Of a DNA stretch of 64,000 nt, positions 1 to 64,000 are shown in pieces. A program made the translations under genes and the position numbers. Source of the DNA: an uncultured Gemmatimonadales bacterium (GTDB lineage Bacteria > Gemmatimonadota > Gemmatimonadetes > Gemmatimonadales > JACORV01); contig CAWETG010000010.1 in NCBI GenBank assembly GCA_963812035.1, positions 323,534-387,533 on the forward strand, in the 5' to 3' direction. The notes beneath the pieces are model-generated. The model saw nothing but the letters and a program-made list of their open reading frames with translations. It was not told where the DNA came from and made no database searches. Each line of letters begins with the position of its first letter. Within the stretch, counting starts at the first letter, position 1.

Positions 1-261
1 GTCGTTGTTGGCGTCTTCGTGGATCTTGAGCGCGTTGTTGGCCACGTCGAACAGCACGTTGACATTGTTCTGCTCCGTGACGGCCAACCGCTGCGCCCGC
101 CCCAGCAACCCCGTGACGGCGCGGGCCGCTCCGTTGACGCGGTACGCCGACCAGTTCAGCTTCGGGAGCGCGAAGGCGGCTGCGATACCGATGATGACGA
201 TCGTTATAAGGACTTCGGCCAGCGTGAAGCCCCTGCGCGAAACCGTCTTGACTCGAATCAC
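1..261 (-). CDS. prepilin-type N-terminal cleavage/methylation domain protein (GspH/FimT-like pseudopilin); 3' end outside window
   Basis: Not in the ORF track because it runs off the window edge. GTG at 261-259 with GGAGG 8 nt upstream (complement of 270-274). My translation VIRVKTVSRRGFTLAEVLITIVIIGIAAAFALPK... has the GFTLxE motif plus hydrophobic helix of type IV pilin-like proteins. Confidence 0.65.
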   Translation of the reverse strand, partial: MIRVKTVSRRGFTLAEVLITIVIIGIAAAFALPKLNWSAYRVNGAARAVTGLLGRAQRLAVTEQNNVNVLFDVANNALKIHEDANND

Positions 262-542
262 GTTCGCTGCCTCCCCGTGAGTATCCGCGCTGCGTGGCCA
301 CACTAAGGGCAAGCCCGGTGCCAACTTGCTGCGAGACAGCGCCACGACATCTATGGTATTGAACACCAAGAACTTACGTGCGCCTGCAGCGAATGGCGAT
401 CAGGCCAGAATCACCGTCCAAAGTGCAACTGCACTGCAAAACGTTGCACGCCGGCACGCTGGGGGCGGTGCTTTACAGGACCATAGGGGCGAGACATCCT
501 GACTTCCTGGCCAGGTATACTTAGCGCATCCGTGAGCACCTC

Positions 543-1751
543 GTGAAGCGCAGATCGAGCGTCGTGGTGGACGTGGGCGGCGTGAAGGTGGGAGGCAACC
601 ACCCGATCGTCGTTCAGTCCATGACCAATACCGACACCGCCGACGCGGAGGCGACGGCCCGCCAGGTCGCCCTTCTCGCGGCCGCCGGCTCGGAGCTGGT
701 GCGAGTGACCGTCAACACCGAGGAGGCCGCAGCTGCCGTCCCAGGGATTGTGGCACGGCTCGGCGCGATGGATGTGGCGGTGCCGATCATCGGCGACTTC
801 CATTACAACGGGCACCTGCTCCTCGCCAAGTACCCCGACTGCGCGCGCGCGCTCGACAAGTACCGCATCAACCCGGGCAACGTCGGGGGCAAGCGGCGCG
901 ACGACAACTTCCGCGCCATTGTCGAGATCGCGATCCGCAACGGCAAGCCGGTCAGGATCGGCGTCAACTGGGGCTCCCTCGACCAGGCGCTCCTGACGGA
1001 GATGATGGACGCGAACGCCGCGCTGGCCCAGCCGCGGGACGCGCGCGACGTGACGATGGACGCTATGGTCGAGAGCGCACTCCGCTCGGCGCGACTGGCC
1101 GAGGCGTGCGGCCTCGGGCACGACCGCATCGTCCTCTCGGCCAAGGTGTCGGGCGTGCAGGACCTGGTGGACGTGTATCGCAAGCTCGCCGCACTGTGCG
1201 ATTACCCGTTGCACCTCGGCCTCACCGAGGCCGGGATGGCCACCAAGGGCATCGTCTCGTCGACCGCCGGCATCGCGATCCTGCTCCAGGAAGGCATCGG
1301 CGACACGATCCGGGTCTCGCTGACGCCCGCGCCCCACGGCGACCGCACCGAGGAGGTGCTGGTGGCCCAGCAGATCCTCCAGTCGCTCGGCATCCGCAGC
1401 TTCGTGCCGCAGGTGACCGCGTGCCCCGGCTGCGGGCGCACGACCAGCACCTTCTTCCAGGAAATGGCCAGCGACATCCAGCGCTACCTGCGCGAGCAGA
1501 TGCCGGCCTGGCGGGAGCGGTACGCCGGGGTCGAGGAGCTGCGGGTGGCGGTGATGGGGTGCGTGGTGAACGGGCCGGGCGAGTCGAAGCACGCCAACAT
1601 CGGCATCTCGCTGCCCGGGACGTCCGAGGAGCCGAAGGCGCCGGTCTACGTGGACGGCTGCCTGCTGACCACGCTCAAGGGCGACGACATCGTGCCCCGC
1701 TTCCTCAAGATCCTCGACGAGTACGTCGCGTCACACTACGCCGGAGCCTGA
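543..1751 (+). CDS. ispG: 4-hydroxy-3-methylbut-2-en-1-yl diphosphate synthase
   Basis: 402-aa ORF with GTG start. [29 protein letters not shown] and GCVVNGPGE motifs are diagnostic of GcpE/IspG. Confidence 0.95.
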
Positions 1752-1778
1752 GGCCGGACCTCTGCGCCCGGGTTTCCC

Positions 1779-3425
1779 CTAGGGCGAGGTGGTGACGCCC
1801 ACGCCGTAGAGCGTGCCCCCGACGATCGTCTGCGCCACCGTCAGCGACTCGCAGAAGATGTGCGTGCCAAAGAAGTAGGTAGTCGTTGAGCAGCTCTTCG
1901 GCTGATTTGTGTTCACGGCGCTGGTCGCGAGCGGCACGGGTCCGACCGCCGAGTACGTGAAGCCGCCCGCCTTGACGCTCGCGGTGATCGTGAACGTCGG
2001 GCCCCACGCCGTCACGGTTCCCGTCGCCTGGTTCACCGCATTGTCGTCCCAGCAACTCCCGGAGTCTACGCACGGCCCCCCGCCGTAGACGTATGCGTAG
2101 GAGCGCGACTCGTAGGTGACGAGGCCGGCGAACCGGACGTAGTCCACCGTGGTGCGCCCCAGGGGGAAGATCGGATCGGGATCGTAGGCGCACAGCAGGC
2201 GCAGGACGCCCCCCGAAGAACGGCTGGCACAGCTGACGCCGGCGGCGCCGCCCGGATCCGGCGTCACGTTCACGGCGTTCAGCGTGTCGAGGCTGGCGCC
2301 GCCCGATGACTGGCCGAGGGTCCACTGCGCCAGCGGGAACGCCACCTCGTTGTAGACCGTGCCGTAGAACGCCGACGACTGCAGCCGGCCGGTGTCCGAC
2401 GTGTCGGCGACGAGGCTGTCGAGCGGTGCGCCGCTCGGATCGTAGTCATAGGTCCAGGTCGAGTCGGCGTAGCTCCCCTGCACGTCGCTCGCCTGGGCGC
2501 CGAACACGAACGCCGGCAGGTAGCCGGGCGGCAGCATGCCGAGCTCGAGCGCGGCAAGGACCGGGAGGGTCAGGGTCGCGCTGTTGTTGGACGGATCGTA
2601 GTCCCGGGGCGAAACGTTGTCGGCGCGCACCACCAGAACGTGCGGGCCTGGCGTACCGAAGGTCGGCGCGAACGCGCAGCTGACGGAGCTTCCCGCATCC
2701 ACCCAGATGTTCGGCGCGCTGTCCACCTTGACCGCGCCGTCGAACAAGTCGCAGTCAGTGTGCGCGCCCACTTGGCCATTCAGCTCGGACACGACCGCGG
2801 TGACCAGCACCGGCATCCCGACGATGGCCTCAGCGGCACCGCTCGCGCCACTCACGGCCAGATCCGGTCCTTTCAGCACGACCGTCGTGACGGTCACGAT
2901 GTCGGTGCGCCCGCCGCTGATGCCGCGCACCAGGGCGACGACGCGGAGCCGCAGCCCCGGCGTGAGCCCGTTGAGCGAGACGGTGAAGCTGCTGCCCCCG
3001 CCGAGCGGACTGAAGGCGCGGAAGAAGAGCTGATAGTCACCGCCGCCATGCCCGCGAACGGGGCCGCTGGCGAACCCGAAAACCACGACCGAAACGATGG
3101 AGCCGGCGGGGGTCGTCGTGTCGCTGGCGGCGTAACTCGTCACCGTGAGGTCCGCCAGTCCGGTTTTGTCCACCAGGGCCTGCGCCGTGATCGCCGCGGC
3201 GCCGCTGCGACCCCAGTCCGGCCTGCGTCCGTGGTCGGCGTATTTCTGTCGTCCCGAATGCCGGTCGGCGCGGAATCGCGAGGCCAACTCGGGCTGCTTC
3301 TGCGCGAGGAGCGAGGCACCCGTGGAAGGGCCGGTCGGCTTGTCCGAGCAGGCGGCGATGGAGAGGGCCGCCCCCGCGATCCACATCCGCCTCCAAGAAC
3401 GGCCGAAAGTCGAGACGCGATTCAC
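1779..3425 (-). CDS. secreted lipoprotein, CARDB/Ig-like beta-rich, function unknown
   Basis: Track ORF 1779..3695 trimmed to GTG 3425 (AGGAG 8 nt upstream). This gives the lipobox signal RRMWIAGAALSIAAC. Composition is Gly/Ser/Thr/Val-rich; ...VRADNVSPRDYDPSNNSATL resembles the end of a CARDB domain. Confidence 0.55.
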   Translation of the reverse strand: MNRVSTFGRSWRRMWIAGAALSIAACSDKPTGPSTGASLLAQKQPELASRFRADRHSGRQKYADHGRRPDWGRSGAAAITAQALVDKTGLADLTVTSYAASDTTTPAGSIVSVVVFGFASGPVRGHGGGDYQLFFRAFSPLGGGSSFTVSLNGLTPGLRLRVVALVRGISGGRTDIVTVTTVVLKGPDLAVSGASGAAEAIVGMPVLVTAVVSELNGQVGAHTDCDLFDGAVKVDSAPNIWVDAGSSVSCAFAPTFGTPGPHVLVVRADNVSPRDYDPSNNSATLTLPVLAALELGMLPPGYLPAFVFGAQASDVQGSYADSTWTYDYDPSGAPLDSLVADTSDTGRLQSSAFYGTVYNEVAFPLAQWTLGQSSGGASLDTLNAVNVTPDPGGAAGVSCASRSSGGVLRLLCAYDPDPIFPLGRTTVDYVRFAGLVTYESRSYAYVYGGGPCVDSGSCWDDNAVNQATGTVTAWGPTFTITASVKAGGFTYSAVGPVPLATSAVNTNQPKSCSTTTYFFGTHIFCESLTVAQTIVGGTLYGVGVTTSP

Positions 3426-3767
3426 GCGACAGACTCCTGTTGCCCAGGGAACCGGCTGGGGAAACGACGACCGCCTGGCGGATGCGTGCGCACGCTCTGC
3501 GCCATCTGGGGCAGTCGCGTGGCGACAATTGCCGCTCGCCGCCTCGCAATGATCATAGCGCGTTGAATTACAAGGACTTACATGCCATGTCCCAGCTGGC
3601 AAAGCCGCCTCGGACGCGGCGTGAATTGGCAGCCTCCGCCGGCTGACCGTGGCGCCACTCGCCTCAACTGTTGCGTCGATCCCTGCGGAGCCCAAGCGGC
3701 ACTCGCGGCGAACCCGACAAAAGTTGTTGGAATGGAGTGGGTTGACGCTGGGCGGACGGCGGCGCCC

Positions 3768-4949
3768 TCAGCCTGCGGGAACGGCCGCGGGGCGCTCCTT
3801 GGCCGGCACCCTGAACGCGAGGACGCCGGTGATGGCGACGATCCCGGACGCGATGAAGAACGGCACGCTCGGCCCCAAGAGCTGGAAGACGGGCGTGGAC
3901 CACATTGGGCCTATCACGCGCGCCACTCCACCGAAGGCCTGCTGCACGCCCATCGTCTGGCCGACCTCGGTCGGATCGGACTCGTGCGAGACGAGCGCCG
4001 TCACCGCCGGGAAGAGCAGCGCGGTGCCGATCGGCACCAGCGCCAGCACGAGCGCCATCGAAAGCAGGGTACGCGGGAGCGGGTAGAGGAGCATGCCGAG
4101 CGCGAGCAGCACGGTGCCGGCTCGCATCACGCGTGTCTCACCGAACCGGTCGACCAGCCACCCGAGGATGACCGCGCGGAGCACTACCGCCAAGGCACCC
4201 ATGTAGACGAACACATAGCCGATGGTCTTCTCGGTGACCCCGAAGCGGAACCTGAGGTACAGCGCCACGACCGCGGACAGCGACGCGAAGGCCCCCATCC
4301 CCACCGCGTAGATCCAGATGAGCCGCGGCTGCGGCGCGGTGGGATGCCGGATGACCCGCAGGACCGCGGTGCGGATGCTGGTGCGCGCGCCCCGCGCGTG
4401 CGACGGCTTGGATTCCGGGAGGAAGGCCCAGGCGAACAGCACGTTCACGGCGCAGAGGCTCGCCGCGACGATGCCCGGAGCCGCCGGCCCGAGGTGCGAC
4501 GCGAGCGAGCCGATGGCGGGGCCAATCATGACGCCGGCGTTGGTGGACGCCGACAGCCAACCGAGCGCCCGCGCGCGCTGCGCCGGGTTCGTCGCGTCGG
4601 AGACGTAGGCCTGGACGACGCCGGTGGTCCCGCCGCCGAGCCCCTGCACGATGCGGGACGCGAACAGGAGCCAGATGCTATTGGCGAATCCGAAGATCAG
4701 ATACGCGATCCCGGCCCCCGTCAGGCCGATCAACAGCACCGGCCGGCGACCGTAGCGATCCGACACGCGGCCCCACACCGGCGAGCTGGCGAGTTGCGCG
4801 ATCGAGAACGATGCCACCAGCGGCCCCACGATCCACGCCTGCCCCCCGGCAAGCCGCAGCGCGTAGAACGGCAGCAGCGGGAAGATCATCGCGAAGCCCA
4901 GCATGTCGATGAACGCCGCCGCCATGAGCACCCACAGCGCCTTCCTCAC
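3768..4949 (-). CDS. MFS transporter (DHA1/tetracycline-efflux-like)
   Basis: Track ORF 3768..5714 trimmed to GTG 4949, which overlaps the upstream permease stop as GTGA (4946-4949). About 12 TM segments with MFS motifs GRVSDRYGRRPVLL and QAYVSD. Confidence 0.85.
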   Translation of the reverse strand: MRKALWVLMAAAFIDMLGFAMIFPLLPFYALRLAGGQAWIVGPLVASFSIAQLASSPVWGRVSDRYGRRPVLLIGLTGAGIAYLIFGFANSIWLLFASRIVQGLGGGTTGVVQAYVSDATNPAQRARALGWLSASTNAGVMIGPAIGSLASHLGPAAPGIVAASLCAVNVLFAWAFLPESKPSHARGARTSIRTAVLRVIRHPTAPQPRLIWIYAVGMGAFASLSAVVALYLRFRFGVTEKTIGYVFVYMGALAVVLRAVILGWLVDRFGETRVMRAGTVLLALGMLLYPLPRTLLSMALVLALVPIGTALLFPAVTALVSHESDPTEVGQTMGVQQAFGGVARVIGPMWSTPVFQLLGPSVPFFIASGIVAITGVLAFRVPAKERPAAVPAG

Positions 4950-6577
4950 CGGGCGCTCCTCGCGCCGACGCCGAGCGCCACGGCGCTCACGCCCATCAGC
5001 ACGACGCCGAACGCCGCCGCCACGCCCATGTCGGAGAGCCTGAGGCTCGAGAGGATCTCGATGGAGATGGGGCGCGTGTCGTACGTGTACAGCAGGATCG
5101 AGGTCACGAAGTCCCCGAGCGCGGTGACGAAGGCGAGACTCGCCCCGGCCGCCATCGCCGGCTTGAGGAGCGGCAGCGTGACCCGCCACAGCTGGCGCCA
5201 GCGGCCCGCGCCGAGCGACGCCGCGGCCTCTTCCAGCGACGGATCGAGCTGGCGGTAGCCGGCCAGCAGCGCGCGGCCGGTCAAGGGGAGGCTGCGCACC
5301 AGGTAGGCGAGCGGAAGGATCGCCGCCGTGCCGACCAGGATCCAGCGCCCGGCCAGCGGGCTGCGCACGCTGAACAGCGTCGCGAGGGCGATGGCGACGA
5401 CGGTCCCCGGCACCGCCCACGGGAGCGCGAGCAGCGTCTCGATGGCCCGGCGGAGCGCCACGCGCCGGCGGACGACGAGGTGCGCCGCCAGGATCGCCAG
5501 CGCGACCGCGGCGAGCGTCGCGGCCGCCGCCATCCAGAGCGAATTGAGGAGCGGGCGCAGCCGCTCCGGCTCGCGCAACAGCGCGCCATAGTTCCCCAGG
5601 CTCCACACGGGGGGAACGGCCTCGGTGGTCCACGTGCCGGCGGGCACCAGCGACACCACCAGGAGCGTCAGGTGCGGCAGGAGCAGCACGATGCCCAGCG
5701 CCCAGCCGAGGCACGCGGCCGCGCGGCGCGCCAGCGGATGGGCGATCGCGCGCAGCCGCTGCGCGGTGCCCTTCCCCACCGACACCACGAGCCGGTTGCC
5801 TTCCGTGCGTTGGACGACGACGAATCCGACGATGGCCAGCAGCGCGAGCGCCACGGTCTCGAGCATCGCGGTCGGCAGGTCACCGTTCAGCTTGGTGGCG
5901 ACGATCTGGGTCGTCATCACGCGGAACCCGCCCCCGAAGATGTAGGGCGCGCTGAACGAGGCGAGCGCCGTCATAAAGGTCAGCAGCGCGGCGCCCCACA
6001 GCGCGGGCGCCAGCAGCGGGAGGGTCACGCGGCGAAACGTGGCCCACGGCCCGGCGCCGAGCGACGCCGCCGCTTCCACCATCGACCCGTCGATCCTGGC
6101 CAGGCCGGCGCGCGCGAACAGATAGAAGTACACGTACATCGAGTAGGCGTGGACCAGCAGGATCGCCCCGGGTCCCTGCAGCCGCCACGGCGCGTGCCGC
6201 AATCCGAACAGCGCCTGGACCGCACGGGACACGAAGCCGCTTTCGCCGTACAGGAAGAGGAATGCGATCACCCCGACCAGCGGCGGGAGCACAGCGGGGA
6301 GCGCGATCAACGCGCCGAGCGCGCGCCGCCCCGGGAAGTCGTAGCGCTCGAACACCAGCGCCAGCGGGATGCCGATCGCGGCGGCCAGGACGACGCTCGC
6401 GACAGAGATCCATAGGCTCCCCCACAGTGCGGCCCACTCGGACGACGTCCCGACGAACGCCCGGATGTCCGCGTGCAGCGCCTCCGCACCCACCAGCGCC
6501 AGCGGGTACACCACCAGCCAGGCGAGCCCCAGCACCAGCGCCAGCGCCGTCAGGTTGCCGCGGCGCCCCAGCCTCAC
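4946..6577 (-). CDS. ABC transporter permease, duplicated-domain FbpB/ThiP type (iron(III)/thiamine-class importer)
   Basis: 543 aa with two tandem permease halves, each with an EAA-like loop (EAAASLGAGPW.. twice). GTG start overlaps the ATPase stop (GTGA, 6574-6577). Confidence 0.85.
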   Translation of the reverse strand: MRLGRRGNLTALALVLGLAWLVVYPLALVGAEALHADIRAFVGTSSEWAALWGSLWISVASVVLAAAIGIPLALVFERYDFPGRRALGALIALPAVLPPLVGVIAFLFLYGESGFVSRAVQALFGLRHAPWRLQGPGAILLVHAYSMYVYFYLFARAGLARIDGSMVEAAASLGAGPWATFRRVTLPLLAPALWGAALLTFMTALASFSAPYIFGGGFRVMTTQIVATKLNGDLPTAMLETVALALLAIVGFVVVQRTEGNRLVVSVGKGTAQRLRAIAHPLARRAAACLGWALGIVLLLPHLTLLVVSLVPAGTWTTEAVPPVWSLGNYGALLREPERLRPLLNSLWMAAAATLAAVALAILAAHLVVRRRVALRRAIETLLALPWAVPGTVVAIALATLFSVRSPLAGRWILVGTAAILPLAYLVRSLPLTGRALLAGYRQLDPSLEEAAASLGAGRWRQLWRVTLPLLKPAMAAGASLAFVTALGDFVTSILLYTYDTRPISIEILSSLRLSDMGVAAAFGVVLMGVSAVALGVGARSAR

Positions 6578-7617
6578 GCCGTGCCCTCGTGCCCCTGTGC
6601 GTCCGTGCGTCCGTGCGTCTGTGCGTCTGTGCGTCCGTGCGTCCGTGCGTCTTCCCAGAACAACACCCGCTCCACCGCGACCCGCACCCGATCGCCGACC
6701 CGGGCCGCCCGGAGCGGGGCCTGCACGTCGAACACCACACCCGCGCCGGCGTCGACCGTGAAGTACGCCTGAGCGCCGACGAACCGTCGCTCGGTGACCA
6801 CGCCCTCCAGCGGCGCGGGCCCGTCGGTCACGAAGCGCATGGCCTCCGGCCGCACCAGCGCCTTGGTGCCAGCCCGCCCTCCCACGCGATCCCCCGGCAG
6901 CGCGGCCGTGCGCCCCACGAAGCTCGCCACGAACGCATTGGCCGGATCGTCGTACAACTCGTCCGGCGTTCCGACCTGCTCCAGTCTCCCGAGGTGGAGC
7001 ACGGCGACCCGATCGCCGAGATCAAACGCCTCTTCCTGCTCGTGGGTCACGAACACCGTCGTAATGCCGACCTGGTGAATCGCGCGCCGCAGCTCGCGCC
7101 GGGTGCGTTCGCGCAACGCCGGGTCCAGGTTGGAGAGCGGTTCGTCCAGCAGGAGGACTCGCGGCTCGGGCGCCAGGGAGCGCGCCAGCGCGACGCGCTG
7201 CTGTTGTCCCCCGGAGAGCGCGGCCACCGGACGGCGCTCGTACCCCTCCAGATCGACCATCGCCAGCACTTCGCGCACTCGGCGAGCGGCGGCCTCGCCC
7301 TTGAGGCGCAGCCCGAAGGCGACGTTGGCCCCGACGTCGAGATGCGGGAAGAGCGCGTAGTGCTGGAAGACCATCCCAAAGCGCCGTGCCGCCGGAGCGA
7401 CGCGGGTCACCTCCTCGCCGCCGACCAGAATCGCGCCAGCGTCGGGGGTCTCGAACCCGGCAAGGAGGCGGAGCGTGGTCGTCTTCCCGCTCCCGCTCGG
7501 CCCCAGCAGCGCGAGGATCTCTCCACGGGCGACCTCGAGCGACAAGTCGTTCACGGCGACTGTCGCCTCGAAGGTCTTCCGCAGCCCGCGCAAACTGAGA
7601 TAGGGCTCGCCCATCAA
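6574..7617 (-). CDS. ABC transporter ATP-binding protein (FbpC/PotA-like) with repeat-encoded C-terminal tail
   Basis: Walker A GPSGSGKTT, signature LSGGQQQRVALAR, Walker B LLLDEP. The last ~26 aa (ARTHGRTDAQTHGRTDAQGHEGTA) are encoded by the 8-mer tandem repeat at 6581-6652. Confidence 0.9.
   Translation of the reverse strand: MMGEPYLSLRGLRKTFEATVAVNDLSLEVARGEILALLGPSGSGKTTTLRLLAGFETPDAGAILVGGEEVTRVAPAARRFGMVFQHYALFPHLDVGANVAFGLRLKGEAAARRVREVLAMVDLEGYERRPVAALSGGQQQRVALARSLAPEPRVLLLDEPLSNLDPALRERTRRELRRAIHQVGITTVFVTHEQEEAFDLGDRVAVLHLGRLEQVGTPDELYDDPANAFVASFVGRTAALPGDRVGGRAGTKALVRPEAMRFVTDGPAPLEGVVTERRFVGAQAYFTVDAGAGVVFDVQAPLRAARVGDRVRVAVERVLFWEDARTHGRTDAQTHGRTDAQGHEGTA
6581..6652. repeat. 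tandem octamer repeat (GTGCGTCC/GTGCCCCT), 9 units = 72 nt, inside CDS
   Basis: gtgccctc gtgcccct gtgcgtcc gtgcgtcc gtgcgtct gtgcgtct gtgcgtcc gtgcgtcc gtgcgtct. The length is a multiple of 3, so the frame of the ATPase tail is preserved. Confidence 0.9.
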
Positions 7618-7631
7618 CCCGTCACCTCCCC

Positions 7632-7768
7632 GGTGAAAGGTGAGAAGTGAGAGGCGAGAAGCTCTGGTGAGAGGTGAGAAGACGAAGTGAGAGGGTCTTT
7701 CCCTCTCACGCCTTTCGACCTCTCACTTCTCACCCATCCTTCTCACCTCTCACCTCTCACTTCTTACC
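7632..7768. repeat. imperfect hairpin built from tandem GTGAGAR heptamers (intra-operon, between SBP and ATPase genes)
   Basis: Left arm is ggtgaaaggtgagaagtgagaggcgagaag...gtgagaggg, loop tcttt, right arm ccctctcac...ctctcacctctcacttcttacc. The right arm overlaps the last codons and stop of the SBP gene. Confidence 0.85.
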
Positions 7769-8749
7769 TGTTCCTCGCACGTGCCGATCCCAATAATCCA
7801 TCCACGCCGCGCCGCGCGCCTCCACGCTGTCCCAGTTGACCGGCTCGACCCGCATCCGCGCCTCCACGGCGCGGGCCCACGGCGGTAGCGAATCGGCCGG
7901 CAGGTCGGTGCGTGCCGGAAGGCGAAACGCGTCGCGCGCCGCCACGATCTGCATCTCGGGCGTCAGCACCCAGCGCACGAACTCGCGCGCCAGCGCCGCG
8001 TGACGGGCCCCGCGGACCACCGCGATGGCGTCGTCGATCACCGGCGTGCCGCTGGAGGGGAACACGTAGCCGAACCTGCGGCCCTCGTGCTGCAGCAGCA
8101 GCATGTCCGGCAGGTCCCAGAGCGAGATCAGCCCCTCCCGCCGCTCGAGCATCGCGTGCAACAGCGCCGGATTCTGCACGTAGTCGCTGGTTTGCGCGTC
8201 GAGCCGGCGCAGCCACGCCCACCCGGCCGTCGTGTCGCCGGTGCGCGCCAAGCTGCGCATCATGATCATCTCGAAGATCGCACGCATCGTCCCGCTGGCG
8301 AGCGGATCGCGGATCAGGAGCTTGTCCTTCCACTGCGGCGCCAGCACGTCGTCCCAATCCGCCGGCGCCTCCGATTCCGGCACCGCGGCGCTGTTGAACT
8401 CGATCACGGCCGGCGTGCGATACACCGACAGGTAGAGCGGGCCACCGGGCGTGACCGGCTCGAGGAGCGAGTCGCGCGCCGCGCGCGCGAACAGCGGCGT
8501 CGGGCCCCCGAACCAGAGGTCCGCCTGCGGATTCGCCCGCTCGGAGCGCACGCGGTCGAGGGCCTCCTGCGACCCCATGTCGAGCCAGCGCACATCGACG
8601 CCGGGGTGCAGCGCCTCGAAGCGCCGCTCCACGAGCGACAGCAGCTCGCGGCCATGCGGAGAGTAGATGACGAGCGGCGTCCTGCCGCCCGACGAGCAGG
8701 CGCCCGCCACGACCGTCAGGCCTGCCAGCAGGGTGCGGCTACGGAACAT
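7757..8749 (-). CDS. ABC transporter periplasmic substrate-binding protein (family 1, iron(III)/thiamine-like), lipoprotein
   Basis: 330 aa. Signal/lipobox LLAGLTVVAGAC, then PLVIYSPHG...DLWFGGP, typical of FbpA/AfuA/TbpA-class binding proteins. In an operon with the ATPase and permease. Confidence 0.8.
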   Translation of the reverse strand: MFRSRTLLAGLTVVAGACSSGGRTPLVIYSPHGRELLSLVERRFEALHPGVDVRWLDMGSQEALDRVRSERANPQADLWFGGPTPLFARAARDSLLEPVTPGGPLYLSVYRTPAVIEFNSAAVPESEAPADWDDVLAPQWKDKLLIRDPLASGTMRAIFEMIMMRSLARTGDTTAGWAWLRRLDAQTSDYVQNPALLHAMLERREGLISLWDLPDMLLLQHEGRRFGYVFPSSGTPVIDDAIAVVRGARHAALAREFVRWVLTPEMQIVAARDAFRLPARTDLPADSLPPWARAVEARMRVEPVNWDSVEARGAAWMDYWDRHVRGTGKK

Positions 8750-11264
8750 CCGACGGTCGCAGCGCCAGCAGATTGGCGAACAACCGATAGGCTCCCGGCA
8801 CGTCGCCCGGCAGCTGCCGGAAGAAGCTCAGCCCCGTGTACACGTACAGGCCTCGGCCGAGGCGGGCGACCAGGAGGCCACCGTCCAGTTTCTCGCCGTT
8901 GTCGCCCGTCTCGAGCATCGGGTGGTACGCCGGATCCCACGTGTGCGCGAAGTACAGCCCCCGCTCCTGCAGCCAGCCGTCCCAATCGGACGCGCCGATG
9001 GCGTTGGGAGCGCTCCACAGGGCGCTCGACGGGTCGAGCAGCGTGACGGGGGCCGTCTCGTCCGTGACCCGGTCGTGCGGATTGGCGATCGTGAAGGGAT
9101 AGGCGGCGTACCCGCTCCGCACGAACGGGTACTGTTGATACTGCACGATGAGCCGCCCTCCCTGGCGGACGTAGTCGAGCAGCCGCCCGTTGGACGCGAC
9201 CAGGCTGGGCTCCGTCTGGTACGCACGGCTGCCGACGACGATGACGTCGTAGGTGGAGAGGTCGGCCTTCTCGAGGTCCGCCGGGCCAAGCACCACGATG
9301 GGGACGCCCACCGACTGGAGCGCTTCCGGCACCTGATCCGCCGCCCCGCGCACGTAGCCGACCCGCGCCAGATTCGGCAGCACGAGATCCGCCCGCTCGA
9401 TCGTGAGTTCGGCGGTGCGCACGTACGGCACCGGCCGGATGTGCGGGTAGTCCACCAGCTCGGTCGCGCGATCATAGCGGGTGCCGCCCAGGACGGCCGC
9501 GGCGCGGACCGTGAACCGGCCGGCGGGCGCGCTCCGCGGCACCGCGAGCTCGAAGGTGTAGCTGCGCTGCGTGTCTTCGCCCTCGAGCGCGAACGCTTGC
9601 GCCGGCACCGCCGGCCAGCCCTCGGGCAGCTCGAGCCGCACCTCGCCGGCCGCGCGAGCGCGCAGGCCGTTGGTCAGCGTGACCGTGACGCTGCGCGTCC
9701 CCTCGGCGGCGACGGGCCAGACCATCGCTGAGGGTGAGATCTCCACGCCCACTGCCGGCACCACGAACAGCGGGCGCCGGGTCTCGCCGCTCACCTCGTC
9801 GTCGTAGCGGTACGCCACCTCGCGCCGCAGCGTCACCGGCACCCCGGCGATCGTGGTCGCCAGGCGCGCGAACACGGGCGGCGGCTGGAACGGCTCACCA
9901 CGCAGTTCCTCCGGCACGCCCGACCAGTCATACAGGCCGTCCGCCAGCGGCTGGGCGAGGAAGTAGGGCTCGGTGAGCGGCGCGTCGGACGCCACCGTGA
10001 GCGTGAATCGGCGCGCGTCCACCCCGCGTGCCTCGGCCGAGAAGAAGCCGCCCGCGGTCGGCGCGGCCGCCGGCCCTCCCGGTTCCACTCCCCAGCCGGG
10101 TGGCGCCTCGACCGCGGCGCTGTCGAGCCGCGCCGGCTGCGCGCCGGCTCCCCACAGCGCGGCCACCACGGAGAACCGCTCGCCCGCGACGAGACGCGAG
10201 TCGTCGGCGATCGCGTCGGCTACGACGCCCGCCGCCGTCGCGAGGGCTTCCTCGAGCAGCGGCTCCTTGCGCGCCCGGAAATCCGACCGGGCTGCGCGGC
10301 GGAGCTCGACCAGGGCCGCGGCCAGGAGCGGCACGATGCGCGCCGGGTCGCTCGGCGTGAGAGACGCCCGGGCGGAGTCGATCAGCGCGGCGTAGCGCGC
10401 CAGCGGAGGCGCCAGCGCCGTGTCGACGCCGGCGAACACGGCTCCCGCACCCCGGCCACCGGTCAGGTCCTCGACCAGCATCAGCCGAGTCACCGACGGA
10501 CCCATGTCCTGGAGCCGCCCCATAGCCTGCGACCGGTGCAGGCTGCGCGCGGCCATCGCGAGCTGGTGATACGACTGGCCCGAGATCGGGTCCAGCGAGC
10601 CGGTGGCCAGGACCACCGTCGTGCCCGCCGTGTCGAACCGGGCGGACCGGTACAGCTTGCGCGGGCCCCAGGTCGAATCGCGCAGCAGGTCGAACGCCTC
10701 CCGGGCCACGACCCCCGACGCCTGGTGCTGGCCGTGCCCGTCGCGCGGCGTGCCGGAGAAGATCGAGACCAGCACCTGCGGCCGGAACCGGCGGATCACC
10801 CGCAGCACGTCGGCCAGGAGCGTGTCGCGCGGCCAGAAGCGCAGCGTCTCGTCGAGCGTCTTCGAGAAGCCGAAGTCGAACGCGCGGGTGAAGTACTGGT
10901 GCGCGCCGTCCACCCGGCGCGCAGCCAGCAGCTCCTCGGTGCGGAGCAGGCCGAGCGACTCCCCGAGCTCCGATCCGATCAGGTTCTGGCCCCCGTCGCC
11001 GCGCGACAGCGACAGGTACGCCGCGTCGGCTCCCGTCCCCCGGGCGAGGAAGGTCAACAGCTCGGTGTCCTCGTCGTCGGGGTGGGCCCCGATCACCAGG
11101 ACACGCTTGTTCTGATCGAGCGAGCGCAGCGCCCGGTCGAGGGCGGCGATGCCTCCCGTCCCCGCCGGCCTGAGCGGCTGCGCGGCGAGACCGTGGGCGG
11201 CGGCGGCGATCAGCCCGGCGGCGAGCGCCAGGCGCCGGGCGGCAGGAGCGATGCAGGTCGTCAT
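8739..11264 (-). CDS. large secreted PIG-L/LmbE-family deacetylase domain protein
   Basis: Track ORF 8739..11459 trimmed to ATG 11264, giving signal peptide MTTCIAPAARRLALAAGLIAAAAHGLAAQ. Has the LmbE motif VLVIGAHPDDEDTE...LSRGDGGQN and a long C-terminal extension. Its 3' end overlaps the SBP start by 11 nt. Confidence 0.8.
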   Translation of the reverse strand: MTTCIAPAARRLALAAGLIAAAAHGLAAQPLRPAGTGGIAALDRALRSLDQNKRVLVIGAHPDDEDTELLTFLARGTGADAAYLSLSRGDGGQNLIGSELGESLGLLRTEELLAARRVDGAHQYFTRAFDFGFSKTLDETLRFWPRDTLLADVLRVIRRFRPQVLVSIFSGTPRDGHGQHQASGVVAREAFDLLRDSTWGPRKLYRSARFDTAGTTVVLATGSLDPISGQSYHQLAMAARSLHRSQAMGRLQDMGPSVTRLMLVEDLTGGRGAGAVFAGVDTALAPPLARYAALIDSARASLTPSDPARIVPLLAAALVELRRAARSDFRARKEPLLEEALATAAGVVADAIADDSRLVAGERFSVVAALWGAGAQPARLDSAAVEAPPGWGVEPGGPAAAPTAGGFFSAEARGVDARRFTLTVASDAPLTEPYFLAQPLADGLYDWSGVPEELRGEPFQPPPVFARLATTIAGVPVTLRREVAYRYDDEVSGETRRPLFVVPAVGVEISPSAMVWPVAAEGTRSVTVTLTNGLRARAAGEVRLELPEGWPAVPAQAFALEGEDTQRSYTFELAVPRSAPAGRFTVRAAAVLGGTRYDRATELVDYPHIRPVPYVRTAELTIERADLVLPNLARVGYVRGAADQVPEALQSVGVPIVVLGPADLEKADLSTYDVIVVGSRAYQTEPSLVASNGRLLDYVRQGGRLIVQYQQYPFVRSGYAAYPFTIANPHDRVTDETAPVTLLDPSSALWSAPNAIGASDWDGWLQERGLYFAHTWDPAYHPMLETGDNGEKLDGGLLVARLGRGLYVYTGLSFFRQLPGDVPGAYRLFANLLALRPSDVP

Positions 11265-11382
11265 GGAAGCGAACAACCTAACCAGGGGGCGCCCCTTCCG
11301 CTCGGGTGCCGGGTGCTGCAGGATTGGCTGCATCCCCGGGACCCCAGAACCGCGCAACTCCTGTCGAGCGAGGTGCCGCACC

Positions 11383-11841
11383 ATGGCCATCAACGGACGT
11401 CGTGTCTGGCTGGGAGCGCTGATCGGCGGAATCGTCTTCTTCATCTGGAGCATGGTCATGGAGTTCGGCGTGTCCTACGCATTCGTGGGCAAGGTGCGCA
11501 TGGACATCGCGATGAACGCGGGCTGGTTCCTCAAGGAGCCGCGCATCCCGCCCGTACTCTTCCTGATCATCTGGACGGTCTCGCTGTTCGTCATCTCCTA
11601 CGGCCTGGCGTGGGCGTACGCTGCCATGCGCGCCACGGCCGGCGCCGGACCCGGCACGGCCGCCAAGCTCGGCCTGATGGTCGGGTTCACCGCCGGGTTC
11701 CCGCTGGAATTCGCGCACTCGGTGTTTCAGCCGCTGACCGCGCGCTACGGGATACTCTGGATGGTCGAGATGGCCGTGGGCTGCATCCTGGCTGCCCTGG
11801 CGGCAGGCTGGATGTACCGGGACGCGCCGCCGGCGCCCTGA
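11383..11841 (+). CDS. small integral membrane protein, unknown function
   Basis: Track ORF 11149..11841 trimmed to ATG 11383 (MAINGRRVWLGALIGGIVFFIW...). Four hydrophobic segments. The upstream part of the track ORF overlaps the divergent gene. Confidence 0.5.
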   Translation: MAINGRRVWLGALIGGIVFFIWSMVMEFGVSYAFVGKVRMDIAMNAGWFLKEPRIPPVLFLIIWTVSLFVISYGLAWAYAAMRATAGAGPGTAAKLGLMVGFTAGFPLEFAHSVFQPLTARYGILWMVEMAVGCILAALAAGWMYRDAPPAP

Positions 11842-11844
11842 GCG

Positions 11845-13014
11845 ATGAGCCCAAGCGAATCGGCGGGGCCCGGAGCGGAGGCACTCGCGGTCTGGCGCCG
11901 CGAGTTCCCGATCCTCGCCAGCACGACGTATCTCATCTCCAACTCCCTCGGCGCGATGCCGCGCGCCGCGGCCACCGCGCTCGACCAGTATGCCCAGACC
12001 TGGGCCAAGCGCGGGGTGCGGGCGTGGGAGGAGGGCTGGTGGGAGATGCCGGTAGTGGTGGGTGACATGGTCGCGGCGGTCATCGGCGCTCCCAAGGGCA
12101 CGGTGACCATGCAGCAGAACGTGACCATGGCCGAAGCGATCGTGCTCTCGTGCTTCGAGCCCCGCGGGCCGCGCAACAAGATCGTGTTCGAGGACGGGAA
12201 CTTCCCCTCGGTCCAGTACCTGTACGCCGCGCAGCCCGGGCTGCGGATCGAGGCCGTGCCGGTCGAGCGCCTGGTGGAGGCCATCGACGACCAGACGCTG
12301 CTCGTGCCCATCTCGCACGTGCTGTTCAAGGACAGCTACGTCCAGGACGTGCCCGCCATCGTCGAGCGGGCCCATCGCGTCGGGGCGCACGTCATCCTCG
12401 ACGTCTACCAGTCCGCCGGCGTGCTGCCGTTCGACGTCGCCGAGCTGGGCGTGGACTTCGCCGTCGGCGGCTGCGTCAAGTGGTTGTGCGGCGGCCCGGG
12501 CAACGGGTTCCTCTACGTCCGGCCGGATCTCGCGCGTCTCGCGCCCAGGCTCACGGGCTGGATGGCGCACGCCGCGTCGTTCGCCTTCGAGCCGGCGCCC
12601 ATCCGTTACGCCGAAGGGCCGTTCCGCTTCCTCAATGGCACGCCGTCCATCCCCTGCCTCTACGCCGCCATCGAGGGACTGAAGATCGTGCGCGAGGTCG
12701 GCGTGGCGGCGGTGCGCGAGCACTCGGTCCGGCTGACGGAGCGGTTGTTGCACCGCGTCGACGAGTGCGGCTTCCGCTCCGTCACGCCGCGCGACCCGGC
12801 GCGGCGCGGCGGCACGGTGGCTGTGGACCCGCCGGACGCGCAGGGCATCAGTCGCCGGCTCCTGGAGCGGGACTTCCTCATCGACTACCGCCCGGGCGCG
12901 GGCATTCGCATCGCGCCGCATTTCTACAACACCGAAGACGAGTGCGACGCGATCATCGCCGAGATCGCGGCGCTCGCTGCCGGCCGACCCGGCCTCCGCG
13001 CCACCCGGCACTAG
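11845..13014 (+). CDS. kynU: kynureninase-family PLP enzyme (aminotransferase class V fold)
   Basis: 389 aa. YLISNSLGAMP, GCVKWLCGGPGNGFLYV (PLP-Lys region), TGWMAH, GTPSI and IDYRPGAGIRIAPHFYN line up with conserved kynureninase blocks. Confidence 0.75.
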   Translation: MSPSESAGPGAEALAVWRREFPILASTTYLISNSLGAMPRAAATALDQYAQTWAKRGVRAWEEGWWEMPVVVGDMVAAVIGAPKGTVTMQQNVTMAEAIVLSCFEPRGPRNKIVFEDGNFPSVQYLYAAQPGLRIEAVPVERLVEAIDDQTLLVPISHVLFKDSYVQDVPAIVERAHRVGAHVILDVYQSAGVLPFDVAELGVDFAVGGCVKWLCGGPGNGFLYVRPDLARLAPRLTGWMAHAASFAFEPAPIRYAEGPFRFLNGTPSIPCLYAAIEGLKIVREVGVAAVREHSVRLTERLLHRVDECGFRSVTPRDPARRGGTVAVDPPDAQGISRRLLERDFLIDYRPGAGIRIAPHFYNTEDECDAIIAEIAALAAGRPGLRATRH

Positions 13015-13565
13015 TGCCGCAGGTCTACGACATTTCGCTGCCGGTGGCGCCGGGCACCTGGGTGTGGCCCGGCGACCGGCCGTACGAACGCGCCTGGACC
13101 TCCCGCCTCGCGGAGGGGGCGGCGTGCAACGTCGGCGAGATCGCGCTGAGCTGCCATACCGGAACCCACATCGACGCCCCGTACCACTTCGCCGAGGACG
13201 GCGCGACCGTCGAGGCCGTTCCGCTCGAGGCCTGCGTCGGCACCGCAGTGGTGCTGCCGCTGGCGCGCCTCGCCGGAACGACCGCCGAGCGGGTCCTGGT
13301 GCGCGCAGGCGGGGAGGCGCCCGCCCTGGCGGCGATCGAGCCGTTGCGACAGCTGCGGCTGTTCGGCATCGATGGACCTTCAGTGGACTCGAAGGAGAGT
13401 CCGGCACTCGACGTGCACCACGCGCTGTGGCGGCGGGGCGCCGTGATCCTCGAGGGGCTCGACCTCTCGGCCGTGCCCGACGGGGAATACCAGCTGATCG
13501 CCCTGCCCCTGAAGCTGGTGGGCATGGACGCGTCACCCGTACGCGCGATCCTGATCGCCCCGTGA
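13014..13565 (+). CDS. kynB: kynurenine formamidase / cyclase-family arylformamidase
   Basis: GTG 13014 overlaps the kynU stop (TAGTG). The HTGTHIDAPYHF metal-binding motif is typical of the cyclase/KynB family. In frame within track ORF 12150..13565. Confidence 0.75.
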   Translation: MPQVYDISLPVAPGTWVWPGDRPYERAWTSRLAEGAACNVGEIALSCHTGTHIDAPYHFAEDGATVEAVPLEACVGTAVVLPLARLAGTTAERVLVRAGGEAPALAAIEPLRQLRLFGIDGPSVDSKESPALDVHHALWRRGAVILEGLDLSAVPDGEYQLIALPLKLVGMDASPVRAILIAP

Positions 13566-14950
13566 CGCTCGCCCCGCGTCCCCGCTCGCTGCTGATCCGG
13601 GATCTCCAGCTCCTGGTCACGATGGACGCCCGCGGCCGCAAGCTCGCGGGCGGCTACCTCTACGCCGAAGATGGCGAGATCAAGGCGGTGGGCACGCGAG
13701 TGCCGCCCCGTCTCCGGGCGGAGCGCACCATCCGCGCGCCGTTCGCCGTCGCCGTCCCCGGACTGGTGAACGCGCACCACCACCTCTGCCAGACCCTCAC
13801 CCGCGCCCACCCCGGAGCCGCAGACGCGAAGCTGTTCGATTGGCTGACGACGCTCTACCCCGTCTGGGCGGGCCTCGACGAGGAGGCGGTGCATCTCGCG
13901 GCCCTGGTCGGCATGGCGGAGCTGATGCTCTCGGGCTGCACGACCACCTCGGACCATCACTACCTCTTCCCGCGCGGCCAGACGCGGCTGATCGACGCGG
14001 AGATCGCCGCCGCGCGCCAGATCGGCATCCGCTTCCATGCGACTCGCGGCAGCATGAGCGTCGGCCAACGACACGGCGGGCTTCCGCCCGACGACGTCGT
14101 CCAGGACGAGGACGAGATACTCGCCGACAGCGAGCGCGTGATCCGGACCTATCACGACCCGCGGCCCGGCGCGATGCTGCGGGTGGGGCTCGCGCCCTGC
14201 TCGCCGTTCTCCGTCTCCGCGCGGCTGATGCGCGAGACCGCGGCGCTGGCGGAGCGCCACGACGTGCGCCTCCACACGCACCTGGCCGAAACGCAGGACG
14301 AGGAGGCGTACTGCCTGCGGCGATTCCGGCGGCGGCCGGTGGAGTTCCTGGCCGACGCGGGCTGGATCAGCGACCGCGTGTGGGTCGCGCACGGCGTGCA
14401 CTTCAACCGCATAGAGATCAGGCGCCTGGGACGCGCCCGGGTCGGGGTCGCGCACTGCCCCACATCCAACATGCGGCTCGGCTCGGGCATCGCGCCGGTG
14501 CACGCGCTCGCCCGGGCGGGCTGCCCGGTCGGCCTGGGGGTGGACGGCAGCGCCTCGAACGACAGCTCGCATCTGCTGGCGGAGGCGCGGCAGGCGCTCC
14601 TCCTCGGCCGCGTGGCCCGCGGCGCCGACGCCGTGAAGGTGGACGACGCCCTGCGAATGGCCACGTTGGGGGGCGCGGCCTGCCTGGGCCGCGACGATAT
14701 CGCCTCGCTCGAACCGGGGAAGCGCGCGGATGTCGCGCTGTTCGACCTCCGGGACCTGGGGTACAGCGGGGCCGGCGACCCGCTCCTCGGGCTGCTCTTG
14801 TGTGCCCCCACGCGGGTCCACACGTTGGTGGTCGACGGCCGGCCGGTGGTCGAAGACGGCGAGCTGCGCACGCTCGCCCTGGAGACCGTACAGGCACGCC
14901 ACCGCCAAGCGGCGGTGCGCCTGCTCGCCAGGTCCCGGCGCCGGCGCTAG
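13562..14950 (+). CDS. amidohydrolase, 8-oxoguanine deaminase / SsnA-related subfamily
   Basis: GTG 13562 overlaps the kynB stop (GTGA). PGLVNAHHHLCQTLTRA, HTHLAET and GVDGSASND are motifs of COG0402 cytosine/guanine/8-oxoguanine deaminase-type enzymes. Confidence 0.75.
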   Translation: MTLAPRPRSLLIRDLQLLVTMDARGRKLAGGYLYAEDGEIKAVGTRVPPRLRAERTIRAPFAVAVPGLVNAHHHLCQTLTRAHPGAADAKLFDWLTTLYPVWAGLDEEAVHLAALVGMAELMLSGCTTTSDHHYLFPRGQTRLIDAEIAAARQIGIRFHATRGSMSVGQRHGGLPPDDVVQDEDEILADSERVIRTYHDPRPGAMLRVGLAPCSPFSVSARLMRETAALAERHDVRLHTHLAETQDEEAYCLRRFRRRPVEFLADAGWISDRVWVAHGVHFNRIEIRRLGRARVGVAHCPTSNMRLGSGIAPVHALARAGCPVGLGVDGSASNDSSHLLAEARQALLLGRVARGADAVKVDDALRMATLGGAACLGRDDIASLEPGKRADVALFDLRDLGYSGAGDPLLGLLLCAPTRVHTLVVDGRPVVEDGELRTLALETVQARHRQAAVRLLARSRRRR

Positions 14951-15087
14951 GTCGGGCCGGCACCGCGCGAGCGCCGCTTGACGCCTGCGTGACGCTCGCC
15001 CGGTACATGCGGAGGGTGGCTCACACCCGCCGCGACCTCGCCTGCCGTGCCGCTGCCCCACACGATGGCCTCTCTGAGGAGTCGGCC

Positions 15088-16323
15088 ATGGACGCCCTCG
15101 CACTGGATCACCAGAGCCTGTACCGGCTGCCGTGGAGCATGGCCGACAACGCGATCGCCTGGTACGAGCCCACGGCGATGTGCAACCTGGCGTGCGAGGG
15201 ATGCTACCGGGAGAACGTGAATGGGTCCCACAAGCCCCTCGACCTGATCCGCAGGGAGCTCGACGTCTTCCAGCGGTTGCGCACGTCGGACTGCATGAAC
15301 ATCGCCGGCGGCGACCCCCTCCTGCACCCGCAGATCGTGGACATCGTCGCCGAGGTGAAGCGGCGCGGCTGGAAACCGATCGTCGTGACCAACGGGATCC
15401 TGCTCACGCCCGAGCTGCTCAAGGACCTGCAGCGCGCCGGCGCGTTCGGGTTCACGTTCCACGTCGACAGCAAGCAGGGTCGTCCGGGGCCGTGGCGGAA
15501 CAAGAGCGAGCTGGAGCTGAACGAGCTGCGTTACCAGTACGCCGCGATGCTGGCCGACGCCGGCGGGCTCGTCTGCACCTTCGATTGCACGGTGTACGAC
15601 GACACGCTGCGCGACGTGCCCGGCCTGGTCGCGTGGGCGCACCGGAACATCGACATCGTCCAGAACATGGTCTTCATCGCGGTCCGCCTGCTGCCCGCGG
15701 ACCTGCCCTTCGACTGGCTGGTGGACGGCAAGCCAGTCGCGCGTGACGACGTGGGCTATGGTGCGGGCCGGGCGCACGCCCCAGATCTGCGGTCCACCGA
15801 TCTCCTGCGGGTGGTGCGCGAGCAGTTCCCGGACTTCGCTCCGTGTGCCTACCTCAACGGCACGGTGCAACCCGACACCTGCAAGTGGATGCTCACCGAG
15901 CGCGTCGGGACCAGGCGCGAGATCTTCGGCTACGCCGGTCCGAAGTTCCTGGAGATGGTGATGACCGCGCATCACTTCCTGACCGGGAAGTACCTGTCGC
16001 ATCTCCCCCCGAGACCGCGGGGGGTGCGTGCGGCCATCCTCGCGCTTTGGCCGTTCGACCGGGGATTGCGCCGGGCGGCCGGCCGGATGCTGGCCTCGCT
16101 GGTCCGCAGGCCGTCCGGGCTCTTCGGCCGCGCCTACTTTCAGACCGTGATGTTCATCCAGCCGGTGGATTTCCTGCCGGGCGGGGAACAGAACATGTGC
16201 GACGGCTGCCCCGACATCACGATCTGGGAGGACAAGCTGGTCTGGTCGTGCCGGCTCGGGGAGCTGGTGCGGTTCGGGACGTTCCTGACGAGCCGGCCGC
16301 GCGAGGTGCCGCCGGCAGCATAA
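15088..16323 (+). CDS. radical SAM domain protein, unknown substrate
   Basis: Track ORF 13840..16323 trimmed to ATG 15088 (GAGGA 7 nt upstream). CNLACEGCY is a CxxxCxxC cluster motif. The C-terminal Cys-rich segment is MCDGCPD...WSC. Confidence 0.8.
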   Translation: MDALALDHQSLYRLPWSMADNAIAWYEPTAMCNLACEGCYRENVNGSHKPLDLIRRELDVFQRLRTSDCMNIAGGDPLLHPQIVDIVAEVKRRGWKPIVVTNGILLTPELLKDLQRAGAFGFTFHVDSKQGRPGPWRNKSELELNELRYQYAAMLADAGGLVCTFDCTVYDDTLRDVPGLVAWAHRNIDIVQNMVFIAVRLLPADLPFDWLVDGKPVARDDVGYGAGRAHAPDLRSTDLLRVVREQFPDFAPCAYLNGTVQPDTCKWMLTERVGTRREIFGYAGPKFLEMVMTAHHFLTGKYLSHLPPRPRGVRAAILALWPFDRGLRRAAGRMLASLVRRPSGLFGRAYFQTVMFIQPVDFLPGGEQNMCDGCPDITIWEDKLVWSCRLGELVRFGTFLTSRPREVPPAA

Positions 16324-16366
16324 AGCCCGGCCGCCAGTCACGAACCCGCGCCGGGCGGGCAGCGCG

Positions 16367-18952
16367 TCAGGCCAGGACCGTCTCCTCCGCCGGGGGCCGC
16401 AGGTTGTAGTGCGAGGCCATCGCGTGGCCGTACGCACCCGCCTGGGCGATGAGCAGGACGTCTCCCGCCACCGGCGTGGCGAGCCAGCGGTCGCGCCCGA
16501 GCACGTCGCCGCTTTCGCAGATCGGCCCGACCACCTGCGCGAACAGGTCCGGCGGCGCCGGATGGCGCGTGAGATTCACGATCGGGTGCCAGGCGCCATA
16601 CAGCGCCGGCCGGATGAGCGAGTTCATTCCGGTCCCCACACCCACGAACACGGTGTGCCCCTTGCGGCGCACCTGGGTCACCGGGGCCAGCAGCACGCCG
16701 GCCTCCGCGACGAGATAGCGCCCCGGCTCGAGCCGTACCTCGATGCCGGGCAGGGCCTGGGCGATCGGCGCCAGCCCCGCCTGCAACGCCTCCAGATCCA
16801 GCTCGGGCTGGCCGGCCCGCTCCCGCAGGCCGAGCCCGCCCCCGAGATCGATCCAGCGCAGTTCATCACCCGCACGGGCCGCGAGCGAGACGAGCAGGCG
16901 TGCCAGCGCCAGCCACGCATTCGGATCGAGGATCCCGCTCCCCAGGTGCGCGTGGAGCCCGGTGATCCGCGCCCCCGCGTCGGCGAGCGCGGACCGCAGC
17001 GCGTCGAACTCCTCGGCCGGGTGGCCGAACTTCGAGCTGGGTCCGCCGGTGCGGACCTTCTCGTGGTGCCCTGCACCCCAGCCGGGGTCGAGGCGCACTG
17101 CGAGTGCGCGCCCGCTGAGCAGCGCCGGTGAGGACTCGCAGAGCTGCGGGCCGTCGACGGTCAGCTCCGCTCCCAGCTCGGCGGCGCGTCCGTACTCCTC
17201 GACGGCGCAGAAGTTCGGCGTAAAGAGCAGCGGCACGGCGTCGCCCAGCTGCGCGCGCGCCGCCTCGACTTCCTGGATGGACACGCATTCGATGCCGAAT
17301 CCCTCGGCGGCGACCGTCGCCACGATCGCCGGGTGGGGATTGGCCTTCATCGAATAGTAGAAGCGGCCCACCACCGGGAGCGCGCCGCGCAGCCGGCGGG
17401 CGCGCGCCCGCACGGTGGCCAGGTCGTACACGTAGTGCGGCCGGCCGTCGCGCGAGAGCTGCAGCAGCTCCTCGCGGCGGCTGTCCCACCACGGCGACGA
17501 CGGCTCCGGCGCGGGGGCTCCGCGCAGCCGCTCCCAGGTCGGACCGAGCCGCGGGTCGTCGCCGCGAGCGGAGAACAGCAGGTCGTGGAGTCGCCGGACG
17601 AGCGGCGCCCCTTCGTCCTCGTCCACGACGAAGGAGAGGTTGAGATCCTCTGCCGAGTTGCTGATCAGATGGACCGGCCGGTCCTGGAAGGCGGTGAGCG
17701 CGGGCGCCACTTCCCCCAGCGTGGCGCGGATGCGCCGACCGACGATCGACACGACCGCGCACGGGTGGATCACCTGGACCTCCCCCAATTCCTCCAGCCG
17801 CGCGAGGAGTCCGCGGAACACCCGCCCCTCGACTCCGCCGGGCAGTGAGTCGAGCGTGAGGCTGACCGTCGCTTCCGAGGTGCCGATGAGATCCACCGAG
17901 ATGCCGAGTTCCTCGAAGGGCGCGAAGAACCGCGCCAGGAAGCCGGGAGCGTTCCACATGGCGACGGTGGAGACGCTCAGCAGGGTTCCCCCACGCCGGC
18001 AGGTGACGGCGGTGACCGCCGGATGGGCCTCGCGCTCGCCCTCGATCCGCGTCCCGTCCATCTCGGGATGGGGCGTGCAGCGAATCACCACCGGGATGCC
18101 GTGGCGGGCCGCCGGTTCGAGGCACGCCGGGTGCAGCACCTTGGCTCCCAGGGAAGCCAGCTCTCGCGCCTCGCGGTACCCGATGCGGCGGATCAAGCGC
18201 GCCGAAGGGACCTCGCGGGGATCGGCGGTGAAGAGCCCAGGCACGTCGGTCCAGATCTCGAGCGTCTCGGCGCCGGCCAGCGCGGCCAGCAGTGCGGCGG
18301 AGGTATCGCTGCCGCCGCGCCCGAGCAGGCACGTCTCTCCCTCCGGCGTGCGGGCGATGAAGCCCTGGGTCACGACGACGCGGTCATCGCCGGCAGCCGC
18401 GTCGAGGCGTTCCGGCGCGCGCGCCGACGGGACCGACGCCGCCAGGTAGCGCCGCTCGTCCGGGTCGAGCGGGCGCGGAGCGCTCTCCAGCAACTCGCGG
18501 GCGTCGAGCCAGCGCGCGCCGACCCCCAGTGAGCCGAGCATGGCGACGCCGAGACGAGTGGCCGCCAGCTCTCCCTGCGCCAGCACCCGCGCCGCGAGAC
18601 GCGGAGGGGCTTCCCTGGTCAACCGCACGCCCTGCAGCAGGCGCGCCACTTCTTCGAAATGGGACCGCATCGACCGCAGCGCCGCGGAGCCGAGATCGAG
18701 TCCGGCGGCCGTCGCCAGGTCGGCATGAGCCCGCTCGATCCGCGCCAGGCTGTCGGTCTCGCGCCCCGCGCGGGCCGCCATCACGGCCTCGTCCAGCAGG
18801 TCCGTCGTTCCGGCCAACGCGGAGCAGACGATCAGCACTCGCTGGCGCTGCGAGCGCGCCGCGGCCTCGCGCGCGATGGTCTGCCAGCACTCGAACGATG
18901 CGACCGACGTGCCGCCGAACTTCAGCACGACCCACGGCGCGTTCACCGACAT
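16367..18952 (-). CDS. lysC-lysA: bifunctional aspartate kinase / diaminopimelate decarboxylase
   Basis: 861 aa. N-terminal VVLKFGGTSV aspartokinase with ACT region. The C-terminal half has YYSMKANP (PLP-Lys) and the DapDC fold III decarboxylase signature. Confidence 0.9.
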   Translation of the reverse strand: MSVNAPWVVLKFGGTSVASFECWQTIAREAAARSQRQRVLIVCSALAGTTDLLDEAVMAARAGRETDSLARIERAHADLATAAGLDLGSAALRSMRSHFEEVARLLQGVRLTREAPPRLAARVLAQGELAATRLGVAMLGSLGVGARWLDARELLESAPRPLDPDERRYLAASVPSARAPERLDAAAGDDRVVVTQGFIARTPEGETCLLGRGGSDTSAALLAALAGAETLEIWTDVPGLFTADPREVPSARLIRRIGYREARELASLGAKVLHPACLEPAARHGIPVVIRCTPHPEMDGTRIEGEREAHPAVTAVTCRRGGTLLSVSTVAMWNAPGFLARFFAPFEELGISVDLIGTSEATVSLTLDSLPGGVEGRVFRGLLARLEELGEVQVIHPCAVVSIVGRRIRATLGEVAPALTAFQDRPVHLISNSAEDLNLSFVVDEDEGAPLVRRLHDLLFSARGDDPRLGPTWERLRGAPAPEPSSPWWDSRREELLQLSRDGRPHYVYDLATVRARARRLRGALPVVGRFYYSMKANPHPAIVATVAAEGFGIECVSIQEVEAARAQLGDAVPLLFTPNFCAVEEYGRAAELGAELTVDGPQLCESSPALLSGRALAVRLDPGWGAGHHEKVRTGGPSSKFGHPAEEFDALRSALADAGARITGLHAHLGSGILDPNAWLALARLLVSLAARAGDELRWIDLGGGLGLRERAGQPELDLEALQAGLAPIAQALPGIEVRLEPGRYLVAEAGVLLAPVTQVRRKGHTVFVGVGTGMNSLIRPALYGAWHPIVNLTRHPAPPDLFAQVVGPICESGDVLGRDRWLATPVAGDVLLIAQAGAYGHAMASHYNLRPPAEETVLA

Positions 18953-19023
18953 CCCCGTTCACTCCCCCTTCTTGACCTTCCACCTCGCCAAGAGCGAGGT
19001 TAGCAAGTCTATGGGGAATCGAC

Positions 19024-19908
19024 ATGTTTGACCAATTGCGCGCCTTTCACCGCCCCACGACCGTCTCCGCCGCCCTCCGCCTGTTGGCCGCCGAGCGCCG
19101 CGCCGGCGGCCGCGGCCGGTTCGTCGCCGGCGGCACCGACCTCGTGGTCCAGGGCGATCGCTCGCTCCGCTACCTCGTGGACATCACCCGCCTCCCGTTG
19201 CGCTACGTGAAGCGGCGCGGCGGTGGCTGGGCAATCGGCGCGACTTCGACCATGGCCGACCTCGAGCACGCCCCGGCGCTGCGGCGCTGCGCCGATGGGA
19301 TCGTCGCGCAGGCCGCCGGCACGGCCGGGTCCCCGCAGATCCGCAACATGGGCACCATCGGAGGCAACCTCGCCAACGCGTCGCCCGCCTGCGACCTCGC
19401 GCCGCCGCTGCTCGCGCTGGACGCGTGGCTTGTTCTCGCCGGCCCGGGCGCCCGCCGCACCGTGCCGCTGGACCGCTTCTTCCGCGGCGTGCACCGCACC
19501 GCCCTCAACGGCGGCCTGCTGGTGGAGATCGTGGTCCCGGCCCTGCCGCGGGCGACCGGCGGCCGCGCCGCCTGGTCGTTCCAGAAGCTGGGCCGCCTCC
19601 AGAGCGACATCGCCGTGGTGAACGCCGCCGCCGGCATCGTGCTCGACCGGAATGGCGGCTGCACCTGGGCGCGCATCGCCCTGGGCGCCGTGGCGGCCAC
19701 GCCGCTCCGGGCCCGTCGCGCGGAGGCGCTGCTGGTGGGGCGGGCATTCGACGCGACAGCCGTCACGGCGGCGGCGGAGCGCGCGGCCCTGGAGACACGG
19801 CCTGTGAGCGACGTCCGCGCCTCCGCCGAGTACCGCCGCGAGATGAGCCGCGTGTTGGTGGCGCGTGCCCTCACCGAGTGCCTTGAGCGTATCAGGAGGA
19901 TCCGGTGA
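19024..19908 (+). CDS. molybdenum hydroxylase FAD-binding (medium) subunit, CoxM/XdhB/YgfM-like
   Basis: 294 aa. AGGTDLVV and GTIGGNLANASPA.D motifs of the FAD_binding_5 family. Confidence 0.85.
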   Translation: MFDQLRAFHRPTTVSAALRLLAAERRAGGRGRFVAGGTDLVVQGDRSLRYLVDITRLPLRYVKRRGGGWAIGATSTMADLEHAPALRRCADGIVAQAAGTAGSPQIRNMGTIGGNLANASPACDLAPPLLALDAWLVLAGPGARRTVPLDRFFRGVHRTALNGGLLVEIVVPALPRATGGRAAWSFQKLGRLQSDIAVVNAAAGIVLDRNGGCTWARIALGAVAATPLRARRAEALLVGRAFDATAVTAAAERAALETRPVSDVRASAEYRREMSRVLVARALTECLERIRRIR

Positions 19909-20444
19909 GCGACCTCGTGATCCGCGTGACCGTCAACGGCAAGCCGCAGCGCTGGACCGTGGCGCCGGGCGACCTGCTGCTGGACGTGCTCCGCCGGGAG
20001 GGCTACTGGGGCGTCAAGAAGGGCTGCGAAACCGGCGAGTGCGGAGCCTGTGTCGTGCTGGTGGACGGGAATCCGATCAACTCCTGCCTGATGTTCGCCG
20101 CCCAGGCCGATGGCCGGAAGCTCACGACGATCGAAGGCGTCGCGGACCGCGACCAGCTCGACCCGATTCAGGAGGCGTTCCTCGATCACGGCGCCGTGCA
20201 GTGCGGCTACTGCACGCCGGCGATGGTCCTGTGCACCAAGGCACTGCTCGCCCGCTCGCCGCACCCCAGCGAGACCGAAGTGCGCGAGATGCTGGCCGGC
20301 GTGTTCTGCCGTTGCACCGGCTACCAGAAGCCGGTCGAGGCGGTCCTGGCGGCGGCCAAGGTCCGCGCCCCCACCACGTCCGGCGCCACCGCAGGATCTG
20401 GTGCGGCGAAGCGGGGCGCGCCACGGCGGAGGGCCAAGCGATGA
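19905..20444 (+). CDS. molybdenum hydroxylase (2Fe-2S)-binding small subunit
   Basis: 179 aa. CETGECGAC and QCGYCTPA cluster motifs. GTG start overlaps the upstream stop. Confidence 0.9.
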   Translation: MSDLVIRVTVNGKPQRWTVAPGDLLLDVLRREGYWGVKKGCETGECGACVVLVDGNPINSCLMFAAQADGRKLTTIEGVADRDQLDPIQEAFLDHGAVQCGYCTPAMVLCTKALLARSPHPSETEVREMLAGVFCRCTGYQKPVEAVLAAAKVRAPTTSGATAGSGAAKRGAPRRRAKR

Positions 20445-22756
20445 GCGAGCGGAGCGTCGTCGGCCGGCGCGTCCGGAAGGTGGACGGCTTCAAGCTCGTC
20501 ACCGGAAAGACCGCCTTCACGGACGATATCGAGCTGCCGGGCATGCTGATCGGCAAGATCCTCGGCAGCCCGCACGCCCACGCCCGCATCAAGCGCATCG
20601 ACACGCGCCGCGCGAAGGCGTTGCCCGGCGTGCACGCGGTCCTCACCTGGCAGGACGTGCCGCGCGTCCCGCACACCACCGCCGGCCAGGCGTGGCCCGA
20701 GCCGTCGCCCTACGACACCTACCTGCTCGACTCGAAGGTCCGGCACGTGGGCGATCGGGTGGCCGCGGTCGCCGCCGAGACCCGGGCCATCGCCGAGGAA
20801 GCGCTGCGCCGCATCGAGGTGGAGTACGAGGTCCTGCCGCCCGTGCTCGACCTGGAGCACGCGATGGACCGCGGAGCGCCGGTGATCCACGACGAGCCGG
20901 ACTCGAAGGGCATCGACGACGCCGCGCGCAACCTCGCGGGGGAGATCCACCGCGAGCTGGGCAACGTGGAAGAGGGGTTCAAGCAGGCGGACCTGATCCT
21001 CGAGCGCGAGTACCGGACGCCGCGCCAGCAGCACTGCTCCATCGAGCCGCACATCGTCATCAGCTGGCTCGACGCCGACAACCGGCTGGTGATCCGCACC
21101 AGCACCCAGATCCCGTTCCACGTGCGCCGCCAGGTAGCGATGATCCTGCAGCTCCCGGTGAGCCGCGTGCACGTGATCAAGCCGCGCATCGGGGGTGGCT
21201 TCGGCGGCAAGCAGGAGATGGTGATCGAGGACATCTGCGCCGCGCTCGCCCTCGCCGCGCACCGGCCCGTCAAGCTGGAGTACACGCGCCACGAGGAGTT
21301 CTTCATGGCGCGCACCCGTCACCCGCAGGTCCTGCGGCTCAAGATGGGCGTGAAGCAGGACGGCACCATCGTCGCGCACCACATGAAGGTGCTGGCGGCG
21401 ACGGGCGCCTACGGCGGCCACTGCACGACCGTGCAGGGCAACACCGGCAGCAAGGTGCTGCCGCTGTACCGGTCGCCGAACCTCAAGTTCGACTGCGACG
21501 TGGTGTACCTGAACGCGCCGCCCGCGGGCGCCTTCCGGGGCTACGGGTGCCCGCAGGGGTTCTTCGCGCAGGAAAGCCTGGTGGACGAAATCGCCCACGA
21601 GCTGGGGATGGACCCCATCGCCTTCCGGCTCAAGAACGCGATCCGCCTGGGCGATACGGACGAGTTGTCGGCGCAGCTCGGCGAGGGCCGCAAGGGGCTG
21701 GCGCGCGTCATCCGGAGCTGCGGCCTGCCGCAGTGCCTCGAGCGCGGCGCCGCCGCCATCGGCTGGAAGGAAAAGCGCAACGGTGGCCGCCGCGGTACGG
21801 GCCGCGTGCTGCACGGCGTCGGCGTCGCGTGCTCGATGCAGGGCAGCGGGATCGCCGGTGTGGACTTCGCCGGCGCCTTCTTCAAGCTGAACGAGGACGG
21901 CTCGTTCAACCTGCAGGTGGGCGCCACCGACCTCGGCACCGGGAGCGACACGGTGCTGGCGCAGATCGCCGCGGAGACCCTCGGTGTCAGCCTCGACAAG
22001 ATCATCATCTACTCCTCCGACACCGACTTCACGCCGTTCGACGTCGGCGCCTACGCCTCCAGCACCACCATCATCTCCGGCGGCGCGGTGAAGAAGGCGG
22101 CGGAGAAGACCCGCGACGCGGTGTGCCGCTTCGCCGCCCAGCTGCTCGAGGCCCCGCCGGAGGCGCTGACCTGCCGCGACAACCGGATCTTCGCGCCCGG
22201 CGGCAAGTCGGTCACGATGTCCGAGGTGGCGATGTTCGCCTTTTACAGGGAGAAGACGCAGGTGATGGAGGGCGCGTCCCACTTCAACACCGACAGTCCG
22301 CCGCCGTTCTGCGCCAGCTTCGCCGAGGTCGCGGTCGACACCGAGACCGGCCAGGTCCGCGTCCCGCACCTGGTGACCGCCGTGGACCTCGGCGTCGCCA
22401 TCAACCCGATGCAGGCCGAGGGGCAGGCCGAGGGCGCCGTGGCGCAGGGCCTCGGCTACACCCTCGCCGAGGAGATGGTGCTCGACGACGCTGGGCGGGT
22501 GGTCAATGCCAATTTCTGCGACTACAAGATCTTCACGGCCAAGGACATGCCCAAACTCACGACGATCCTGGTGGAGACCGACGAGCCGCTGGGCCCCTAC
22601 GGCGCCAAGTCCATCGCCGAGGTGCCGATCAACGGGGTCGCCCCGGCGGTGGCCAATGCGGTCTTCGACGCCGCCGGGATCCGGATGCGGCGGCTGCCGA
22701 TCCGTCCCGACGCGGTGCTGCAGGCGCTGCGCGAGCAGGCGAAGGCGGCCCGATGA
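20441..22756 (+). CDS. molybdopterin-binding large subunit of xanthine dehydrogenase/aldehyde oxidase family
   Basis: ATG 20441 overlaps the small-subunit stop (ATGA). 771 aa in frame within track ORF 19865..22756. N-terminal VDGFKLVTGKTAFTDD and GGGFGGK motifs. Confidence 0.9.
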   Translation: MSERSVVGRRVRKVDGFKLVTGKTAFTDDIELPGMLIGKILGSPHAHARIKRIDTRRAKALPGVHAVLTWQDVPRVPHTTAGQAWPEPSPYDTYLLDSKVRHVGDRVAAVAAETRAIAEEALRRIEVEYEVLPPVLDLEHAMDRGAPVIHDEPDSKGIDDAARNLAGEIHRELGNVEEGFKQADLILEREYRTPRQQHCSIEPHIVISWLDADNRLVIRTSTQIPFHVRRQVAMILQLPVSRVHVIKPRIGGGFGGKQEMVIEDICAALALAAHRPVKLEYTRHEEFFMARTRHPQVLRLKMGVKQDGTIVAHHMKVLAATGAYGGHCTTVQGNTGSKVLPLYRSPNLKFDCDVVYLNAPPAGAFRGYGCPQGFFAQESLVDEIAHELGMDPIAFRLKNAIRLGDTDELSAQLGEGRKGLARVIRSCGLPQCLERGAAAIGWKEKRNGGRRGTGRVLHGVGVACSMQGSGIAGVDFAGAFFKLNEDGSFNLQVGATDLGTGSDTVLAQIAAETLGVSLDKIIIYSSDTDFTPFDVGAYASSTTIISGGAVKKAAEKTRDAVCRFAAQLLEAPPEALTCRDNRIFAPGGKSVTMSEVAMFAFYREKTQVMEGASHFNTDSPPPFCASFAEVAVDTETGQVRVPHLVTAVDLGVAINPMQAEGQAEGAVAQGLGYTLAEEMVLDDAGRVVNANFCDYKIFTAKDMPKLTTILVETDEPLGPYGAKSIAEVPINGVAPAVANAVFDAAGIRMRRLPIRPDAVLQALREQAKAAR

Positions 22757-23982
22757 GCGCCCTCGCGACGGTGCAGGCGAAGCGGGATGCGATCCTCACG
22801 GGCGCGGCCGCATACCAGGACGACATCGTCCGCTTCCTGCGGGACCTGATCGCCATCCCGGCGGTGAGCTGCCAGGAGGGCCCCGTCATCGCGCGGATCA
22901 AGGCGGAGATGCAGCAGGTCGGCTTCGACGAGATCCGCGTGGACGGGATGGGCAACATCCTCGGGCGGATCGGGTCGGGGAAGCGCGTCGTCATGATGGA
23001 CTCGCACACCGACACCGTCGGGGTCGGCGACCCGAAGGAGTGGACCTTCGACCCCTACAAGGGGAAGGTCGAGGACGGCTGCGTGTGGGGACGCGGGGCG
23101 AGCGACCAGCGCGCCGGGATGGCGTGCCTGGTGTACGCCGGGAAGCTGATCAAGGACCTCAGGCTGGCAGACGACGTCACCGTCTGGATGTGCGGCTCGG
23201 TCGAAGAGGAGGACAGCGACGGCATTGCCTGGCTCTACATCCTGCGCGAGGACGGGATCACGCCCGACGGGATCGTGATCACGGAGCCGACCAACCTGCG
23301 CGTGTACCGCGGGCACCGCGGCAGGATGGAGATCGAGGTGCACGTCCCCGGGGTGAGCTGCCACGCCAGCGCGCCGGAGCGGGGCGCCAATCCGATCTAC
23401 AAGGCGACGCACATCATCCAGCAGGTCGAGGCGCTCAACGCGCGCCTCAAGCAGGACGCTTTCCTCGGCAAGGGCACCGTGGCGGTGACGGACATCCGGG
23501 CGCTGACCCCTTCCCAGTGCGCCGTGCCGTCCGCCTGCATCTTCCATCTCGACCGGCGGCTCACCGCGGGTGAGACCAGGGAGAGCGCGGTGGCCGAGAT
23601 CCGCGCCCTGCCGGCGCTCCAGGACGCCGAGGTCGAGGTATTGCAGTACAAGGTGAAGAGCTGGACGGGGCTGGAGTTTGGGATGGAGAAGTACTATCCC
23701 ACCTGGAAGCTGGAGGAGCATCACCCGCTCGTGCGCGCGGGGGTCGAGACCTACCGGACGTTGTTCGACAAGGACCCGGTCGTGGACAAGTGGGTGTTCA
23801 GCACCAACGGCGTCGCCACGATGGGGATCATGCAGGTTCCGACCATCGGTTTCGGCCCTGGGGAGGAGGACAACGCCCACAGCGCCCTCGAGCGGGTGCC
23901 GATCGCGCACCTGGTGACGGCGACGCAGTTCTACGCTGCGTTCCCGCTCGTCTTCCAGCACACGCTCGAGCGCGGCGCGTAG
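22753..23982 (+). CDS. ygeY: YgeY-family M20 peptidase/hydrolase (selenium-metabolism-linked hydrolase family)
   Basis: ATG 22753 overlaps the upstream stop (ATGA). 409 aa; HTDTVGVGD, GRGASDQ and SVEEED metal-ligand blocks of M20/ArgE-type enzymes. Gene context with ygeW/ssnA. Confidence 0.8.
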   Translation: MSALATVQAKRDAILTGAAAYQDDIVRFLRDLIAIPAVSCQEGPVIARIKAEMQQVGFDEIRVDGMGNILGRIGSGKRVVMMDSHTDTVGVGDPKEWTFDPYKGKVEDGCVWGRGASDQRAGMACLVYAGKLIKDLRLADDVTVWMCGSVEEEDSDGIAWLYILREDGITPDGIVITEPTNLRVYRGHRGRMEIEVHVPGVSCHASAPERGANPIYKATHIIQQVEALNARLKQDAFLGKGTVAVTDIRALTPSQCAVPSACIFHLDRRLTAGETRESAVAEIRALPALQDAEVEVLQYKVKSWTGLEFGMEKYYPTWKLEEHHPLVRAGVETYRTLFDKDPVVDKWVFSTNGVATMGIMQVPTIGFGPGEEDNAHSALERVPIAHLVTATQFYAAFPLVFQHTLERGA

Positions 23983-26222
23983 TGGCCGAGCTCGTCCCGC
24001 TGCCACTCGACCTGCTCGCCAAGCGGGCGCTCCTGGAGTACGAGCGCCAGGGCCAGATCTTCGACCTGCCCAGGGCGAAGTTCTTCCGCGGCGACCCCGC
24101 GCTCGACACCTCCGTGCGCTTCCACGGCCGCCGCGCCGCGACCCCCGTGGGCCCCGCCGCCGGCCCGCACGATCAGCTGGCACAGAACATCGTGCTGGCA
24201 TGGCTCGCCGGCGCCCGGATCATCGAGCTCAAGACGGTGCAGGTCCTGGACGAGCTGAAGATCCCGCGACCGTGCATCGACGCCGCCAACGTGGGATACA
24301 ACGTCGAGTGGTCGCAGGAGCTGAAGCTCGAGGCCTCGCTCAGGGAGTACGTCGGCGCCGCGATGCTGATCGAGATCCTCACGGCGGCGGGGATCCCCGA
24401 GGGCGTCTCTGCGGCCCAGCGCGACACCCTGTTCGACATGAGCGTGGGGTACGGACTCGAGGGCATCCGGTCGGAGCGGGTGTCGGGCTGGATCCGGTCG
24501 ATGAAGGACGCCACCCGCGTGGTGGACGAGCTGCGCACCAGGCTCACGGGCCCGCTCGCCAGGTACCGGGACCTGCCCTTCCCCACCCGGATCAGCGACG
24601 CGGTGACCCTGTCCACCTTCCACGGTTGCCCTGCCGACGAGATCGAGGCGATCGCCTCCTTCCTCCTTGCCGACTTGGACGTGGATGTCTGCATCAAGCT
24701 GAACCCGACGCTGCTCGGCAGGCCCGAGGTGGACCACCTGTTGCACGACGTGATGGGGTACCGCGACATCCAGACGAGCCAGGAGGCGTTCGACAAGGAC
24801 CTGCAGTTCACGGACGCGCTGGCGATGATCCCCCGGCTCCAGGGGGTGGCGCGCGCCCGGGGCCGGCAGCTCGCGGTCAAGTGCAGCAACACGCTGGTGG
24901 TGCGGAACCACCGCACCGTCTTCACCGACGATGTGATGTACCTCTCGGGTCCGCCCCTGCACGTCATCACGATGAACCTGGTGCAGCGGCTGCGCGAATC
25001 GCTCGGCGCCTCGATCCCCATCTCGTTTTCGGCCGGCCTCGACGCCCACAACGTGGCCAACGCGGTGGCGCTCAACCTGGTGCCGACCACGACCTGCACC
25101 GACCTGCTCAGGCCCGGCGGCTACGGCCGGCTCTCCCGCTACGCGGCCAATCTCGAGGGCCGGATGGGCGAGCTGGGCGTGACGCGCGTGCCCGACCTCA
25201 TCCTGCGGCACGCCGGGCAGGCTCCGGCCGCCGTGCGGGCGGTGGCGGCAGCGTGCGTCGCCGCGACCGCCGCCGCGGCCGGCGAGCAGGACGGAGGCGC
25301 GACCGAGCGGGCGCACCGTTGGCTGCACGAGCACCTGGAGCCGCGGCTGGTGAGCTGGGCCGCCGGCGCCGCGGGGGCCGCGCCGCTGGACGGGCTCTGC
25401 GCCAGCCTGGCCGAGGACTTCGAGCGCAACGTCGCCCAGACCGTGCCGGCCGCCGTCGCGGCGCCGTGCCGCTCGCGGCTCGCGGCGCTCGAGCGGACCC
25501 TGGTGGACGCCGCGGGCGTGCTCAACACTCCGGTCATCGTCGAGCAGACGACGGCCGACCCGCGCTACGGCTGGGCGAAGAACCAGGGCGTGCCCCGCAA
25601 GATCGGCTCCAAGCTCTGGCTGTACGACTGCGTCAACTGCGACAAGTGCGTGCCCGTCTGCCCCAACGACGCCAACTTCGTCTACGAGGGTCCCGCGATG
25701 GCCGTGAGGTTCGAGGACGTCGAGATCGATGCGAAGGGACGCTGGCGCACCCTGCCCGGCGAGGAGGAGTTCGCCATCGGCCAGCCGCACCAGCTCGCCA
25801 ACTACGCCGACTTGTGCAACGACTGCGGCAACTGCGACGTCTTCTGCCCGGAGGACGGCGGTCCCCAGGTCCTGAAGCCGCGCTTCTTCGGCAGCATGGA
25901 GAGCTACCGCAAGTCCGCAGGCAGGAACGGATTCTTCCTGGAGACGGAAGGCGCGCGGCGCACGATCCACGGCACCATCGAGGGCCGCGGCTACCGCCTC
26001 GAGCTGGACGCGGCAAGCGGCCACGCCGTGTTCGACGACGGCGTGGCGGTGACCCGGCTCGCACTCGAGGGCAATGCGGTGCTGGATTGCCGCCTCGCGC
26101 CGGGCGCGGCGCCGCCGCAACTCCACCGGGTCGAGATGGCGAAGTACCTCACGCTGCGGCACCTCGCCGATGCGGTCGCCGACCCGAAGCGCGTCAACTT
26201 CGTCAACGTCACGGCACTGTGA
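23982..26222 (+). CDS. YgfK-like Fe-S oxidoreductase lacking the GltD-like flavin/NAD(P)H module
   Basis: GTG 23982 overlaps the ygeY stop. TPVGPAAGPHDQLAQNIVLAWLAGARIIELKTVQVLD...PCIDA closely parallels my recollection of the E. coli YgfK N-terminus. C-terminal CVNCDKCVPVCP and CNDCGNCDVFCP are 4Fe-4S motifs. Only 746 aa, against roughly 1030 in YgfK. Confidence 0.75.
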   Translation: MAELVPLPLDLLAKRALLEYERQGQIFDLPRAKFFRGDPALDTSVRFHGRRAATPVGPAAGPHDQLAQNIVLAWLAGARIIELKTVQVLDELKIPRPCIDAANVGYNVEWSQELKLEASLREYVGAAMLIEILTAAGIPEGVSAAQRDTLFDMSVGYGLEGIRSERVSGWIRSMKDATRVVDELRTRLTGPLARYRDLPFPTRISDAVTLSTFHGCPADEIEAIASFLLADLDVDVCIKLNPTLLGRPEVDHLLHDVMGYRDIQTSQEAFDKDLQFTDALAMIPRLQGVARARGRQLAVKCSNTLVVRNHRTVFTDDVMYLSGPPLHVITMNLVQRLRESLGASIPISFSAGLDAHNVANAVALNLVPTTTCTDLLRPGGYGRLSRYAANLEGRMGELGVTRVPDLILRHAGQAPAAVRAVAAACVAATAAAAGEQDGGATERAHRWLHEHLEPRLVSWAAGAAGAAPLDGLCASLAEDFERNVAQTVPAAVAAPCRSRLAALERTLVDAAGVLNTPVIVEQTTADPRYGWAKNQGVPRKIGSKLWLYDCVNCDKCVPVCPNDANFVYEGPAMAVRFEDVEIDAKGRWRTLPGEEEFAIGQPHQLANYADLCNDCGNCDVFCPEDGGPQVLKPRFFGSMESYRKSAGRNGFFLETEGARRTIHGTIEGRGYRLELDAASGHAVFDDGVAVTRLALEGNAVLDCRLAPGAAPPQLHRVEMAKYLTLRHLADAVADPKRVNFVNVTAL

Positions 26223-26235
26223 GGGAGGAGCGGAG

Positions 26236-27276
26236 GTGACCCGCCAGGCAGCCGCGAAGCGACGGCACGCCCTGTTCAAGGGCAAGGACTGGATCACCAC
26301 CGAGGAGTGGAGCGACCAGGAGCTTCTCACGCTGCTCGACGTCTCGGGCGACCTGAAGCGGCGCTTCAAGGAGCATCGGCCGCACCGCTGGCTTCCGGAC
26401 AAAACCATCTTCCTGATGTTCTTCGACAAGTCCACGCGGACCCGCAACTCGTTCGAGGCCGGGATCACGCAGCTCGGCGGGCACGGGCACTTCCTCACCG
26501 CCGACGCGATGCAGGTGTCGCACGGCGAGAGCCCCAAGGACACCGGCATCATCCTCTCGCGCTACGGCCACGCCATCGCGATCCGCCACGACCTGATCCC
26601 GGGGGAAGGCAACGCCTACATGCGCGAGGTCGCGAAGTGGGCGGACGTGCCCGTGATCAACATGCAGTGCGACGTGGATCACCCGTGCCAGACGCTGGCC
26701 GACCTCATGACCATCCGCGAGAAGCTGGGCTCGAACCTCGAGGGGAAGAAGCTCGCGGTGAGCTGGGCCTACGCGCCGAGCTACGCCAAGCCGCTGTCGG
26801 TGCCGCAAGGCCTGATTATGCTGATGCCGCGGTTCGGGATGGACGTGACGCTCGCCCACCCGCCGGAGTACTTCCTGATGCCGGAGACGCTCGAGGCGGC
26901 GCGCCGCAACGCGAAGCAGGCGGGCACGAAGTTCGAGGTCGTGGACGACATGGACGCGGCGTTCGCGGGCGCCGACGTGGTGATCCCGAAGAGCTGGGGG
27001 TGCCTGGAGACGATGGGAGCGAAGCCGGAGGAGTCGCTCCGCATCGCCAGGCAGTACACACGCTGGATCTGTGACGCTCCCCGGCTCGCGCGTGCCAGGC
27101 GCGGCGCGCTGTACATGCATCCGCTCCCGGCCGACCGGGGGAACGAGGTGACGGACGAGGTGATCGACGGGCCGCAGTCGGTGGTGTACGACGAGGCGGA
27201 GAACCGGCTCCACACGGCCAAGGCGATCATGGCGCTCACCATGGCCGACCAGCCGGTCGAGTACGAAGCGCCGTGA
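26236..27276 (+). CDS. ygeW: YgeW-type knotted carbamoyltransferase
   Basis: GTG 26236 (GGGAGGA upstream). STRTRNSFE, GNAYMREV, MQCDVDHPCQ, KPLSVPQG, RFGMDVTLAHP and MHPLPA match YgeW-specific blocks. Confidence 0.9.
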   Translation: MTRQAAAKRRHALFKGKDWITTEEWSDQELLTLLDVSGDLKRRFKEHRPHRWLPDKTIFLMFFDKSTRTRNSFEAGITQLGGHGHFLTADAMQVSHGESPKDTGIILSRYGHAIAIRHDLIPGEGNAYMREVAKWADVPVINMQCDVDHPCQTLADLMTIREKLGSNLEGKKLAVSWAYAPSYAKPLSVPQGLIMLMPRFGMDVTLAHPPEYFLMPETLEAARRNAKQAGTKFEVVDDMDAAFAGADVVIPKSWGCLETMGAKPEESLRIARQYTRWICDAPRLARARRGALYMHPLPADRGNEVTDEVIDGPQSVVYDEAENRLHTAKAIMALTMADQPVEYEAP

Positions 27277-28637
27277 TCATCCGGAACGCGCGGGTGGTGA
27301 CGTTCGATGGCGCCAACCGGGTGCTGGAGGGCGCGTCGGTGGAGATTGGTGCCGACGGCGCGATCAGGAGCGTGAAGCAGGGGCTAGGGACTAGGGGTGA
27401 GGGGCTAGGGGCCCTGACCCCTGACCCCCAGCCCCTAGCCCCCGCTTCTACCGTCCTCGACGCCGGCGGCCGTCTCCTCATGCCTGCCTTGATCAACTGC
27501 CACACGCATCTGTACAGCACTCTCGCCCGCGGGATCACGCTGCCGGGCCGCGCCCCCAGGAACTTCCCCGAGATTCTCAAGCAGCTGTGGTGGCGGCTCG
27601 ACCGGGCCCTCAACCCCGACGACGTTTACTACAGTGCCCTGGTTGGCCTGGTGGACGGCGCCAAGAACGGCGTCGGGACCCTGGTAGACCATCACTCGAG
27701 CCCCAACGCCTGCGCCGGGAGTCTTGATGTGATCGAGCGCGCCTTCCGTGAGGTGGGGCTCAGGGGCGTGCTCTGCTACGAGACCAGCGACCGCGACGGG
27801 CCAGCCAAGGCGCAGGCCGCGCTGGCGGAGAACATCCGCTTCATCGAGCGGACCGGCCGCGCGGGCGACGGCCTGATCGCCGCGAGCTTCGGGCTGCACG
27901 CGTCGTTCACCCTCTCGGACCGGACGCTGCGGCAGGCCGTCGAGGCCGAAGAGAGCCTCGGGGCAGGCTTCCACATCCACGTTGCCGAGGACCGATCCGA
28001 TCTCGACCATGCGCGGCGCCGCTTCAAGCAGACCGTGGTGGCGCGGCTCCGGGACCTGGGCGTGATGACCGACCGCACGCTCGCGGCCCACTGCATCCAC
28101 GTCACGTCCGGCGACGTCGCCGCGCTGGCCAGGCTCGGGGCCAACGTCGCGCACAATCCGCAGTCCAACAGCAACAACGCCGTGGGAATCGCGAAGCTGC
28201 TGGAGCTGGTGAAGGCGGGCGTGCTGGTCGGCCTCGGCTCCGACGGCTACTCTCCCCGGATGTGGGAGGAGTTCAAGACCGCCTTCCACCTCCAGAAGGT
28301 GCGTACCGGCGACCCGCGCGTGGGCTATGCGGAGGCCTACGCGGCGGCGTTCCTGAACAACCGCGCGATCGCGAAGAAGCTGTGGGGGATGGAGATCGGC
28401 CGCATCGAGGCCGGGGCGCGGGCGGACCTCATCCTGGTGGACTACTACCCGCCGACCCCGCTCGACGCGCACAACCTGTCCGGGCACCTGCTGTTCGGCA
28501 TCGCCAACGCGCCGATCGACACGCTGATCGTGGACGGCCGCGTGGTACTCAGGGACAAGCGCTGCGTCACCGTGGACGAAGCTGCGGTGGCCGAGCGCGC
28601 CACCCGACAAGCGAAGGCACTATGGCAACGGTTCTGA
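27273..28637 (+). CDS. ssnA: SsnA-family aminohydrolase
   Basis: GTG 27273 overlaps the ygeW stop (GTGA). PALINCHTHLYS, LWWRLDRAL, VDHHSSP, HIHVAED and GSDG blocks match SsnA. Contains the in-frame repeat hairpin at 27380-27443. Confidence 0.85.
   Translation: MIIRNARVVTFDGANRVLEGASVEIGADGAIRSVKQGLGTRGEGLGALTPDPQPLAPASTVLDAGGRLLMPALINCHTHLYSTLARGITLPGRAPRNFPEILKQLWWRLDRALNPDDVYYSALVGLVDGAKNGVGTLVDHHSSPNACAGSLDVIERAFREVGLRGVLCYETSDRDGPAKAQAALAENIRFIERTGRAGDGLIAASFGLHASFTLSDRTLRQAVEAEESLGAGFHIHVAEDRSDLDHARRRFKQTVVARLRDLGVMTDRTLAAHCIHVTSGDVAALARLGANVAHNPQSNSNNAVGIAKLLELVKAGVLVGLGSDGYSPRMWEEFKTAFHLQKVRTGDPRVGYAEAYAAAFLNNRAIAKKLWGMEIGRIEAGARADLILVDYYPPTPLDAHNLSGHLLFGIANAPIDTLIVDGRVVLRDKRCVTVDEAAVAERATRQAKALWQRF
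27380..27443. repeat. GGGGCTA-type inverted tandem-repeat hairpin inserted in frame in ssnA
   Basis: The G-arm ggggctagggactaggggtgaggggctagggg is followed directly by the C-arm ccctgacccctgacccccagcccctagcccc. It translates as GLGTRGEGLGALTPDPQPLAP. Confidence 0.85.
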
Positions 28638-29995
28638 CACCTGGCCCCACGTACGCCGAGATGCGCCATCCCTCCAAGCTCCCTCCGGAGCTGCGGCGCC
28701 GGGCGGTGGAGCGGGCGCGAGGCAACGAGCGCGACCCGCTTAACCTCTTCAACATCACCTGGCGGAACCGGGAGGACCGGGTGCGCCACGTCGTGTTGCC
28801 GCGCGAGCTGACGGGGGTGGCGGCGAACATCGTGGTGCTCCTGGGCAAGGACTTCCCTTCGGGCAGCCACAAGGTGGGGCCCGCCTACGCCACGCTGGCG
28901 GAGGGCGAGCTGGCCGGCGAGATCCGGCCCGGCGAGAACACGATCATCGGCCCCTCGACCGGCAACTTCGGGATCGGGACGGCGTACATCGCCCACCTGA
29001 TGGGATACCGATCCATCGTCATCATGCCCGAGCAGATGAGCACCGAGCGCTACGAGCGGATCCGCCGCTATGGCGGTGAGTTGGAGCTCACCCCGGGCTC
29101 GGAGAGCGACGTCATCCTCGTGCTCGAGCGGACCGAGCATTTCAAGCGGGATCCCAAGAACAAGGTCCTGGCGCAGTTCGAGCTGCTCCCCAACTACCGG
29201 TTCCACCGTTACGTGACGGGCGAGGCCGCGCTCGACGCGGCGAGTGGGGTCGGCAACGGGCGGGTCGCCGCCTTCGTATCGGCCCCCGGCTCCGCCGGCA
29301 CCCTGGCGGCGGGCGACGAGATCAAGGTCCGCTTCCCGGACTGCGTGGTGTGCGCGGTCGAGCCGGAGGAGTGCGCGACCCTCACGAACAACGGCCGGGG
29401 GACGCACCGCATCGAGGGAATCGGCGACAAGATGGTCGCGCTGATCCACAACGTGCTCACGACCGATTATGTGGCACGGGTGCACGACGACGACTGCGTG
29501 ATGGGGCTCAAGGTCCTCGAGCACGGGCGCCGGGTCGTCGAGCGGCAGCTGCGGCTCACGGACGGCGCGCTGGAGCCGCTGGCTGGCTGGTTCGGCATTT
29601 CCAGCGTCTGCAACATCCTGGGCGCCATCAAGACGGCCAAGCTGCTGAACCTCGCGGCGGACCAGAACGTCGTGACCATCGCGACCGATGGCTTCGATCG
29701 CTACCCGTCGGTCATGCAGGACCTGGAGCGCCGCCGCGGCCCCATCACCGATGCCACGATGGCAGAGTGGTTCGACCGGATCTTCCGCGGCGCGACGGGC
29801 GGGCAGATCCTGGACGTGCGGTCGGGCGTCCAGAAGGAGCGGCTGTTCCGCCAGAAGCGCGAGATCTGGAGCAAGTTCGGCTATACCGACGCCTACCTCG
29901 AGCGGATGAAGTCGCAGTCGTTCTGGGACGAGGAGTACGCGAAGATCGAGCCGATCGACCGTGACCTGGCGCTGAAGCGGGATCTCGAGGGCTGA
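28622..29995 (+). CDS. PLP-dependent fold-type II (Trp-synthase-beta superfamily) enzyme, unknown reaction
   Basis: ATG 28622 within track ORF 28262..29995. SGSHKVGPAY (candidate PLP-Lys), GNFGIG glycine loop, 457 aa with a C-terminal extension. Confidence 0.65.
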   Translation: MATVLTPGPTYAEMRHPSKLPPELRRRAVERARGNERDPLNLFNITWRNREDRVRHVVLPRELTGVAANIVVLLGKDFPSGSHKVGPAYATLAEGELAGEIRPGENTIIGPSTGNFGIGTAYIAHLMGYRSIVIMPEQMSTERYERIRRYGGELELTPGSESDVILVLERTEHFKRDPKNKVLAQFELLPNYRFHRYVTGEAALDAASGVGNGRVAAFVSAPGSAGTLAAGDEIKVRFPDCVVCAVEPEECATLTNNGRGTHRIEGIGDKMVALIHNVLTTDYVARVHDDDCVMGLKVLEHGRRVVERQLRLTDGALEPLAGWFGISSVCNILGAIKTAKLLNLAADQNVVTIATDGFDRYPSVMQDLERRRGPITDATMAEWFDRIFRGATGGQILDVRSGVQKERLFRQKREIWSKFGYTDAYLERMKSQSFWDEEYAKIEPIDRDLALKRDLEG

Positions 29996-31053
29996 TGAGC
30001 GAGTTGCGCGACGTGGTCGCGGCGCTGGAGCGCGCTCCCGCCGGTTGGGGCGCGGCCGTGCTCGCCACGCTGGTGAAGGTCGCCGGGTCGGCGTACTCCG
30101 GGCCCGGGGCGCGGATGGTCGTGCTCCCCGACGCCACCATCGCCGGCACGTTCGGCGCCGGCTGCTTCGAGCAGGATCTTGTCGCGCACGCCGAGCGAGT
30201 CCGGGCGTCCGGAGCGCCGGCGCTGGTCCACTACGACCTCACCGAGGACGACGACAAGCCGTGGGGCCTCGGGATGGGGTGCCACGGCAAGCTCGACTTG
30301 CTCCTCGAGCCCGTGCCCGCCGGGAAGACGCCGGAGCACCTCGCCTTCCTGCGCGAGGCCGCGCGCGCGCGGCAGGCCGCGGTGGTCGCCACGCTGTTCC
30401 GGACCGGCGACGACCCGGCGCTCGCGCTCGGGGACCGGCTGCTCGTGCGTGCCGACGGGCAGACGGCGGGCCGCCTGCTCGAAAGCGGCCTGGTCCCGCT
30501 GCTCCTTAGGGAGGCGCGCGCCGCGCTGGTCGACGGGCGCGCCCGCTTCTGCGTCGTTCCGACCGCGCGGGCCGAAGCCGAGCTGCTGCTCGAGTACGTC
30601 GGCCCTCCCCTCGCGTTGGTGGTGGGCGGGGCCGGCCGCGATACCGCACCTTTGGTCCATCTCGCCGGCGAGCTGGGCTGGGAGGCGAGAGTGCTGGCGA
30701 AGGACGAGCTGCCGTCGGTCCTGGATGGCCGGACCGCAGCGCTCGTCATGAGCCACAACTACGAACGCGACCTGGCGATGCTCGCCGCGTTCCTCACGTC
30801 GCCCTGCCGCTATGTGGGCGTACTGGGCGGACAGGCACGCACCCGGCAGCTGCTCGCCGAACTCGCCAGGCGCGGCTCGCCGGTCACCAAGGCTCAGCTC
30901 TCCCGGCTGCACGCACCCGTCGGCCTCGACCTCGGCGCCGAGACGCCGAGCGAAGTGGCGCTGTCGATCGTGGCGGAGATCCAGGCGGTGTTCGCCGGCC
31001 GTCAGGGCGGCGCGTTGCGCGAGCGCAAGGGCCCGATCCACGACCGGCCCTGA
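29995..31053 (+). CDS. XdhC/CoxI-family molybdenum hydroxylase maturation protein
   Basis: 352 aa. N-terminal XdhC_CoxI block (ATLVKVAGSAYSGPGARM) and C-terminal Rossmann-like block (LVVGGAGRDTAPL). Start overlaps the upstream stop. Confidence 0.85.
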   Translation: MSELRDVVAALERAPAGWGAAVLATLVKVAGSAYSGPGARMVVLPDATIAGTFGAGCFEQDLVAHAERVRASGAPALVHYDLTEDDDKPWGLGMGCHGKLDLLLEPVPAGKTPEHLAFLREAARARQAAVVATLFRTGDDPALALGDRLLVRADGQTAGRLLESGLVPLLLREARAALVDGRARFCVVPTARAEAELLLEYVGPPLALVVGGAGRDTAPLVHLAGELGWEARVLAKDELPSVLDGRTAALVMSHNYERDLAMLAAFLTSPCRYVGVLGGQARTRQLLAELARRGSPVTKAQLSRLHAPVGLDLGAETPSEVALSIVAEIQAVFAGRQGGALRERKGPIHDRP

Positions 31054-31084
31054 CGCCTCGGTCGCGCCGGTCGTCGGCGTCGTC

Positions 31085-31645
31085 GTGCTCGCCGCCGGCG
31101 CCTCCCGGAGATTGCCCGGCCCCAAGCAGCTGCTGCTGTTCCACGGGGTGACGCTGGTCCGCCGCGCCGCCCAGGCCGCGGTCGAGGCTGCCTGCGGGCC
31201 GGTGGCGGTGGTGCTGAGTGCCGCGGCGCCCCGGATCCGCCAGGAGCTGACGGATCTCGACCTGCACATCGTCGAGAACCGGCAGGCTGCGAAGGGGCTG
31301 AGCACGTCGGTCCGGGCCGGGCTCGACGCGCTCACGAAGACCGCGAGCCTCGACGCCGCGCTGTTCATGACCTGTGACCAACCCCTCGTGACCGCGGAAA
31401 TTCTCCGGACGATCGTCGCCGCCTTCGCGTCCGGCCGCCCGCGCGCCGTGGCCTGCGCGTACGCGGGGACGGTGGGGGTGCCCGCCCTGTTCTCGCGTGC
31501 TCTGTTCGCGGAGTTGCTGGCGCTGGACGGCGACGTGGGCGCGAGGCTGGTCCTGCAGCGTCACGCGAGCGAGACCGTCCGGATCCCGTTTGAGCCCGGC
31601 TCCCTGGACTTGGACACGCCCGAGGACGTGGGCAGGCTGTCGTAG
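31085..31645 (+). CDS. mocA: molybdenum cofactor cytidylyltransferase (MocA/YgfJ-like)
   Basis: LAAGASRRL nucleotidyltransferase motif and TCDQP. The only canonical start in frame after the xdhC stop is GTG 31085, which leaves just 1 residue before the motif, so the start is uncertain. Confidence 0.7.
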   Translation: MLAAGASRRLPGPKQLLLFHGVTLVRRAAQAAVEAACGPVAVVLSAAAPRIRQELTDLDLHIVENRQAAKGLSTSVRAGLDALTKTASLDAALFMTCDQPLVTAEILRTIVAAFASGRPRAVACAYAGTVGVPALFSRALFAELLALDGDVGARLVLQRHASETVRIPFEPGSLDLDTPEDVGRLS

Positions 31646-31814
31646 CCCTCACCCAGAACCAGTTGAACGTCTTTCCGCGCGCCGTTGGGCGGACACGACC
31701 CCACTGCTGACCCCGGTCCGCAACGGTGGGCTATCACTCCCCGGCTTCCCATGTCCAGCGCCATTCACGCGCATAGGGCCAGCCCAGTGGCGCCCGGTGT
31801 GGCGGGCCGACTGA

Positions 31815-32975
<1,161 letters not shown>

Positions 32976-32988
32976 CCAAGACAGGTGC

Positions 32989-33171
32989 TAACGCTGGGGT
33001 GTTATGCTGCTGGCGTACGCAAGGTCGCCACGGCTGCATACGGACGACCGGTGCCGGAAGTCGTTCTGGCATCGAGATTTGCGGTCGCGGGGGATGCCGC
33101 GCGGTCGGCGAAAGGCTGCAGCCGAATGCGCTGTCGGCGCCCAAGACTGTTCAGCATACTACTAGTTAGGC
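32989..33171 (+). other. probable attC site (divergent sequence type), R'' half split by IS110 copy a
   Basis: (cc)C|TAAC at the IS junction, and GTTAGGC at 33165-33171. The inner dyad is gttatgctg / cagcatac. It is longer (~185 nt) than, and unrelated in sequence to, the other attCs, so an attI-like site cannot be excluded. Confidence 0.4.
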
Positions 33172-33182
33172 GGCATTCACCT

Positions 33183-33680
33183 ATGCACTTGAGATCTTGG
33201 CTGGCATCTGCTGTAACTGCAGTCGCCTGCGCCCACGCCGCGCCGGCCCCGCCGCAGGCCCGCCTACCGGGCGCCGAGTGCTACGCTTCCCGTAGCATCA
33301 CTTGGCCCCTCGGTGACACCACCACCTACCGTGGCATAGTCCTAGGGTCGTGGCTTGTCCTGACGCCGGAGCCCTACGCCGCCGGCAGTTCCCGGCTCAG
33401 GGCGTTCGCATACGACAATAATGGCAATGCTCAGGAAGGCACGTGGTGGCAGGACGGCGACACGCTCACGTTGACGTTGGCCGTGCACGACCTGTTCAAC
33501 TATGCCACCCTCTTGCTGACACGGACGGCGACAGGTCTTGTCGGAACGGGTTCCGGTACCACTGACGTGCTCGTTCAGACTGCGCCTGGTCACTACTATG
33601 AGGGCACTCGCCATGCATGGGTCGCTCGCTTCGAACGCGTTGAGTGCGAGCGGTTACCGGCATGGCATCACGGCAGTTGA
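33183..33680 (+). CDS. cassette ORF: small secreted/lipoprotein, unknown function
   Basis: Track ORF 32985..33680 trimmed to ATG 33183, 12 nt after the GTTAGGC core. The signal is MHLRSWLASAVTAVACAHA. 165 aa, followed by an attC. Confidence 0.55.
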   Translation: MHLRSWLASAVTAVACAHAAPAPPQARLPGAECYASRSITWPLGDTTTYRGIVLGSWLVLTPEPYAAGSSRLRAFAYDNNGNAQEGTWWQDGDTLTLTLAVHDLFNYATLLLTRTATGLVGTGSGTTDVLVQTAPGHYYEGTRHAWVARFERVECERLPAWHHGS

Positions 33681-33690
33681 TTGGAATGCC

Positions 33691-33817
33691 GCCTAACCAG
33701 CGCCTGCAGCGGGCGGGCACGGCCGCGTGACGCCGCCTAACGCTCGGGGGTTAGGCTGGTTGGTGGTGGATGGCGGGGCCCGCGGCCGGCCCGCCGCTGA
33801 GGCGCGATTCGTTAGAC
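33691..33817 (+). other. integron attC site A (127 bp, subtype 1)
   Basis: R'' GCCTAAC 33691-33697 and R' GTTAGAC 33811-33817. Imperfect dyad cagcgcctgcagcgggcgggc / gcccgccgctgaggcgcg with unpaired bases. The first ~70 nt closely resemble site E. Confidence 0.8.
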
Positions 33818-33855
33818 GGCGGCACCATGAATCTAGCTGCACTGAGGCAAGAGCC

Positions 33856-34302
33856 ATGACGGATATTGGCGTGGCGCGACGCACCACCGCCGCGCGTGCC
33901 TTGCGCCTAGGTGGGGGGCTGGTCTGGATCGCCGCTGTGATTCACTTTGTTGCGTTCCCGTTCCTCCAACGCACCGTCGCAAGCACCCTCCCACCTGCCG
34001 CGTACGCGTTCGTGTGGCCGCCGTTCGCATTCAGCTTCTTGCTGGATGGGATTCTGCTCCTCCCACTGGGCTTTACGGCTCTCTATTGCGCTGGCGGCGT
34101 TCTGCGCGGCGAGCGCTGGGCAACGGTGCTTGGCCTCATCACCGCTATCGTCGTCCTTATGCTGCCCATCGTCCTTGGACTAGCCATGGGGTTCAGGTAC
34201 TTCTCCGCCGCGCCATTCTTGCTGGCTACGCTCGTTGTTCTCGCCGCTGGCGTCGCCATGCTGGTGTCACTTGTGCAGTTGGCTCGGAGCGCCGCCGTCT
34301 AA
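33856..34302 (+). CDS. cassette ORF: 4-TM membrane protein, unknown function
   Basis: Track ORF 33727..34302 trimmed to ATG 33856, downstream of attC A. 148 aa. The TAA stop lies inside the attC R'' heptamer GTCTAAC. Confidence 0.6.
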   Translation: MTDIGVARRTTAARALRLGGGLVWIAAVIHFVAFPFLQRTVASTLPPAAYAFVWPPFAFSFLLDGILLLPLGFTALYCAGGVLRGERWATVLGLITAIVVLMLPIVLGLAMGFRYFSAAPFLLATLVVLAAGVAMLVSLVQLARSAAV

Positions 34303-34409
34303 CCAGCGCCTGCAGCGGGCGGGCGCTCCGGGCTCCACGGTTGAGCGGCTGGTGAGGGAAGGTGAGGTAATGCAGGCGTTGTGTGGCTGGCGGGCGGTCG
34401 CCCGCCGCT
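34297..34409 (+). other. integron attC site B, 5' part (subtype 2), interrupted by an IS1111-like element
   Basis: R'' GTCTAAC 34297-34303. The sequence closely resembles sites C and D up to ...gtcgcccgccgct, where the IS begins. Confidence 0.8.
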
Positions 34410-42865: not shown

Positions 42866-43801
42866 ATGGAGACTCCCGAAATGAAACAGCTCAAGGTCGT
42901 GCTGGCCCTCATCATGCGGGACAACGACTATCAGCGCGAGCAGGCGTCGGTCGCGGAAGCAACCGCGCAACGCCTGGGAATCGGCCTGCAGGTGCTCTAC
43001 GCAGACAACGACGCCATCGCACAGACGAAGCAGATTCTGGCCGCGATTCACGCCGCAGCGCCCGATCGTCCTGACGCCGTCATCGCGGAACCGGTGGGCA
43101 CGGGGATGCTGGGTGTGGCCAGCGCCGCCGCCGACAACGGAATCGGATGGATCGTGCTCAATCGTGAGGCGGACTACCTGGCCCCATTGCGTCAGGGGTC
43201 GTCCGTGCCGATCGGGAGCATCGAATGCGACAACGCGGAGGTCGGGAGAATACAGGGCAGGCAGTTCGCCGCGCTCCTGCCCTCGGGCGGCACCGTCCTG
43301 TACATCGAGGGGCCCGCCACTGATGTCGCCAAGCAGCGCCGGGCCGGGCTGGATGAGACGCTACCGGCTAACATCAGGATTCAGTCGGGCCGGGGAAAAT
43401 GGACGGAGGAGAGCGCCTTTCAGGTCGTCGCGGCGCGGCTGCAGCTGCAGGGGCCGACGCCGCCGAGCATCGGGCTCATCGGGTGTCAGAACGATGCGAT
43501 GGCGATGGGTGCCCGGAAAGCGGTGGAAGCTCTGACGGCCGCCCAGCAACGGGCGCAATGGCTGAAGATGCCGTTCACCGGCGTGGACGGCGTTCCCACC
43601 AGTGGCCAGGTCTGGGTGCAGCAGCGACTGCTCGCCGCGACGGTCGTGATTCCCGCGCTGACCGGGGTGGCTCTCGAGTTGCTGGCGAAGGCGATCGCGA
43701 CCGGCACCCCAATGCCCGAGCACACCCTCACCAGACCGACCTCATATCCTCCGATCGAGGAGCTGCGCGGGAGAGTGTCGGCAGAGCCCGCGCGCGGCTG
43801 A
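42866..43801 (+). CDS. periplasmic-binding-protein/LacI-fold sugar-binding-like protein (no obvious signal peptide)
   Basis: 311 aa. Alternating beta-alpha pattern with VVLALIMRDNDYQ, GWIVLNR and GCQNDAMAMGA, typical of Peripla_BP_1/4 domains. Confidence 0.65.
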   Translation: METPEMKQLKVVLALIMRDNDYQREQASVAEATAQRLGIGLQVLYADNDAIAQTKQILAAIHAAAPDRPDAVIAEPVGTGMLGVASAAADNGIGWIVLNREADYLAPLRQGSSVPIGSIECDNAEVGRIQGRQFAALLPSGGTVLYIEGPATDVAKQRRAGLDETLPANIRIQSGRGKWTEESAFQVVAARLQLQGPTPPSIGLIGCQNDAMAMGARKAVEALTAAQQRAQWLKMPFTGVDGVPTSGQVWVQQRLLAATVVIPALTGVALELLAKAIATGTPMPEHTLTRPTSYPPIEELRGRVSAEPARG

Positions 43802-43863
43802 GCCCAGCGCCTGCCTGGCGGCGCCCGCAGCGCGCGAGCGCTCGCGGCTCGCCCGGGCACCGG

Positions 43864-45051
43864 TCACGGATGCACCTCGGCCGGCGCATGACTGGCAGGG
43901 CGCGCCGTCAAGTCGCTCAGGTGATCCAGGATGAAGACCACCGGACCCGGGCTGCCGTCTTCGTTCCACGCCTCGAACTCGGGCGCCCAGTACATCGCGC
44001 CGATCCCGCGCGGCGCCTTCCGGATCGTGTTGACCAGGTCCACCATGAACTGCAGGCGCCCAGCGGGCGTCTCGGGCCACACCATGTCCGGGTTCTCGGG
44101 CACGTGGGAGTGGCCGTAGCCCGTCTCCGCGACCAGGAAGTCCTTGTGGAAGCGCTGTGCGCAGCTATCCATGTTCTGCCACAGCTGCTCGAGCGTGCCG
44201 TGGCGCCACTCGGGGTAGAAGCTCTGCGCGATGATGTCGTAGTCCACGTGGGCCGCCTCGAGATGATCGAAGAACCACTTCGTCGTGGCCCAGTCCCCGC
44301 CCCGGTCGATGTGGATGGCGATCCGGGGCGGCGTGTCCCCCGCCCCCTCCCTCACGCCGCGGATCCCGGCCTTGAGCAGGCGCGTCAGATGGTCCCACTG
44401 CAGCGTCGAGTCGTATGGCTGCGGCGGCAGGTACTGGTTGTTGCCCGGGATCTGCAACTGCCCCGCGGGCCACAGCGTGCCGCGCGTGATCTCGTTGCCC
44501 ACCTGCACCCAGTCAGGCATCGCCCCGGCGTCCTTGAGCGCCCGGATCACGTCCCGGCTGTAGATCTCGACCTGCTGCTCAAGCGAGTCGAAGCTCAGGC
44601 CGCGCCAGGCGACAGGAATCTCCTGGTGCTGGGGATCGGCCCAGGTGTCGGAGTAGTGGATGTCGAGGAGGAAGATCGCCCCCGCGGCCTTGATGCGCCG
44701 GGCCAGGGGGATCGTGTTCTCGAGGGAGTTGTCGGGCGCCTCGCGGACCGGCGAGACGAACACACGCAGGCGGAACGCCGTCCAACCGTGGCGCTTGAGG
44801 ATGGTCAGCTCGTCGCCCGGCACGCCGTTCTCCTGGTAGGTGCGCAGGGGTCGCCCCACGCGCATCGGCGAGTCGAGGAAGGAGACGTCGGCGCCGAGCG
44901 ACGGCTGCGCCGTCCCTGCCTGCCCCGCGGGCGTCGGGGCCACTCGATTGGTCGCGGCGCGCGTACAGGCGGCGACGAGCAAGCCGGCGGCGACCCATCC
45001 GGCTGCCCGTAGCAGCCGGCGCTGTGAAACTGCGCGTTGCCAACGCATCAT
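43864..45051 (-). CDS. arabinogalactan endo-beta-1,4-galactanase (GH53), lipoprotein
   Basis: GADVSFL, FRLRVF, VQVGNEI (acid/base Glu) and LVAETG (nucleophile Glu) blocks. Signal/lipobox LLVAAC. Confidence 0.85.
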   Translation of the reverse strand: MMRWQRAVSQRRLLRAAGWVAAGLLVAACTRAATNRVAPTPAGQAGTAQPSLGADVSFLDSPMRVGRPLRTYQENGVPGDELTILKRHGWTAFRLRVFVSPVREAPDNSLENTIPLARRIKAAGAIFLLDIHYSDTWADPQHQEIPVAWRGLSFDSLEQQVEIYSRDVIRALKDAGAMPDWVQVGNEITRGTLWPAGQLQIPGNNQYLPPQPYDSTLQWDHLTRLLKAGIRGVREGAGDTPPRIAIHIDRGGDWATTKWFFDHLEAAHVDYDIIAQSFYPEWRHGTLEQLWQNMDSCAQRFHKDFLVAETGYGHSHVPENPDMVWPETPAGRLQFMVDLVNTIRKAPRGIGAMYWAPEFEAWNEDGSPGPVVFILDHLSDLTARPASHAPAEVHP

Positions 45052-45084
45052 GTCATTTCTCCGGTTACGTACCCTCGTTCACCA

Positions 45085-46488
45085 TCAGGCTGGAAGTGAC
45101 TCAGACCGTCCAATGTCGCGCGGAGAGCGCCTGAGGAACTGGCCGGCCCCGGCGCGGCCGACGAACGTGCCTCCCTCGATGACCCGCCGGCCCCGCGACC
45201 ACACCACCTCGGGCGCACCCTTCACCACCCGGCCCTCGTAGGGGTTGTAGTCCACCCGCATGTGGTGCGTCGCGGCGCTCCAGGTCATCTCCCGCTCGGG
45301 GTCCCAGACGACCAGGTCGGCGTCGGCGCCGGGCGCGATGGTGCCCTTGCGCGGATAGAGGCCGAAGAGCTTCGCCGGATTCGTCGCCGTCAGTTCAACG
45401 AACCGGCCGAGGGAGATCCGTCCTGCTCTGACACCCCCGTCGTACAGCAGGCTCATCCGCGTTTCGATGCCCGGGGCGCCGCCCGGGATCTTCGAAAAGT
45501 CATCCCGTCCGAGCGTCTTCTGGTCGCTCATCCGGAACGGGCAGTGGTCGGTGGCCACCACCTGCAGCTCGTCGGCTGCGAGCGCGCGCCACAGCCGCTC
45601 CTGTCCGGCGCGCGGCCTCAAGGGCGGGCTCATCACGTACTTCGCGCCCTCGAACCCCGGCTCGTCGTAGCGCTCGTCGGAGAGGAAGAGATACTGCGGG
45701 CAGGTTTCGGCCCGAACACCCGCACCGCGCCCACGCGCCGTCGCGATCTCCTCCACCGCCTCCGCGCAGGAGACGTGGACGATGTAGATCGGCGCCCCTG
45801 CCAGTTCGGCCAGGGCGATGGCCCGGTGTGTCGCCTCCGCCTCGGTGCGCGGCGGACGCGTCAGGGCGTGGTACTTCGGCGCGGTCTTCCCGTCCGCGCA
45901 GGCCTGCCGCACCAGCTCGTCGATCACGCCGCCGTTCTCGGCGTGCATCAGGATCATCCCGCCGTTCTCGGCGGTCCGCCGCAGCGCGCGGAAGATCATC
46001 TCGTCGTCGACCATCAGGCGGCCGGGGTACGCCATGAACAGCTTGAAGGTGGTGACGCCCTCCGCCACGAGCGCATCCATCTCCTCGAGCCCGGCGAGCG
46101 GCAGGTCCGTGACGATCAGATGGAAGCCGTAGTCCACGGCGGCCTTCCCGTCGGCCTTGCGCATCCACGTCTCCCACGCCTCGCGCATCGGCCGGCCGTG
46201 GGTCTGGACCGCGAAGTCCACGATCGACGTCGTGCCGCCGAACGCGGCGGCGATGGTGCCGGACTCGAAATCGTCGGCCGATACGATGTCGCCGAGGGGC
46301 ATGTCGAGGTGGGTGTGCACGTCGATGCCTCCGGGAAGGACGTATTTCCCCGCGGCATCGTAGATCGCTTCGGCGGTCGCCTCCAGCCGGGGGCCGACCT
46401 GCGCGATCCGCTCCCCCTCGATCAGCACGTCGGCGACCGACGCGCCAGTCGCGGTCACGACGGTGCCGTGACGGATGATCGTGCGCAT
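45085..46488 (-). CDS. dihydropyrimidinase / D-hydantoinase (HyuA-like cyclic amidohydrolase)
   Basis: Track ORF 45085..46878 trimmed to ATG 46488 (MRTIIRHGTVV). GGIDVHTHLDMP, TFKLFMAY (carboxylated Lys region), ILMHAENG, YIVHVS and ATDHCPF. Confidence 0.9.
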   Translation of the reverse strand: MRTIIRHGTVVTATGASVADVLIEGERIAQVGPRLEATAEAIYDAAGKYVLPGGIDVHTHLDMPLGDIVSADDFESGTIAAAFGGTTSIVDFAVQTHGRPMREAWETWMRKADGKAAVDYGFHLIVTDLPLAGLEEMDALVAEGVTTFKLFMAYPGRLMVDDEMIFRALRRTAENGGMILMHAENGGVIDELVRQACADGKTAPKYHALTRPPRTEAEATHRAIALAELAGAPIYIVHVSCAEAVEEIATARGRGAGVRAETCPQYLFLSDERYDEPGFEGAKYVMSPPLRPRAGQERLWRALAADELQVVATDHCPFRMSDQKTLGRDDFSKIPGGAPGIETRMSLLYDGGVRAGRISLGRFVELTATNPAKLFGLYPRKGTIAPGADADLVVWDPEREMTWSAATHHMRVDYNPYEGRVVKGAPEVVWSRGRRVIEGGTFVGRAGAGQFLRRSPRDIGRSESLPA

Positions 46489-46549
46489 GTCGAGCGGAAG
46501 CTCCCCCGCCGGAAGGGGCAGGTCAAGGGCGGGCGATGGCGGCCGTGCC

Positions 46550-48217
46550 CTACTCGCTGCTGCAGTTGCGGCCGGCGTTCTTGGCGCGGTACAGCGCGGC
46601 GTCGGCGGCGCCGACGAGCTGCTCTGAGGTCGGCCATTCCTCGCCCCCGTCGTAGCGGGCGATGCCGGCCGACAGCGTGACGGTGCGCGCGGCGCGTCCG
46701 ATGCCGATGGGGAGCGCCGACACCGCCGTTCGGAAGCGTTCCGCCGCCTGTTGGCCGCCCGCCGCGCCGGTCGCGGCGAGCACCGCGAGAAACTCCTCCC
46801 CCCCGTACCTTCCGAGCCAGTCCACGGCGCGGCCCGCGTCGGCCAGGCGGCGCCCCACCTCCGCCAGCACGCGGTCACCCCCCTGGTGGCCGACCGAGTC
46901 GTTCACGGCCTTGAAGTGGTCGATGTCGAGCATGATGACCGCGATGGGCTGGCGAACGCGCGCCGCACGCCGGATCTCTCGAGTCAGGGCGTCCATCACG
47001 ACCTCGCGGCGGTAGAGGCCCGTGAGCCGGTCGTACAGCGCGGTGGTCTGCGTATCGGCGAACCGTCCTGCCGTCGTGAGCGCGACGCTGAGGACGAAGG
47101 CGATCGCTCCGTACTGCACGATGATGGTCGAGCCGCCCCACTCGGGCATCCACCCCCAGGAGAGCGCGACGTCGTGGAGCACGGCGAGCGCGAGCGCCAC
47201 GCTGCCCCAGAACAGCGTCGTGGCGTGGCGCAGATCCCGGTGCCGCGCGGCAATCGACAGCGCGACCAGCGCGGTGACACCGACCAGGATGCCCGTGTTG
47301 TACAGGTATTGCTCCACCCAGCGCACCTGGGTCCAGTCGGGGAGCAGGAGCGCGAGTGGCACCACGAAGCCGAAGTAGGCGCCCAGTGCGCCGGCGGTCC
47401 GCGCCGCGAGGCTCTCCGCCTCGATCTCGAAGATCCCGCGAACCCCGAGCGCCAGTGCCGCGGTCGCGGCGGCGCCGAGCGCGACGTACAGGCGGAACCA
47501 GTCCACGGCCTGGGAGAGCGCCAGCCGCACCGACGGCATCCAGTTGACGAAGAAGAGCGCGAGCGCCGTGCAGAACAGGAACACGTACAGGTGTTCGCGC
47601 GCCTCGTGGCGGCGCGCCCAGAAGAAGAGCTGGTAGACGGCGAGGCCGACGAACAGCACCGCGGTGCCGAGCATGTAGAGATCGTCGCGGCGCGTTCCCG
47701 AGAGCAGGTGCGACAGCGGCTCGATGGCCGCGGCTTCCAGCGGCCGGGGGCTGTTTTCGACCGAGTAGACGCGGATGGCGACGACGTGCGAGCCCGGTGA
47801 CAGGCTCGGCAGCGGAATGGCGAACGGGACGGGGATCATGGTGCGGGCGCGATAGTCGGGCGGGAAGTCGCCGACGCCCCCCAGGCGCGTGCCGTCGACG
47901 TACACCTCGAAAGCCATTCCGGTGGCGCGCACCTCCAGCCCCAGCTGGGCCACGGGCGTCCGGTCGAGCACAAACCGGCCGCGGTACCAGACGAAGCCGC
48001 GCACACTGGCGGCGCCCGTGCGGCTCCACGGCGCCGGCAGCGTCGCCATCTCCCATCGCGCGTCGTCGTAGCCAGGGGTGGCGTACGCGACCGAGTCGCC
48101 GGCGTGGAACCGCCACGGCCCCTCGAGCGCCACGGTGCCCGCCGACGGGACGACCCAGCGCGCCTGGAGCAACAGGGCCACCAGCAGGGGAGACATGGCC
48201 GGCAAAGCTACCATCAA
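46550..48217 (-). CDS. diguanylate cyclase with 7TMR-DISM-type sensor (extracellular domain + 7 TM + GGDEF)
   Basis: 555 aa. N-terminal secreted beta-domain, seven hydrophobic segments, C-terminal [11 protein letters not shown]...RYGGEEF. Confidence 0.9.
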
Positions 48218-48297
48218 CGGGACGCTCCGGCGAGCGCGGCCGGACCGGGCCGAGCGGCTGCGCCAACCAGCTTGCGGCGCGCTATCTTACACCCACC

Positions 48298-50145
48298 ATG
48301 ACCACACCTACGATTGCCCCGCGGGTGACCGAACGGGAGGCGCGCGACGTTGCCGAGGCTGCGCGCGAGACCGAGTGGCACGCCCCCAGCTTCCTGGCCG
48401 AGCTGTTCGCCGGCCGCTTGCGGATGGGCCTGATTCATCCTCATCCCGAGCCGTCGGCCGAGGACGAGGCCCGCGCCGGCCCCTTCCTGCAGACCCTCGA
48501 GCAGTTCCTGCGGGAGAAGGTGGACGGCGATGCCATCGACCGGAACAGCGAAGTCCCGCCCGACGTGGTGCAGGGCCTGAAGGACATCGGCGCGTTCGGC
48601 ATCAAGATCCCGCGTGAATACGGAGGCCTCGGCCTCTCGCAGCTGCACTACACGAGGGCCATCGCGATGGTCTCGAGCGTCTGCGGCTCGACCGTCGCGC
48701 TGCTGTCGGCGCACCAGTCCATCGGGGTCCCGGGCCCGCTCAAGGTCTTCGGCACGCCGGAGCAGAAGAAAAAGTACCTCCCGCGCCTGGCCAAGGGTGC
48801 CATCTCCGCCTTCGCCCTGACGGAGCCGGGCGTCGGCTCCGATCCCGCGGCGATGGAGACGATGGCCGTGCCCACCGAGGACGGCCAGGCGTACATCCTC
48901 AACGGCGAGAAGCTGTGGATCACGAACGGCACCATCTGCGAGCTGATGGTCGTGATGGCGCGGACGCCGTCGGTGGTCGTGAAGGGCAAGGAGCGACGGC
49001 AGATCACGGCGTTCATCGTCGAGGCCGCCTGGCCGGGCGTCGAAGTGGTGCGCCGCTGCGACTTCATGGGACTCAAGGGCATCGAGAACGCGGTGCTGCG
49101 CTTCACCAACGTGCGCGTGCCGCGCGAGAACGTACTGTGGGGCGAGGGCAAGGGGCTCAAGCTCGCCCTGATCACGCTCAACACCGGGCGGCTGACGCTG
49201 CCGGCTTCGTCGGTCGCGGCGGCCAAGCGCTGCCTCGAGATCTCGCGCCAGTGGTCGAACCAGCGGGTGCAATGGGGCCAGCCGGTCGGCAAGCACGATG
49301 CCGTCGCGCAGATGATCGGCCGGATGGCCGCCGACACGTTTGCGCTCGAGGCGGTGTCCGAACTGTGCTCGACGCTGGCCGACAAGGGTGGCTACGACAT
49401 CCGGCTCGAGGCCGCGATCGCGAAGCTCTACAACTCGGAGCACGCGTGGCGGATCGTGGACGACACGGTGCAGATCCGCGGCGGGCGCGGCTACGAGACC
49501 GCGCAATCGCTCAAGGCGCGCGGAGAAATCCCGTGGCCGGTCGAGCGCATCATGCGCGACTTCCGCATCAACCTGATCTTCGAGGGCAGCTCGGAGATCA
49601 TGCACCTGTTCATCGCCCGCGAGGCGGTGGACCGGCACCTCAAGATCGCCGGGCCGCTCCTCGACCCGCGCACGCCGCTCGGGGCGAAGGCCGGTGCCCT
49701 GCTCAAGACGGCGGCCTTCTACGCGACCTGGTATCCGAGTCGCTACTTCGGCTGGGGCCGCTGGCCGCGCTTCGCCGGCTTCGGGCGCCTCGCCGGCCAC
49801 GTGCGCTTCGCCGAGCGGATGAGCCGCAAGCTGGCGCGCACCACCTTCCACGCCATGGTCCGCTTCGGTCCGCGGCTCGAGAAGCGGCAGTCGGTGCTGT
49901 TCCGGCTGGTCGACGTCGGGGCGGACCTGTTCGCCATGGCCGCCGCGTGCTCGCGAGCGGAGATGCTGCGCAAGAAGGGGCAACCGGAGGCTGTGGAGCT
50001 GGCGGATCTGTTCTGCCGTTATGCCCGGCGGCGCGTCCGGGAGACGTTCCGCACGGTGTTCGACAACGAAGACGCCCGGACCTACGCCCTGGCCCGGGCG
50101 GTGCTGGAGGGGAAGCACACCTGGCTTGAACAAGGCATGGTTTGA
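48298..50145 (+). CDS. acyl-CoA dehydrogenase family protein (long form with C-terminal extension)
   Basis: Track ORF 47797..50145 trimmed to ATG 48298. [22 protein letters not shown] and IFEGSSEI blocks. Confidence 0.9.
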
Positions 50146-50163
50146 GGAGACCAGCGACGACGA

Positions 50164-50267
50164 CGGGGAGGTGAGAAGGTGATGCATGTGATGAGGTGAC
50201 GAGGTGAGTTGCGCGCACCATCATCACCTCCTCACATCATCACCTCCATCACTTCATCACCTCCCCG
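50164..50267. repeat. hairpin of tandem GGTGAKGA-type repeats between convergent genes (putative bidirectional terminator)
   Basis: cggggaggtgagaaggtgatgcatgtgatgaggtgacgaggtgag ... tcatcacctcctcacatcatcacctccatcacttcatcacctccccg. It has the same base (CGGGGAGGTGA...TCACCTCCCCG) as 51044-51166. Confidence 0.8.
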
Positions 50268-50275
50268 TCCGGTCA

Positions 50276-50713
50276 TCATCGCCCCCGGCCAAGTTCCAGC
50301 TTGATCGCCGTGAGCGAGTGGTTCACGTCCCGCAGGAACGACAGCAGCGACGCGACCAGCGAGATCATGCAGCAGGCGAAAAGCACCACGACCACGACCA
50401 CCGCCTCCCACCGAAGCACGGCGGCGAGGAACAGCGTGATCACGAGCGCGGCGGCGAAGAGCAGGCTCACCACCGCCAGGACGATCGCCCGGCGCATGTC
50501 GACGGCGCGCGCCGAGAGCACGGAAATCTGCGCCTCCACGCCCTCCATTTCCTGCTCCGTCGCCGTGTGCCGCACACCCGAAAGCAGTCGCGCGCGGTCG
50601 ATCAAGCGGCCGAGACGGTTGGTCATGGACAGGAGCAACAGCCCGATCCCCGAGATGAGAATCACGGGGCCCAGGGCGATCTGCAGAACCGGCGCAATCT
50701 CGCGAAGTGTCAT
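50276..50713 (-). CDS. DUF2721-like membrane protein
   Basis: 145 aa. Two TM pairs flank an amphipathic linker; the ...ISGIGLLLLSMTNRLGRLIDRAR... pattern is as in DUF2721. Confidence 0.6.
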   Translation of the reverse strand: MTLREIAPVLQIALGPVILISGIGLLLLSMTNRLGRLIDRARLLSGVRHTATEQEMEGVEAQISVLSARAVDMRRAIVLAVVSLLFAAALVITLFLAAVLRWEAVVVVVVLFACCMISLVASLLSFLRDVNHSLTAIKLELGRGR

Positions 50714-50796
50714 CGCTCAGCCCGTGCCCTCGATTCCCCGGTCACCGTAGCGTTCGCCGACGCGCGCGCGGTGCGCAGTCCGGCTCGATCGACACG

Positions 50797-50964
50797 TCAG
50801 AACTCGCGCTTCTTCATCTCTTCGAAGAAGCGCTTCGGATCCTCCGCATCCTCCGACTCGACCTGCAGGGTGTCGTCGTACTTGCGCCGCTTCACGGCCT
50901 TCTGGGTGACCTGCTTGGCGGCGTTCTTCTTGGCCAGCGCTTCCAGCTTCTTCAGGTCGATCAC
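50797..50964 (-). CDS. candidate 55-aa highly charged small protein
   Basis: Below the track size cutoff. GTG 50964 with GGAGG 7 nt upstream. My translation is VIDLKKLEALAKKNAAKQVTQKAVKRRKYDDTLQVESEDAEDPKRFFEEMKKREF. Confidence 0.35.
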   Translation of the reverse strand: MIDLKKLEALAKKNAAKQVTQKAVKRRKYDDTLQVESEDAEDPKRFFEEMKKREF

Positions 50965-51043
50965 GAGACCTCCATTCGGATACTGGAGGAAGATACTGCG
51001 AACTTCGTGCCGACGCAGAGGGGGCGCTGGGTTGGGGCCCTTA

Positions 51044-51166
51044 CGGGGAGGTGATGACGTGATGAAGGAGATGAGGTGATGATGTGAGACGGCGCATCAT
51101 CACTTCATCACATCATCACTTCATCACTTCATCACATCATCACTCCATCACTTCATCACCTCCCCG
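51044..51166. repeat. hairpin of tandem GTGATGA/CATCACTT repeats downstream of the M28 peptidase gene
   Basis: cggggaggtgatgacgtgatgaaggagatgaggtgatgatgtgag ... (atcatcacttcatcac)n ... cttcatcacctccccg. The right arm has roughly twice as many units as the left. Confidence 0.8.
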
Positions 51167-51173
51167 TGGTGCT

Positions 51174-52745
51174 TCAGAATCCCTGTCTCACCGGCACCGG
51201 CCCCTTGGGCATCATCTCGTCCCGGTTGGCCAGCTCGTACACGGTCCACGCCACCACAGTGGCGGCCTGCTTCAGGTCGCCGATCTCCAGCCGCTCGTAG
51301 GTATCCAGGTTCGAATGGTGGGTGCGAATGCCGTACTCGATCGGGTCCTGGATGTAGTTGAAGCCGGGGACGCCGGCCGCCACGAACGACTGGTGATCGG
51401 TACCGCCCGTATTGCCGTGCTTCACGACCACCAGGCCCAGGTCCTGGTAGGGCGTAAAGATCTGCTGGAAGATCGGGATCGCCAGGCTGTCCATCTGATC
51501 CCAGATCCCGCGCAGCTTGCCGGTCCCGTTATCCACGTTCAGGTACGCCGAGATCTGGCCCAACTCGGACGCGTGCTTCCTGACGTAGGCACGGGAGCCC
51601 AGGAGCCCCTCCTCTTCCCCGCTCCACAGCCCGATCCGCACGGTGCGCCGCATCGGCAGATTCAGCGCGCGGAGAATCCGGATCGCCTCCATCATCACCA
51701 CTGTGCCGGCGCCGTTGTCCGTCGCTCCGGTGCCGCCGTGCCAGCTGTCGAGGTGGCCGCCAACCATCACCACCTCGTTGGCCTTGTCGGTGCCCGGGAT
51801 CTCCGCCAGCGCGTTGTACGACATGAGATCGTCGCTGAGGAAGCGGTTCTGCACGTTCACTTCGAGCCGCACCGCACGGCCTGCCTTCACGTTGCGGTAC
51901 ATCGTGCCGTATTCCTCGTGCTGCACGAGCAGCGCGGGCAGCGGCTCGTAGTTCACGCTGTCGCGCGCCGGCCCCGCCTCCGGGCCGCCCTGCACCAACA
52001 GGATCCCGTAGGTCCAGTTCGACGGCTGCAGGATCACGGCCGGCTGCTGGGCCCGGAGCCAGGAGTTGATGCGCGCCGCGACGGCCCGCATCTGTTGCAT
52101 CCGCTCCCTTCGCTGCTCGGGCGTCAGGTTCGCCATCGGCCCCTGCGGCGCGCGGGGCGGCGCCGGGGGCGCCAGCAGCGAATCGACGCTGAACCGCCGC
52201 ACGATGGGTTCGAACTCCGGCGGGATCTCGCGGGGCGCGCCGCGCAGCACGCAGGCACCCTTGAGCTTGCCGGCGTACTGGGCCAGCTGCGTCGTGTCCT
52301 GCACATCCAGCAGCACCACCGGGCAGGTAATAGTGCCCCGGGTGCTGCCGCTCCAGGCCAGGGGCTGCGCGCTCAGCGGCTCGACGAACGGCTCGAGGAT
52401 CCGGCCCGCGTAGGTCACGCGCTCCCAGCCGCGGCCGAAGCTGGAATCCCACGGCTCGATGGCGACGTTTGCGAGCCCCCACTGCCGGAACAACTGGGTC
52501 ACCCACTCGTCGGCGCGGTGCATCCCGGTGGAGCCGGTGAGCCGGGGGCCGATGACGTCGGTGAGGTACTCGGCGAGCGAGTCGATGTGGGAGCGGTTGA
52601 GCCCCTCGTCGCGGATCCGTTGGGCGACCGCGAGGTCCAGGTGCTCCTGGACCGTGGCCGGGGCCGGCTGCTGTGCCGCGAGCGGGAGAGCCGCGGCGAC
52701 CGTCATCAGCGCCGCAACGGCGCTGGTACGAATCGCTAGGTGCAT
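51174..52745 (-). CDS. M28-family aminopeptidase with PA domain, secreted
   Basis: 523 aa with a signal peptide. HLDSWHGGTGATDNGAG, WSGEEEGLLGS and GGTDHQSF zinc-ligand blocks. Confidence 0.9.
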   Translation of the reverse strand: MHLAIRTSAVAALMTVAAALPLAAQQPAPATVQEHLDLAVAQRIRDEGLNRSHIDSLAEYLTDVIGPRLTGSTGMHRADEWVTQLFRQWGLANVAIEPWDSSFGRGWERVTYAGRILEPFVEPLSAQPLAWSGSTRGTITCPVVLLDVQDTTQLAQYAGKLKGACVLRGAPREIPPEFEPIVRRFSVDSLLAPPAPPRAPQGPMANLTPEQRRERMQQMRAVAARINSWLRAQQPAVILQPSNWTYGILLVQGGPEAGPARDSVNYEPLPALLVQHEEYGTMYRNVKAGRAVRLEVNVQNRFLSDDLMSYNALAEIPGTDKANEVVMVGGHLDSWHGGTGATDNGAGTVVMMEAIRILRALNLPMRRTVRIGLWSGEEEGLLGSRAYVRKHASELGQISAYLNVDNGTGKLRGIWDQMDSLAIPIFQQIFTPYQDLGLVVVKHGNTGGTDHQSFVAAGVPGFNYIQDPIEYGIRTHHSNLDTYERLEIGDLKQAATVVAWTVYELANRDEMMPKGPVPVRQGF

Positions 52746-52912
52746 GACGTCACTCCTGGTTGGCGACGCTGGTGGGCCTCCGAGAAGCAGCGGCGCAGCC
52801 GTGCCGGCACGCCGCCTCCGAACATACGCACCGCGCAGTGGCGGCGTTGCGGGCGGCGGAAGGCGGCGCAGCGGGAGCGCCGCACCGGCTCAGGAAGCGG
52901 GCCCCGTGGCCC

Positions 52913-54337
52913 TCACGGGCCCGCGCGGATGGCCCGGCCTGCACGGACGTTCCGTCGCGGGCCCTGCGGGTCCAGAGCCACCTGGCCCGCCACGATGACC
53001 CAGGAGATTCCCTCGGACATCCGGTCCGGGTGCTCCACCGTGGCCCGGTCGCGCACCCGGGCCGGATCGAGGATCACGAGGTCGGCGTCGGCACCCACCG
53101 CGATCCGGCCTTTGCGGCGCAGCGCGGGCACCCTCCGCTCCAGCGTCTGCGCGGGCAGCAGCGTCATCCGGCGGATCGCGTCCATGAGCGACAGGGTCCC
53201 GCGCTCGCGCACGTAGACGCCCAGCGTGCGCGCGAACGCACCGGAGGCGCGTGGATGGTTGTTGTTGCCGGGCTGGAGAATTGCGTCGCTGCCGATCATC
53301 ACCGATGGGGCGCGCAGCGCCAGCACCACCGCGGTGTCCGGAATGGCGTACGCCACGGCGAGCTTGCCCTGCGCCCGGTAGCGCCGGAAGCTCTCCGCCG
53401 TGAGCCGCTCCGTGGTCCCGGCGATCTGAAGATCGCCGTACGAGATGCCGAAGCGCTGCTGCCACCCGGCGTCGAAGCGCGCCTGGCTCAGCTTGGTCGC
53501 CCAGAAGTCGTAGGGATAAACGCAGGCGGTGACGTCCAGCCCGTCGCGCCGCCCCGCCGCGAGGGAGTCCAGCGCGGCGGCCATGTCGAACGTGGCGGCA
53601 CTGGTGATGTGGTCCACGTGGACCGCCGCCCCGGTCCGGCGGGCCGCCTCCAGGATCTCGTGGATCGCCTCGGCGTCGGTGCCCGGTGGAACGGTGTCGG
53701 AGTAGCGCGCGTGCACGAACAGCGGCGCCTGGTAGCGCGCCGCCACGCGCGCCATCGCCAGCACCTCGTCCGAGGTCGCCCCAGGCGTGTACTCCGGGCT
53801 CATCGACACGCCCAACGCACCGTCCTCGAGCGCGCGCTCGGCCAACGCGACCAGCCGCTGCAATTCCTCGGAAGTGGCGGCGCGGTAGGGGCTGATGCCG
53901 AGCCGAATGCGAGCATTGGGATCGGAAAAGGCGCCGCCGTAATTGACGGGCCAGCGAGACCGGCCCAGGGTGCGATACCAGGCGCCCATGTCCGCCGCTG
54001 CCCCGTGCATCGCCAGGTTCGTCGTCACGCCGTCGGCCAGCTTGAACCAGACGCCGTACGGGTTGGGATCGTACGACAGCACGTCGATGAAGCCCGGCGC
54101 GACGACCTGGCCGCCGGCGTCGATCACCACGCGGCCCGCGAGTGCGGTGTCCGACAGCGCCGCGATGGTGCCGCCGCGGATCCCGACCCACAGCCCCGAG
54201 CGATCGAGATCGCTCTCCGGATCCATCACCCGCCCGTTCCGGATGACCAGATCGAAGGCGGGGACGGATGGCGTCTGCGCGCGGGCCGGCGCCAGCGCGA
54301 GCAGGGTCAGCAGCAAGGGAGTGCGGAGCCTCAACAC
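52913..54337 (-). CDS. N-acyl-D-amino-acid deacylase-like amidohydrolase, secreted
   Basis: 474 aa with a signal peptide. FDLVIRNGRVMDP...PGFID, HARYS, VHVDHITS and ADLVILDP blocks of the D-aminoacylase family. The usual HxH after GFID is replaced by LSY. Confidence 0.7.
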   Translation of the reverse strand: MLRLRTPLLLTLLALAPARAQTPSVPAFDLVIRNGRVMDPESDLDRSGLWVGIRGGTIAALSDTALAGRVVIDAGGQVVAPGFIDVLSYDPNPYGVWFKLADGVTTNLAMHGAAADMGAWYRTLGRSRWPVNYGGAFSDPNARIRLGISPYRAATSEELQRLVALAERALEDGALGVSMSPEYTPGATSDEVLAMARVAARYQAPLFVHARYSDTVPPGTDAEAIHEILEAARRTGAAVHVDHITSAATFDMAAALDSLAAGRRDGLDVTACVYPYDFWATKLSQARFDAGWQQRFGISYGDLQIAGTTERLTAESFRRYRAQGKLAVAYAIPDTAVVLALRAPSVMIGSDAILQPGNNNHPRASGAFARTLGVYVRERGTLSLMDAIRRMTLLPAQTLERRVPALRRKGRIAVGADADLVILDPARVRDRATVEHPDRMSEGISWVIVAGQVALDPQGPRRNVRAGRAIRAGP

Positions 54338-54429
54338 GGCTCATAAGTTACACCAGTTGGGCGCCGTGGCACCCGGCGACCGCGTCCCGTAGGATTGGGA
54401 CTTCAACTCGAGTCCGGAGGACCGGAGTG

Positions 54430-56448
54430 ATGAACCGCCTCGCCTTCCTCATCCCTGCGCTCGCAGCGGCACTCGCCGTCGCGGCCCGCGCCCAGGTGAC
54501 CGACAGCTCCGCGTTCCGCCCGGTCCCGCTGCCCACGCCGAACGAATACCGCTCCGCCAGCGGAGCACCGGGCCACGCCTACTGGCAGAACCGCGCGGAC
54601 TACGCGATCGAGGCCGTGCTCGACACCGCGAAGAACGAGATCCGCGGCACCGGGCGCCTCACCTACCAGAACAACTCGCCCGACGCGCTGCGCTTCCTCT
54701 GGCTCCAGCTCGACCAGAACATCTTCGCCAGAAACAGCATCAACGCCCTCACCGCGCCGCCGCCGCTCATCTTCGGGGGGACGCCGTTCGACATGGCAAA
54801 CCACGGGTTCGTGGGCGGCCTGACGCTCACCCGCCTCGACGCCAACGGCCGGCCGCTCCCGCACTACATCTGGGACACGATGATGCGGGTGGACCTGCCG
54901 GAGCCGCTCGCGCCCGGCGGCGCCATCACGCTCGACATGGCGTGGTCGTTCACGATTCCCATCAACGGCGCCGCCCGCATGGGCCGCGACGGCTCGCTGT
55001 ACGAGATCGCCCAGTGGTACCCGCGGATGGCGGTGTACGACGACGTGCACGGGTGGAACACGCTCCCGTACATCGGCGCGGGAGAGTTCTACCTCGAGTA
55101 CGGCGACTTCGACGTGCACCTCACGGTGCCGAGCGGCTTCGTCGTGGCCTCGACCGGCACGCTCGAGAATCCCGACGAGGTGCTCACGGCCGGCGAACGC
55201 GACCGGCTCGCGCGGGCGCGGGCCGACACGGTGCCCCTGGCGATCATCACCGCGGGCGAGGCTGGCGACCCGGCGGCCACGCGGCCGGCGGGCGCCAACG
55301 GCTCGCTCACCTGGCACTTCCGCGCCTCCAACGTGCGCGACGTGGCGTGGGCCGCCGCGCCCAATTTCCGGTGGGACGCAGTGAGCTGGCGTGGCATCCT
55401 GATCCAGACGTACTACCGCCCCACGGCGCTGCTCTGGGCTGCGGAGGGGATCGTGATGGCCAAGCACGCCATCCGCCGCAACTCCGAGCAGTGGGCCATG
55501 TACACCTACCCGCAGGCCAGTACGGTCGAAGGGCCGATCGACGGGATGGAATATCCGATGATCACCTTCGTGCCGGCAGAGAAGAGCCGCGAGGGACTGT
55601 ACTGGGTGCTGATGCACGAATTCGGGCACGAGTGGTTCCCGATGGTGGTCGGCAGCGACGAGCGTCGGTACCCCTGGATGGACGAGGGCTTCAACACGTT
55701 CATCGATCTCTACGACGCCGCCGACTACTTCGCCGGCACGGCCTACGGCGACAGCGTCGCCGACATCCCACTGCACGCCTATGCGGCCAACGCCGTGCCG
55801 GGCGACGAGCAGCCGATCATCACCGCCCCCGTCGAGGTGCGGGACTTGTACTGGACGGCCTACCAGAAGCCGGCACTCATGCTCCGCCTGCTGCGTGAGG
55901 ATGTGCTGGGGCGCGACGGGTTCGACCCCGCCTTCCGCGAGTACATCCGGCGCTGGTCGTTCAAGCACCCGCAGCCGGCCGACTTCTTCCGCACCATCGA
56001 GAACGTGAGCGGACGCAACCTCGACTGGTTCTGGCGCGACTGGGTGTTCACGACGGCGCGGCTGGACCAGGCCGTGGATTCGGTGGTCGGTCCGGGAGGC
56101 GGCAGGGCGGGCACAGAGGCACGGGGGCACGGGGGCACGGTGCCCGCCGGTACGGTGCGCGGCGCGAACATGAGGGGTGAGGCGCCGGCGCCCGAGGCCG
56201 CACAGCCCGGGACGCGGATCTACCTCAGCAACCGGCGCGAGATGGTGATGCCCGCGGAGCTGAAGCTCAGCTACGACGACGGCACCAGCGAGGTGGTGGA
56301 GCTGCCGGTGGAGATGTGGAATCTGGGCAGCCGGTTCGTCTACACCGTCAACACCGGGACCAAACGGGTCGTCCGCGCGGAACTGGACCCCCGGCACATC
56401 CTCCCGGACACGGATCGCGGGAACAACGTGTGGCCGAGGGGGAGATGA
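54430..56448 (+). CDS. M1-family zinc metallopeptidase, secreted
   Basis: Track ORF 54268..56448 trimmed to ATG 54430 (GGAGG upstream; signal peptide MNRLAFLIPALAAALAVAARA). HEFGH-X18-E (WMDEG) gluzincin motif. Confidence 0.85.
   Translation: MNRLAFLIPALAAALAVAARAQVTDSSAFRPVPLPTPNEYRSASGAPGHAYWQNRADYAIEAVLDTAKNEIRGTGRLTYQNNSPDALRFLWLQLDQNIFARNSINALTAPPPLIFGGTPFDMANHGFVGGLTLTRLDANGRPLPHYIWDTMMRVDLPEPLAPGGAITLDMAWSFTIPINGAARMGRDGSLYEIAQWYPRMAVYDDVHGWNTLPYIGAGEFYLEYGDFDVHLTVPSGFVVASTGTLENPDEVLTAGERDRLARARADTVPLAIITAGEAGDPAATRPAGANGSLTWHFRASNVRDVAWAAAPNFRWDAVSWRGILIQTYYRPTALLWAAEGIVMAKHAIRRNSEQWAMYTYPQASTVEGPIDGMEYPMITFVPAEKSREGLYWVLMHEFGHEWFPMVVGSDERRYPWMDEGFNTFIDLYDAADYFAGTAYGDSVADIPLHAYAANAVPGDEQPIITAPVEVRDLYWTAYQKPALMLRLLREDVLGRDGFDPAFREYIRRWSFKHPQPADFFRTIENVSGRNLDWFWRDWVFTTARLDQAVDSVVGPGGGRAGTEARGHGGTVPAGTVRGANMRGEAPAPEAAQPGTRIYLSNRREMVMPAELKLSYDDGTSEVVELPVEMWNLGSRFVYTVNTGTKRVVRAELDPRHILPDTDRGNNVWPRGR
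56111..56146. repeat. GCACGGGG octamer tandem repeat inside the M1 peptidase CDS
   Basis: gcacagag gcacgggg gcacgggg gcacggtg cccg; encodes ...GTEARGHGGTVPAG... Confidence 0.8.
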
Positions 56449-56461
56449 AGAAGAGGGGTTT

Positions 56462-56527
56462 GGGGGCTAGGGGCTAGAAACGTGGCGCCGCATACGCCTA
56501 GCCCCTAGCCCCTAGCCCCTAGCCCCT
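56462..56527. repeat. GGGGCTA / TAGCCCC inverted tandem-repeat hairpin between convergent genes
   Basis: gggggctaggggctag - 20 nt loop - ctagcccctagcccctagcccctagcccct. Two units on the left and four on the right. Confidence 0.85.
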
Positions 56528-56531
56528 GTCT

Positions 56532-58292
56532 TTAATTGTTCGGCACCACCGGGAGGATCAAGTAGCTCGCGTGATCCCGGTCGTGAAACACCGCCTGCCG
56601 CGCCGGCTGCGACGTGACCGTCTGCCCCAGCGGTTCGCCGGTGTTGGGATTGGAGTCGTATTTCGGAAACGCGGTGGACGCCACTTCCACGCGGATCCTG
56701 TGACCCGGCCTGAACGTCTGGCAGGTGTTCCACACGTCGACGTCGTAGCCGTACACCCGGCCCGGTTCGATGGGCGACGGCCGGTCCATCCCGTCGCGGA
56801 ATCGGGCCCGCACCATCCCGTCGATCAGCCGCTCGACGAACCCGTTCGGCCACACGTCGAGCACCTTGACCATGAAATCGGTGTCGTGCGCGTCGGACGA
56901 CGCGAACAACCGCGCGCTGATCGGGCCGCACACCTCCAGGTCCTGCGTGAGCGAGTCGCTGGTGTAGACCAGGACGTCGTTGCGCTGCTCGACCTGGCGG
57001 TAGTCGTCGGGGCCGCCGATCTGCGCGAACGACGGCTCGGTGATGAAGGGGACGGGGTTCGACGGATCGTCGACGTACATGTCCGGCGGCTCCCGCGCAG
57101 GGACGGCGGTCGTCAACCTGCCGTCGCCCGCGCTCGTCGCCGCGTGGCCGCCGCTGTGCAGGTAGTACCGCGTCCATTGCGTGCGCGCCATCGGCCATTC
57201 GTTCTCACTCACCCAGGTGTTGGTGCCCATCACGAAGATCCGTACCGGCGGCTCCGGCATCACGCCGTTGTCGATCCCCTTCAGCCAGTAGTCGAACCAG
57301 CGGATCTGGTAGGCCGTCAGGTCGATCTGGCCGGTGGGCCCGAAGTCCACCGCCCCCAGCTTCGCGGTTGAATTGATCGCGTGCGGCCACGGCCCCATCA
57401 GCAGATGCTGGCTGGCGCGCACAGTCGCCGGTCCTCGCGTCGTCATGCCGATGTAGTTGAGGGGCGTGCCGACCTGCTCGTCGTCGTACCACCCCGAGAT
57501 GTGGAGCACCGGCACCTGGACCCGGTCGTACTTGTTCTGGTACCGCACCGGCTCCCACCAGTCGCTCAGCTGCGCGTGCTGGATCTCCTCGCGCCAGTAC
57601 GGGTTGGGTCGCCCGGCGGCCGAGTCCATGGTGAGCATCGGCAGGTGCCGCTGCACCGCCGACCAGTCCACCGCGTCCATGTTCTGCAGCAGGTGGCCGG
57701 CCGTGAAGTGATACCAGCTGATGTCCATCGGCAGGGGCAGCCCGGTCGGCCACTCGACGAACGGATCGGATGGCGTGACCATCGCGATCATCGCCGTGAG
57801 GTGCGGCGGCTGGAGCACCGCCGTGAACCACTGGATGCGGCCGTTATAGGAGCCGCCGATCGTGCCGACCTTCCCGGTGGACCAGGGTTGCGCCGCGCAC
57901 CACTCGACGGCGTCGTAGCCGTCGCGCCCGTCGTTGCGATACGGCACCCACTCGCCGTCCGAATCGCCGCGGCCACGGACGTCCATTGCCACGAAGACGT
58001 AGCCGCGCGAGGCCCAGTCCCGGCCGGCCCGGAGCGAGCCCGTCTTGGTGTAGGGCGTGCGCGAGAGCACCACGGGGAAGCGGCCAGCCGTGTCCGGCCT
58101 GTACACGTCGGCCGAGAGCTCGACGCCGTCCCGCATCTTCACCCGCTGGTTGAAGTCGATCCACACCTTGTAGGTCGGTTGCGATACTTGAGGCGCCGCG
58201 CCGGGCGCGGCAGCCGGCTGCTGTGCGGCGAGCGCAAGCGGCCCCAGCGCGACAAGAAGCGCAGCCGGAACCAACCAACTCCTGGCCGTCAT
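56532..58292 (-). CDS. CocE/NonD-family hydrolase (S15 X-Pro dipeptidyl-peptidase-like), secreted
   Basis: 586 aa with a signal peptide. RTPY, GGSYNG nucleophile elbow, and a C-terminal PepX_C-type beta-domain. Confidence 0.9.
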   Translation of the reverse strand: MTARSWLVPAALLVALGPLALAAQQPAAAPGAAPQVSQPTYKVWIDFNQRVKMRDGVELSADVYRPDTAGRFPVVLSRTPYTKTGSLRAGRDWASRGYVFVAMDVRGRGDSDGEWVPYRNDGRDGYDAVEWCAAQPWSTGKVGTIGGSYNGRIQWFTAVLQPPHLTAMIAMVTPSDPFVEWPTGLPLPMDISWYHFTAGHLLQNMDAVDWSAVQRHLPMLTMDSAAGRPNPYWREEIQHAQLSDWWEPVRYQNKYDRVQVPVLHISGWYDDEQVGTPLNYIGMTTRGPATVRASQHLLMGPWPHAINSTAKLGAVDFGPTGQIDLTAYQIRWFDYWLKGIDNGVMPEPPVRIFVMGTNTWVSENEWPMARTQWTRYYLHSGGHAATSAGDGRLTTAVPAREPPDMYVDDPSNPVPFITEPSFAQIGGPDDYRQVEQRNDVLVYTSDSLTQDLEVCGPISARLFASSDAHDTDFMVKVLDVWPNGFVERLIDGMVRARFRDGMDRPSPIEPGRVYGYDVDVWNTCQTFRPGHRIRVEVASTAFPKYDSNPNTGEPLGQTVTSQPARQAVFHDRDHASYLILPVVPNN

Positions 58293-58392
58293 CGTCCCTC
58301 TCCCGTCTGGTGAGCACTAGCTCGGTAGACCCAACCGAAACCGGCGGTGTCGACGCTACCCTCCGGACCCTACGCTCGCAACACGTGGGGAC

Positions 58393-58938
58393 CTAACGGG
58401 TCAACGCGTACACCAGCAGGTCGAACGTCTGGCCGTCCTTGGTGGCGGCCTTCCGCAGTCGCGCCTCCCACAGGTAGCCGGCCTTCACAAGCACGCGCGC
58501 GGACGCGGCGTTCCGCTCGAACACGTACGCCTGGAGGCGGCACAGGTCGAACGACGCGAACGCATGCTCCGTCAACGCCCGGAGTGCGGCGGTCGCAATG
58601 CCGCGGCCCCAGTGCGCCTCGCCCAGCCAGAAGCCGATCACCGCCGAGCGCTTGAAGATGTCCTGCTGAAGCTCGAGGCCGATGCCGCCCGCCGCCTCCC
58701 CGTCCACTTCTATCGCGAAGTGCACGGTCGGGTCCTGCGACATCGCGGCCGCCATCCACTCCTTCGCGTCGTCGAGCGTGTAGGGGTGAGGGAACCGGTC
58801 GCCGAGCGTGATCCAGATGTTCCGGTTGTTGGCGTGCCGGGCCAGCGACGCTTCGTCGCCCCGCCTCCACGGGCGGAGCCGGGCCCCGGCCACCGGCAGG
58901 TCGAGCTGGATCGCGCCGCCTGCGCGCCCCTCGCTCAT
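58393..58938 (-). CDS. GNAT-family N-acetyltransferase (RimJ/RimL-like)
   Basis: Track ORF 58393..59154 trimmed to ATG 58938, which overlaps the upstream stop (ATGA). WGRGIATAALRAL acetyl-CoA-binding motif. Confidence 0.85.
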   Translation of the reverse strand: MSEGRAGGAIQLDLPVAGARLRPWRRGDEASLARHANNRNIWITLGDRFPHPYTLDDAKEWMAAAMSQDPTVHFAIEVDGEAAGGIGLELQQDIFKRSAVIGFWLGEAHWGRGIATAALRALTEHAFASFDLCRLQAYVFERNAASARVLVKAGYLWEARLRKAATKDGQTFDLLVYALTR

Positions 58939-59279
58939 GGCGAGTCCCCGGAACGCGCCGCCGCGCACCGAGGGCAAGGACAGATGTCGAGCAGATACTC
59001 CCACGGATAGATGCCCGTGTCGTGGCCGTCGCTCCACGAAAAGTGGACGGCGTACGAGCCCACCAGCCTCAGGTCGAGCGCGCGGACCTCGTCCGGCACA
59101 CCCTGCGCATCCAAGGTCGGCCGCCCGCTGATCTCGTCCCGGCAGCTGGCGCACTGGCAGGCCAGGCGCAATTCCCGCGCGCCATAGACACCCACGTGCC
59201 CGTCCTCATCCCACTCGATCTGAATGGCCGCTCCGTGATCGAGCCGGCGGATCAGGTGCGGAACGGGGATCTGCTTCAC
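58935..59279 (-). CDS. DUF971 domain protein (gamma-butyrobetaine hydroxylase N-terminal-like)
   Basis: This is the last 114 aa of track ORF 58935..60932. GTG 59279 overlaps the upstream stop (GTGA). LRLACQCASC...VGSYAVHFSWSDGHDTGIYPWEYL is the DUF971 signature. Confidence 0.75.
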   Translation of the reverse strand: MKQIPVPHLIRRLDHGAAIQIEWDEDGHVGVYGARELRLACQCASCRDEISGRPTLDAQGVPDEVRALDLRLVGSYAVHFSWSDGHDTGIYPWEYLLDICPCPRCAAARSGDSP

Positions 59280-60109
59280 GGTTCCCGCCCCTGGGGCACC
59301 TGCCCCACCGTGCCCCCGTGCGTCCGTGCCCCTGTGCCTCCTGTCTTCGTGCCTCTGTGCTCCTGTGCCCCCGTGCCCCCTGTCAGTATCGGTTCCAGCA
59401 CCCGCCACACGTTGTCTGCCACGATCCGGTCTCCGGCCGCGGTAGGATGAATGCCGTCGGCCTGATTGAGGGAATCCACGCCCCCCACGCCCTCGAGCAG
59501 GAACGGGATGAGCGCGAGATGCTCGCGCGCAGCGAGGTCGCGGTACAGCGCGCGAAACTGGGCGGCATAGCGCAGCCCAAGATTCGGCGCCGCTTCCATT
59601 CCGGCAAGCACGATCGTCACGCCCGGATCGGCCACGCGGGCGCGCCGCACGATGGCCTCGAGGTTGGCGCGGGTCGAGTCGAGGTCGAGTCCGCGCAGCA
59701 TGTCGTTGGCGCCCGTCTCCACCACCAGCACGGCGGGCCGGTCGTGCAGCACCCAGTCGAGCCTGCGCAACGCCCCGGCGCTCGTCTCCCCGCTCACGCC
59801 CGCATTGACGGACCGCCATGGCAGCTTCAAGCTGTCGAGCTTGCGCTGGACGACGGCAGGAAAGGCCTGGTCCGGATCGAGGCCGAGTCCAGCGGTAAGG
59901 CTGGTGCCGAGAAAGACCACAAGATGGGTGTAGGGTGTAGGGGGTAGGGTGTGTGCAACACCCGAGTCGGCGGCAGGCGTCACGCCGCGGGAGGCCTGTT
60001 CCACAGCGGCACCGGCGCTCAGGCCCCGGGCCTTGGATCCCGCGCCCCGCCCGCAGCCCCCGAGCAGGACAACCACAGCGCCCGCGGCTATCATTCGCCT
60101 CATGCTCAT
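59276..60109 (-). CDS. SGNH/GDSL arylesterase-lysophospholipase (TesA-like) with repeat-encoded tail
   Basis: FLGTSLTAG (GDS-like block I), NAGVSGETS, ETGANDM and ADGIHPT blocks. Divergent from a ybbA/ybbP-like pair, as in E. coli tesA. The C-terminal ~35 aa are encoded by an octamer repeat. Confidence 0.85.
   Translation of the reverse strand: MSMRRMIAAGAVVVLLGGCGRGAGSKARGLSAGAAVEQASRGVTPAADSGVAHTLPPTPYTHLVVFLGTSLTAGLGLDPDQAFPAVVQRKLDSLKLPWRSVNAGVSGETSAGALRRLDWVLHDRPAVLVVETGANDMLRGLDLDSTRANLEAIVRRARVADPGVTIVLAGMEAAPNLGLRYAAQFRALYRDLAAREHLALIPFLLEGVGGVDSLNQADGIHPTAAGDRIVADNVWRVLEPILTGGTGAQEHRGTKTGGTGARTHGGTVGQVPQGREP
59296..59384. repeat. GTGCCCCC/GTGCGTCC octamer tandem repeat in the 3' end of the SGNH hydrolase CDS
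   Basis: ...ccgtgccc ccgtgcgt ccgtgccc ctgtgcct cctgtctt cgtgcctc tgtgctcc tgtgcccc cgtgcccc ctgtc; translated (minus strand) as GGTGAQEHRGTKTGGTGARTHGGT. Confidence 0.8.
59926..59956. repeat. GGGTGTA-type G-tract repeat inside the SGNH hydrolase CDS
   Basis: gggtgtagggtgtagggggtagggtgtgtgc has four G-runs of at least 3. It encodes HTLPPTPYTH on the minus strand. Confidence 0.7.
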
Positions 60110-60812
60110 CGCTCACAACCTCACCAAGACTTATACGAGCGGCGGTCGCCCGCTCACGGTGCTCAAGGAAGTTACCCTCGAAGTCGAGGCCGGTGGATTC
60201 CTGGCGATCGTCGGCCCCTCGGGCTGCGGCAAGACGACGCTGCTGGGCCTCCTGGCGGGACTCGACACGCCCAGTGGCGGCACCGTGCTGCTCGGCGGCC
60301 AGGAGCTGTCCGCGCTCTCCGAGGATGGCCGCGCCAGGCTGCGGGGCGAGAAGGTGGGCTTCGTCTTCCAGACCTTCCAGCTCATCCCCACGCTCACGGC
60401 GCTCGAAAACGTGCAGGTGCCGTTGGAACTGGCGGGCGGACGCACGGGGGCACGGGGGCACGGGGGCACGAGCTACCGCGAGATCGGCGAGCGGGCACGG
60501 GAGCTGCTGGCGCGGGTTGGGCTGGAGGGGCGCGAGCACCACTACCCGGCGCAGCTCTCCGGTGGCGAGCAGCAGCGGGTCGCGATCGCCCGCGCCTTCG
60601 TCAACCGCCCCGCCATCCTGTTCGCCGACGAGCCGACCGGCAACCTCGATGCGGAAACGGGCGCGCGGATCATCGACTTGCTGGACGCCCTGAACCGTGA
60701 GTCGGGGGCCACCATCGTCCTGGCCACCCACGACGCGGACCTGGCCGCGCGGGCCAAGCGCACCCTGCACCTGCTCGACGGTGCCGTCGCGCAGGACAGC
60801 GCGCGCGGATGA
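60102..60812 (+). CDS. ybbA: ABC transporter ATP-binding protein (YbbA/LolD-like)
   Basis: Track ORF 59949..60812 trimmed to ATG 60102. GPSGCGKTT, LSGGEQQRVAIARA and LFADEPTGNLD. It carries an 8-codon repeat-encoded insertion. Confidence 0.9.
   Translation: MLIAHNLTKTYTSGGRPLTVLKEVTLEVEAGGFLAIVGPSGCGKTTLLGLLAGLDTPSGGTVLLGGQELSALSEDGRARLRGEKVGFVFQTFQLIPTLTALENVQVPLELAGGRTGARGHGGTSYREIGERARELLARVGLEGREHHYPAQLSGGEQQRVAIARAFVNRPAILFADEPTGNLDAETGARIIDLLDALNRESGATIVLATHDADLAARAKRTLHLLDGAVAQDSARG
60441..60470. repeat. GGGGCACG octamer x3 in frame inside the ABC ATPase
   Basis: cgcacggg ggcacggg ggcacggg ggcacg encodes RTGARGHGGT, between the Q-loop region (ENVQVPLELAG) and ...ERARELLARVGL. Confidence 0.85.

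Positions 60813-64000: not shown

Follow-up and report, generated by a model that had tools for sequence, protein, structure and literature searches.

The ten-gene cluster at positions 19024-31645 of the window (the whole 64,000-nucleotide stretch of DNA analysed, from an uncultured Gemmatimonadales bacterium) probably encodes the reductive pathway for urate breakdown through 2,8-dioxopurine, in a soil-type version. The sequence of the window had led to the proposal that the cluster is a compact form of the ygeW/ygeY/ssnA/ygfK/xdhD purine-urate pathway set in a foreign genome, and both the families of the gene products and the synteny of the cluster support this. From its sequence, the cluster appears to be a variant of the known reductive urate pathway that is new in its make-up.

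In the proposed pathway, urate from outside, or formed from 8-oxoguanine by a linked deaminase, would be dehydroxylated at C6 by the FAD/2Fe-2S/Mo enzyme to 2,8-dioxopurine. A short YgfK (FMN and two 4Fe-4S clusters) would reduce the pyrimidine ring, which SsnA would then open, and an unlinked HyuA-type hydantoinase would open the hydantoin to give 2,3-diureidopropionate. A YgeW-like carbamoyltransferase would phosphorolyse one ureido group of this compound, and the resulting carbamoyl phosphate could be used to form ATP via the carbamate kinase encoded on contig C9 or could enter biosynthesis. YgeY would hydrolyse the other ureido group to leave 2,3-diaminopropionate, and a CysK-fold PLP enzyme, replacing YgeX, would eliminate the beta-substituent to yield pyruvate and ammonia. 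These steps are predicted from the homology of the proteins to enzymes of E. coli and C. sporogenes, and every substrate, like the electron donor, is a prediction. A candidate gene is present for every step.

Gene content and arrangement

What was observed directly is which genes are present, the families in which they fall, their synteny and the lack of alternative genes. The ten genes are all transcribed in the same direction (Table 1), and the order first noted, of FAD subunit, 2Fe-2S subunit, Mo subunit, YgeY, YgfK-like, YgeW, SsnA, PLP enzyme, XdhC and MocA was confirmed. The tight coupling claimed for them is borne out by overlaps at seven of the nine junctions, with gaps of 13 and 31 nt at the remaining two. 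From 5' to 3' the spacings are -4 (GTGA), -4 (ATGA), -4 (ATGA), -1 (TAGTG), +13, -4 (GTGA), -16, -1 (TGATG) and +31 nt, and GGGAGGAG precedes the +13 gap between the YgfK-like and carbamoyltransferase genes. The only in-frame starts for mocA are GTG 31085 and ATG 30812, the second of which would overlap xdhC by 242 nt. Position 31061 was rejected as a start as the codon there reads GTC, and the start was placed at GTG 31085.

Table 1. Genes of the cluster and two further genes of the window.
Gene or product	Position	Strand	Assignment
FAD subunit	19024-19908	+	XdhB/CoxM type (predicted); Pfam FAD_binding_5 + CO_deh_flav_C
2Fe-2S subunit	19905-20444	+	Pfam Fer2 + Fer2_2
Mo (molybdopterin) subunit	20441-22756	+	XdhD-like lineage (predicted); proposed reductase of urate to 2,8-dioxopurine (DOPDH)
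YgeY	22753-23982	+	M20 amidohydrolase; TIGR03526, NF009555
YgfK-like (short YgfK)	23982-26222	+	Predicted FMN barrel + C-terminal 2x[4Fe-4S]
Carbamoyltransferase	26236-27276	+	Compact YgeW-like (predicted)
SsnA	27273-28637	+	Amidohydrolase; NF005540, TIGR03314
PLP enzyme	28622-29995	+	CysK fold; Pfam PALP
XdhC	29995-31053	+	Pfam XdhC_CoxI + XdhC_C
MocA	31085-31645	+	Pfam NTP_transf_3
8-oxoguanine deaminase homologue	13562-14950	+	Outside operon; NF006055
HyuA-type D-hydantoinase/dihydropyrimidinase	45085-46488	-	Outside operon; TIGR02033

Every product of the operon matches its own family at E = 1e-37 to 1e-225, and the core order is found again in 27 loci of Acidobacteriota and in 5 congeneric genomes; with these family matches and this recurring order, the arrangement is not due to chance. 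Among the seven catalytic proteins, three (the Mo subunit and the YgfK-like and YgeW-like proteins) score below their family cut-offs, which counts against the pathway reading. A promoter and terminator scan of positions 18700-32100 returned nothing above the shuffled expectation, and an Rfam scan of positions 10000-48000 detected no riboswitch or other RNA family.

The molybdenum hydroxylase and its cofactor

The FAD subunit is predicted to be of the XdhB/CoxM type rather than the YgfM type. Its best NCBIfam models are those for the glyceraldehyde dehydrogenase beta subunit and XdhB, it shares 33% identity with E. coli XdhB, and it scores 78 bits against the YgfM model TIGR03312 (cut-off 241). 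The 2Fe-2S subunit, the gene for which has a GTGA overlap with the FAD-subunit gene, is 48% identical to E. coli XdhC. The Mo subunit shares 38% identity with both XdhD and XdhA, and reaches 625 bits against TIGR03313 (XdhD; cut-off 1102) over the Mo portion, the Fe-S domain being unfused. It contains an insert, LGEGRK, that aligns with GAIGEGK of XdhD, including E606, and that XdhA does not have. In a tree, XdhD is sister to the Mo-subunit clade (SH-aLRT 99) and XdhA falls outside. [quoted passage not shown] 2025, PMC12507026). The Mo subunit appears to belong to the XdhD lineage, as a coherent sub-type below the family cut-off. The hydroxylase had been described as CoxSML-style; the three-subunit layout stands, but the catalytic subunit is of the XdhD/XdhA type with the XdhD-specific insert, and a CoxSML identity was rejected as CO-dehydrogenase models give 335-405 bits versus 751 bits for the XdhA model.

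The raw HMM score of the Mo subunit slightly favours XdhA over XdhD (751 versus 625 bits), a point against the pathway reading. XdhA_XDHase is its best NCBIfam model, just missed at a cut-off of 780, and the other large Mo hydroxylase examined in the genome resembles 4-hydroxybenzoyl-CoA reductase, a separate xanthine dehydrogenase not being evident. Both observations would fit a group of neighbours that form no single pathway, where the three-subunit enzyme with XdhC and MocA is an ordinary xanthine dehydrogenase and the other products degrade hydantoins, dihydropyrimidines or N-carbamoyl amino acids; HyuA, YgeY-like M20 enzymes and carbamoyltransferases are indeed known from other pathways too. 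Such a grouping is nevertheless very unlikely given the seven overlapping junctions, the models specific to the urate pathway that SsnA and YgeY pass, and the conservation of an eight-gene core, which keeps its order at 57-84% identity across the 27 acidobacterial loci, while at least five more phyla have these families together in different orders.

MocA, with 136 bits against TIGR03310 (cut-off 186) and a match to NTP_transf_3 at 8.6e-36, is predicted to be a MocA-type molybdenum cofactor cytidylyltransferase. XdhC would, by family, be a molybdenum-cofactor insertion chaperone; its gene is found in the same position in all five congeners examined and is absent from the acidobacterial loci. 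XdhC and MocA would mature a sulfurated cytosine-dinucleotide cofactor, so that the YqeB/YqeC selenium-cofactor system would not be needed in the proposed version. Clusters of this kind had been linked to the selenium-dependent hydroxylase system, and this link does not apply here because YqeB (TIGR03309) and YqeC (TIGR03172) have no match across the 100% complete genome. A SelD gene is present (391 bits, with one in-frame TGA).

A short form of YgfK

The assignment of the fifth gene product to YgfK holds for two parts of the protein. Residues 6-393 align to residues 7-407 of YgfK with 40% identity, and residues 553-654 align to residues 905-979, but YgfK residues ~410-900 have no counterpart. 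The full-length architecture covered by TIGR03315 (~1,030 aa) includes an N-domain, a GltD-like FAD/NADPH module and a C-terminal ferredoxin domain; the protein here scores 410 bits (cut-off 835), matches the profile only at positions 5-396 and in the C-terminal ferredoxin segment, and is missing the FAD/NADPH module. Both CxxCxxCxxxCP motifs are invariant in 32 homologues, and all 75 homologues examined are 618-783 aa in length. In a collection with one genome per species, at least 588 stretches encode relatives, spanning Acidobacteriota, Gemmatimonadota, Planctomycetota, Myxococcota and marine SAR324.

No relative of the short YgfK was found in the PDB by sequence. An AF2 model (pLDDT 90.4) recovered DHOD and DPD FMN domains in Foldseek at probability 1.0, with target TM-scores of 0.6-0.68, and superposes on the FMN barrels of DHOD and DPD (DPD, PreA/PreT and DHOD 1B were compared). 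DPD also carries a C-terminal 2x[4Fe-4S] domain, as the short YgfK does, and the motifs KLNP, SNTL and LS..CP are ones that we take to resemble FMN/substrate motifs of the DHOD/DPD family. However, sequence identity to DPD and DHOD is just 13-18%, and there is no PreT/GltD-like partner gene near. The protein appears to keep the FMN barrel and two 4Fe-4S sites, without the GltD-like NADPH/FAD module, and we propose it as a candidate 2,8-dioxopurine reductase that uses an external electron donor. As the NADPH/FAD module is missing, electrons would come from ferredoxin or from the Fe-S/FAD chain of the hydroxylase itself. No GltD/PreT/YgfT-like electron-input partner was detected in this locus or in any of 80 related loci, an observation that weighs against the pathway reading, and the sole match in the genome is ~90 kb away on the same contig with 30% identity.

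The missing partner would also be consistent with a different role for the first enzymes, in which the Mo enzyme acts as a hydroxylase that oxidises a less oxidised purine or other N-heterocycle. The short YgfK would receive the electrons by way of the Fe-S chain and reduce the hydroxylated product, making steps one and two redox-neutral without NAD(P)H and leaving the later steps unchanged. In looser, type-2 clusters, short ygfK usually adjoins an FeS-Mo pair without an FAD subunit, and several such clusters carry two FeS-Mo pairs. The XdhB/CoxM-like FAD subunit is of a type found in dehydrogenases and the host is aerobic, which point the same way. We nonetheless regard such a redox-neutral start as unlikely. 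To our knowledge, no common metabolite yields 2,8-dioxopurine by hydroxylation, and the conserved neighbour is an 8-oxoguanine deaminase, the product of which is urate. Moreover, both the XdhD-specific insert and the tree tie the Mo subunit to XdhD, for which NADH-dependent reduction of urate has been shown (Li et al. 2025, PMC12507026).

Proposed steps of ring opening, ureido cleavage and urate supply

The YgeY and SsnA assignments could have been refuted by family-specific models, and both proteins pass these. YgeY scores 553 bits with TIGR03526 (cut-off 321.5) and 540 bits with NF009555 (cut-off 321), its residues 13-401 span profile positions 3-393 of 395, and it is 54% identical to E. coli YgeY. 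SsnA, 34% identical to its E. coli counterpart, scores 505 bits with NF005540 (cut-off 444) and 495 bits with TIGR03314 (cut-off 455.5), and has served as the marker of uricolytic clusters (Li et al. 2025, PMC12507026).

The two genes elsewhere in the window that had been put forward as pathway partners pass their models, and synteny in relatives ties both to the cluster. The 8-oxoguanine deaminase homologue (670 bits against an equivalog cut-off of 532) is probably a feeder enzyme that converts 8-oxoguanine to urate. Its gene is translationally coupled to an upstream cyclase-family gene; in the congeners G007 and G010 it is in the same upstream position as here, and in 10 acidobacterial loci a 67-72% identical gene is immediately 5' of the FAD-subunit gene. 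The hydantoinase (619 bits, cut-off 393), 44% identical to E. coli HyuA in a full-length alignment of 460 aa, probably catalyses the hydantoin-ring-opening step. Its gene is 13 kb downstream of the operon, with an IS/integron-cassette region between. An 88% identical orthologue is located 1.2 kb past mocA in G007, and the gene adjoins XdhC-MocA in G014, a genome of the same family, and comes after the PLP gene in one acidobacterial locus (L053). A further point against the pathway reading is that HyuA, as a member of the general dihydropyrimidinase family, could act in pyrimidine catabolism instead.

The carbamoyltransferase had been called YgeW. It fails both YgeW models (243 bits against 453 for NF005538 and 227 against 500 for TIGR03316), but falls in the YgeW clade and has the substrate-pocket motifs of that family. 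The OTC model gives 250 bits (cut-off 306). At 346 aa the protein is shorter than true YgeW members (~390 aa, with family insertions), four YgeW insertions are missing and the C-terminus is OTC-like. Controls with the YgeW model gave 825 bits for E. coli YgeW, 582 for the protein from G014 and 243 for an acidobacterial homologue. The best PDB match is 3q98, E. coli YgeW, and SWAYAPSYAKPLSVPQG, NMQCDVDHPCQ and WAYxPSYxKPLSVPQG are common to both proteins. In a tree with thin sampling of other carbamoyltransferase families, it is placed in a 47-row clade with YgeW and 2yfk (SH-aLRT 99) that excludes ArgI, ArgF, P. furiosus OTC and AOTC. These relationships suggest a compact sister sub-family of YgeW and not a generic OTCase. 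The operon includes no carbamate kinase gene, as had been noted, the copy in this genome being on contig C9, and in 23 of the 27 acidobacterial relatives one is located between the carbamoyltransferase gene and ssnA.

A CysK-fold enzyme proposed to replace YgeX

The absence of YgeX, also predicted, extends to the whole genome, where the best score is 28 bits against a cut-off of 532. The PLP enzyme itself scores 25-28 bits with the diaminopropionate ammonia-lyase YgeX models (TIGR03528/NF006058; cut-offs 532 and 276) and 148 bits with the cysK model (cut-off 351). An AF2 model (pLDDT 91.1) has beta-cyanoalanine synthase, CysK and CBS as its top Foldseek matches. The protein shares the fold of these beta-substituted alanine synthases, and its Schiff-base Lys, Asn loop and phosphate loop align with CysK, but its genetic context is purine catabolism and not sulfur assimilation. 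It has an atypical lysine motif, SGSHKVGP, and helical extensions of ~58 aa at the N-terminus and ~95 aa at the C-terminus. The gene is immediately 3' of ssnA in 27 of 27 type-1 loci, and the more than 7,900 homologues are named only 'cysteine synthase' or 'PLP-dependent enzyme'. We propose that the enzyme occupies the YgeX slot and is a candidate diaminopropionate (or albizziin) beta-lyase. This fold family is better known for beta-replacement than for deamination of diaminopropionate and is usually L-specific, in contrast to the D-selective HyuA-type enzymes, which weighs against the pathway reading.

Since most enzymes of the CysK fold are beta-replacement synthases, and the sequence matches include an O-ureidoserine synthase in addition to the structural matches to beta-cyanoalanine and cysteine synthases, the downstream half might instead be biosynthetic, with the PLP enzyme and the carbamoyltransferase making a beta-substituted alanine (diaminopropionate, albizziin) or a ureido compound. 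This is extremely improbable, as ssnA, ygeY and a urate-type hydroxylase invariably accompany the PLP gene, joined in relatives by carbamate kinase, and these make up a catabolic, ATP-yielding set, and there are no NRPS, siderophore or antibiotic genes nearby.

Distribution and host

Looser versions of the cluster occur in Gemmatimonadota, Planctomycetota, Myxococcota, SAR324 and others. The genus of the window nests within the acidobacterial clade, which points to an old horizontal transfer of the cluster. No uricase or OHCU decarboxylase was found in the 100% complete host genome, and the ten-gene cluster is therefore the only visible route for urate. No homologue of UacT, XanQ or GhxQ scored above 60 bits in the genome, which counts against the pathway reading. 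The host has two haem-copper oxidases and the known pathway was characterised in anaerobes, which is a point against the pathway reading. Some carriers of short YgfK, like the host, respire oxygen and lack uricase. Literature searches for occurrence of the variant in soil or Acidobacteriota returned nothing.

Comparison with known reductive urate systems

The reductive urate pathway was solved biochemically in 2025 (PMC12507026; bioRxiv 10.1101/2025.04.24.650524), later than the background used in the original prediction. The E. coli K-12 cluster is ygeW-ygeX-ygeY-hyuA-yqeA ... mocA-ygfK-ssnA-ygfM-xdhD (Li et al. 2025, PMC12507026). The two sets have in common the XdhD lineage for dehydroxylation, the N-domain and ferredoxin domain of YgfK to reduce the ring, SsnA and HyuA to open it, the YgeW clade and YgeY to cleave ureido groups, and MocA to mature the cofactor, with identities of 34-54% to the E. 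coli proteins. However, XdhD of E. coli carries a fused Fe-S domain and is accompanied by YgfM, whereas the hydroxylase here consists of three separate subunits with an XdhB-like flavoprotein. In addition, YgfK is missing its NADPH/FAD module (~490 aa), and the YgeW-like protein falls 50 aa short of its E. coli counterpart and below the family cut-off. The CysK-fold enzyme takes the place of YgeX, the cluster has an XdhC chaperone but the genome no YqeB or YqeC, the genes for HyuA and carbamate kinase lie apart from the operon, and there is no sigma-54 regulator YgeV or purine permease.

The 2,8-dioxopurine pathway of C. sporogenes comprises DOPDH (XdhAC), DOPOR (YgfK), SsnA, HyuA, YgeW, YqeA, YgeY and YgeX (Liu et al. 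2025, bioRxiv 10.1101/2025.04.24.650524). The overall logic is alike, and carbamate kinase is encoded outside the cluster in both. In contrast, SelD is required by the enzymes of C. sporogenes, and YqeB and YqeC, which every gut carrier has, are both missing here, where a SelD gene is present; DOPOR is NADPH-dependent, whereas the NADPH module is absent here. The pathway was reported as enriched in host-associated Bacillota (Liu et al. 2025, bioRxiv 10.1101/2025.04.24.650524), while the carriers of the variant described here are Acidobacteriota, Gemmatimonadota and members of other phyla from soil, peat and marine settings. UacX of Clostridioides difficile (PydA-like, without an FAD domain; Li et al. 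2025) provides a precedent for a 2,8-dioxopurine reductase that has no NAD(P)H/FAD module and is presumably ferredoxin-fed. It belongs to the PF01180 DHOD family, however, and is no YgfK derivative; C. difficile also has a hydrolase, UacY, instead of a carbamoyltransferase, and its XdhD has no FAD subunit.

Implications

The pathway has so far been presented as anaerobic, selenium-dependent and mainly host-associated. The present locus and its relatives point to a second version with a different structure, without YqeB/YqeC, without an NADPH-linked reductase and with another terminal lyase, and suggest that the reductive route is also common in soil bacteria that do not have the usual oxygen-dependent one. 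A more elaborate and rather doubtful extension is that the short YgfK docks on the Mo hydroxylase, with one FAD/Fe-S chain feeding both two-electron reductions. In FAD-less type-2 clusters, an oxidising hydroxylase would hand electrons straight to the reductase and purine dearomatisation would be redox-neutral; the large family now annotated as 'cysteine synthase' would represent a new type of beta-lyase acting on diaminopropionate (or albizziin), and the route would be selenium-free and operate in air. If true, this selenium-free aerobic route would be a main route of urate nitrogen turnover in soils.

Confirmation of the second version of the pathway would change models of urate and purine nitrogen turnover in soils and peat and would provide selenium-independent enzymes for engineered urate-lowering strains. 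It would also give functions to two very large mis-annotated families, the 'cysteine synthase'-like PLP enzymes and the unassigned OTCase-like proteins.

Gene content of the operon

The products of ten open frames were scanned against NCBIfam and Pfam, and the ten-gene operon of the original prediction is real, with its open frames, gene order and junctions all verified (Table). Junctions in gene order are -4, -4, -4, -1, +13, -4, -16, -1 and +31 nt, and the G+C content of the window is ∼70%. The predicted coordinates also held for every gene except mocA, for which the proposed start (31061) is a GTC codon. In-frame candidates are GTG at 31085 and ATG at 30812, the latter creating a 242-nt overlap with xdhC. 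The family profile begins at ∼31076 but no canonical start is found there (31053-31090), the first being GTG 31085, and a start at this codon shortens the first beta-strand by ∼3 residues.

Table. Operon genes (19024-31645, window coordinates) and positions of a threonine-synthase-like gene in loci (L numbers) of other genomes matched by the window's YgfK-like protein
Product	Location	Strand	Basis or position
FAD subunit	19024-19908	+	NCBIfam/Pfam scan
2x[2Fe-2S] subunit	19905-20444	+	NCBIfam/Pfam scan
Molybdopterin subunit	20441-22756	+	NCBIfam/Pfam scan
YgeY	22753-23982	+	NCBIfam/Pfam scan
YgfK-like protein	23982-26222	+	NCBIfam/Pfam scan
OTCase-fold carbamoyltransferase	26236-27276	+	NCBIfam/Pfam scan
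SsnA	27273-28637	+	NCBIfam/Pfam scan
Fold-type-II PLP enzyme	28622-29995	+	NCBIfam/Pfam scan
XdhC	29995-31053	+	NCBIfam/Pfam scan
MocA	31085-31645	+	NCBIfam/Pfam scan
Threonine-synthase-like protein	L002-L005, L045, L058, L063, L076, L078		∼1.3-3.6 kb, just upstream of 8-oxoguanine deaminase gene
Threonine-synthase-like protein	L059:18706-19944; L016, L020, L040, L051, L054, L061, L064-L066, L075		

Divergent from the operon is a gene (16367-18952, - strand) for an 861-aa fusion of an aspartokinase (AA_kinase and ACT) with a diaminopimelate-type decarboxylase, which is kept at the same position in four congeners. A 496-aa open frame (14947-16437, - strand) has no Pfam match and is probably a real gene, because its positional counterpart in the congener G010 is 63% identical over ∼410 aa. 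Kynureninase, cyclase-family (kynurenine formamidase-like) and 8-oxoguanine deaminase genes lie head to tail at 11845-14950 (+ strand), the last two with an apparent 4-nt overlap (13562 vs 13565). This places tryptophan and purine catabolic genes side by side, an unexpected pairing.

Family assignment of the enzymes

Four products had been assigned to the YgeY, SsnA, YgeW and YgfK families. The family models accept YgeY (553 bits, cut-off 321.5) and SsnA (505 vs 444 and 495 vs 455.5 bits with two models), but the carbamoyltransferase falls under both YgeW cut-offs (243 vs 453 and 227 vs 500 bits), and the YgfK-like protein scores 410 bits where 835 are required. Controls were as expected, with 825 bits for E. 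coli YgeW, 2123 for E. coli XdhD and 582 for the YgeW of a genome from the same family.

The carbamoyltransferase is also under the OTC cut-off (250 vs 306 bits). Its closest solved structure is E. coli YgeW (3q98), with which it shares GNAYMREV, NxQCDxDHPxQ and WAYxPSYxKPLSVPQG, all absent from OTCases; its C-terminus is OTC-like and four YgeW insertions are missing. All cluster-linked carbamoyltransferases form one clade (SH-aLRT 99) with E. coli YgeW and the E. faecalis protein 2yfk, leaving ArgI, the ArgF of the window's genome, P. furiosus OTC and an AOTC outside, and within it the window type forms a compact group that is sister to the long canonical YgeW.

The Mo subunit scores 751 bits (cut-off 780) with the E. 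coli-type XdhA model and 625 (cut-off 1102) with the XdhD model, and is 38% identical to each of XdhA and XdhD. Its insert LGEGRK aligns with GAIGEGK of XdhD, including Glu606, a residue highlighted in the XdhD active site and reported absent from XdhA (Li et al. 2025, PMC12507026). In the Mo-subunit tree, XdhD is sister to the clade of window and acidobacterial proteins (SH-aLRT 99) and XdhA lies outside (SH-aLRT 96). A second FeS/Mo/FAD hydroxylase set is found outside the window (contig C1, 876997-879806), its best model being 4-hydroxybenzoyl-CoA reductase alpha (789 vs 995 bits). In the genome, no separate xanthine dehydrogenase stood out clearly.

The PLP enzyme reaches 148 of 351 bits with the CysK model and 25-28 bits with diaminopropionate ammonia-lyase models. 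Alignment shows all CysK cofactor-binding elements, and the predicted fold is confidently of the CysK, beta-cyanoalanine synthase and CBS type. Substrates would be beta-substituted alanines, such as diaminopropionate and albizziin, with the exact substrate and stereochemistry putative.

A short form of YgfK

Residues 6-393 of the YgfK-like protein (short YgfK) align with residues 7-407 of E. coli YgfK (40% identity), and residues 553-654 with 905-979. The intervening ∼490 residues of the E. coli protein, a pyridine-nucleotide/FAD module, have no counterpart. Judged by sequence conservation, short ygfK is not a broken gene, because the 75 homologues found in other genomes all fall within 618-783 aa and both CxxCxxCxxxCP motifs are invariant in an alignment of 32 sequences. 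In a Foldseek search, the FMN barrels of dihydroorotate dehydrogenase and dihydropyrimidine dehydrogenase matched the AlphaFold model of the protein (pLDDT 90.4) with probability 1.0. From the alignment, the motifs and the match of the modelled fold, short YgfK resembles the FMN/Fe-S catalytic half of 2,8-dioxopurine reductase, lacking the entry site for NADPH, the electron source used by YgfK (Liu et al. 2025, bioRxiv 10.1101/2025.04.24.650524). Candidate donors are ferredoxin, which has been suggested as the donor of C. difficile UacX, and the Fe-S/FAD chain of the hydroxylase itself.

Related loci in other genomes

Short YgfK was used to search a collection with one genome per species, which gave at least 588 coding relatives, and all pathway proteins were mapped onto the best 80 of these loci. 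Twenty-seven, all in Acidobacteriota, mostly Terriglobia and Bryobacterales from peat or soil, have the order FAD-FeS-Mo-YgeY-short YgfK-carbamoyltransferase-(carbamate kinase)-SsnA-PLP (type 1), with proteins 57-84% identical to those of the window. The PLP gene directly follows ssnA in all 27, and carbamate kinase separates the carbamoyltransferase gene from ssnA in 23. The 8-oxoguanine-deaminase-like gene of the window (13562-14950) had been suggested to feed the pathway, and a gene 67-72% identical to it is directly upstream in 10 type-1 loci.

A looser arrangement (type 2) was found among the best 80 loci in Gemmatimonadota, Planctomycetota, Myxococcota, SAR324, Vicinamibacteria and others. 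It includes an FeS-Mo pair without FAD subunit, usually beside short ygfK, together with hyuA, ssnA, a PLP gene, ygeY and a carbamoyltransferase gene. Several type-2 clusters (L059, L066 and L077 from Gemmatimonadota, L016 and L065) carry two unlike FeS-Mo pairs and lack an FAD subunit. This would be consistent with xanthine oxidation by one enzyme and urate reduction by the other, the two exchanging electrons. Neither ygeX nor a GltD-like gene is present in any of the best 80 loci.

A PLP gene that resembles threonine synthase and encodes an N-terminal zinc ribbon (NF006050, 308 bits, cut-off 303) accompanies the cluster in 27 of the best 80 loci, and in type-1 loci it forms a pair with the 8-oxoguanine deaminase gene. 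No close copy exists in the window's genome, where the best match (C9:63052-64197, 31-38% identity) is probably the housekeeping thrC, and the CysK-fold enzyme therefore stands alone there.

In ∼30 of the best 80 loci (L010-L015, L018, L025, L032, L036, L039, L042, L043, L049, L052, L055-L057, L067, L069, L074 and others), none of the remaining pathway genes lies within 10 kb of short ygfK. Either the pathway is scattered across these genomes, or members of the family also occur in other settings.

Origin of the gene cluster

Short ygfK is present in 9 of 12 genomes of the window's genus (72-84% identity), and the three without it are 75-83% complete. The same gene order, xdhC and mocA included, was seen in the five congeners examined, none of them with a carbamate kinase gene in the cluster. 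Other genera of the family have the type-2 arrangement; their YgeW is of the long canonical kind, and their Mo subunit is only ∼33% identical to that of the window. The genus is nested within Acidobacteriota in the Mo-subunit tree (SH-aLRT 95-100) and groups with Acidobacteriota in the carbamoyltransferase tree (SH-aLRT 97); in both trees a genome of the same order clusters with named Gemmatimonadota MAGs. However, the nearest counterparts of xdhC, mocA and hyuA are those of the family itself (51%, 50% and 73% identity to the same-family genome G014), and the three genes are absent from the acidobacterial loci. The simplest reading of these sequence relationships is that the ancestor of the genus would have received the eight-gene core long ago from a lineage of Acidobacteriota, that the core came to lie beside native xdhC-mocA-hyuA, and that the in-operon carbamate kinase gene was lost.

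The hydantoinase gene (45085-46488, - strand), predicted to complete the pathway, passes TIGR02033 and adjoins the cluster in relatives, lying 1.2 kb beyond mocA in the congener G007 (13.4 kb in the window) and after the PLP gene in L053. The window's gap (31646-45084) contains IS110-type elements, an integron cassette array and genes for a TMEM260-like glycosyltransferase, a periplasmic binding protein and a GH53 galactanase.

Proposed pathway and genomic context

Missing steps were sought in the assembly (3.31 Mb, 10 contigs, scored 100% complete) by tblastn with E. coli proteins from NC_000913.3. The hydantoinase was recovered as the HyuA homologue (44% identity over full length). The predicted absence of YgeX was borne out, the best match genome-wide scoring 28 bits (cut-off 532), as was that of carbamate kinase from the operon; a carbamate kinase gene adjoins sucC on contig C9 (108906-109850).

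In a scheme modelled on those of Li et al. (PMC12507026) and Liu et al. (bioRxiv 10.1101/2025.04.24.650524), the XdhD-lineage hydroxylase would dehydroxylate urate to 2,8-dioxopurine, the ring of which would be reduced by short YgfK and opened by SsnA, and HyuA would then open the hydantoin. The YgeW-like enzyme would remove one ureido group by phosphorolysis, giving carbamoyl phosphate usable by carbamate kinase, YgeY would hydrolyse the other, and beta-elimination by the CysK-fold enzyme would yield pyruvate and ammonia. All of these putative substrate assignments rest on homology and synteny.

A SelD gene (C1:936327-937262, outside the window) is present in the genome and has one in-frame TGA. 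SelD may be a selenoprotein here, though the selenium-cofactor markers YqeB and YqeC were not found in this 100% complete genome. All gut strains with the pathway that Liu et al. (bioRxiv 10.1101/2025.04.24.650524) examined have these markers, whereas they are absent with the window cluster.

The pathway itself is already known. None of the literature searched was found to report the variant seen in the window, or ssnA from Acidobacteriota. Surveying SsnA, Li et al. (PMC12507026) list Pseudomonadota, Bacillota, Chloroflexota, Actinomycetota, Spirochaetota and Elusimicrobiota, and the pathway is enriched in host-associated Bacillota (Liu et al., bioRxiv 10.1101/2025.04.24.650524). Because the window's genome encodes two haem-copper oxidases, and neither uricase nor OHCU decarboxylase was found in it, the host is an aerobe with this cluster as its sole visible urate route.

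Follow-up and report, generated by a model that had tools for sequence, protein, structure and literature searches.

The ssnA gene of an uncultured soil bacterium of the Gemmatimonadales contains, in frame, a palindrome of GGGGCTA-type heptamers that also occurs as hairpins between genes, which raises the question of how such an element came to lie within an enzyme-coding sequence and whether it serves the gene that carries it. The locus was analyzed within a window of 64,000 nucleotides (contig C10:323534-387533) from a genome of 3.31 Mb with a G+C content of 70%, here designated G000; related genomes are numbered G001 to G012. The features of the window referred to below were as follows.

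27273-28637, plus strand: ssnA coding sequence, 454 aa, GTG start, a Gemmatimonadales gene
27374-27448, plus strand: whole palindromic element, 75 nt (25 codons' worth), ssnA residues 34/35-59
27374-27378, plus strand: left outer stem GAAGC, pairing with GCTTC at 27444-27448
27380-27411, plus strand: G arm, GGGGCTA GGGACTA GGGGTGA GGGGCTA GGGG, with five G-tracts
27399-27401, plus strand: codon GAG, where the consensus third unit would give TAG in the ssnA frame
27412-27443, plus strand: C arm, CCCTGAC CCCTGAC CCCCAGC CCCTAGC CCCC
27429-27431, plus strand: codon CAG, where the consensus unit would give TAG in the ssnA frame
27444-27448, plus strand: right outer stem GCTTC, pairing with GAAGC
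56463-56527, no strand assigned: intergenic GGGGCTA hairpin, same family as the ssnA copy
63377-63458, no strand assigned: intergenic GGGGCTA hairpin, same family as the ssnA copy

The identity of the host gene was well supported. The ORF at 27273-28637 was aligned end to end with the SsnA model NF005540 of NCBIfam (504.7 bits against a cut-off of 444) and with TIGR03314 (495.4 bits against 455.5), and the HxH metal motif (H77/H79) was invariant in 43 SsnA orthologues. Neighboring genes encoded four proteins whose assignments all scored below their equivalog cut-offs: a YgfK-like protein, a YgeW/ornithine-carbamoyltransferase-like protein, an XdhC-like factor, and a cysteine-synthase-like PLP enzyme. 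The GTG start of ssnA overlaps the stop codon of the upstream carbamoyltransferase-like gene (GTGA), and the downstream PLP-enzyme gene starts at an ATG (28622) located within the last 16 nt of ssnA. Because ssnA overlaps both adjoining genes in this way, the remark in an earlier note on this DNA that the downstream genes are coupled is consistent with the sequence. The ssnA gene of the genus was nested among Acidobacteriota sequences (65-72% identity) and was absent from other genera of the same family.

The element consists of inverted-repeat arms at 27374-27410 and 27412-27448, each of 37 nt and 84% complementary to each other. Its RNA fold was predicted at -60.9 kcal/mol (z -5.7), and none of 200 shuffled sequences was as stable. 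Tandem Repeats Finder (TRF) reported 4.9 copies of period 7 at 27379-27412, with complementary period-7 arrays at 27412-27443. Sites matching GGGGCTAGGG with at most one mismatch numbered 20 in the window against 5.5 expected, a count reached by none of 100 shuffles, and they clustered at 27380-27442, 56463-56526, and 63377-63450. The five tracts of three or four G in the G arm, separated by 3-4 nt loops, form a putative G-quadruplex motif. The earlier note had placed a GGGGCTA/TAGCCCC hairpin inside ssnA and related it to two intergenic hairpins, as borne out by the motif clusters at all three places; its span of 27380-27443 fell short of the full extent, since the GAAGC/GCTTC outer stem extends the element to 27374-27448.

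No Rfam family was found at its gathering score in the element; eukaryotic miRNA-precursor hairpin models reached at most 45.6 bits against cut-offs of 47-168, and a known RNA family was dropped from consideration, these generic matches being below threshold. In addition, a search of the element region for intrinsic terminators and promoters yielded none, and no terminator-like tail was present.

Translation of the element in the ssnA frame gives KQGLGTRGEGLGALTPDPQPLAPA, which is free of stops. On the sense strand, stop codons across the element numbered zero in the ssnA frame and three and four in the other two frames, and one antisense frame was also stop-free. The proposal that exactly one frame had been kept open therefore holds for the sense strand and not for both strands together. 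An invariant (GGGGCTA)n or (TAGCCCC)n array leaves no frame without a TAG over 21 nt, which agrees with the three units given in the earlier note. Precisely the two TAGs that the consensus would place in frame were replaced in ssnA, by GAG (27399-27401) and CAG (27429-27431), and 25 of the 27 intergenic GGGGCTA copies of this genome were closed in all six frames, so that the claimed purging of stops was supported. In the orthologue of G006, these two positions are occupied by CAG and CAA. As TAG is likewise lacking there, the stop-free state is older than the split between G000 and G006.

The position of the element in the protein was mapped on an AlphaFold2 model of SsnA built from 43 orthologues (mean pLDDT 92.1, pTM 0.91). 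Residues 39-58 were the only ones with pLDDT below 50. In the N-terminal beta-sandwich of the model, they lie between strands 30-35 and 61-63 and precede the strand bearing H77/H79. The element encodes residues 35-59, and the low-confidence segment is therefore the element's own peptide, which is Gly-rich and then Pro-rich. The segment had been described from the sequence as a variable, tolerant loop ahead of the HxH motif; the model placed it there and rendered it as disordered, and its length differed widely among orthologues. The loop peptides were also wholly unlike across species (GLGTRGEGLG..., GVGGRVSGV..., GSGVRGPASG..., and GVGSGLWGAG...).

A comparison of 41 orthologous ssnA loci, with loop length taken between two anchors, separated the loops by length. 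All 10 loops of at least 27 residues carried strong hairpins (z -4.3 to -7.1), and all 29 loops of 11-24 residues were without fold signal (z -1.5 to +1.5). The ssnA gene of G007 is frameshifted; its site was read directly and constitutes an eleventh hairpin bearer. Only the C arm was present at the G011 site. In G001 and G002, the loop comprises 14 residues (AFVGETAAAAPSEE) compared with 29 in G000, a gap of 45 nt, and there is no hairpin. The segment of about 20 aa had been suspected to be an indel, and the hairpin-less loops of G001 and G002, shorter by 15 residues, establish it as one. An assembly artefact was considered and dropped, since same-site hairpins with contiguous conserved flanks occurred in MAGs from several independent projects.

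Within the genus, eight of the 10 orthologues had a hairpin at the ssnA site, built of four different units. The units at the site were assigned as follows.

G000 and G006: GGGGCTA or GGGGTTA
G012 and G005: GGGTGTA
G009: GGGGTCC
G007 and G008: GGTGGGT-type
G011: C arm only
G001 and G002: none

Despite these changes of unit, the stem was preserved. In the consensus stem of the seven full ssnA hairpins, 14 of 26 pairs were changed on both sides and still paired, and none of 500 shuffles reached any of five covariation measures. Unit identity at the site is at odds with the ssnA gene tree, in which G006 (GGGGCTA) and G008 (GGTGGGT) were sisters with 97% support and the hairpin-less G001 and G002 grouped with G009 with 100% support. 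Resolution of this tree within the genus was weak. Because these two nodes alone were well supported, loss in G001 and G002 and independent gain are equally parsimonious. Shared CCCCTGACCCC units in G009 and G000 favor a common ancestry of the ssnA hairpins, as judged from the repeat units themselves. The C arm of G009 is a hybrid: two G000-like CCCCTSA units lie in the loop, and the CCCCGGA units after them pair with the new G arm, from which it follows that units were turned over in place. Neither a clean empty site nor a target duplication was found at ssnA; G001 and G002 have 27 nt of unrelated GC-rich sequence in place of about 72 nt. Likewise, the other hairpin-less alleles (radical-SAM linker 1 in four species and TypA in G012) had, as in ssnA of G001 and G002, fuzzy boundaries and no visible duplication of the kind that a MITE would leave at its target. 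Insertion of the element as a unit is thus a possibility.

The ssnA copy is a bona fide member of a dispersed GGGGCTA family. The genome of G000 contained 114 matches to the GGGGCTA arm and about 32 paired hairpins of the GGGGCTA type. Outer-stem motifs accompanied GGGGCTA copies on the left in 12 of 34 cases and on the right in 15 of 34, compared with about 6% at random positions, and purine-rich AAG-type left flanks were enriched in this family. Tandem-unit hairpins of several unit types numbered about 90 in total, including seven in coding sequence (counts of hairpins within coding sequences were corrected by hand). The seven lie in frame in proteins with clear Pfam identities, each in a loop or linker: SsnA, an MFS transporter (central loop), a radical-SAM protein (two linkers), asparaginase II, TypA (domain linker), and a DnaE2-like polymerase (HhH domain).

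Units of three types were counted across genomes as 18-mers with at most one mismatch.

GGGGCTA: 132 in G000; 73 in G004; 0 in G012, G005, G009, and G001
GGGTGTA: 138 in G012; 21 in G009; 14 in G000
GGGGTCC: 17 in G009; 0 in G000

Among the types counted, the unit at the ssnA site was mostly that of the repeat family abundant in the same genome, with the exception of G009, in which GGGTGTA (21) outnumbered GGGGTCC (17).

Occupied hairpin sites with differing units were found elsewhere as well, the ssnA site, the two intergenic sites, the TypA loop, and the radical-SAM linkers being occupied in most congeners. The intergenic site at 56463-56527 carried GGGGCTA in G000 and G004, GGGTGTA in G005 and G012, and GGTGGGT-type units in G010, G007, and G003. 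Hairpins of four unit types were present at 63377-63458 in nine genomes (G000 and eight congeners), where the sister species G001 and G002 had GGGTGTC and GGGGCTA/GGGGTTA, respectively. These two sisters, whose genomes are each about 98% complete, are about 6% diverged, and at shared sites whole elements, loops included, had been replaced between them. In the radical-SAM/DUF2344 protein, one inter-domain linker bore a hairpin in every one of the 10 species recovered, the units being of four or five types; the other linker bore one in some species and was empty (14-17 nt) in four. In TypA/BipA of G000, a GGGTGTA hairpin occupies the linker between the G-domain and domain 2 and encodes the peptide GVGGRVSGV..TPSHPTP, which occurs in SsnA of G012. 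The same TypA linker held a decaying hairpin copy in G010, a GGTGTCA hairpin in G001 and G002, a long loop without a fold in G005, G008, and G006, and a short loop in G012.

Known repeat systems were compared with the element. REP/BIME elements associated with RAYT transposases have species-specific REP sequences (Gilson et al. 1987; Nunvar et al. 2010). Like the hairpins described here, they are short GC-rich palindromes at gene ends with species-specific sequences and some shared positions; REPs are not usually translated, and the present elements further differ in having arms made of tandem repeats. A Y1/RAYT transposase (PF01797) was detected in none of the 13 genus genomes, and the control search was positive in six of 14 well-known genomes. 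As PF01797 is absent from all 13, a REP/RAYT system was ruled out.

Closer counterparts are the GGGAATC heptamers of Xanthomonas, with 186 and 183 arrays in two genomes and 70-75 convergent inverted pairs in each, and the GGGGA(C/T)T heptamer arrays of Nostoc (Rehm et al. 2015, PMC4692102), together with the paired tandem hepta-/octanucleotide arrays of Geobacter metallireducens (Aklujkar et al. 2009, PMC2700814). No function has been established for the arrays of these three organisms (PMC4692102, PMC2700814), and the ssnA element belongs to the same repeat class. As in Xanthomonas and Nostoc, the units are G-rich heptamers, typically about four per array; the copies are dispersed (hundreds there) and mostly intergenic, many of them in opposed pairs able to form stem-loops; and positions are largely common to related species, with varying lengths. 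Differences are that Xcc and Xac share one unit, whereas here unit families coexist and congeners differ at the same site, and that here in-frame copies with stops removed occur in conserved proteins of a host in the phylum Gemmatimonadota. The G. metallireducens arrays resemble ours in having four or five tandem 7-/8-nt units per strand, hairpin-like pairs, and tens of copies, and one heptamer family occurs there both within and between genes. Unlike the reading given here, they were interpreted as binding sites of global regulators, and that report offers no comparison bearing on unit turnover and does not analyze translation in frame.

Carriage in coding sequence is also seen in Rickettsia palindromic elements (RPE), which are about 100-150 bp long, with a conserved encoded peptide (about 35-50 aa) and an architecture free of tandem units (PMC10969869). 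They share with the ssnA element a dispersed palindrome lying in frame in unrelated housekeeping genes and translated at positions compatible with the fold, and differ from it in host phylum and in lacking what is seen here, namely a 75-nt element with microsatellite-like heptamer arms rewritten between species. On account of architecture and host phylum, we treat the two as analogous and not homologous. The STRR heptamers of the cyanobacterium Calothrix are also genome-dispersed tandem heptanucleotides (PMC4692102); unlike the present elements, they are not reported to form hairpins that keep their sites and swap units in coding loops.

We consider the ssnA hairpin to be probably a tolerated, fast-changing passenger from the dispersed class of heptamer hairpins, and not a dedicated regulator of ssnA. 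The copy would be carried, and translated, in a structurally dispensable, disordered surface loop of the N-terminal beta-sandwich of SsnA. Selection on host genes would act as a filter, genic copies being kept only in loops and linkers, at frame-preserving lengths, and with in-frame TAGs mutated, and the arms would be repeatedly replaced or homogenized towards the unit family abundant in each genome. Such turnover may involve slippage within arms, template switching between arms or hairpins, and ectopic conversion where copies have long unit arrays in common, and the fitness effect of the element would be near neutral. The hairpin appears dispensable, because hairpin-less (G001 and G002), half-deleted (G011), and decayed (TypA) states exist. 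The earlier idea that the element was inserted into, or expanded within, a tolerant loop and then purged of stops agrees with the loop, the indel, and the replaced stop codons; a single insertion overlooks the repeated replacement of units at a fixed site. Two observations count against carriage as a passenger: the persistence of a hairpin at a single coding site across eight of 10 species, and the presence of the radical-SAM linker hairpin in all ten, both exceed the prediction of simple neutral decay.

A hairpin with so strong a fold (-60.9 kcal/mol) and five G-tracts on the sense strand could instead be a selected cis-regulatory RNA, acting as a stem-loop or as a G-quadruplex of the G arm on ribosome pausing, mRNA stability, or the output of downstream genes, in which case selection would keep the structure while the sequence drifts. 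In line with this, seven orthologues stay complementary through 14 compensatory pairs, ssnA overlaps the genes on both sides, and repeats of the heptamer class form G-quadruplexes in vitro (PMC4692102). Whole-palindrome replacement, however, explains the covariation equally well: replacement or homogenization of entire palindromes keeps the arms complementary, so that selection on the RNA structure of ssnA is not required. Moreover, look-alike hairpins in unrelated genes and between genes follow the repeat family of the genome and not the host gene, and the element has neither a terminator-like tail nor a match to a known RNA family. The absence of the hairpin in two species (G001 and G002), its halving in one (G011), and its decay elsewhere, as in TypA, where loop length stays, argue against an indispensable role. 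We regard a regulatory function as unlikely.

The origin of the repeat can also be sought within the gene itself, through replication slippage in the coding sequence, the likeness to intergenic copies then reflecting a shared mutational bias. Heptamer arrays are slippage-prone, the hybrid C arm of G009 records unit-level turnover within the site, and target-site duplication was not found, all of which suit such a birth in place. Nevertheless, the copy has an outer stem of the type enriched in the family, its two-arm palindromic layout is identical to that of about 30 intergenic copies, whole elements with their loops were replaced at shared sites between G001 and G002, and independent local events cannot give genome-specific units at many unlinked sites, which leaves this origin with very little probability. 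We attach scarcely any likelihood to the Gly/Pro-rich loop being an adaptive feature of SsnA, such as a flexible lid or an interaction segment, with the palindrome incidental to it. Eight species do retain a loop of 27-29 residues here, but the peptides are completely different between species, the segment is modeled as disordered, unrelated proteins carry peptides of the same types (TypA of G000 and SsnA of G012), and two species are without the segment.

Repeats of this class have been described before, and RPE provide a precedent for carriage in frame; the combination of a fixed address with genome-specific rewriting of units that reaches coding loops was not found in the literature searched. 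With the ssnA element carried as a tolerated passenger, a non-triplet microsatellite palindrome can persist for long inside conserved enzymes, which offers a route for selfish or mutation-driven DNA to lengthen and diversify protein loops; in the decayed TypA copies, the loop length outlasts the hairpin. A single codon-level position with four unit types among ten species, together with the replacement of whole elements between sisters about 6% diverged, points to a process that homogenizes dispersed short hairpins. For annotation, genic hairpins of this kind may be misread as frameshifts, regulatory RNAs, or repeats lying between genes.

A broader possibility, which we put forward tentatively and with more doubt than confidence, is that an active, RAYT-free process in the genus keeps hairpins at fixed addresses and rewrites their arms with genome-specific 7-8-nt units, both in coding loops and at gene ends, thereby writing Gly/Pro-rich segments into SsnA, TypA, the radical-SAM enzyme, and DnaE2. 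On this view, the loop of SsnA would amount to a "hairpin address" also used by unrelated palindromes of Acidobacteriota. Four long-loop SsnA orthologues of that phylum carry palindromes unrelated to the heptamer hairpins at the same position, and the loop is therefore occupied by palindromic repeats in two phyla. These acidobacterial palindromes are dispersed repeats in their own genomes, with 67 matches in the genome of orthologue L027 and 75 in that of orthologue L051.

In phylogenetic terms, ssnA of the source genus (window 27273-28637, + strand) was nested within Acidobacteriota sequences (loci L026-L056), with 65-72% identity and a clade support of 100%. The family's other genera carried only distant amidohydrolase paralogues. 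This distribution, together with the nested position, suggests that the ssnA gene or its cluster was acquired horizontally. The long SsnA loops of four Acidobacteriota genomes were also encoded by strong, unrelated hairpins (fold z-scores against shuffles, -5.0 to -7.1), which were copies of repeats dispersed through the respective genomes; two of these genomes yielded 67 and 75 matches.

Repeat-bearing features in acidobacterial ssnA, the window, and the source genome (G000; C1, C9, and C10, contigs)
L027, L029, L036, L051: long-loop hairpins in acidobacterial ssnA, loop ~100-300 nt after the start
Window 59276-60109, - strand: SGNH/GDSL hydrolase-like ORF, arrays at 59926-59952 and 59308-59384
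Window 59949-60812, + strand: ABC-transporter ATPase-like ORF, in-frame array at 60442-60470
G000:C9:186709-189837, - strand: radical-SAM/DUF2344 fusion gene, two in-frame hairpins
Window 6579-6651, 7632-7769, 50167-50264, 51049-51159: additional hairpins from other tandem-unit families
G000:C10:158409-158483 and G000:C1:539132-539242: hybrid hairpins

The single radical-SAM/DUF2344 fusion gene contained two GGGGCTA hairpins, both in frame and located in separate inter-domain linkers. The ABC-transporter ATPase-like ORF harbored one arm only, an in-frame GCACGGGG octamer array translated as GGRTGARGHGGT; the orthologous sites of congeners were occupied by different arrays or by unrelated stretches, 14-56 nt in length. 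In the SGNH/GDSL hydrolase-like ORF, a GGGTGTA array in the N-terminal region was translated as HTLPPTPYTH, and the C-terminal tail was encoded by a CCGTGCCC-type array.

The additional window hairpins were built from the units GTGCGTCC, GGTGAGA, and GTGATGAN, and the ends of the GTGATGAN family were conserved (ACGGGGAGG...CCTCCCCGT). The GTGATGA octamer family had 36 members genome-wide, all 36 with stop codons in each of the six reading frames and none in coding sequence. The hybrid hairpins, which mixed the octamer subfamilies GGGGCACG and GACGCACG between arms or between successive units of one arm, look like intermediates of unit turnover.

Follow-up and report, generated by a model that had tools for sequence, protein, structure and literature searches.

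The closest described relatives of the elements reported here are found in Xanthomonas and Geobacter. In Xanthomonas, the heptamer GGGAATC forms 70–75 pairs per genome 'in convergent orientation', and the accessible part of the same report also lists GGGGAYT/STRR of Nostoc (Rehm et al. 2015, PMC4692102). The Xanthomonas repeats share with our elements the dispersed tandem G-rich 7-mers, the G-rich arm that comes first and the variable number of units; they likewise prefer the first 50 bp past stop codons and are scarce in divergent gaps, according to that part of the report (PMC4692102). They differ in that a single unit type per genome is described there, whereas at least four families are present here, including 8-mers and units unable to provide a G-quadruplex (G4) motif (GTGATGA, GTGAGAG). 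Also, the Xanthomonas consensus GGGNATC with at least four G-tracts is not matched here, a G4 motif being found in 47 of 122 elements. G-quadruplexes were proposed and, in the accessible text, no gene was linked to the repeats, whereas the present elements are accompanied by PF05635 cassettes and have conserved non-repeat ends (PMC4692102). Geobacter metallireducens possesses sites made of four tandem octanucleotides (GTTGCTYN) or of five heptanucleotides each (Aklujkar et al. 2009, PMC2700814). Like our elements, they form opposite-strand pairs, are species-specific, number dozens of copies and lie between or within genes. They were read as binding sites for global regulators (IHF/HU), and the portion of the report consulted contains no stop-codon statistics, cross-species tracking or four-helix-bundle gene (PMC2700814). 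Hence, the repeat class is already published, and the sequence-only reading of this DNA, which knew of no described family with such a layout, is corrected by the Xanthomonas GGGAATC pairs (PMC4692102) and the G. metallireducens sites (PMC2700814).

A second group of relatives is formed by the intervening sequences (IVSs) of 23S rRNA. PF05635 is the family named for ORFs in these sequences and, in the part of the source consulted, is said to resemble Avd, the DGR accessory protein (PMC10053308). The 23S rRNA IVS of Coxiella burnetii has been called a selfish element and is excised by RNase III (Warrier et al. 2016, PMC4990558). ORF-bearing rRNA IVSs and the PF05635 cassettes described below both consist of a small PF05635 ORF inside long inverted, stem-forming arms. 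However, the place of IVSs is helix 25 or 45 of 23S rRNA, from which RNase III excises them (PMC4990558), whereas the cassettes follow the stops of protein genes and have arms of tandem 7/8-mers. In further contrast to ORF-bearing IVSs, most copies here, including all six in the analyzed stretch, lost the ORF or never had one. REP/REPIN-RAYT systems are alike at the population level, with many short extragenic palindromes that are family- and species-specific and one or a few gene-bearing 'masters' that the same palindromes flank (PMC3116915, PMC3333891), but the present elements come with a four-helix-bundle gene instead of a RAYT gene and have tandem arms of variable unit number. Intrinsic terminators are similar as stable GC-rich hairpins located a few nucleotides from the stop codon and placed bidirectionally between convergent genes; they differ in that the present elements lack a U-tract, have stems of 30–60 bp rather than 5–15 bp, occur as copies in families and are sometimes found within genes. 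As for MITEs, the GTGATGA family has conserved clamp-like ends, the dnaE and amidase sites show no target-site duplication, and the parent-like copies encode PF05635 and not a transposase.

Tandem-unit hairpins in the window

The window, the whole 64,000-nt stretch that was analyzed, corresponds to C10:323534-387533 of a 3.31-Mb assembly (70% G+C, 10 contigs, 100% complete), referred to below as G000. Five hairpins had been predicted in it from sequence alone, with a shared architecture of tandem-unit arms; they are located as predicted, their sequences are as described and TRF arrays recover the tandem arms. A sixth hairpin of the same build was found in addition to these five, at 27379-27443. 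The six elements are:

56462..56527, unstranded: GGGGCTA-family gene-less hairpin with 2–3 units, a spacer of 21 nt and then 4.4 units, lying where two convergent genes stop, one for an M1 peptidase, 54427-56448 (+), and one for an S15 X-Pro dipeptidyl-peptidase, 56532-58166 (-); RNA fold dG -56.5/-57.7 kcal/mol (+/- strand), z -5.65/-6.28
63376..63458, unstranded: GGGGCTA-family gene-less hairpin (the 63377 hairpin) flanked by the stops of two genes in convergent orientation, for a MacB/FtsX-like permease, 60809-63376 (+), and for a TM2-domain protein, 63472-63951 (-); dG -69.1 kcal/mol, z -7.4
50164..50267, unstranded: GTGATGA-family (8-mer) gene-less hairpin with the clamp ACGGGGAGG...CCTCCCCGT; the convergent genes that stop on either side encode an acyl-CoA dehydrogenase, 48325-50145 (+), and a DUF2721 protein, 50276-50713 (-); dG -71.5 kcal/mol, z -8.5
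51044..51167, unstranded: GTGATGA-family gene-less hairpin with about 5 versus 8 units, 8 nt past the stop of the gene 51174-52706 (-), with a small conserved ORF downstream of the hairpin; dG -74.7 kcal/mol, z -8.6
7632..7769, unstranded: long GTGAGAG-family (7-mer) hairpin with the conserved centre GGCGTGAGAGG-loop-CCTCTCACGCC, placed after the stop of the gene 7757-8749 (-); dG -94.2 kcal/mol, z -10.2
27379..27443, unstranded: nearly loopless GGGGCTA-family hairpin, translated in frame (QGLGTRGEGLGALTPDPQPLAP) within the amidohydrolase-like gene 27273-28637 (+); dG -59.9 kcal/mol, z -5.8

Each of the six folds into one long imperfect hairpin (dG -56.5 to -94.2 kcal/mol, z -5.65 to -10.15) whose stability is not reached by any of 200 dinucleotide shuffles. 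Rfam covariance models gave no match at the gathering threshold over the whole window. The neighbors are ordinary housekeeping genes, and in all six copies the arms are present and the PF05635 ORF is absent. The left side of the 7632 hairpin adjoins a relic GTGATGA-type end (CACCTCCCCG); such nesting, with the older family outermost, is also seen in the related genome G005.

Genome-wide families and their placement

For the census, TRF arrays with a period of 7 or 8 were scored for an inverted partner at most 110 nt away, as a seed-diagonal multi-register detector was too noisy, and genes were called with a custom codon-usage caller (2784 genes, 90% coding in G000). The inverted-partner scores are bimodal, and the upper mode comprises 122 elements of period 7/8 in G000: 45 of the GTGATGA(N) family, 35 GGGGCTA, 21 GCAC-type, 4 GTGAGAG, 3 GGGTGTA-type and 14 others. 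GCAC-type units read GCACGGGG/GACGCACA, and further units of this genome are GGGGCTA, GTGATGAN and GTGAGAG. The 'other' class includes copies of a family of about 135–190 nt with GAGTTGCGAG arms, more of which were found in a further search. Family members have non-repeat sequence in common, namely the ends ACGGGGAGGTGATGA...TCATCACCTCCCCGT in GTGATGA copies and, in GTGAGAG copies, the centre seen at 7632. A search with strict unit patterns showed the families to be species-specific within the genus. The elements are therefore a few genome-wide families with conserved ends and not local growths that arose one by one. The earlier proposal that they were generated and resized by replication slippage thus holds in part: resizing fits the differences in unit number between arms and species, but generation on the spot is at odds with genome-wide families and conserved ends. 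Unequal unit numbers in the two arms, also proposed earlier, are confirmed in 71 of 101 elements genome-wide, the mode being 4 units per arm. Pairing was compared from the outer to the inner stem to distinguish growth at the tip from clamped ends; it is flat at 0.8–0.87, with no gradient.

A genome-wide scan for enrichment at stop codons, suggested by the sequence-only reading, gave a clear answer. Although 90% of the genome is coding, 112 of the 122 elements are intergenic. Among convergent gaps, 42 of 296 (14%) contain one, compared with 60 of 2178 among co-directional and 10 of 300 among divergent gaps. The median distance from stop codon to element is 5.5 nt, with 86% at 25 nt or less (n=144 stop sides), and that on the start side is 36 nt. 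The claim that the hairpins follow stop codons is therefore borne out genome-wide, but not for 27379 and about nine others, which lie in frame within genes.

All 122 elements have a purine/G-rich 5' half and none has the C-rich arm first; the 3' half is pyrimidine-rich in 118, the four exceptions having a long 5' arm that extends beyond the midpoint. Since a palindrome is identical on either strand, this purine-first polarity is a real property of the elements. It is also found in 24 of 26 such elements from 0.89 Mb of foreign contigs, low-GC ones included. Non-repeat hairpins with a stem of at least 12 bp are purine-first in 36 versus 7 cases between genes and in 35 versus 46 cases inside genes, a control that is not fully independent, because some of these hairpins may be other repeat families. 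A possible reason for the polarity is that within the transcription bubble the RNA:DNA hybrid is weakest with a pyrimidine-rich 3' arm, much as with a U-tract.

PF05635 cassettes

To our knowledge, PF05635 proteins are helical bundles of about 120 aa with no known nuclease or transposase activity, and this abundant family of 'rRNA intervening sequence' proteins has no known role outside diversity-generating retroelements. G000 has exactly four PF05635 genes, each preceded by a G-rich arm and followed by a C-rich arm:

C10:692855-693169: PF05635 cassette with GGGGCTA arms
C1:1191881-1192180: PF05635 cassette with GACGCACA arms, adjoining a dnaE gene that bears two GCAC-type insertions
C1:812214-812525: PF05635 cassette with GAGTTGCGAG arms
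C1:128721-129026: PF05635 cassette with GTGATGA arms and the GTGATGA-family clamp

The arms of these four cassettes are those of the four major families, with one cassette per family. Inverted-flank scores are 28, 31, 11 and 21 for the cassettes; the maximum among 400 random segments with identical geometry is 15, and 4.8% of these reach 12. Families for which G000 lacks a cassette are rare (GTGAGAG, 4 copies; GGGTGTA-type, 3). The spacers of gene-less GTGATGA copies often start like the inner left flank of the cassette (...GATGACGGGTGC... versus ...GATGGCGTGGGTGC...), which suggests that such copies are internal-deletion derivatives. Hence, the hairpins of the window are probably gene-less members of palindromic families, each major family having one PF05635 cassette elsewhere in the genome, and they resemble a selfish, IVS-like cassette that lacks its gene and is located behind stop codons.

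The association extends beyond G000. In a comparison of 13 genomes of the genus (G000-G012, with G007 71% complete), PF05635 is present in 12, with 1–7 genes each that are mostly enclosed by arms; most of the 27 further loci in the other genus genomes are enclosed by inverted arms. G006 has no PF05635 match and some elements nonetheless, and G007 has gene-less GGGGCTA copies, yet no GGGGCTA cassette among its three PF05635 genes in an assembly that is 71% complete. The protein tree for the genus splits into four clades, each of which corresponds to one unit superfamily. Of these, the GTGA clade comprises proteins from cassettes with GTGATGA 8-mers (G000), GTGATGA 7-mers (G009) and GTGAGAG (G003, G007, G010, G011, G012), and the G-heptamer clade is divided into GGGGCTA (G000, G004), GGTTGTR (G007, G010) and GGGTGTA (G001, G002 / G003, G012) sub-clades; the remaining two clades are of the GCAC-octamer and GAGTTGCGAG types. 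Across the phylum, 100 of the 151 genomes that are at least 90% complete contain PF05635, with 1–13 copies, compared with only 1 of 14 control genomes. Of 27 loci sampled phylum-wide, 24 lie inside inverted tandem arrays of very diverse 7-mers. The copies examined, with or without a gene, are located after the stops of protein genes or within protein genes and not in helix 25/45 of 23S rRNA. A link between PF05635 and tandem 7/8-mer repeats was not found in the searchable part of the literature.

Orthologous sites across the genus

In the gap between the M1 and S15 peptidase genes, where the 56462 hairpin lies, all genus members that have this gap carry a hairpin of tandem units, and the units differ: GGGGCTA in G000 and G004, GGTGGTA in G007, GGTGGT in G010, GGGTGTA in G012 and GGTTGTA in G003. 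Metagenomic orthologues of the gap (55–84% protein identity) mostly contain a tandem-unit hairpin as well, with still other units. A wider comparison of G000 with 381 kb of G007 covered 23 G000 elements with both flanks, and most of these sites are occupied in both genomes. GTGATGA (8-mer) sites of G000 are GTGAGAG (7-mer) sites in G007 in six of six cases, including 50164, whereas GGGGCTA sites are either kept with a recognizably identical spacer or replaced by GGTGGTA/GGTTGTA. For instance, the orthologue of 63377 has GGGGCTA/GGGGTTA arms with other unit numbers and another spacer, the 27379 site carries a GGTGGT/GGTTGTA hairpin, and the 51044 site holds a different remnant, a CTGCAAC half-arm. 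No truly empty orthologous intergenic site was found in G007, three candidates being half-arms or other remnants or unalignable, and clean empty sites were found solely within dnaE. At the GTGATGA/GTGAGAG sites, in the M1/S15 gap and in the amidase gene described below, the unit at gene-less orthologous sites is that of the genome's own cassette. Consistent with this, GGGTGTA is the dominant unit in G012, the cassette of which has GGGTGTA arms, and this genome contains about 210 GGGTGTN dimers.

Copies inside genes

About ten elements lie in frame within genes: twice in dnaE, in an amidase gene, in an E2 linker and in the amidohydrolase-like gene at 27379. The amidase gene has a hairpin at the same codon in all 10 genus genomes, with arms that vary by genome (GGGGCTA; GGGGTTT/CCCCAAA; GGGTGTA/TACACCC; GGTTGTA) and a spacer that looks related. 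G001 has GGGTGTC/GACACCC where its close relative G002 has GGGTGTA/TACACCC, a compensating change in all units of both arms. At one exact nucleotide position of the dnaE-like gene, 6 genomes have no insertion and the other 7 have a member of one of three families, namely GACGCACA in G000 and G011, GGGCACGG in G001 and G008, and the GTTGCCAG type in G004, G006 and G007. In the tree of this gene, G001, which has the insertion, groups with G002 and G009, which lack it, and the sister genomes of G000 carry a different family. The empty dnaE site, GGAGCGCG|CCGTCC, is a quasi-palindrome that is hit near its centre; neither here nor at the amidase sites was a target-site duplication seen. Within translated genes, selection cannot be preserving a terminator, so the complementarity of the arms is more likely a side effect of the way in which they arise or are converted, and the in-gene copies make it more likely that the process acts on DNA.

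Transcript ends and G-quadruplexes

The U-tracts that the sequence-only reading had described as lacking are indeed absent: the T fraction in the 13 nt past the C-rich arm is 0.21–0.34, compared with 0.15 genome-wide, with weak A-enrichment upstream and weak T-enrichment downstream of the elements. A canonical hairpin plus T-tract is found in 9 of 103 element-bearing gaps of at least 40 nt (5 of 42 convergent and 4 of 61 co-directional); in convergent gaps this amounts to 12% of element-bearing versus 18% of element-free gaps, a difference that says little about mutual exclusion of the two. In 60 co-directional gaps, folding shows no bias towards the sense strand, which is the more stable one in 29 and the less stable one in 31 (p=0.56); the G-U excess is slight (187 versus 146). 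Nor was any asymmetry of arm length relative to gene direction apparent, as spare C-rich units serving as a U-tract or rut substitute would give (25 versus 34; p=0.79). Judged from sequence, the placement fits a bidirectional transcript-end structure, and a function in termination or at 3' ends is plausible.

G-quadruplexes were considered as the common denominator of the elements and rejected, the motif being present in 47 of the 122 (39%), all of the GGGGCTA or GCACGGGG type, and in no element of the GTGATGA or GTGAGAG family. The fit of GGGGCTA arms to a G4 consensus, reported earlier, holds for the type, but at 56462 four G-runs are found in the minus-strand arm only. Competition between G4 and hairpin, once put forward as a principle of regulation, cannot be common to the elements, because the motif occurs in 39% only.

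Origin and persistence of the elements

We hypothesize that the resident cassette is the source from which arms arise, are renewed or are converted, and that this happens at the DNA level. A likely route would be that the PF05635 protein acts on the repeats in a sequence-specific manner, in combination with slippage, template switching or short-tract conversion. Such a DNA-level process would keep the arms complementary without selection on RNA. Copies would then persist mainly a few bases past stop codons, above all between convergent genes, presumably because a hairpin of -60 to -95 kcal/mol is least harmful there, and in this position the hairpin would probably also act as a bidirectional transcript-end structure, be it a barrier, a U-tract-poor terminator or an RNase III site. 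We tentatively go one step further and propose that PF05635 paralogues may be unit-specific 'writers' or 'keepers' of 7/8-mer arrays, each recognizing its own unit and driving the formation, renewal and genome-wide homogenization of the arms, and that they operate without a reverse transcriptase or a known transposase, a suggestion that for now we hold to be possible rather than probable.

An unlikely, but serious, alternative is that the hairpin families are primary and homogenize themselves, possibly by RecA-dependent ectopic conversion, the PF05635 genes being passengers that home into one hairpin per family or are simply retained there. Arrays of 4–5 units, or 28–40 bp, are expected to be long enough for homologous pairing, which suits this explanation. 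The amidase spacer looks conserved while the arms change, which fits conversion of the arms better than replacement of the whole element, and the nested elements with older families outside (G005, 7632) point the same way. Co-variation of protein and unit would be expected equally from vertical co-inheritance and genome-wide homogenization. On the other hand, passenger genes would not be expected to comprise exactly one distinct PF05635 paralogue per major family, with cassette-less families being rare, the enclosure of 24 of 27 PF05635 genes in the phylum within arms would need a separate reason, and conversion alone makes no new copies at empty sites such as that filled in dnaE of G001.

We regard as still less probable the original proposal that these are host terminators or mRNA stabilizers grown in place by slippage, with lengths made variable in effect by register shifts or by competition between G4 and hairpin. 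The stop-adjacent position and the enrichment in convergent gaps are as this would predict, as are unit numbers that vary between arms and species. The hairpins in most metagenomic orthologues of the M1/S15 gap are also in its favor, one of which (L062) is flanked by A6 and T7 tracts like a bidirectional intrinsic terminator, and so are the purine-first polarity of ordinary intergenic hairpins (36 versus 7) and the scarcity of canonical T-tract terminators (18% of element-free convergent gaps). However, growth in place leaves unexplained why 35–45 loci share one unit and conserved non-repeat ends, why orthologous sites have genome-specific units and why PF05635 cassettes exist. About ten in-frame copies, in positions where a terminator would be harmful, keep their arm complementarity, and the restriction of G4 motifs to 47 of 122 elements and the lack of a sense-strand folding bias also speak against it.

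Mobilization of REP/REPIN- or MITE-like elements by a conventional transposase (RAYT/Y1 or another IS-encoded enzyme) seems very improbable. The elements resemble REPs as intergenic palindromes with conserved ends past stops and between convergent genes, and GTAG occurs inside some units (GGTGGTAG, GGGTGTAG), but the gene-bearing copies carry PF05635, the arms are variable tandem arrays unlike those of REPs and no target-site duplications were seen. RAYT/Y1 mobilization was rejected, as Y1_Tnp (PF01797) gave no match in the 100%-complete G000 genome and was detected in control genomes. An origin like that of telomerase or retron products, considered for the 'fused telomere' look of a G-arm followed by a C-arm, was rejected as well, there being no gene matching RVT_1 and thus no reverse transcriptase in the same 100%-complete genome. 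The cassette reading favored here has its own drawback, in that no enzyme able to move DNA was linked to the elements.

Neisseria DNA uptake words (DUS/USS) exist as 'dialects' and are paired in terminators. That our units could by analogy be binding or uptake words of a genome-specific DNA-binding factor, spread by molecular drive with the hairpin being secondary, would agree with the genome-specific 'dialects' at orthologous sites and the pairing at terminator-like positions, but is hardly credible given three or four unrelated unit types within one genome and units that are nearly confined to inverted tandem arrays, whose ends are defined, and are not scattered as single words.

Concluding remarks

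Inverted tandem-heptamer repeats have been noted in Xanthomonas, cyanobacteria and Geobacter since the 1990s–2000s, and we know of no origin or function given for them. The genus studied here amounts to a clean natural experiment, with four paralogues, four repeat families and units that switch with the protein lineage, and the gene-less copies at the same chromosomal sites, even within dnaE and the amidase gene, track this switch. A vague class of repeats thereby becomes a testable protein-repeat system. For annotation, the hairpins mark about 1 in 7 convergent gene ends in this genome, put peptide insertions into essential genes and disrupt both assembly and gene calling in high-GC genomes from metagenomes. 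If PF05635 proteins do write or keep the arrays, gene and arms together would constitute a new kind of mobile or self-propagating element, which would explain the orphan heptamer repeats of many phyla and also the origin of the ORF-bearing rRNA intervening sequences.

Genes associated with the hairpin elements

A gene caller with the codon usage of the window's own genome, G000, as its training set missed all four genes of the PF05635 family (23S-rRNA-IVS/Avd-like four-helix bundle) in that genome (C10:692855, C1:1191881, C1:812214 and C1:128721), which hints that their composition is atypical. One of them, with GACGCACA arms, is directly adjoined by a dnaE-like polymerase gene (C1:1188472-1191753, outside the window), and this gene neighbourhood is also found in G001, G002 and G008, three other genomes of the genus. 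The dnaE-like gene itself carries two in-frame hairpin insertions in G000:

C1:1189178-1189262, GACGCACA
C1:1191452-1191526, GGGCACAG

Within the window, a small ORF on the minus strand (~50760-50965), encoding a highly charged product ending in ...KKLEALAKKNAAKQVTQKAVKRRKYDDTLQVESEDAEDPKRFFEEMKKREF*, is located between the gene-less GTGATGA-family hairpins at 50164 and 51044. It was overlooked by the gene caller and is conserved in G007, with ~90% nucleotide identity.

Single-arm arrays and further families

Four GCAC-type octamer arrays of the window consist of a single arm without an inverted partner close by, and are located within coding sequences or at their tails:

6579-6651, GTGCGTCC, ATPase tail
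56109-56140, GGGCACGG, M1 peptidase
59308-59384, CCGTGCCC, GDSL lipase C-terminus
60442-60470, GCACGGGG, ABC ATPase domain

These arrays may be half-elements, the other arm of which has been lost. Immediately upstream of the GDSL-lipase gene start lies an orphan GGGTGTA array (59926-59952, x3.9). No PF05635 cassette, that is, a PF05635 gene enclosed by the arms of one element family, was found for the GGGTGTA family in the G000 genome, and the family looks like a relic.

A further G000 family, 135-190 nt in length and with arms GTTGCGAGACGCCGAGTTGCGAGTGG..., often has a canonical terminator hairpin at its centre, AAGGCCCCGCC-loop-GGCGGGGCCTTTT. Its copies include:

C1:455121, C1:603070, C1:607261, C1:824715
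C7:249747, C9:132766, C10:175272, C10:192509 and others

Arm order and nesting

Throughout the G000 genome and on the foreign contigs, the pyrimidine/C-rich arm is always located 3' of the purine/G-rich arm, and the apparent exceptions involve only near-neutral units, such as AGCCATC/GCTATCA. At loci of G005, for instance C1:3193-3278, the elements are nested, with GTGATGA arms outside and arrays of a second, GTCTGCAGAC-like unit inside. This nesting suggests that newer arrays originate in the centre of older hairpins.
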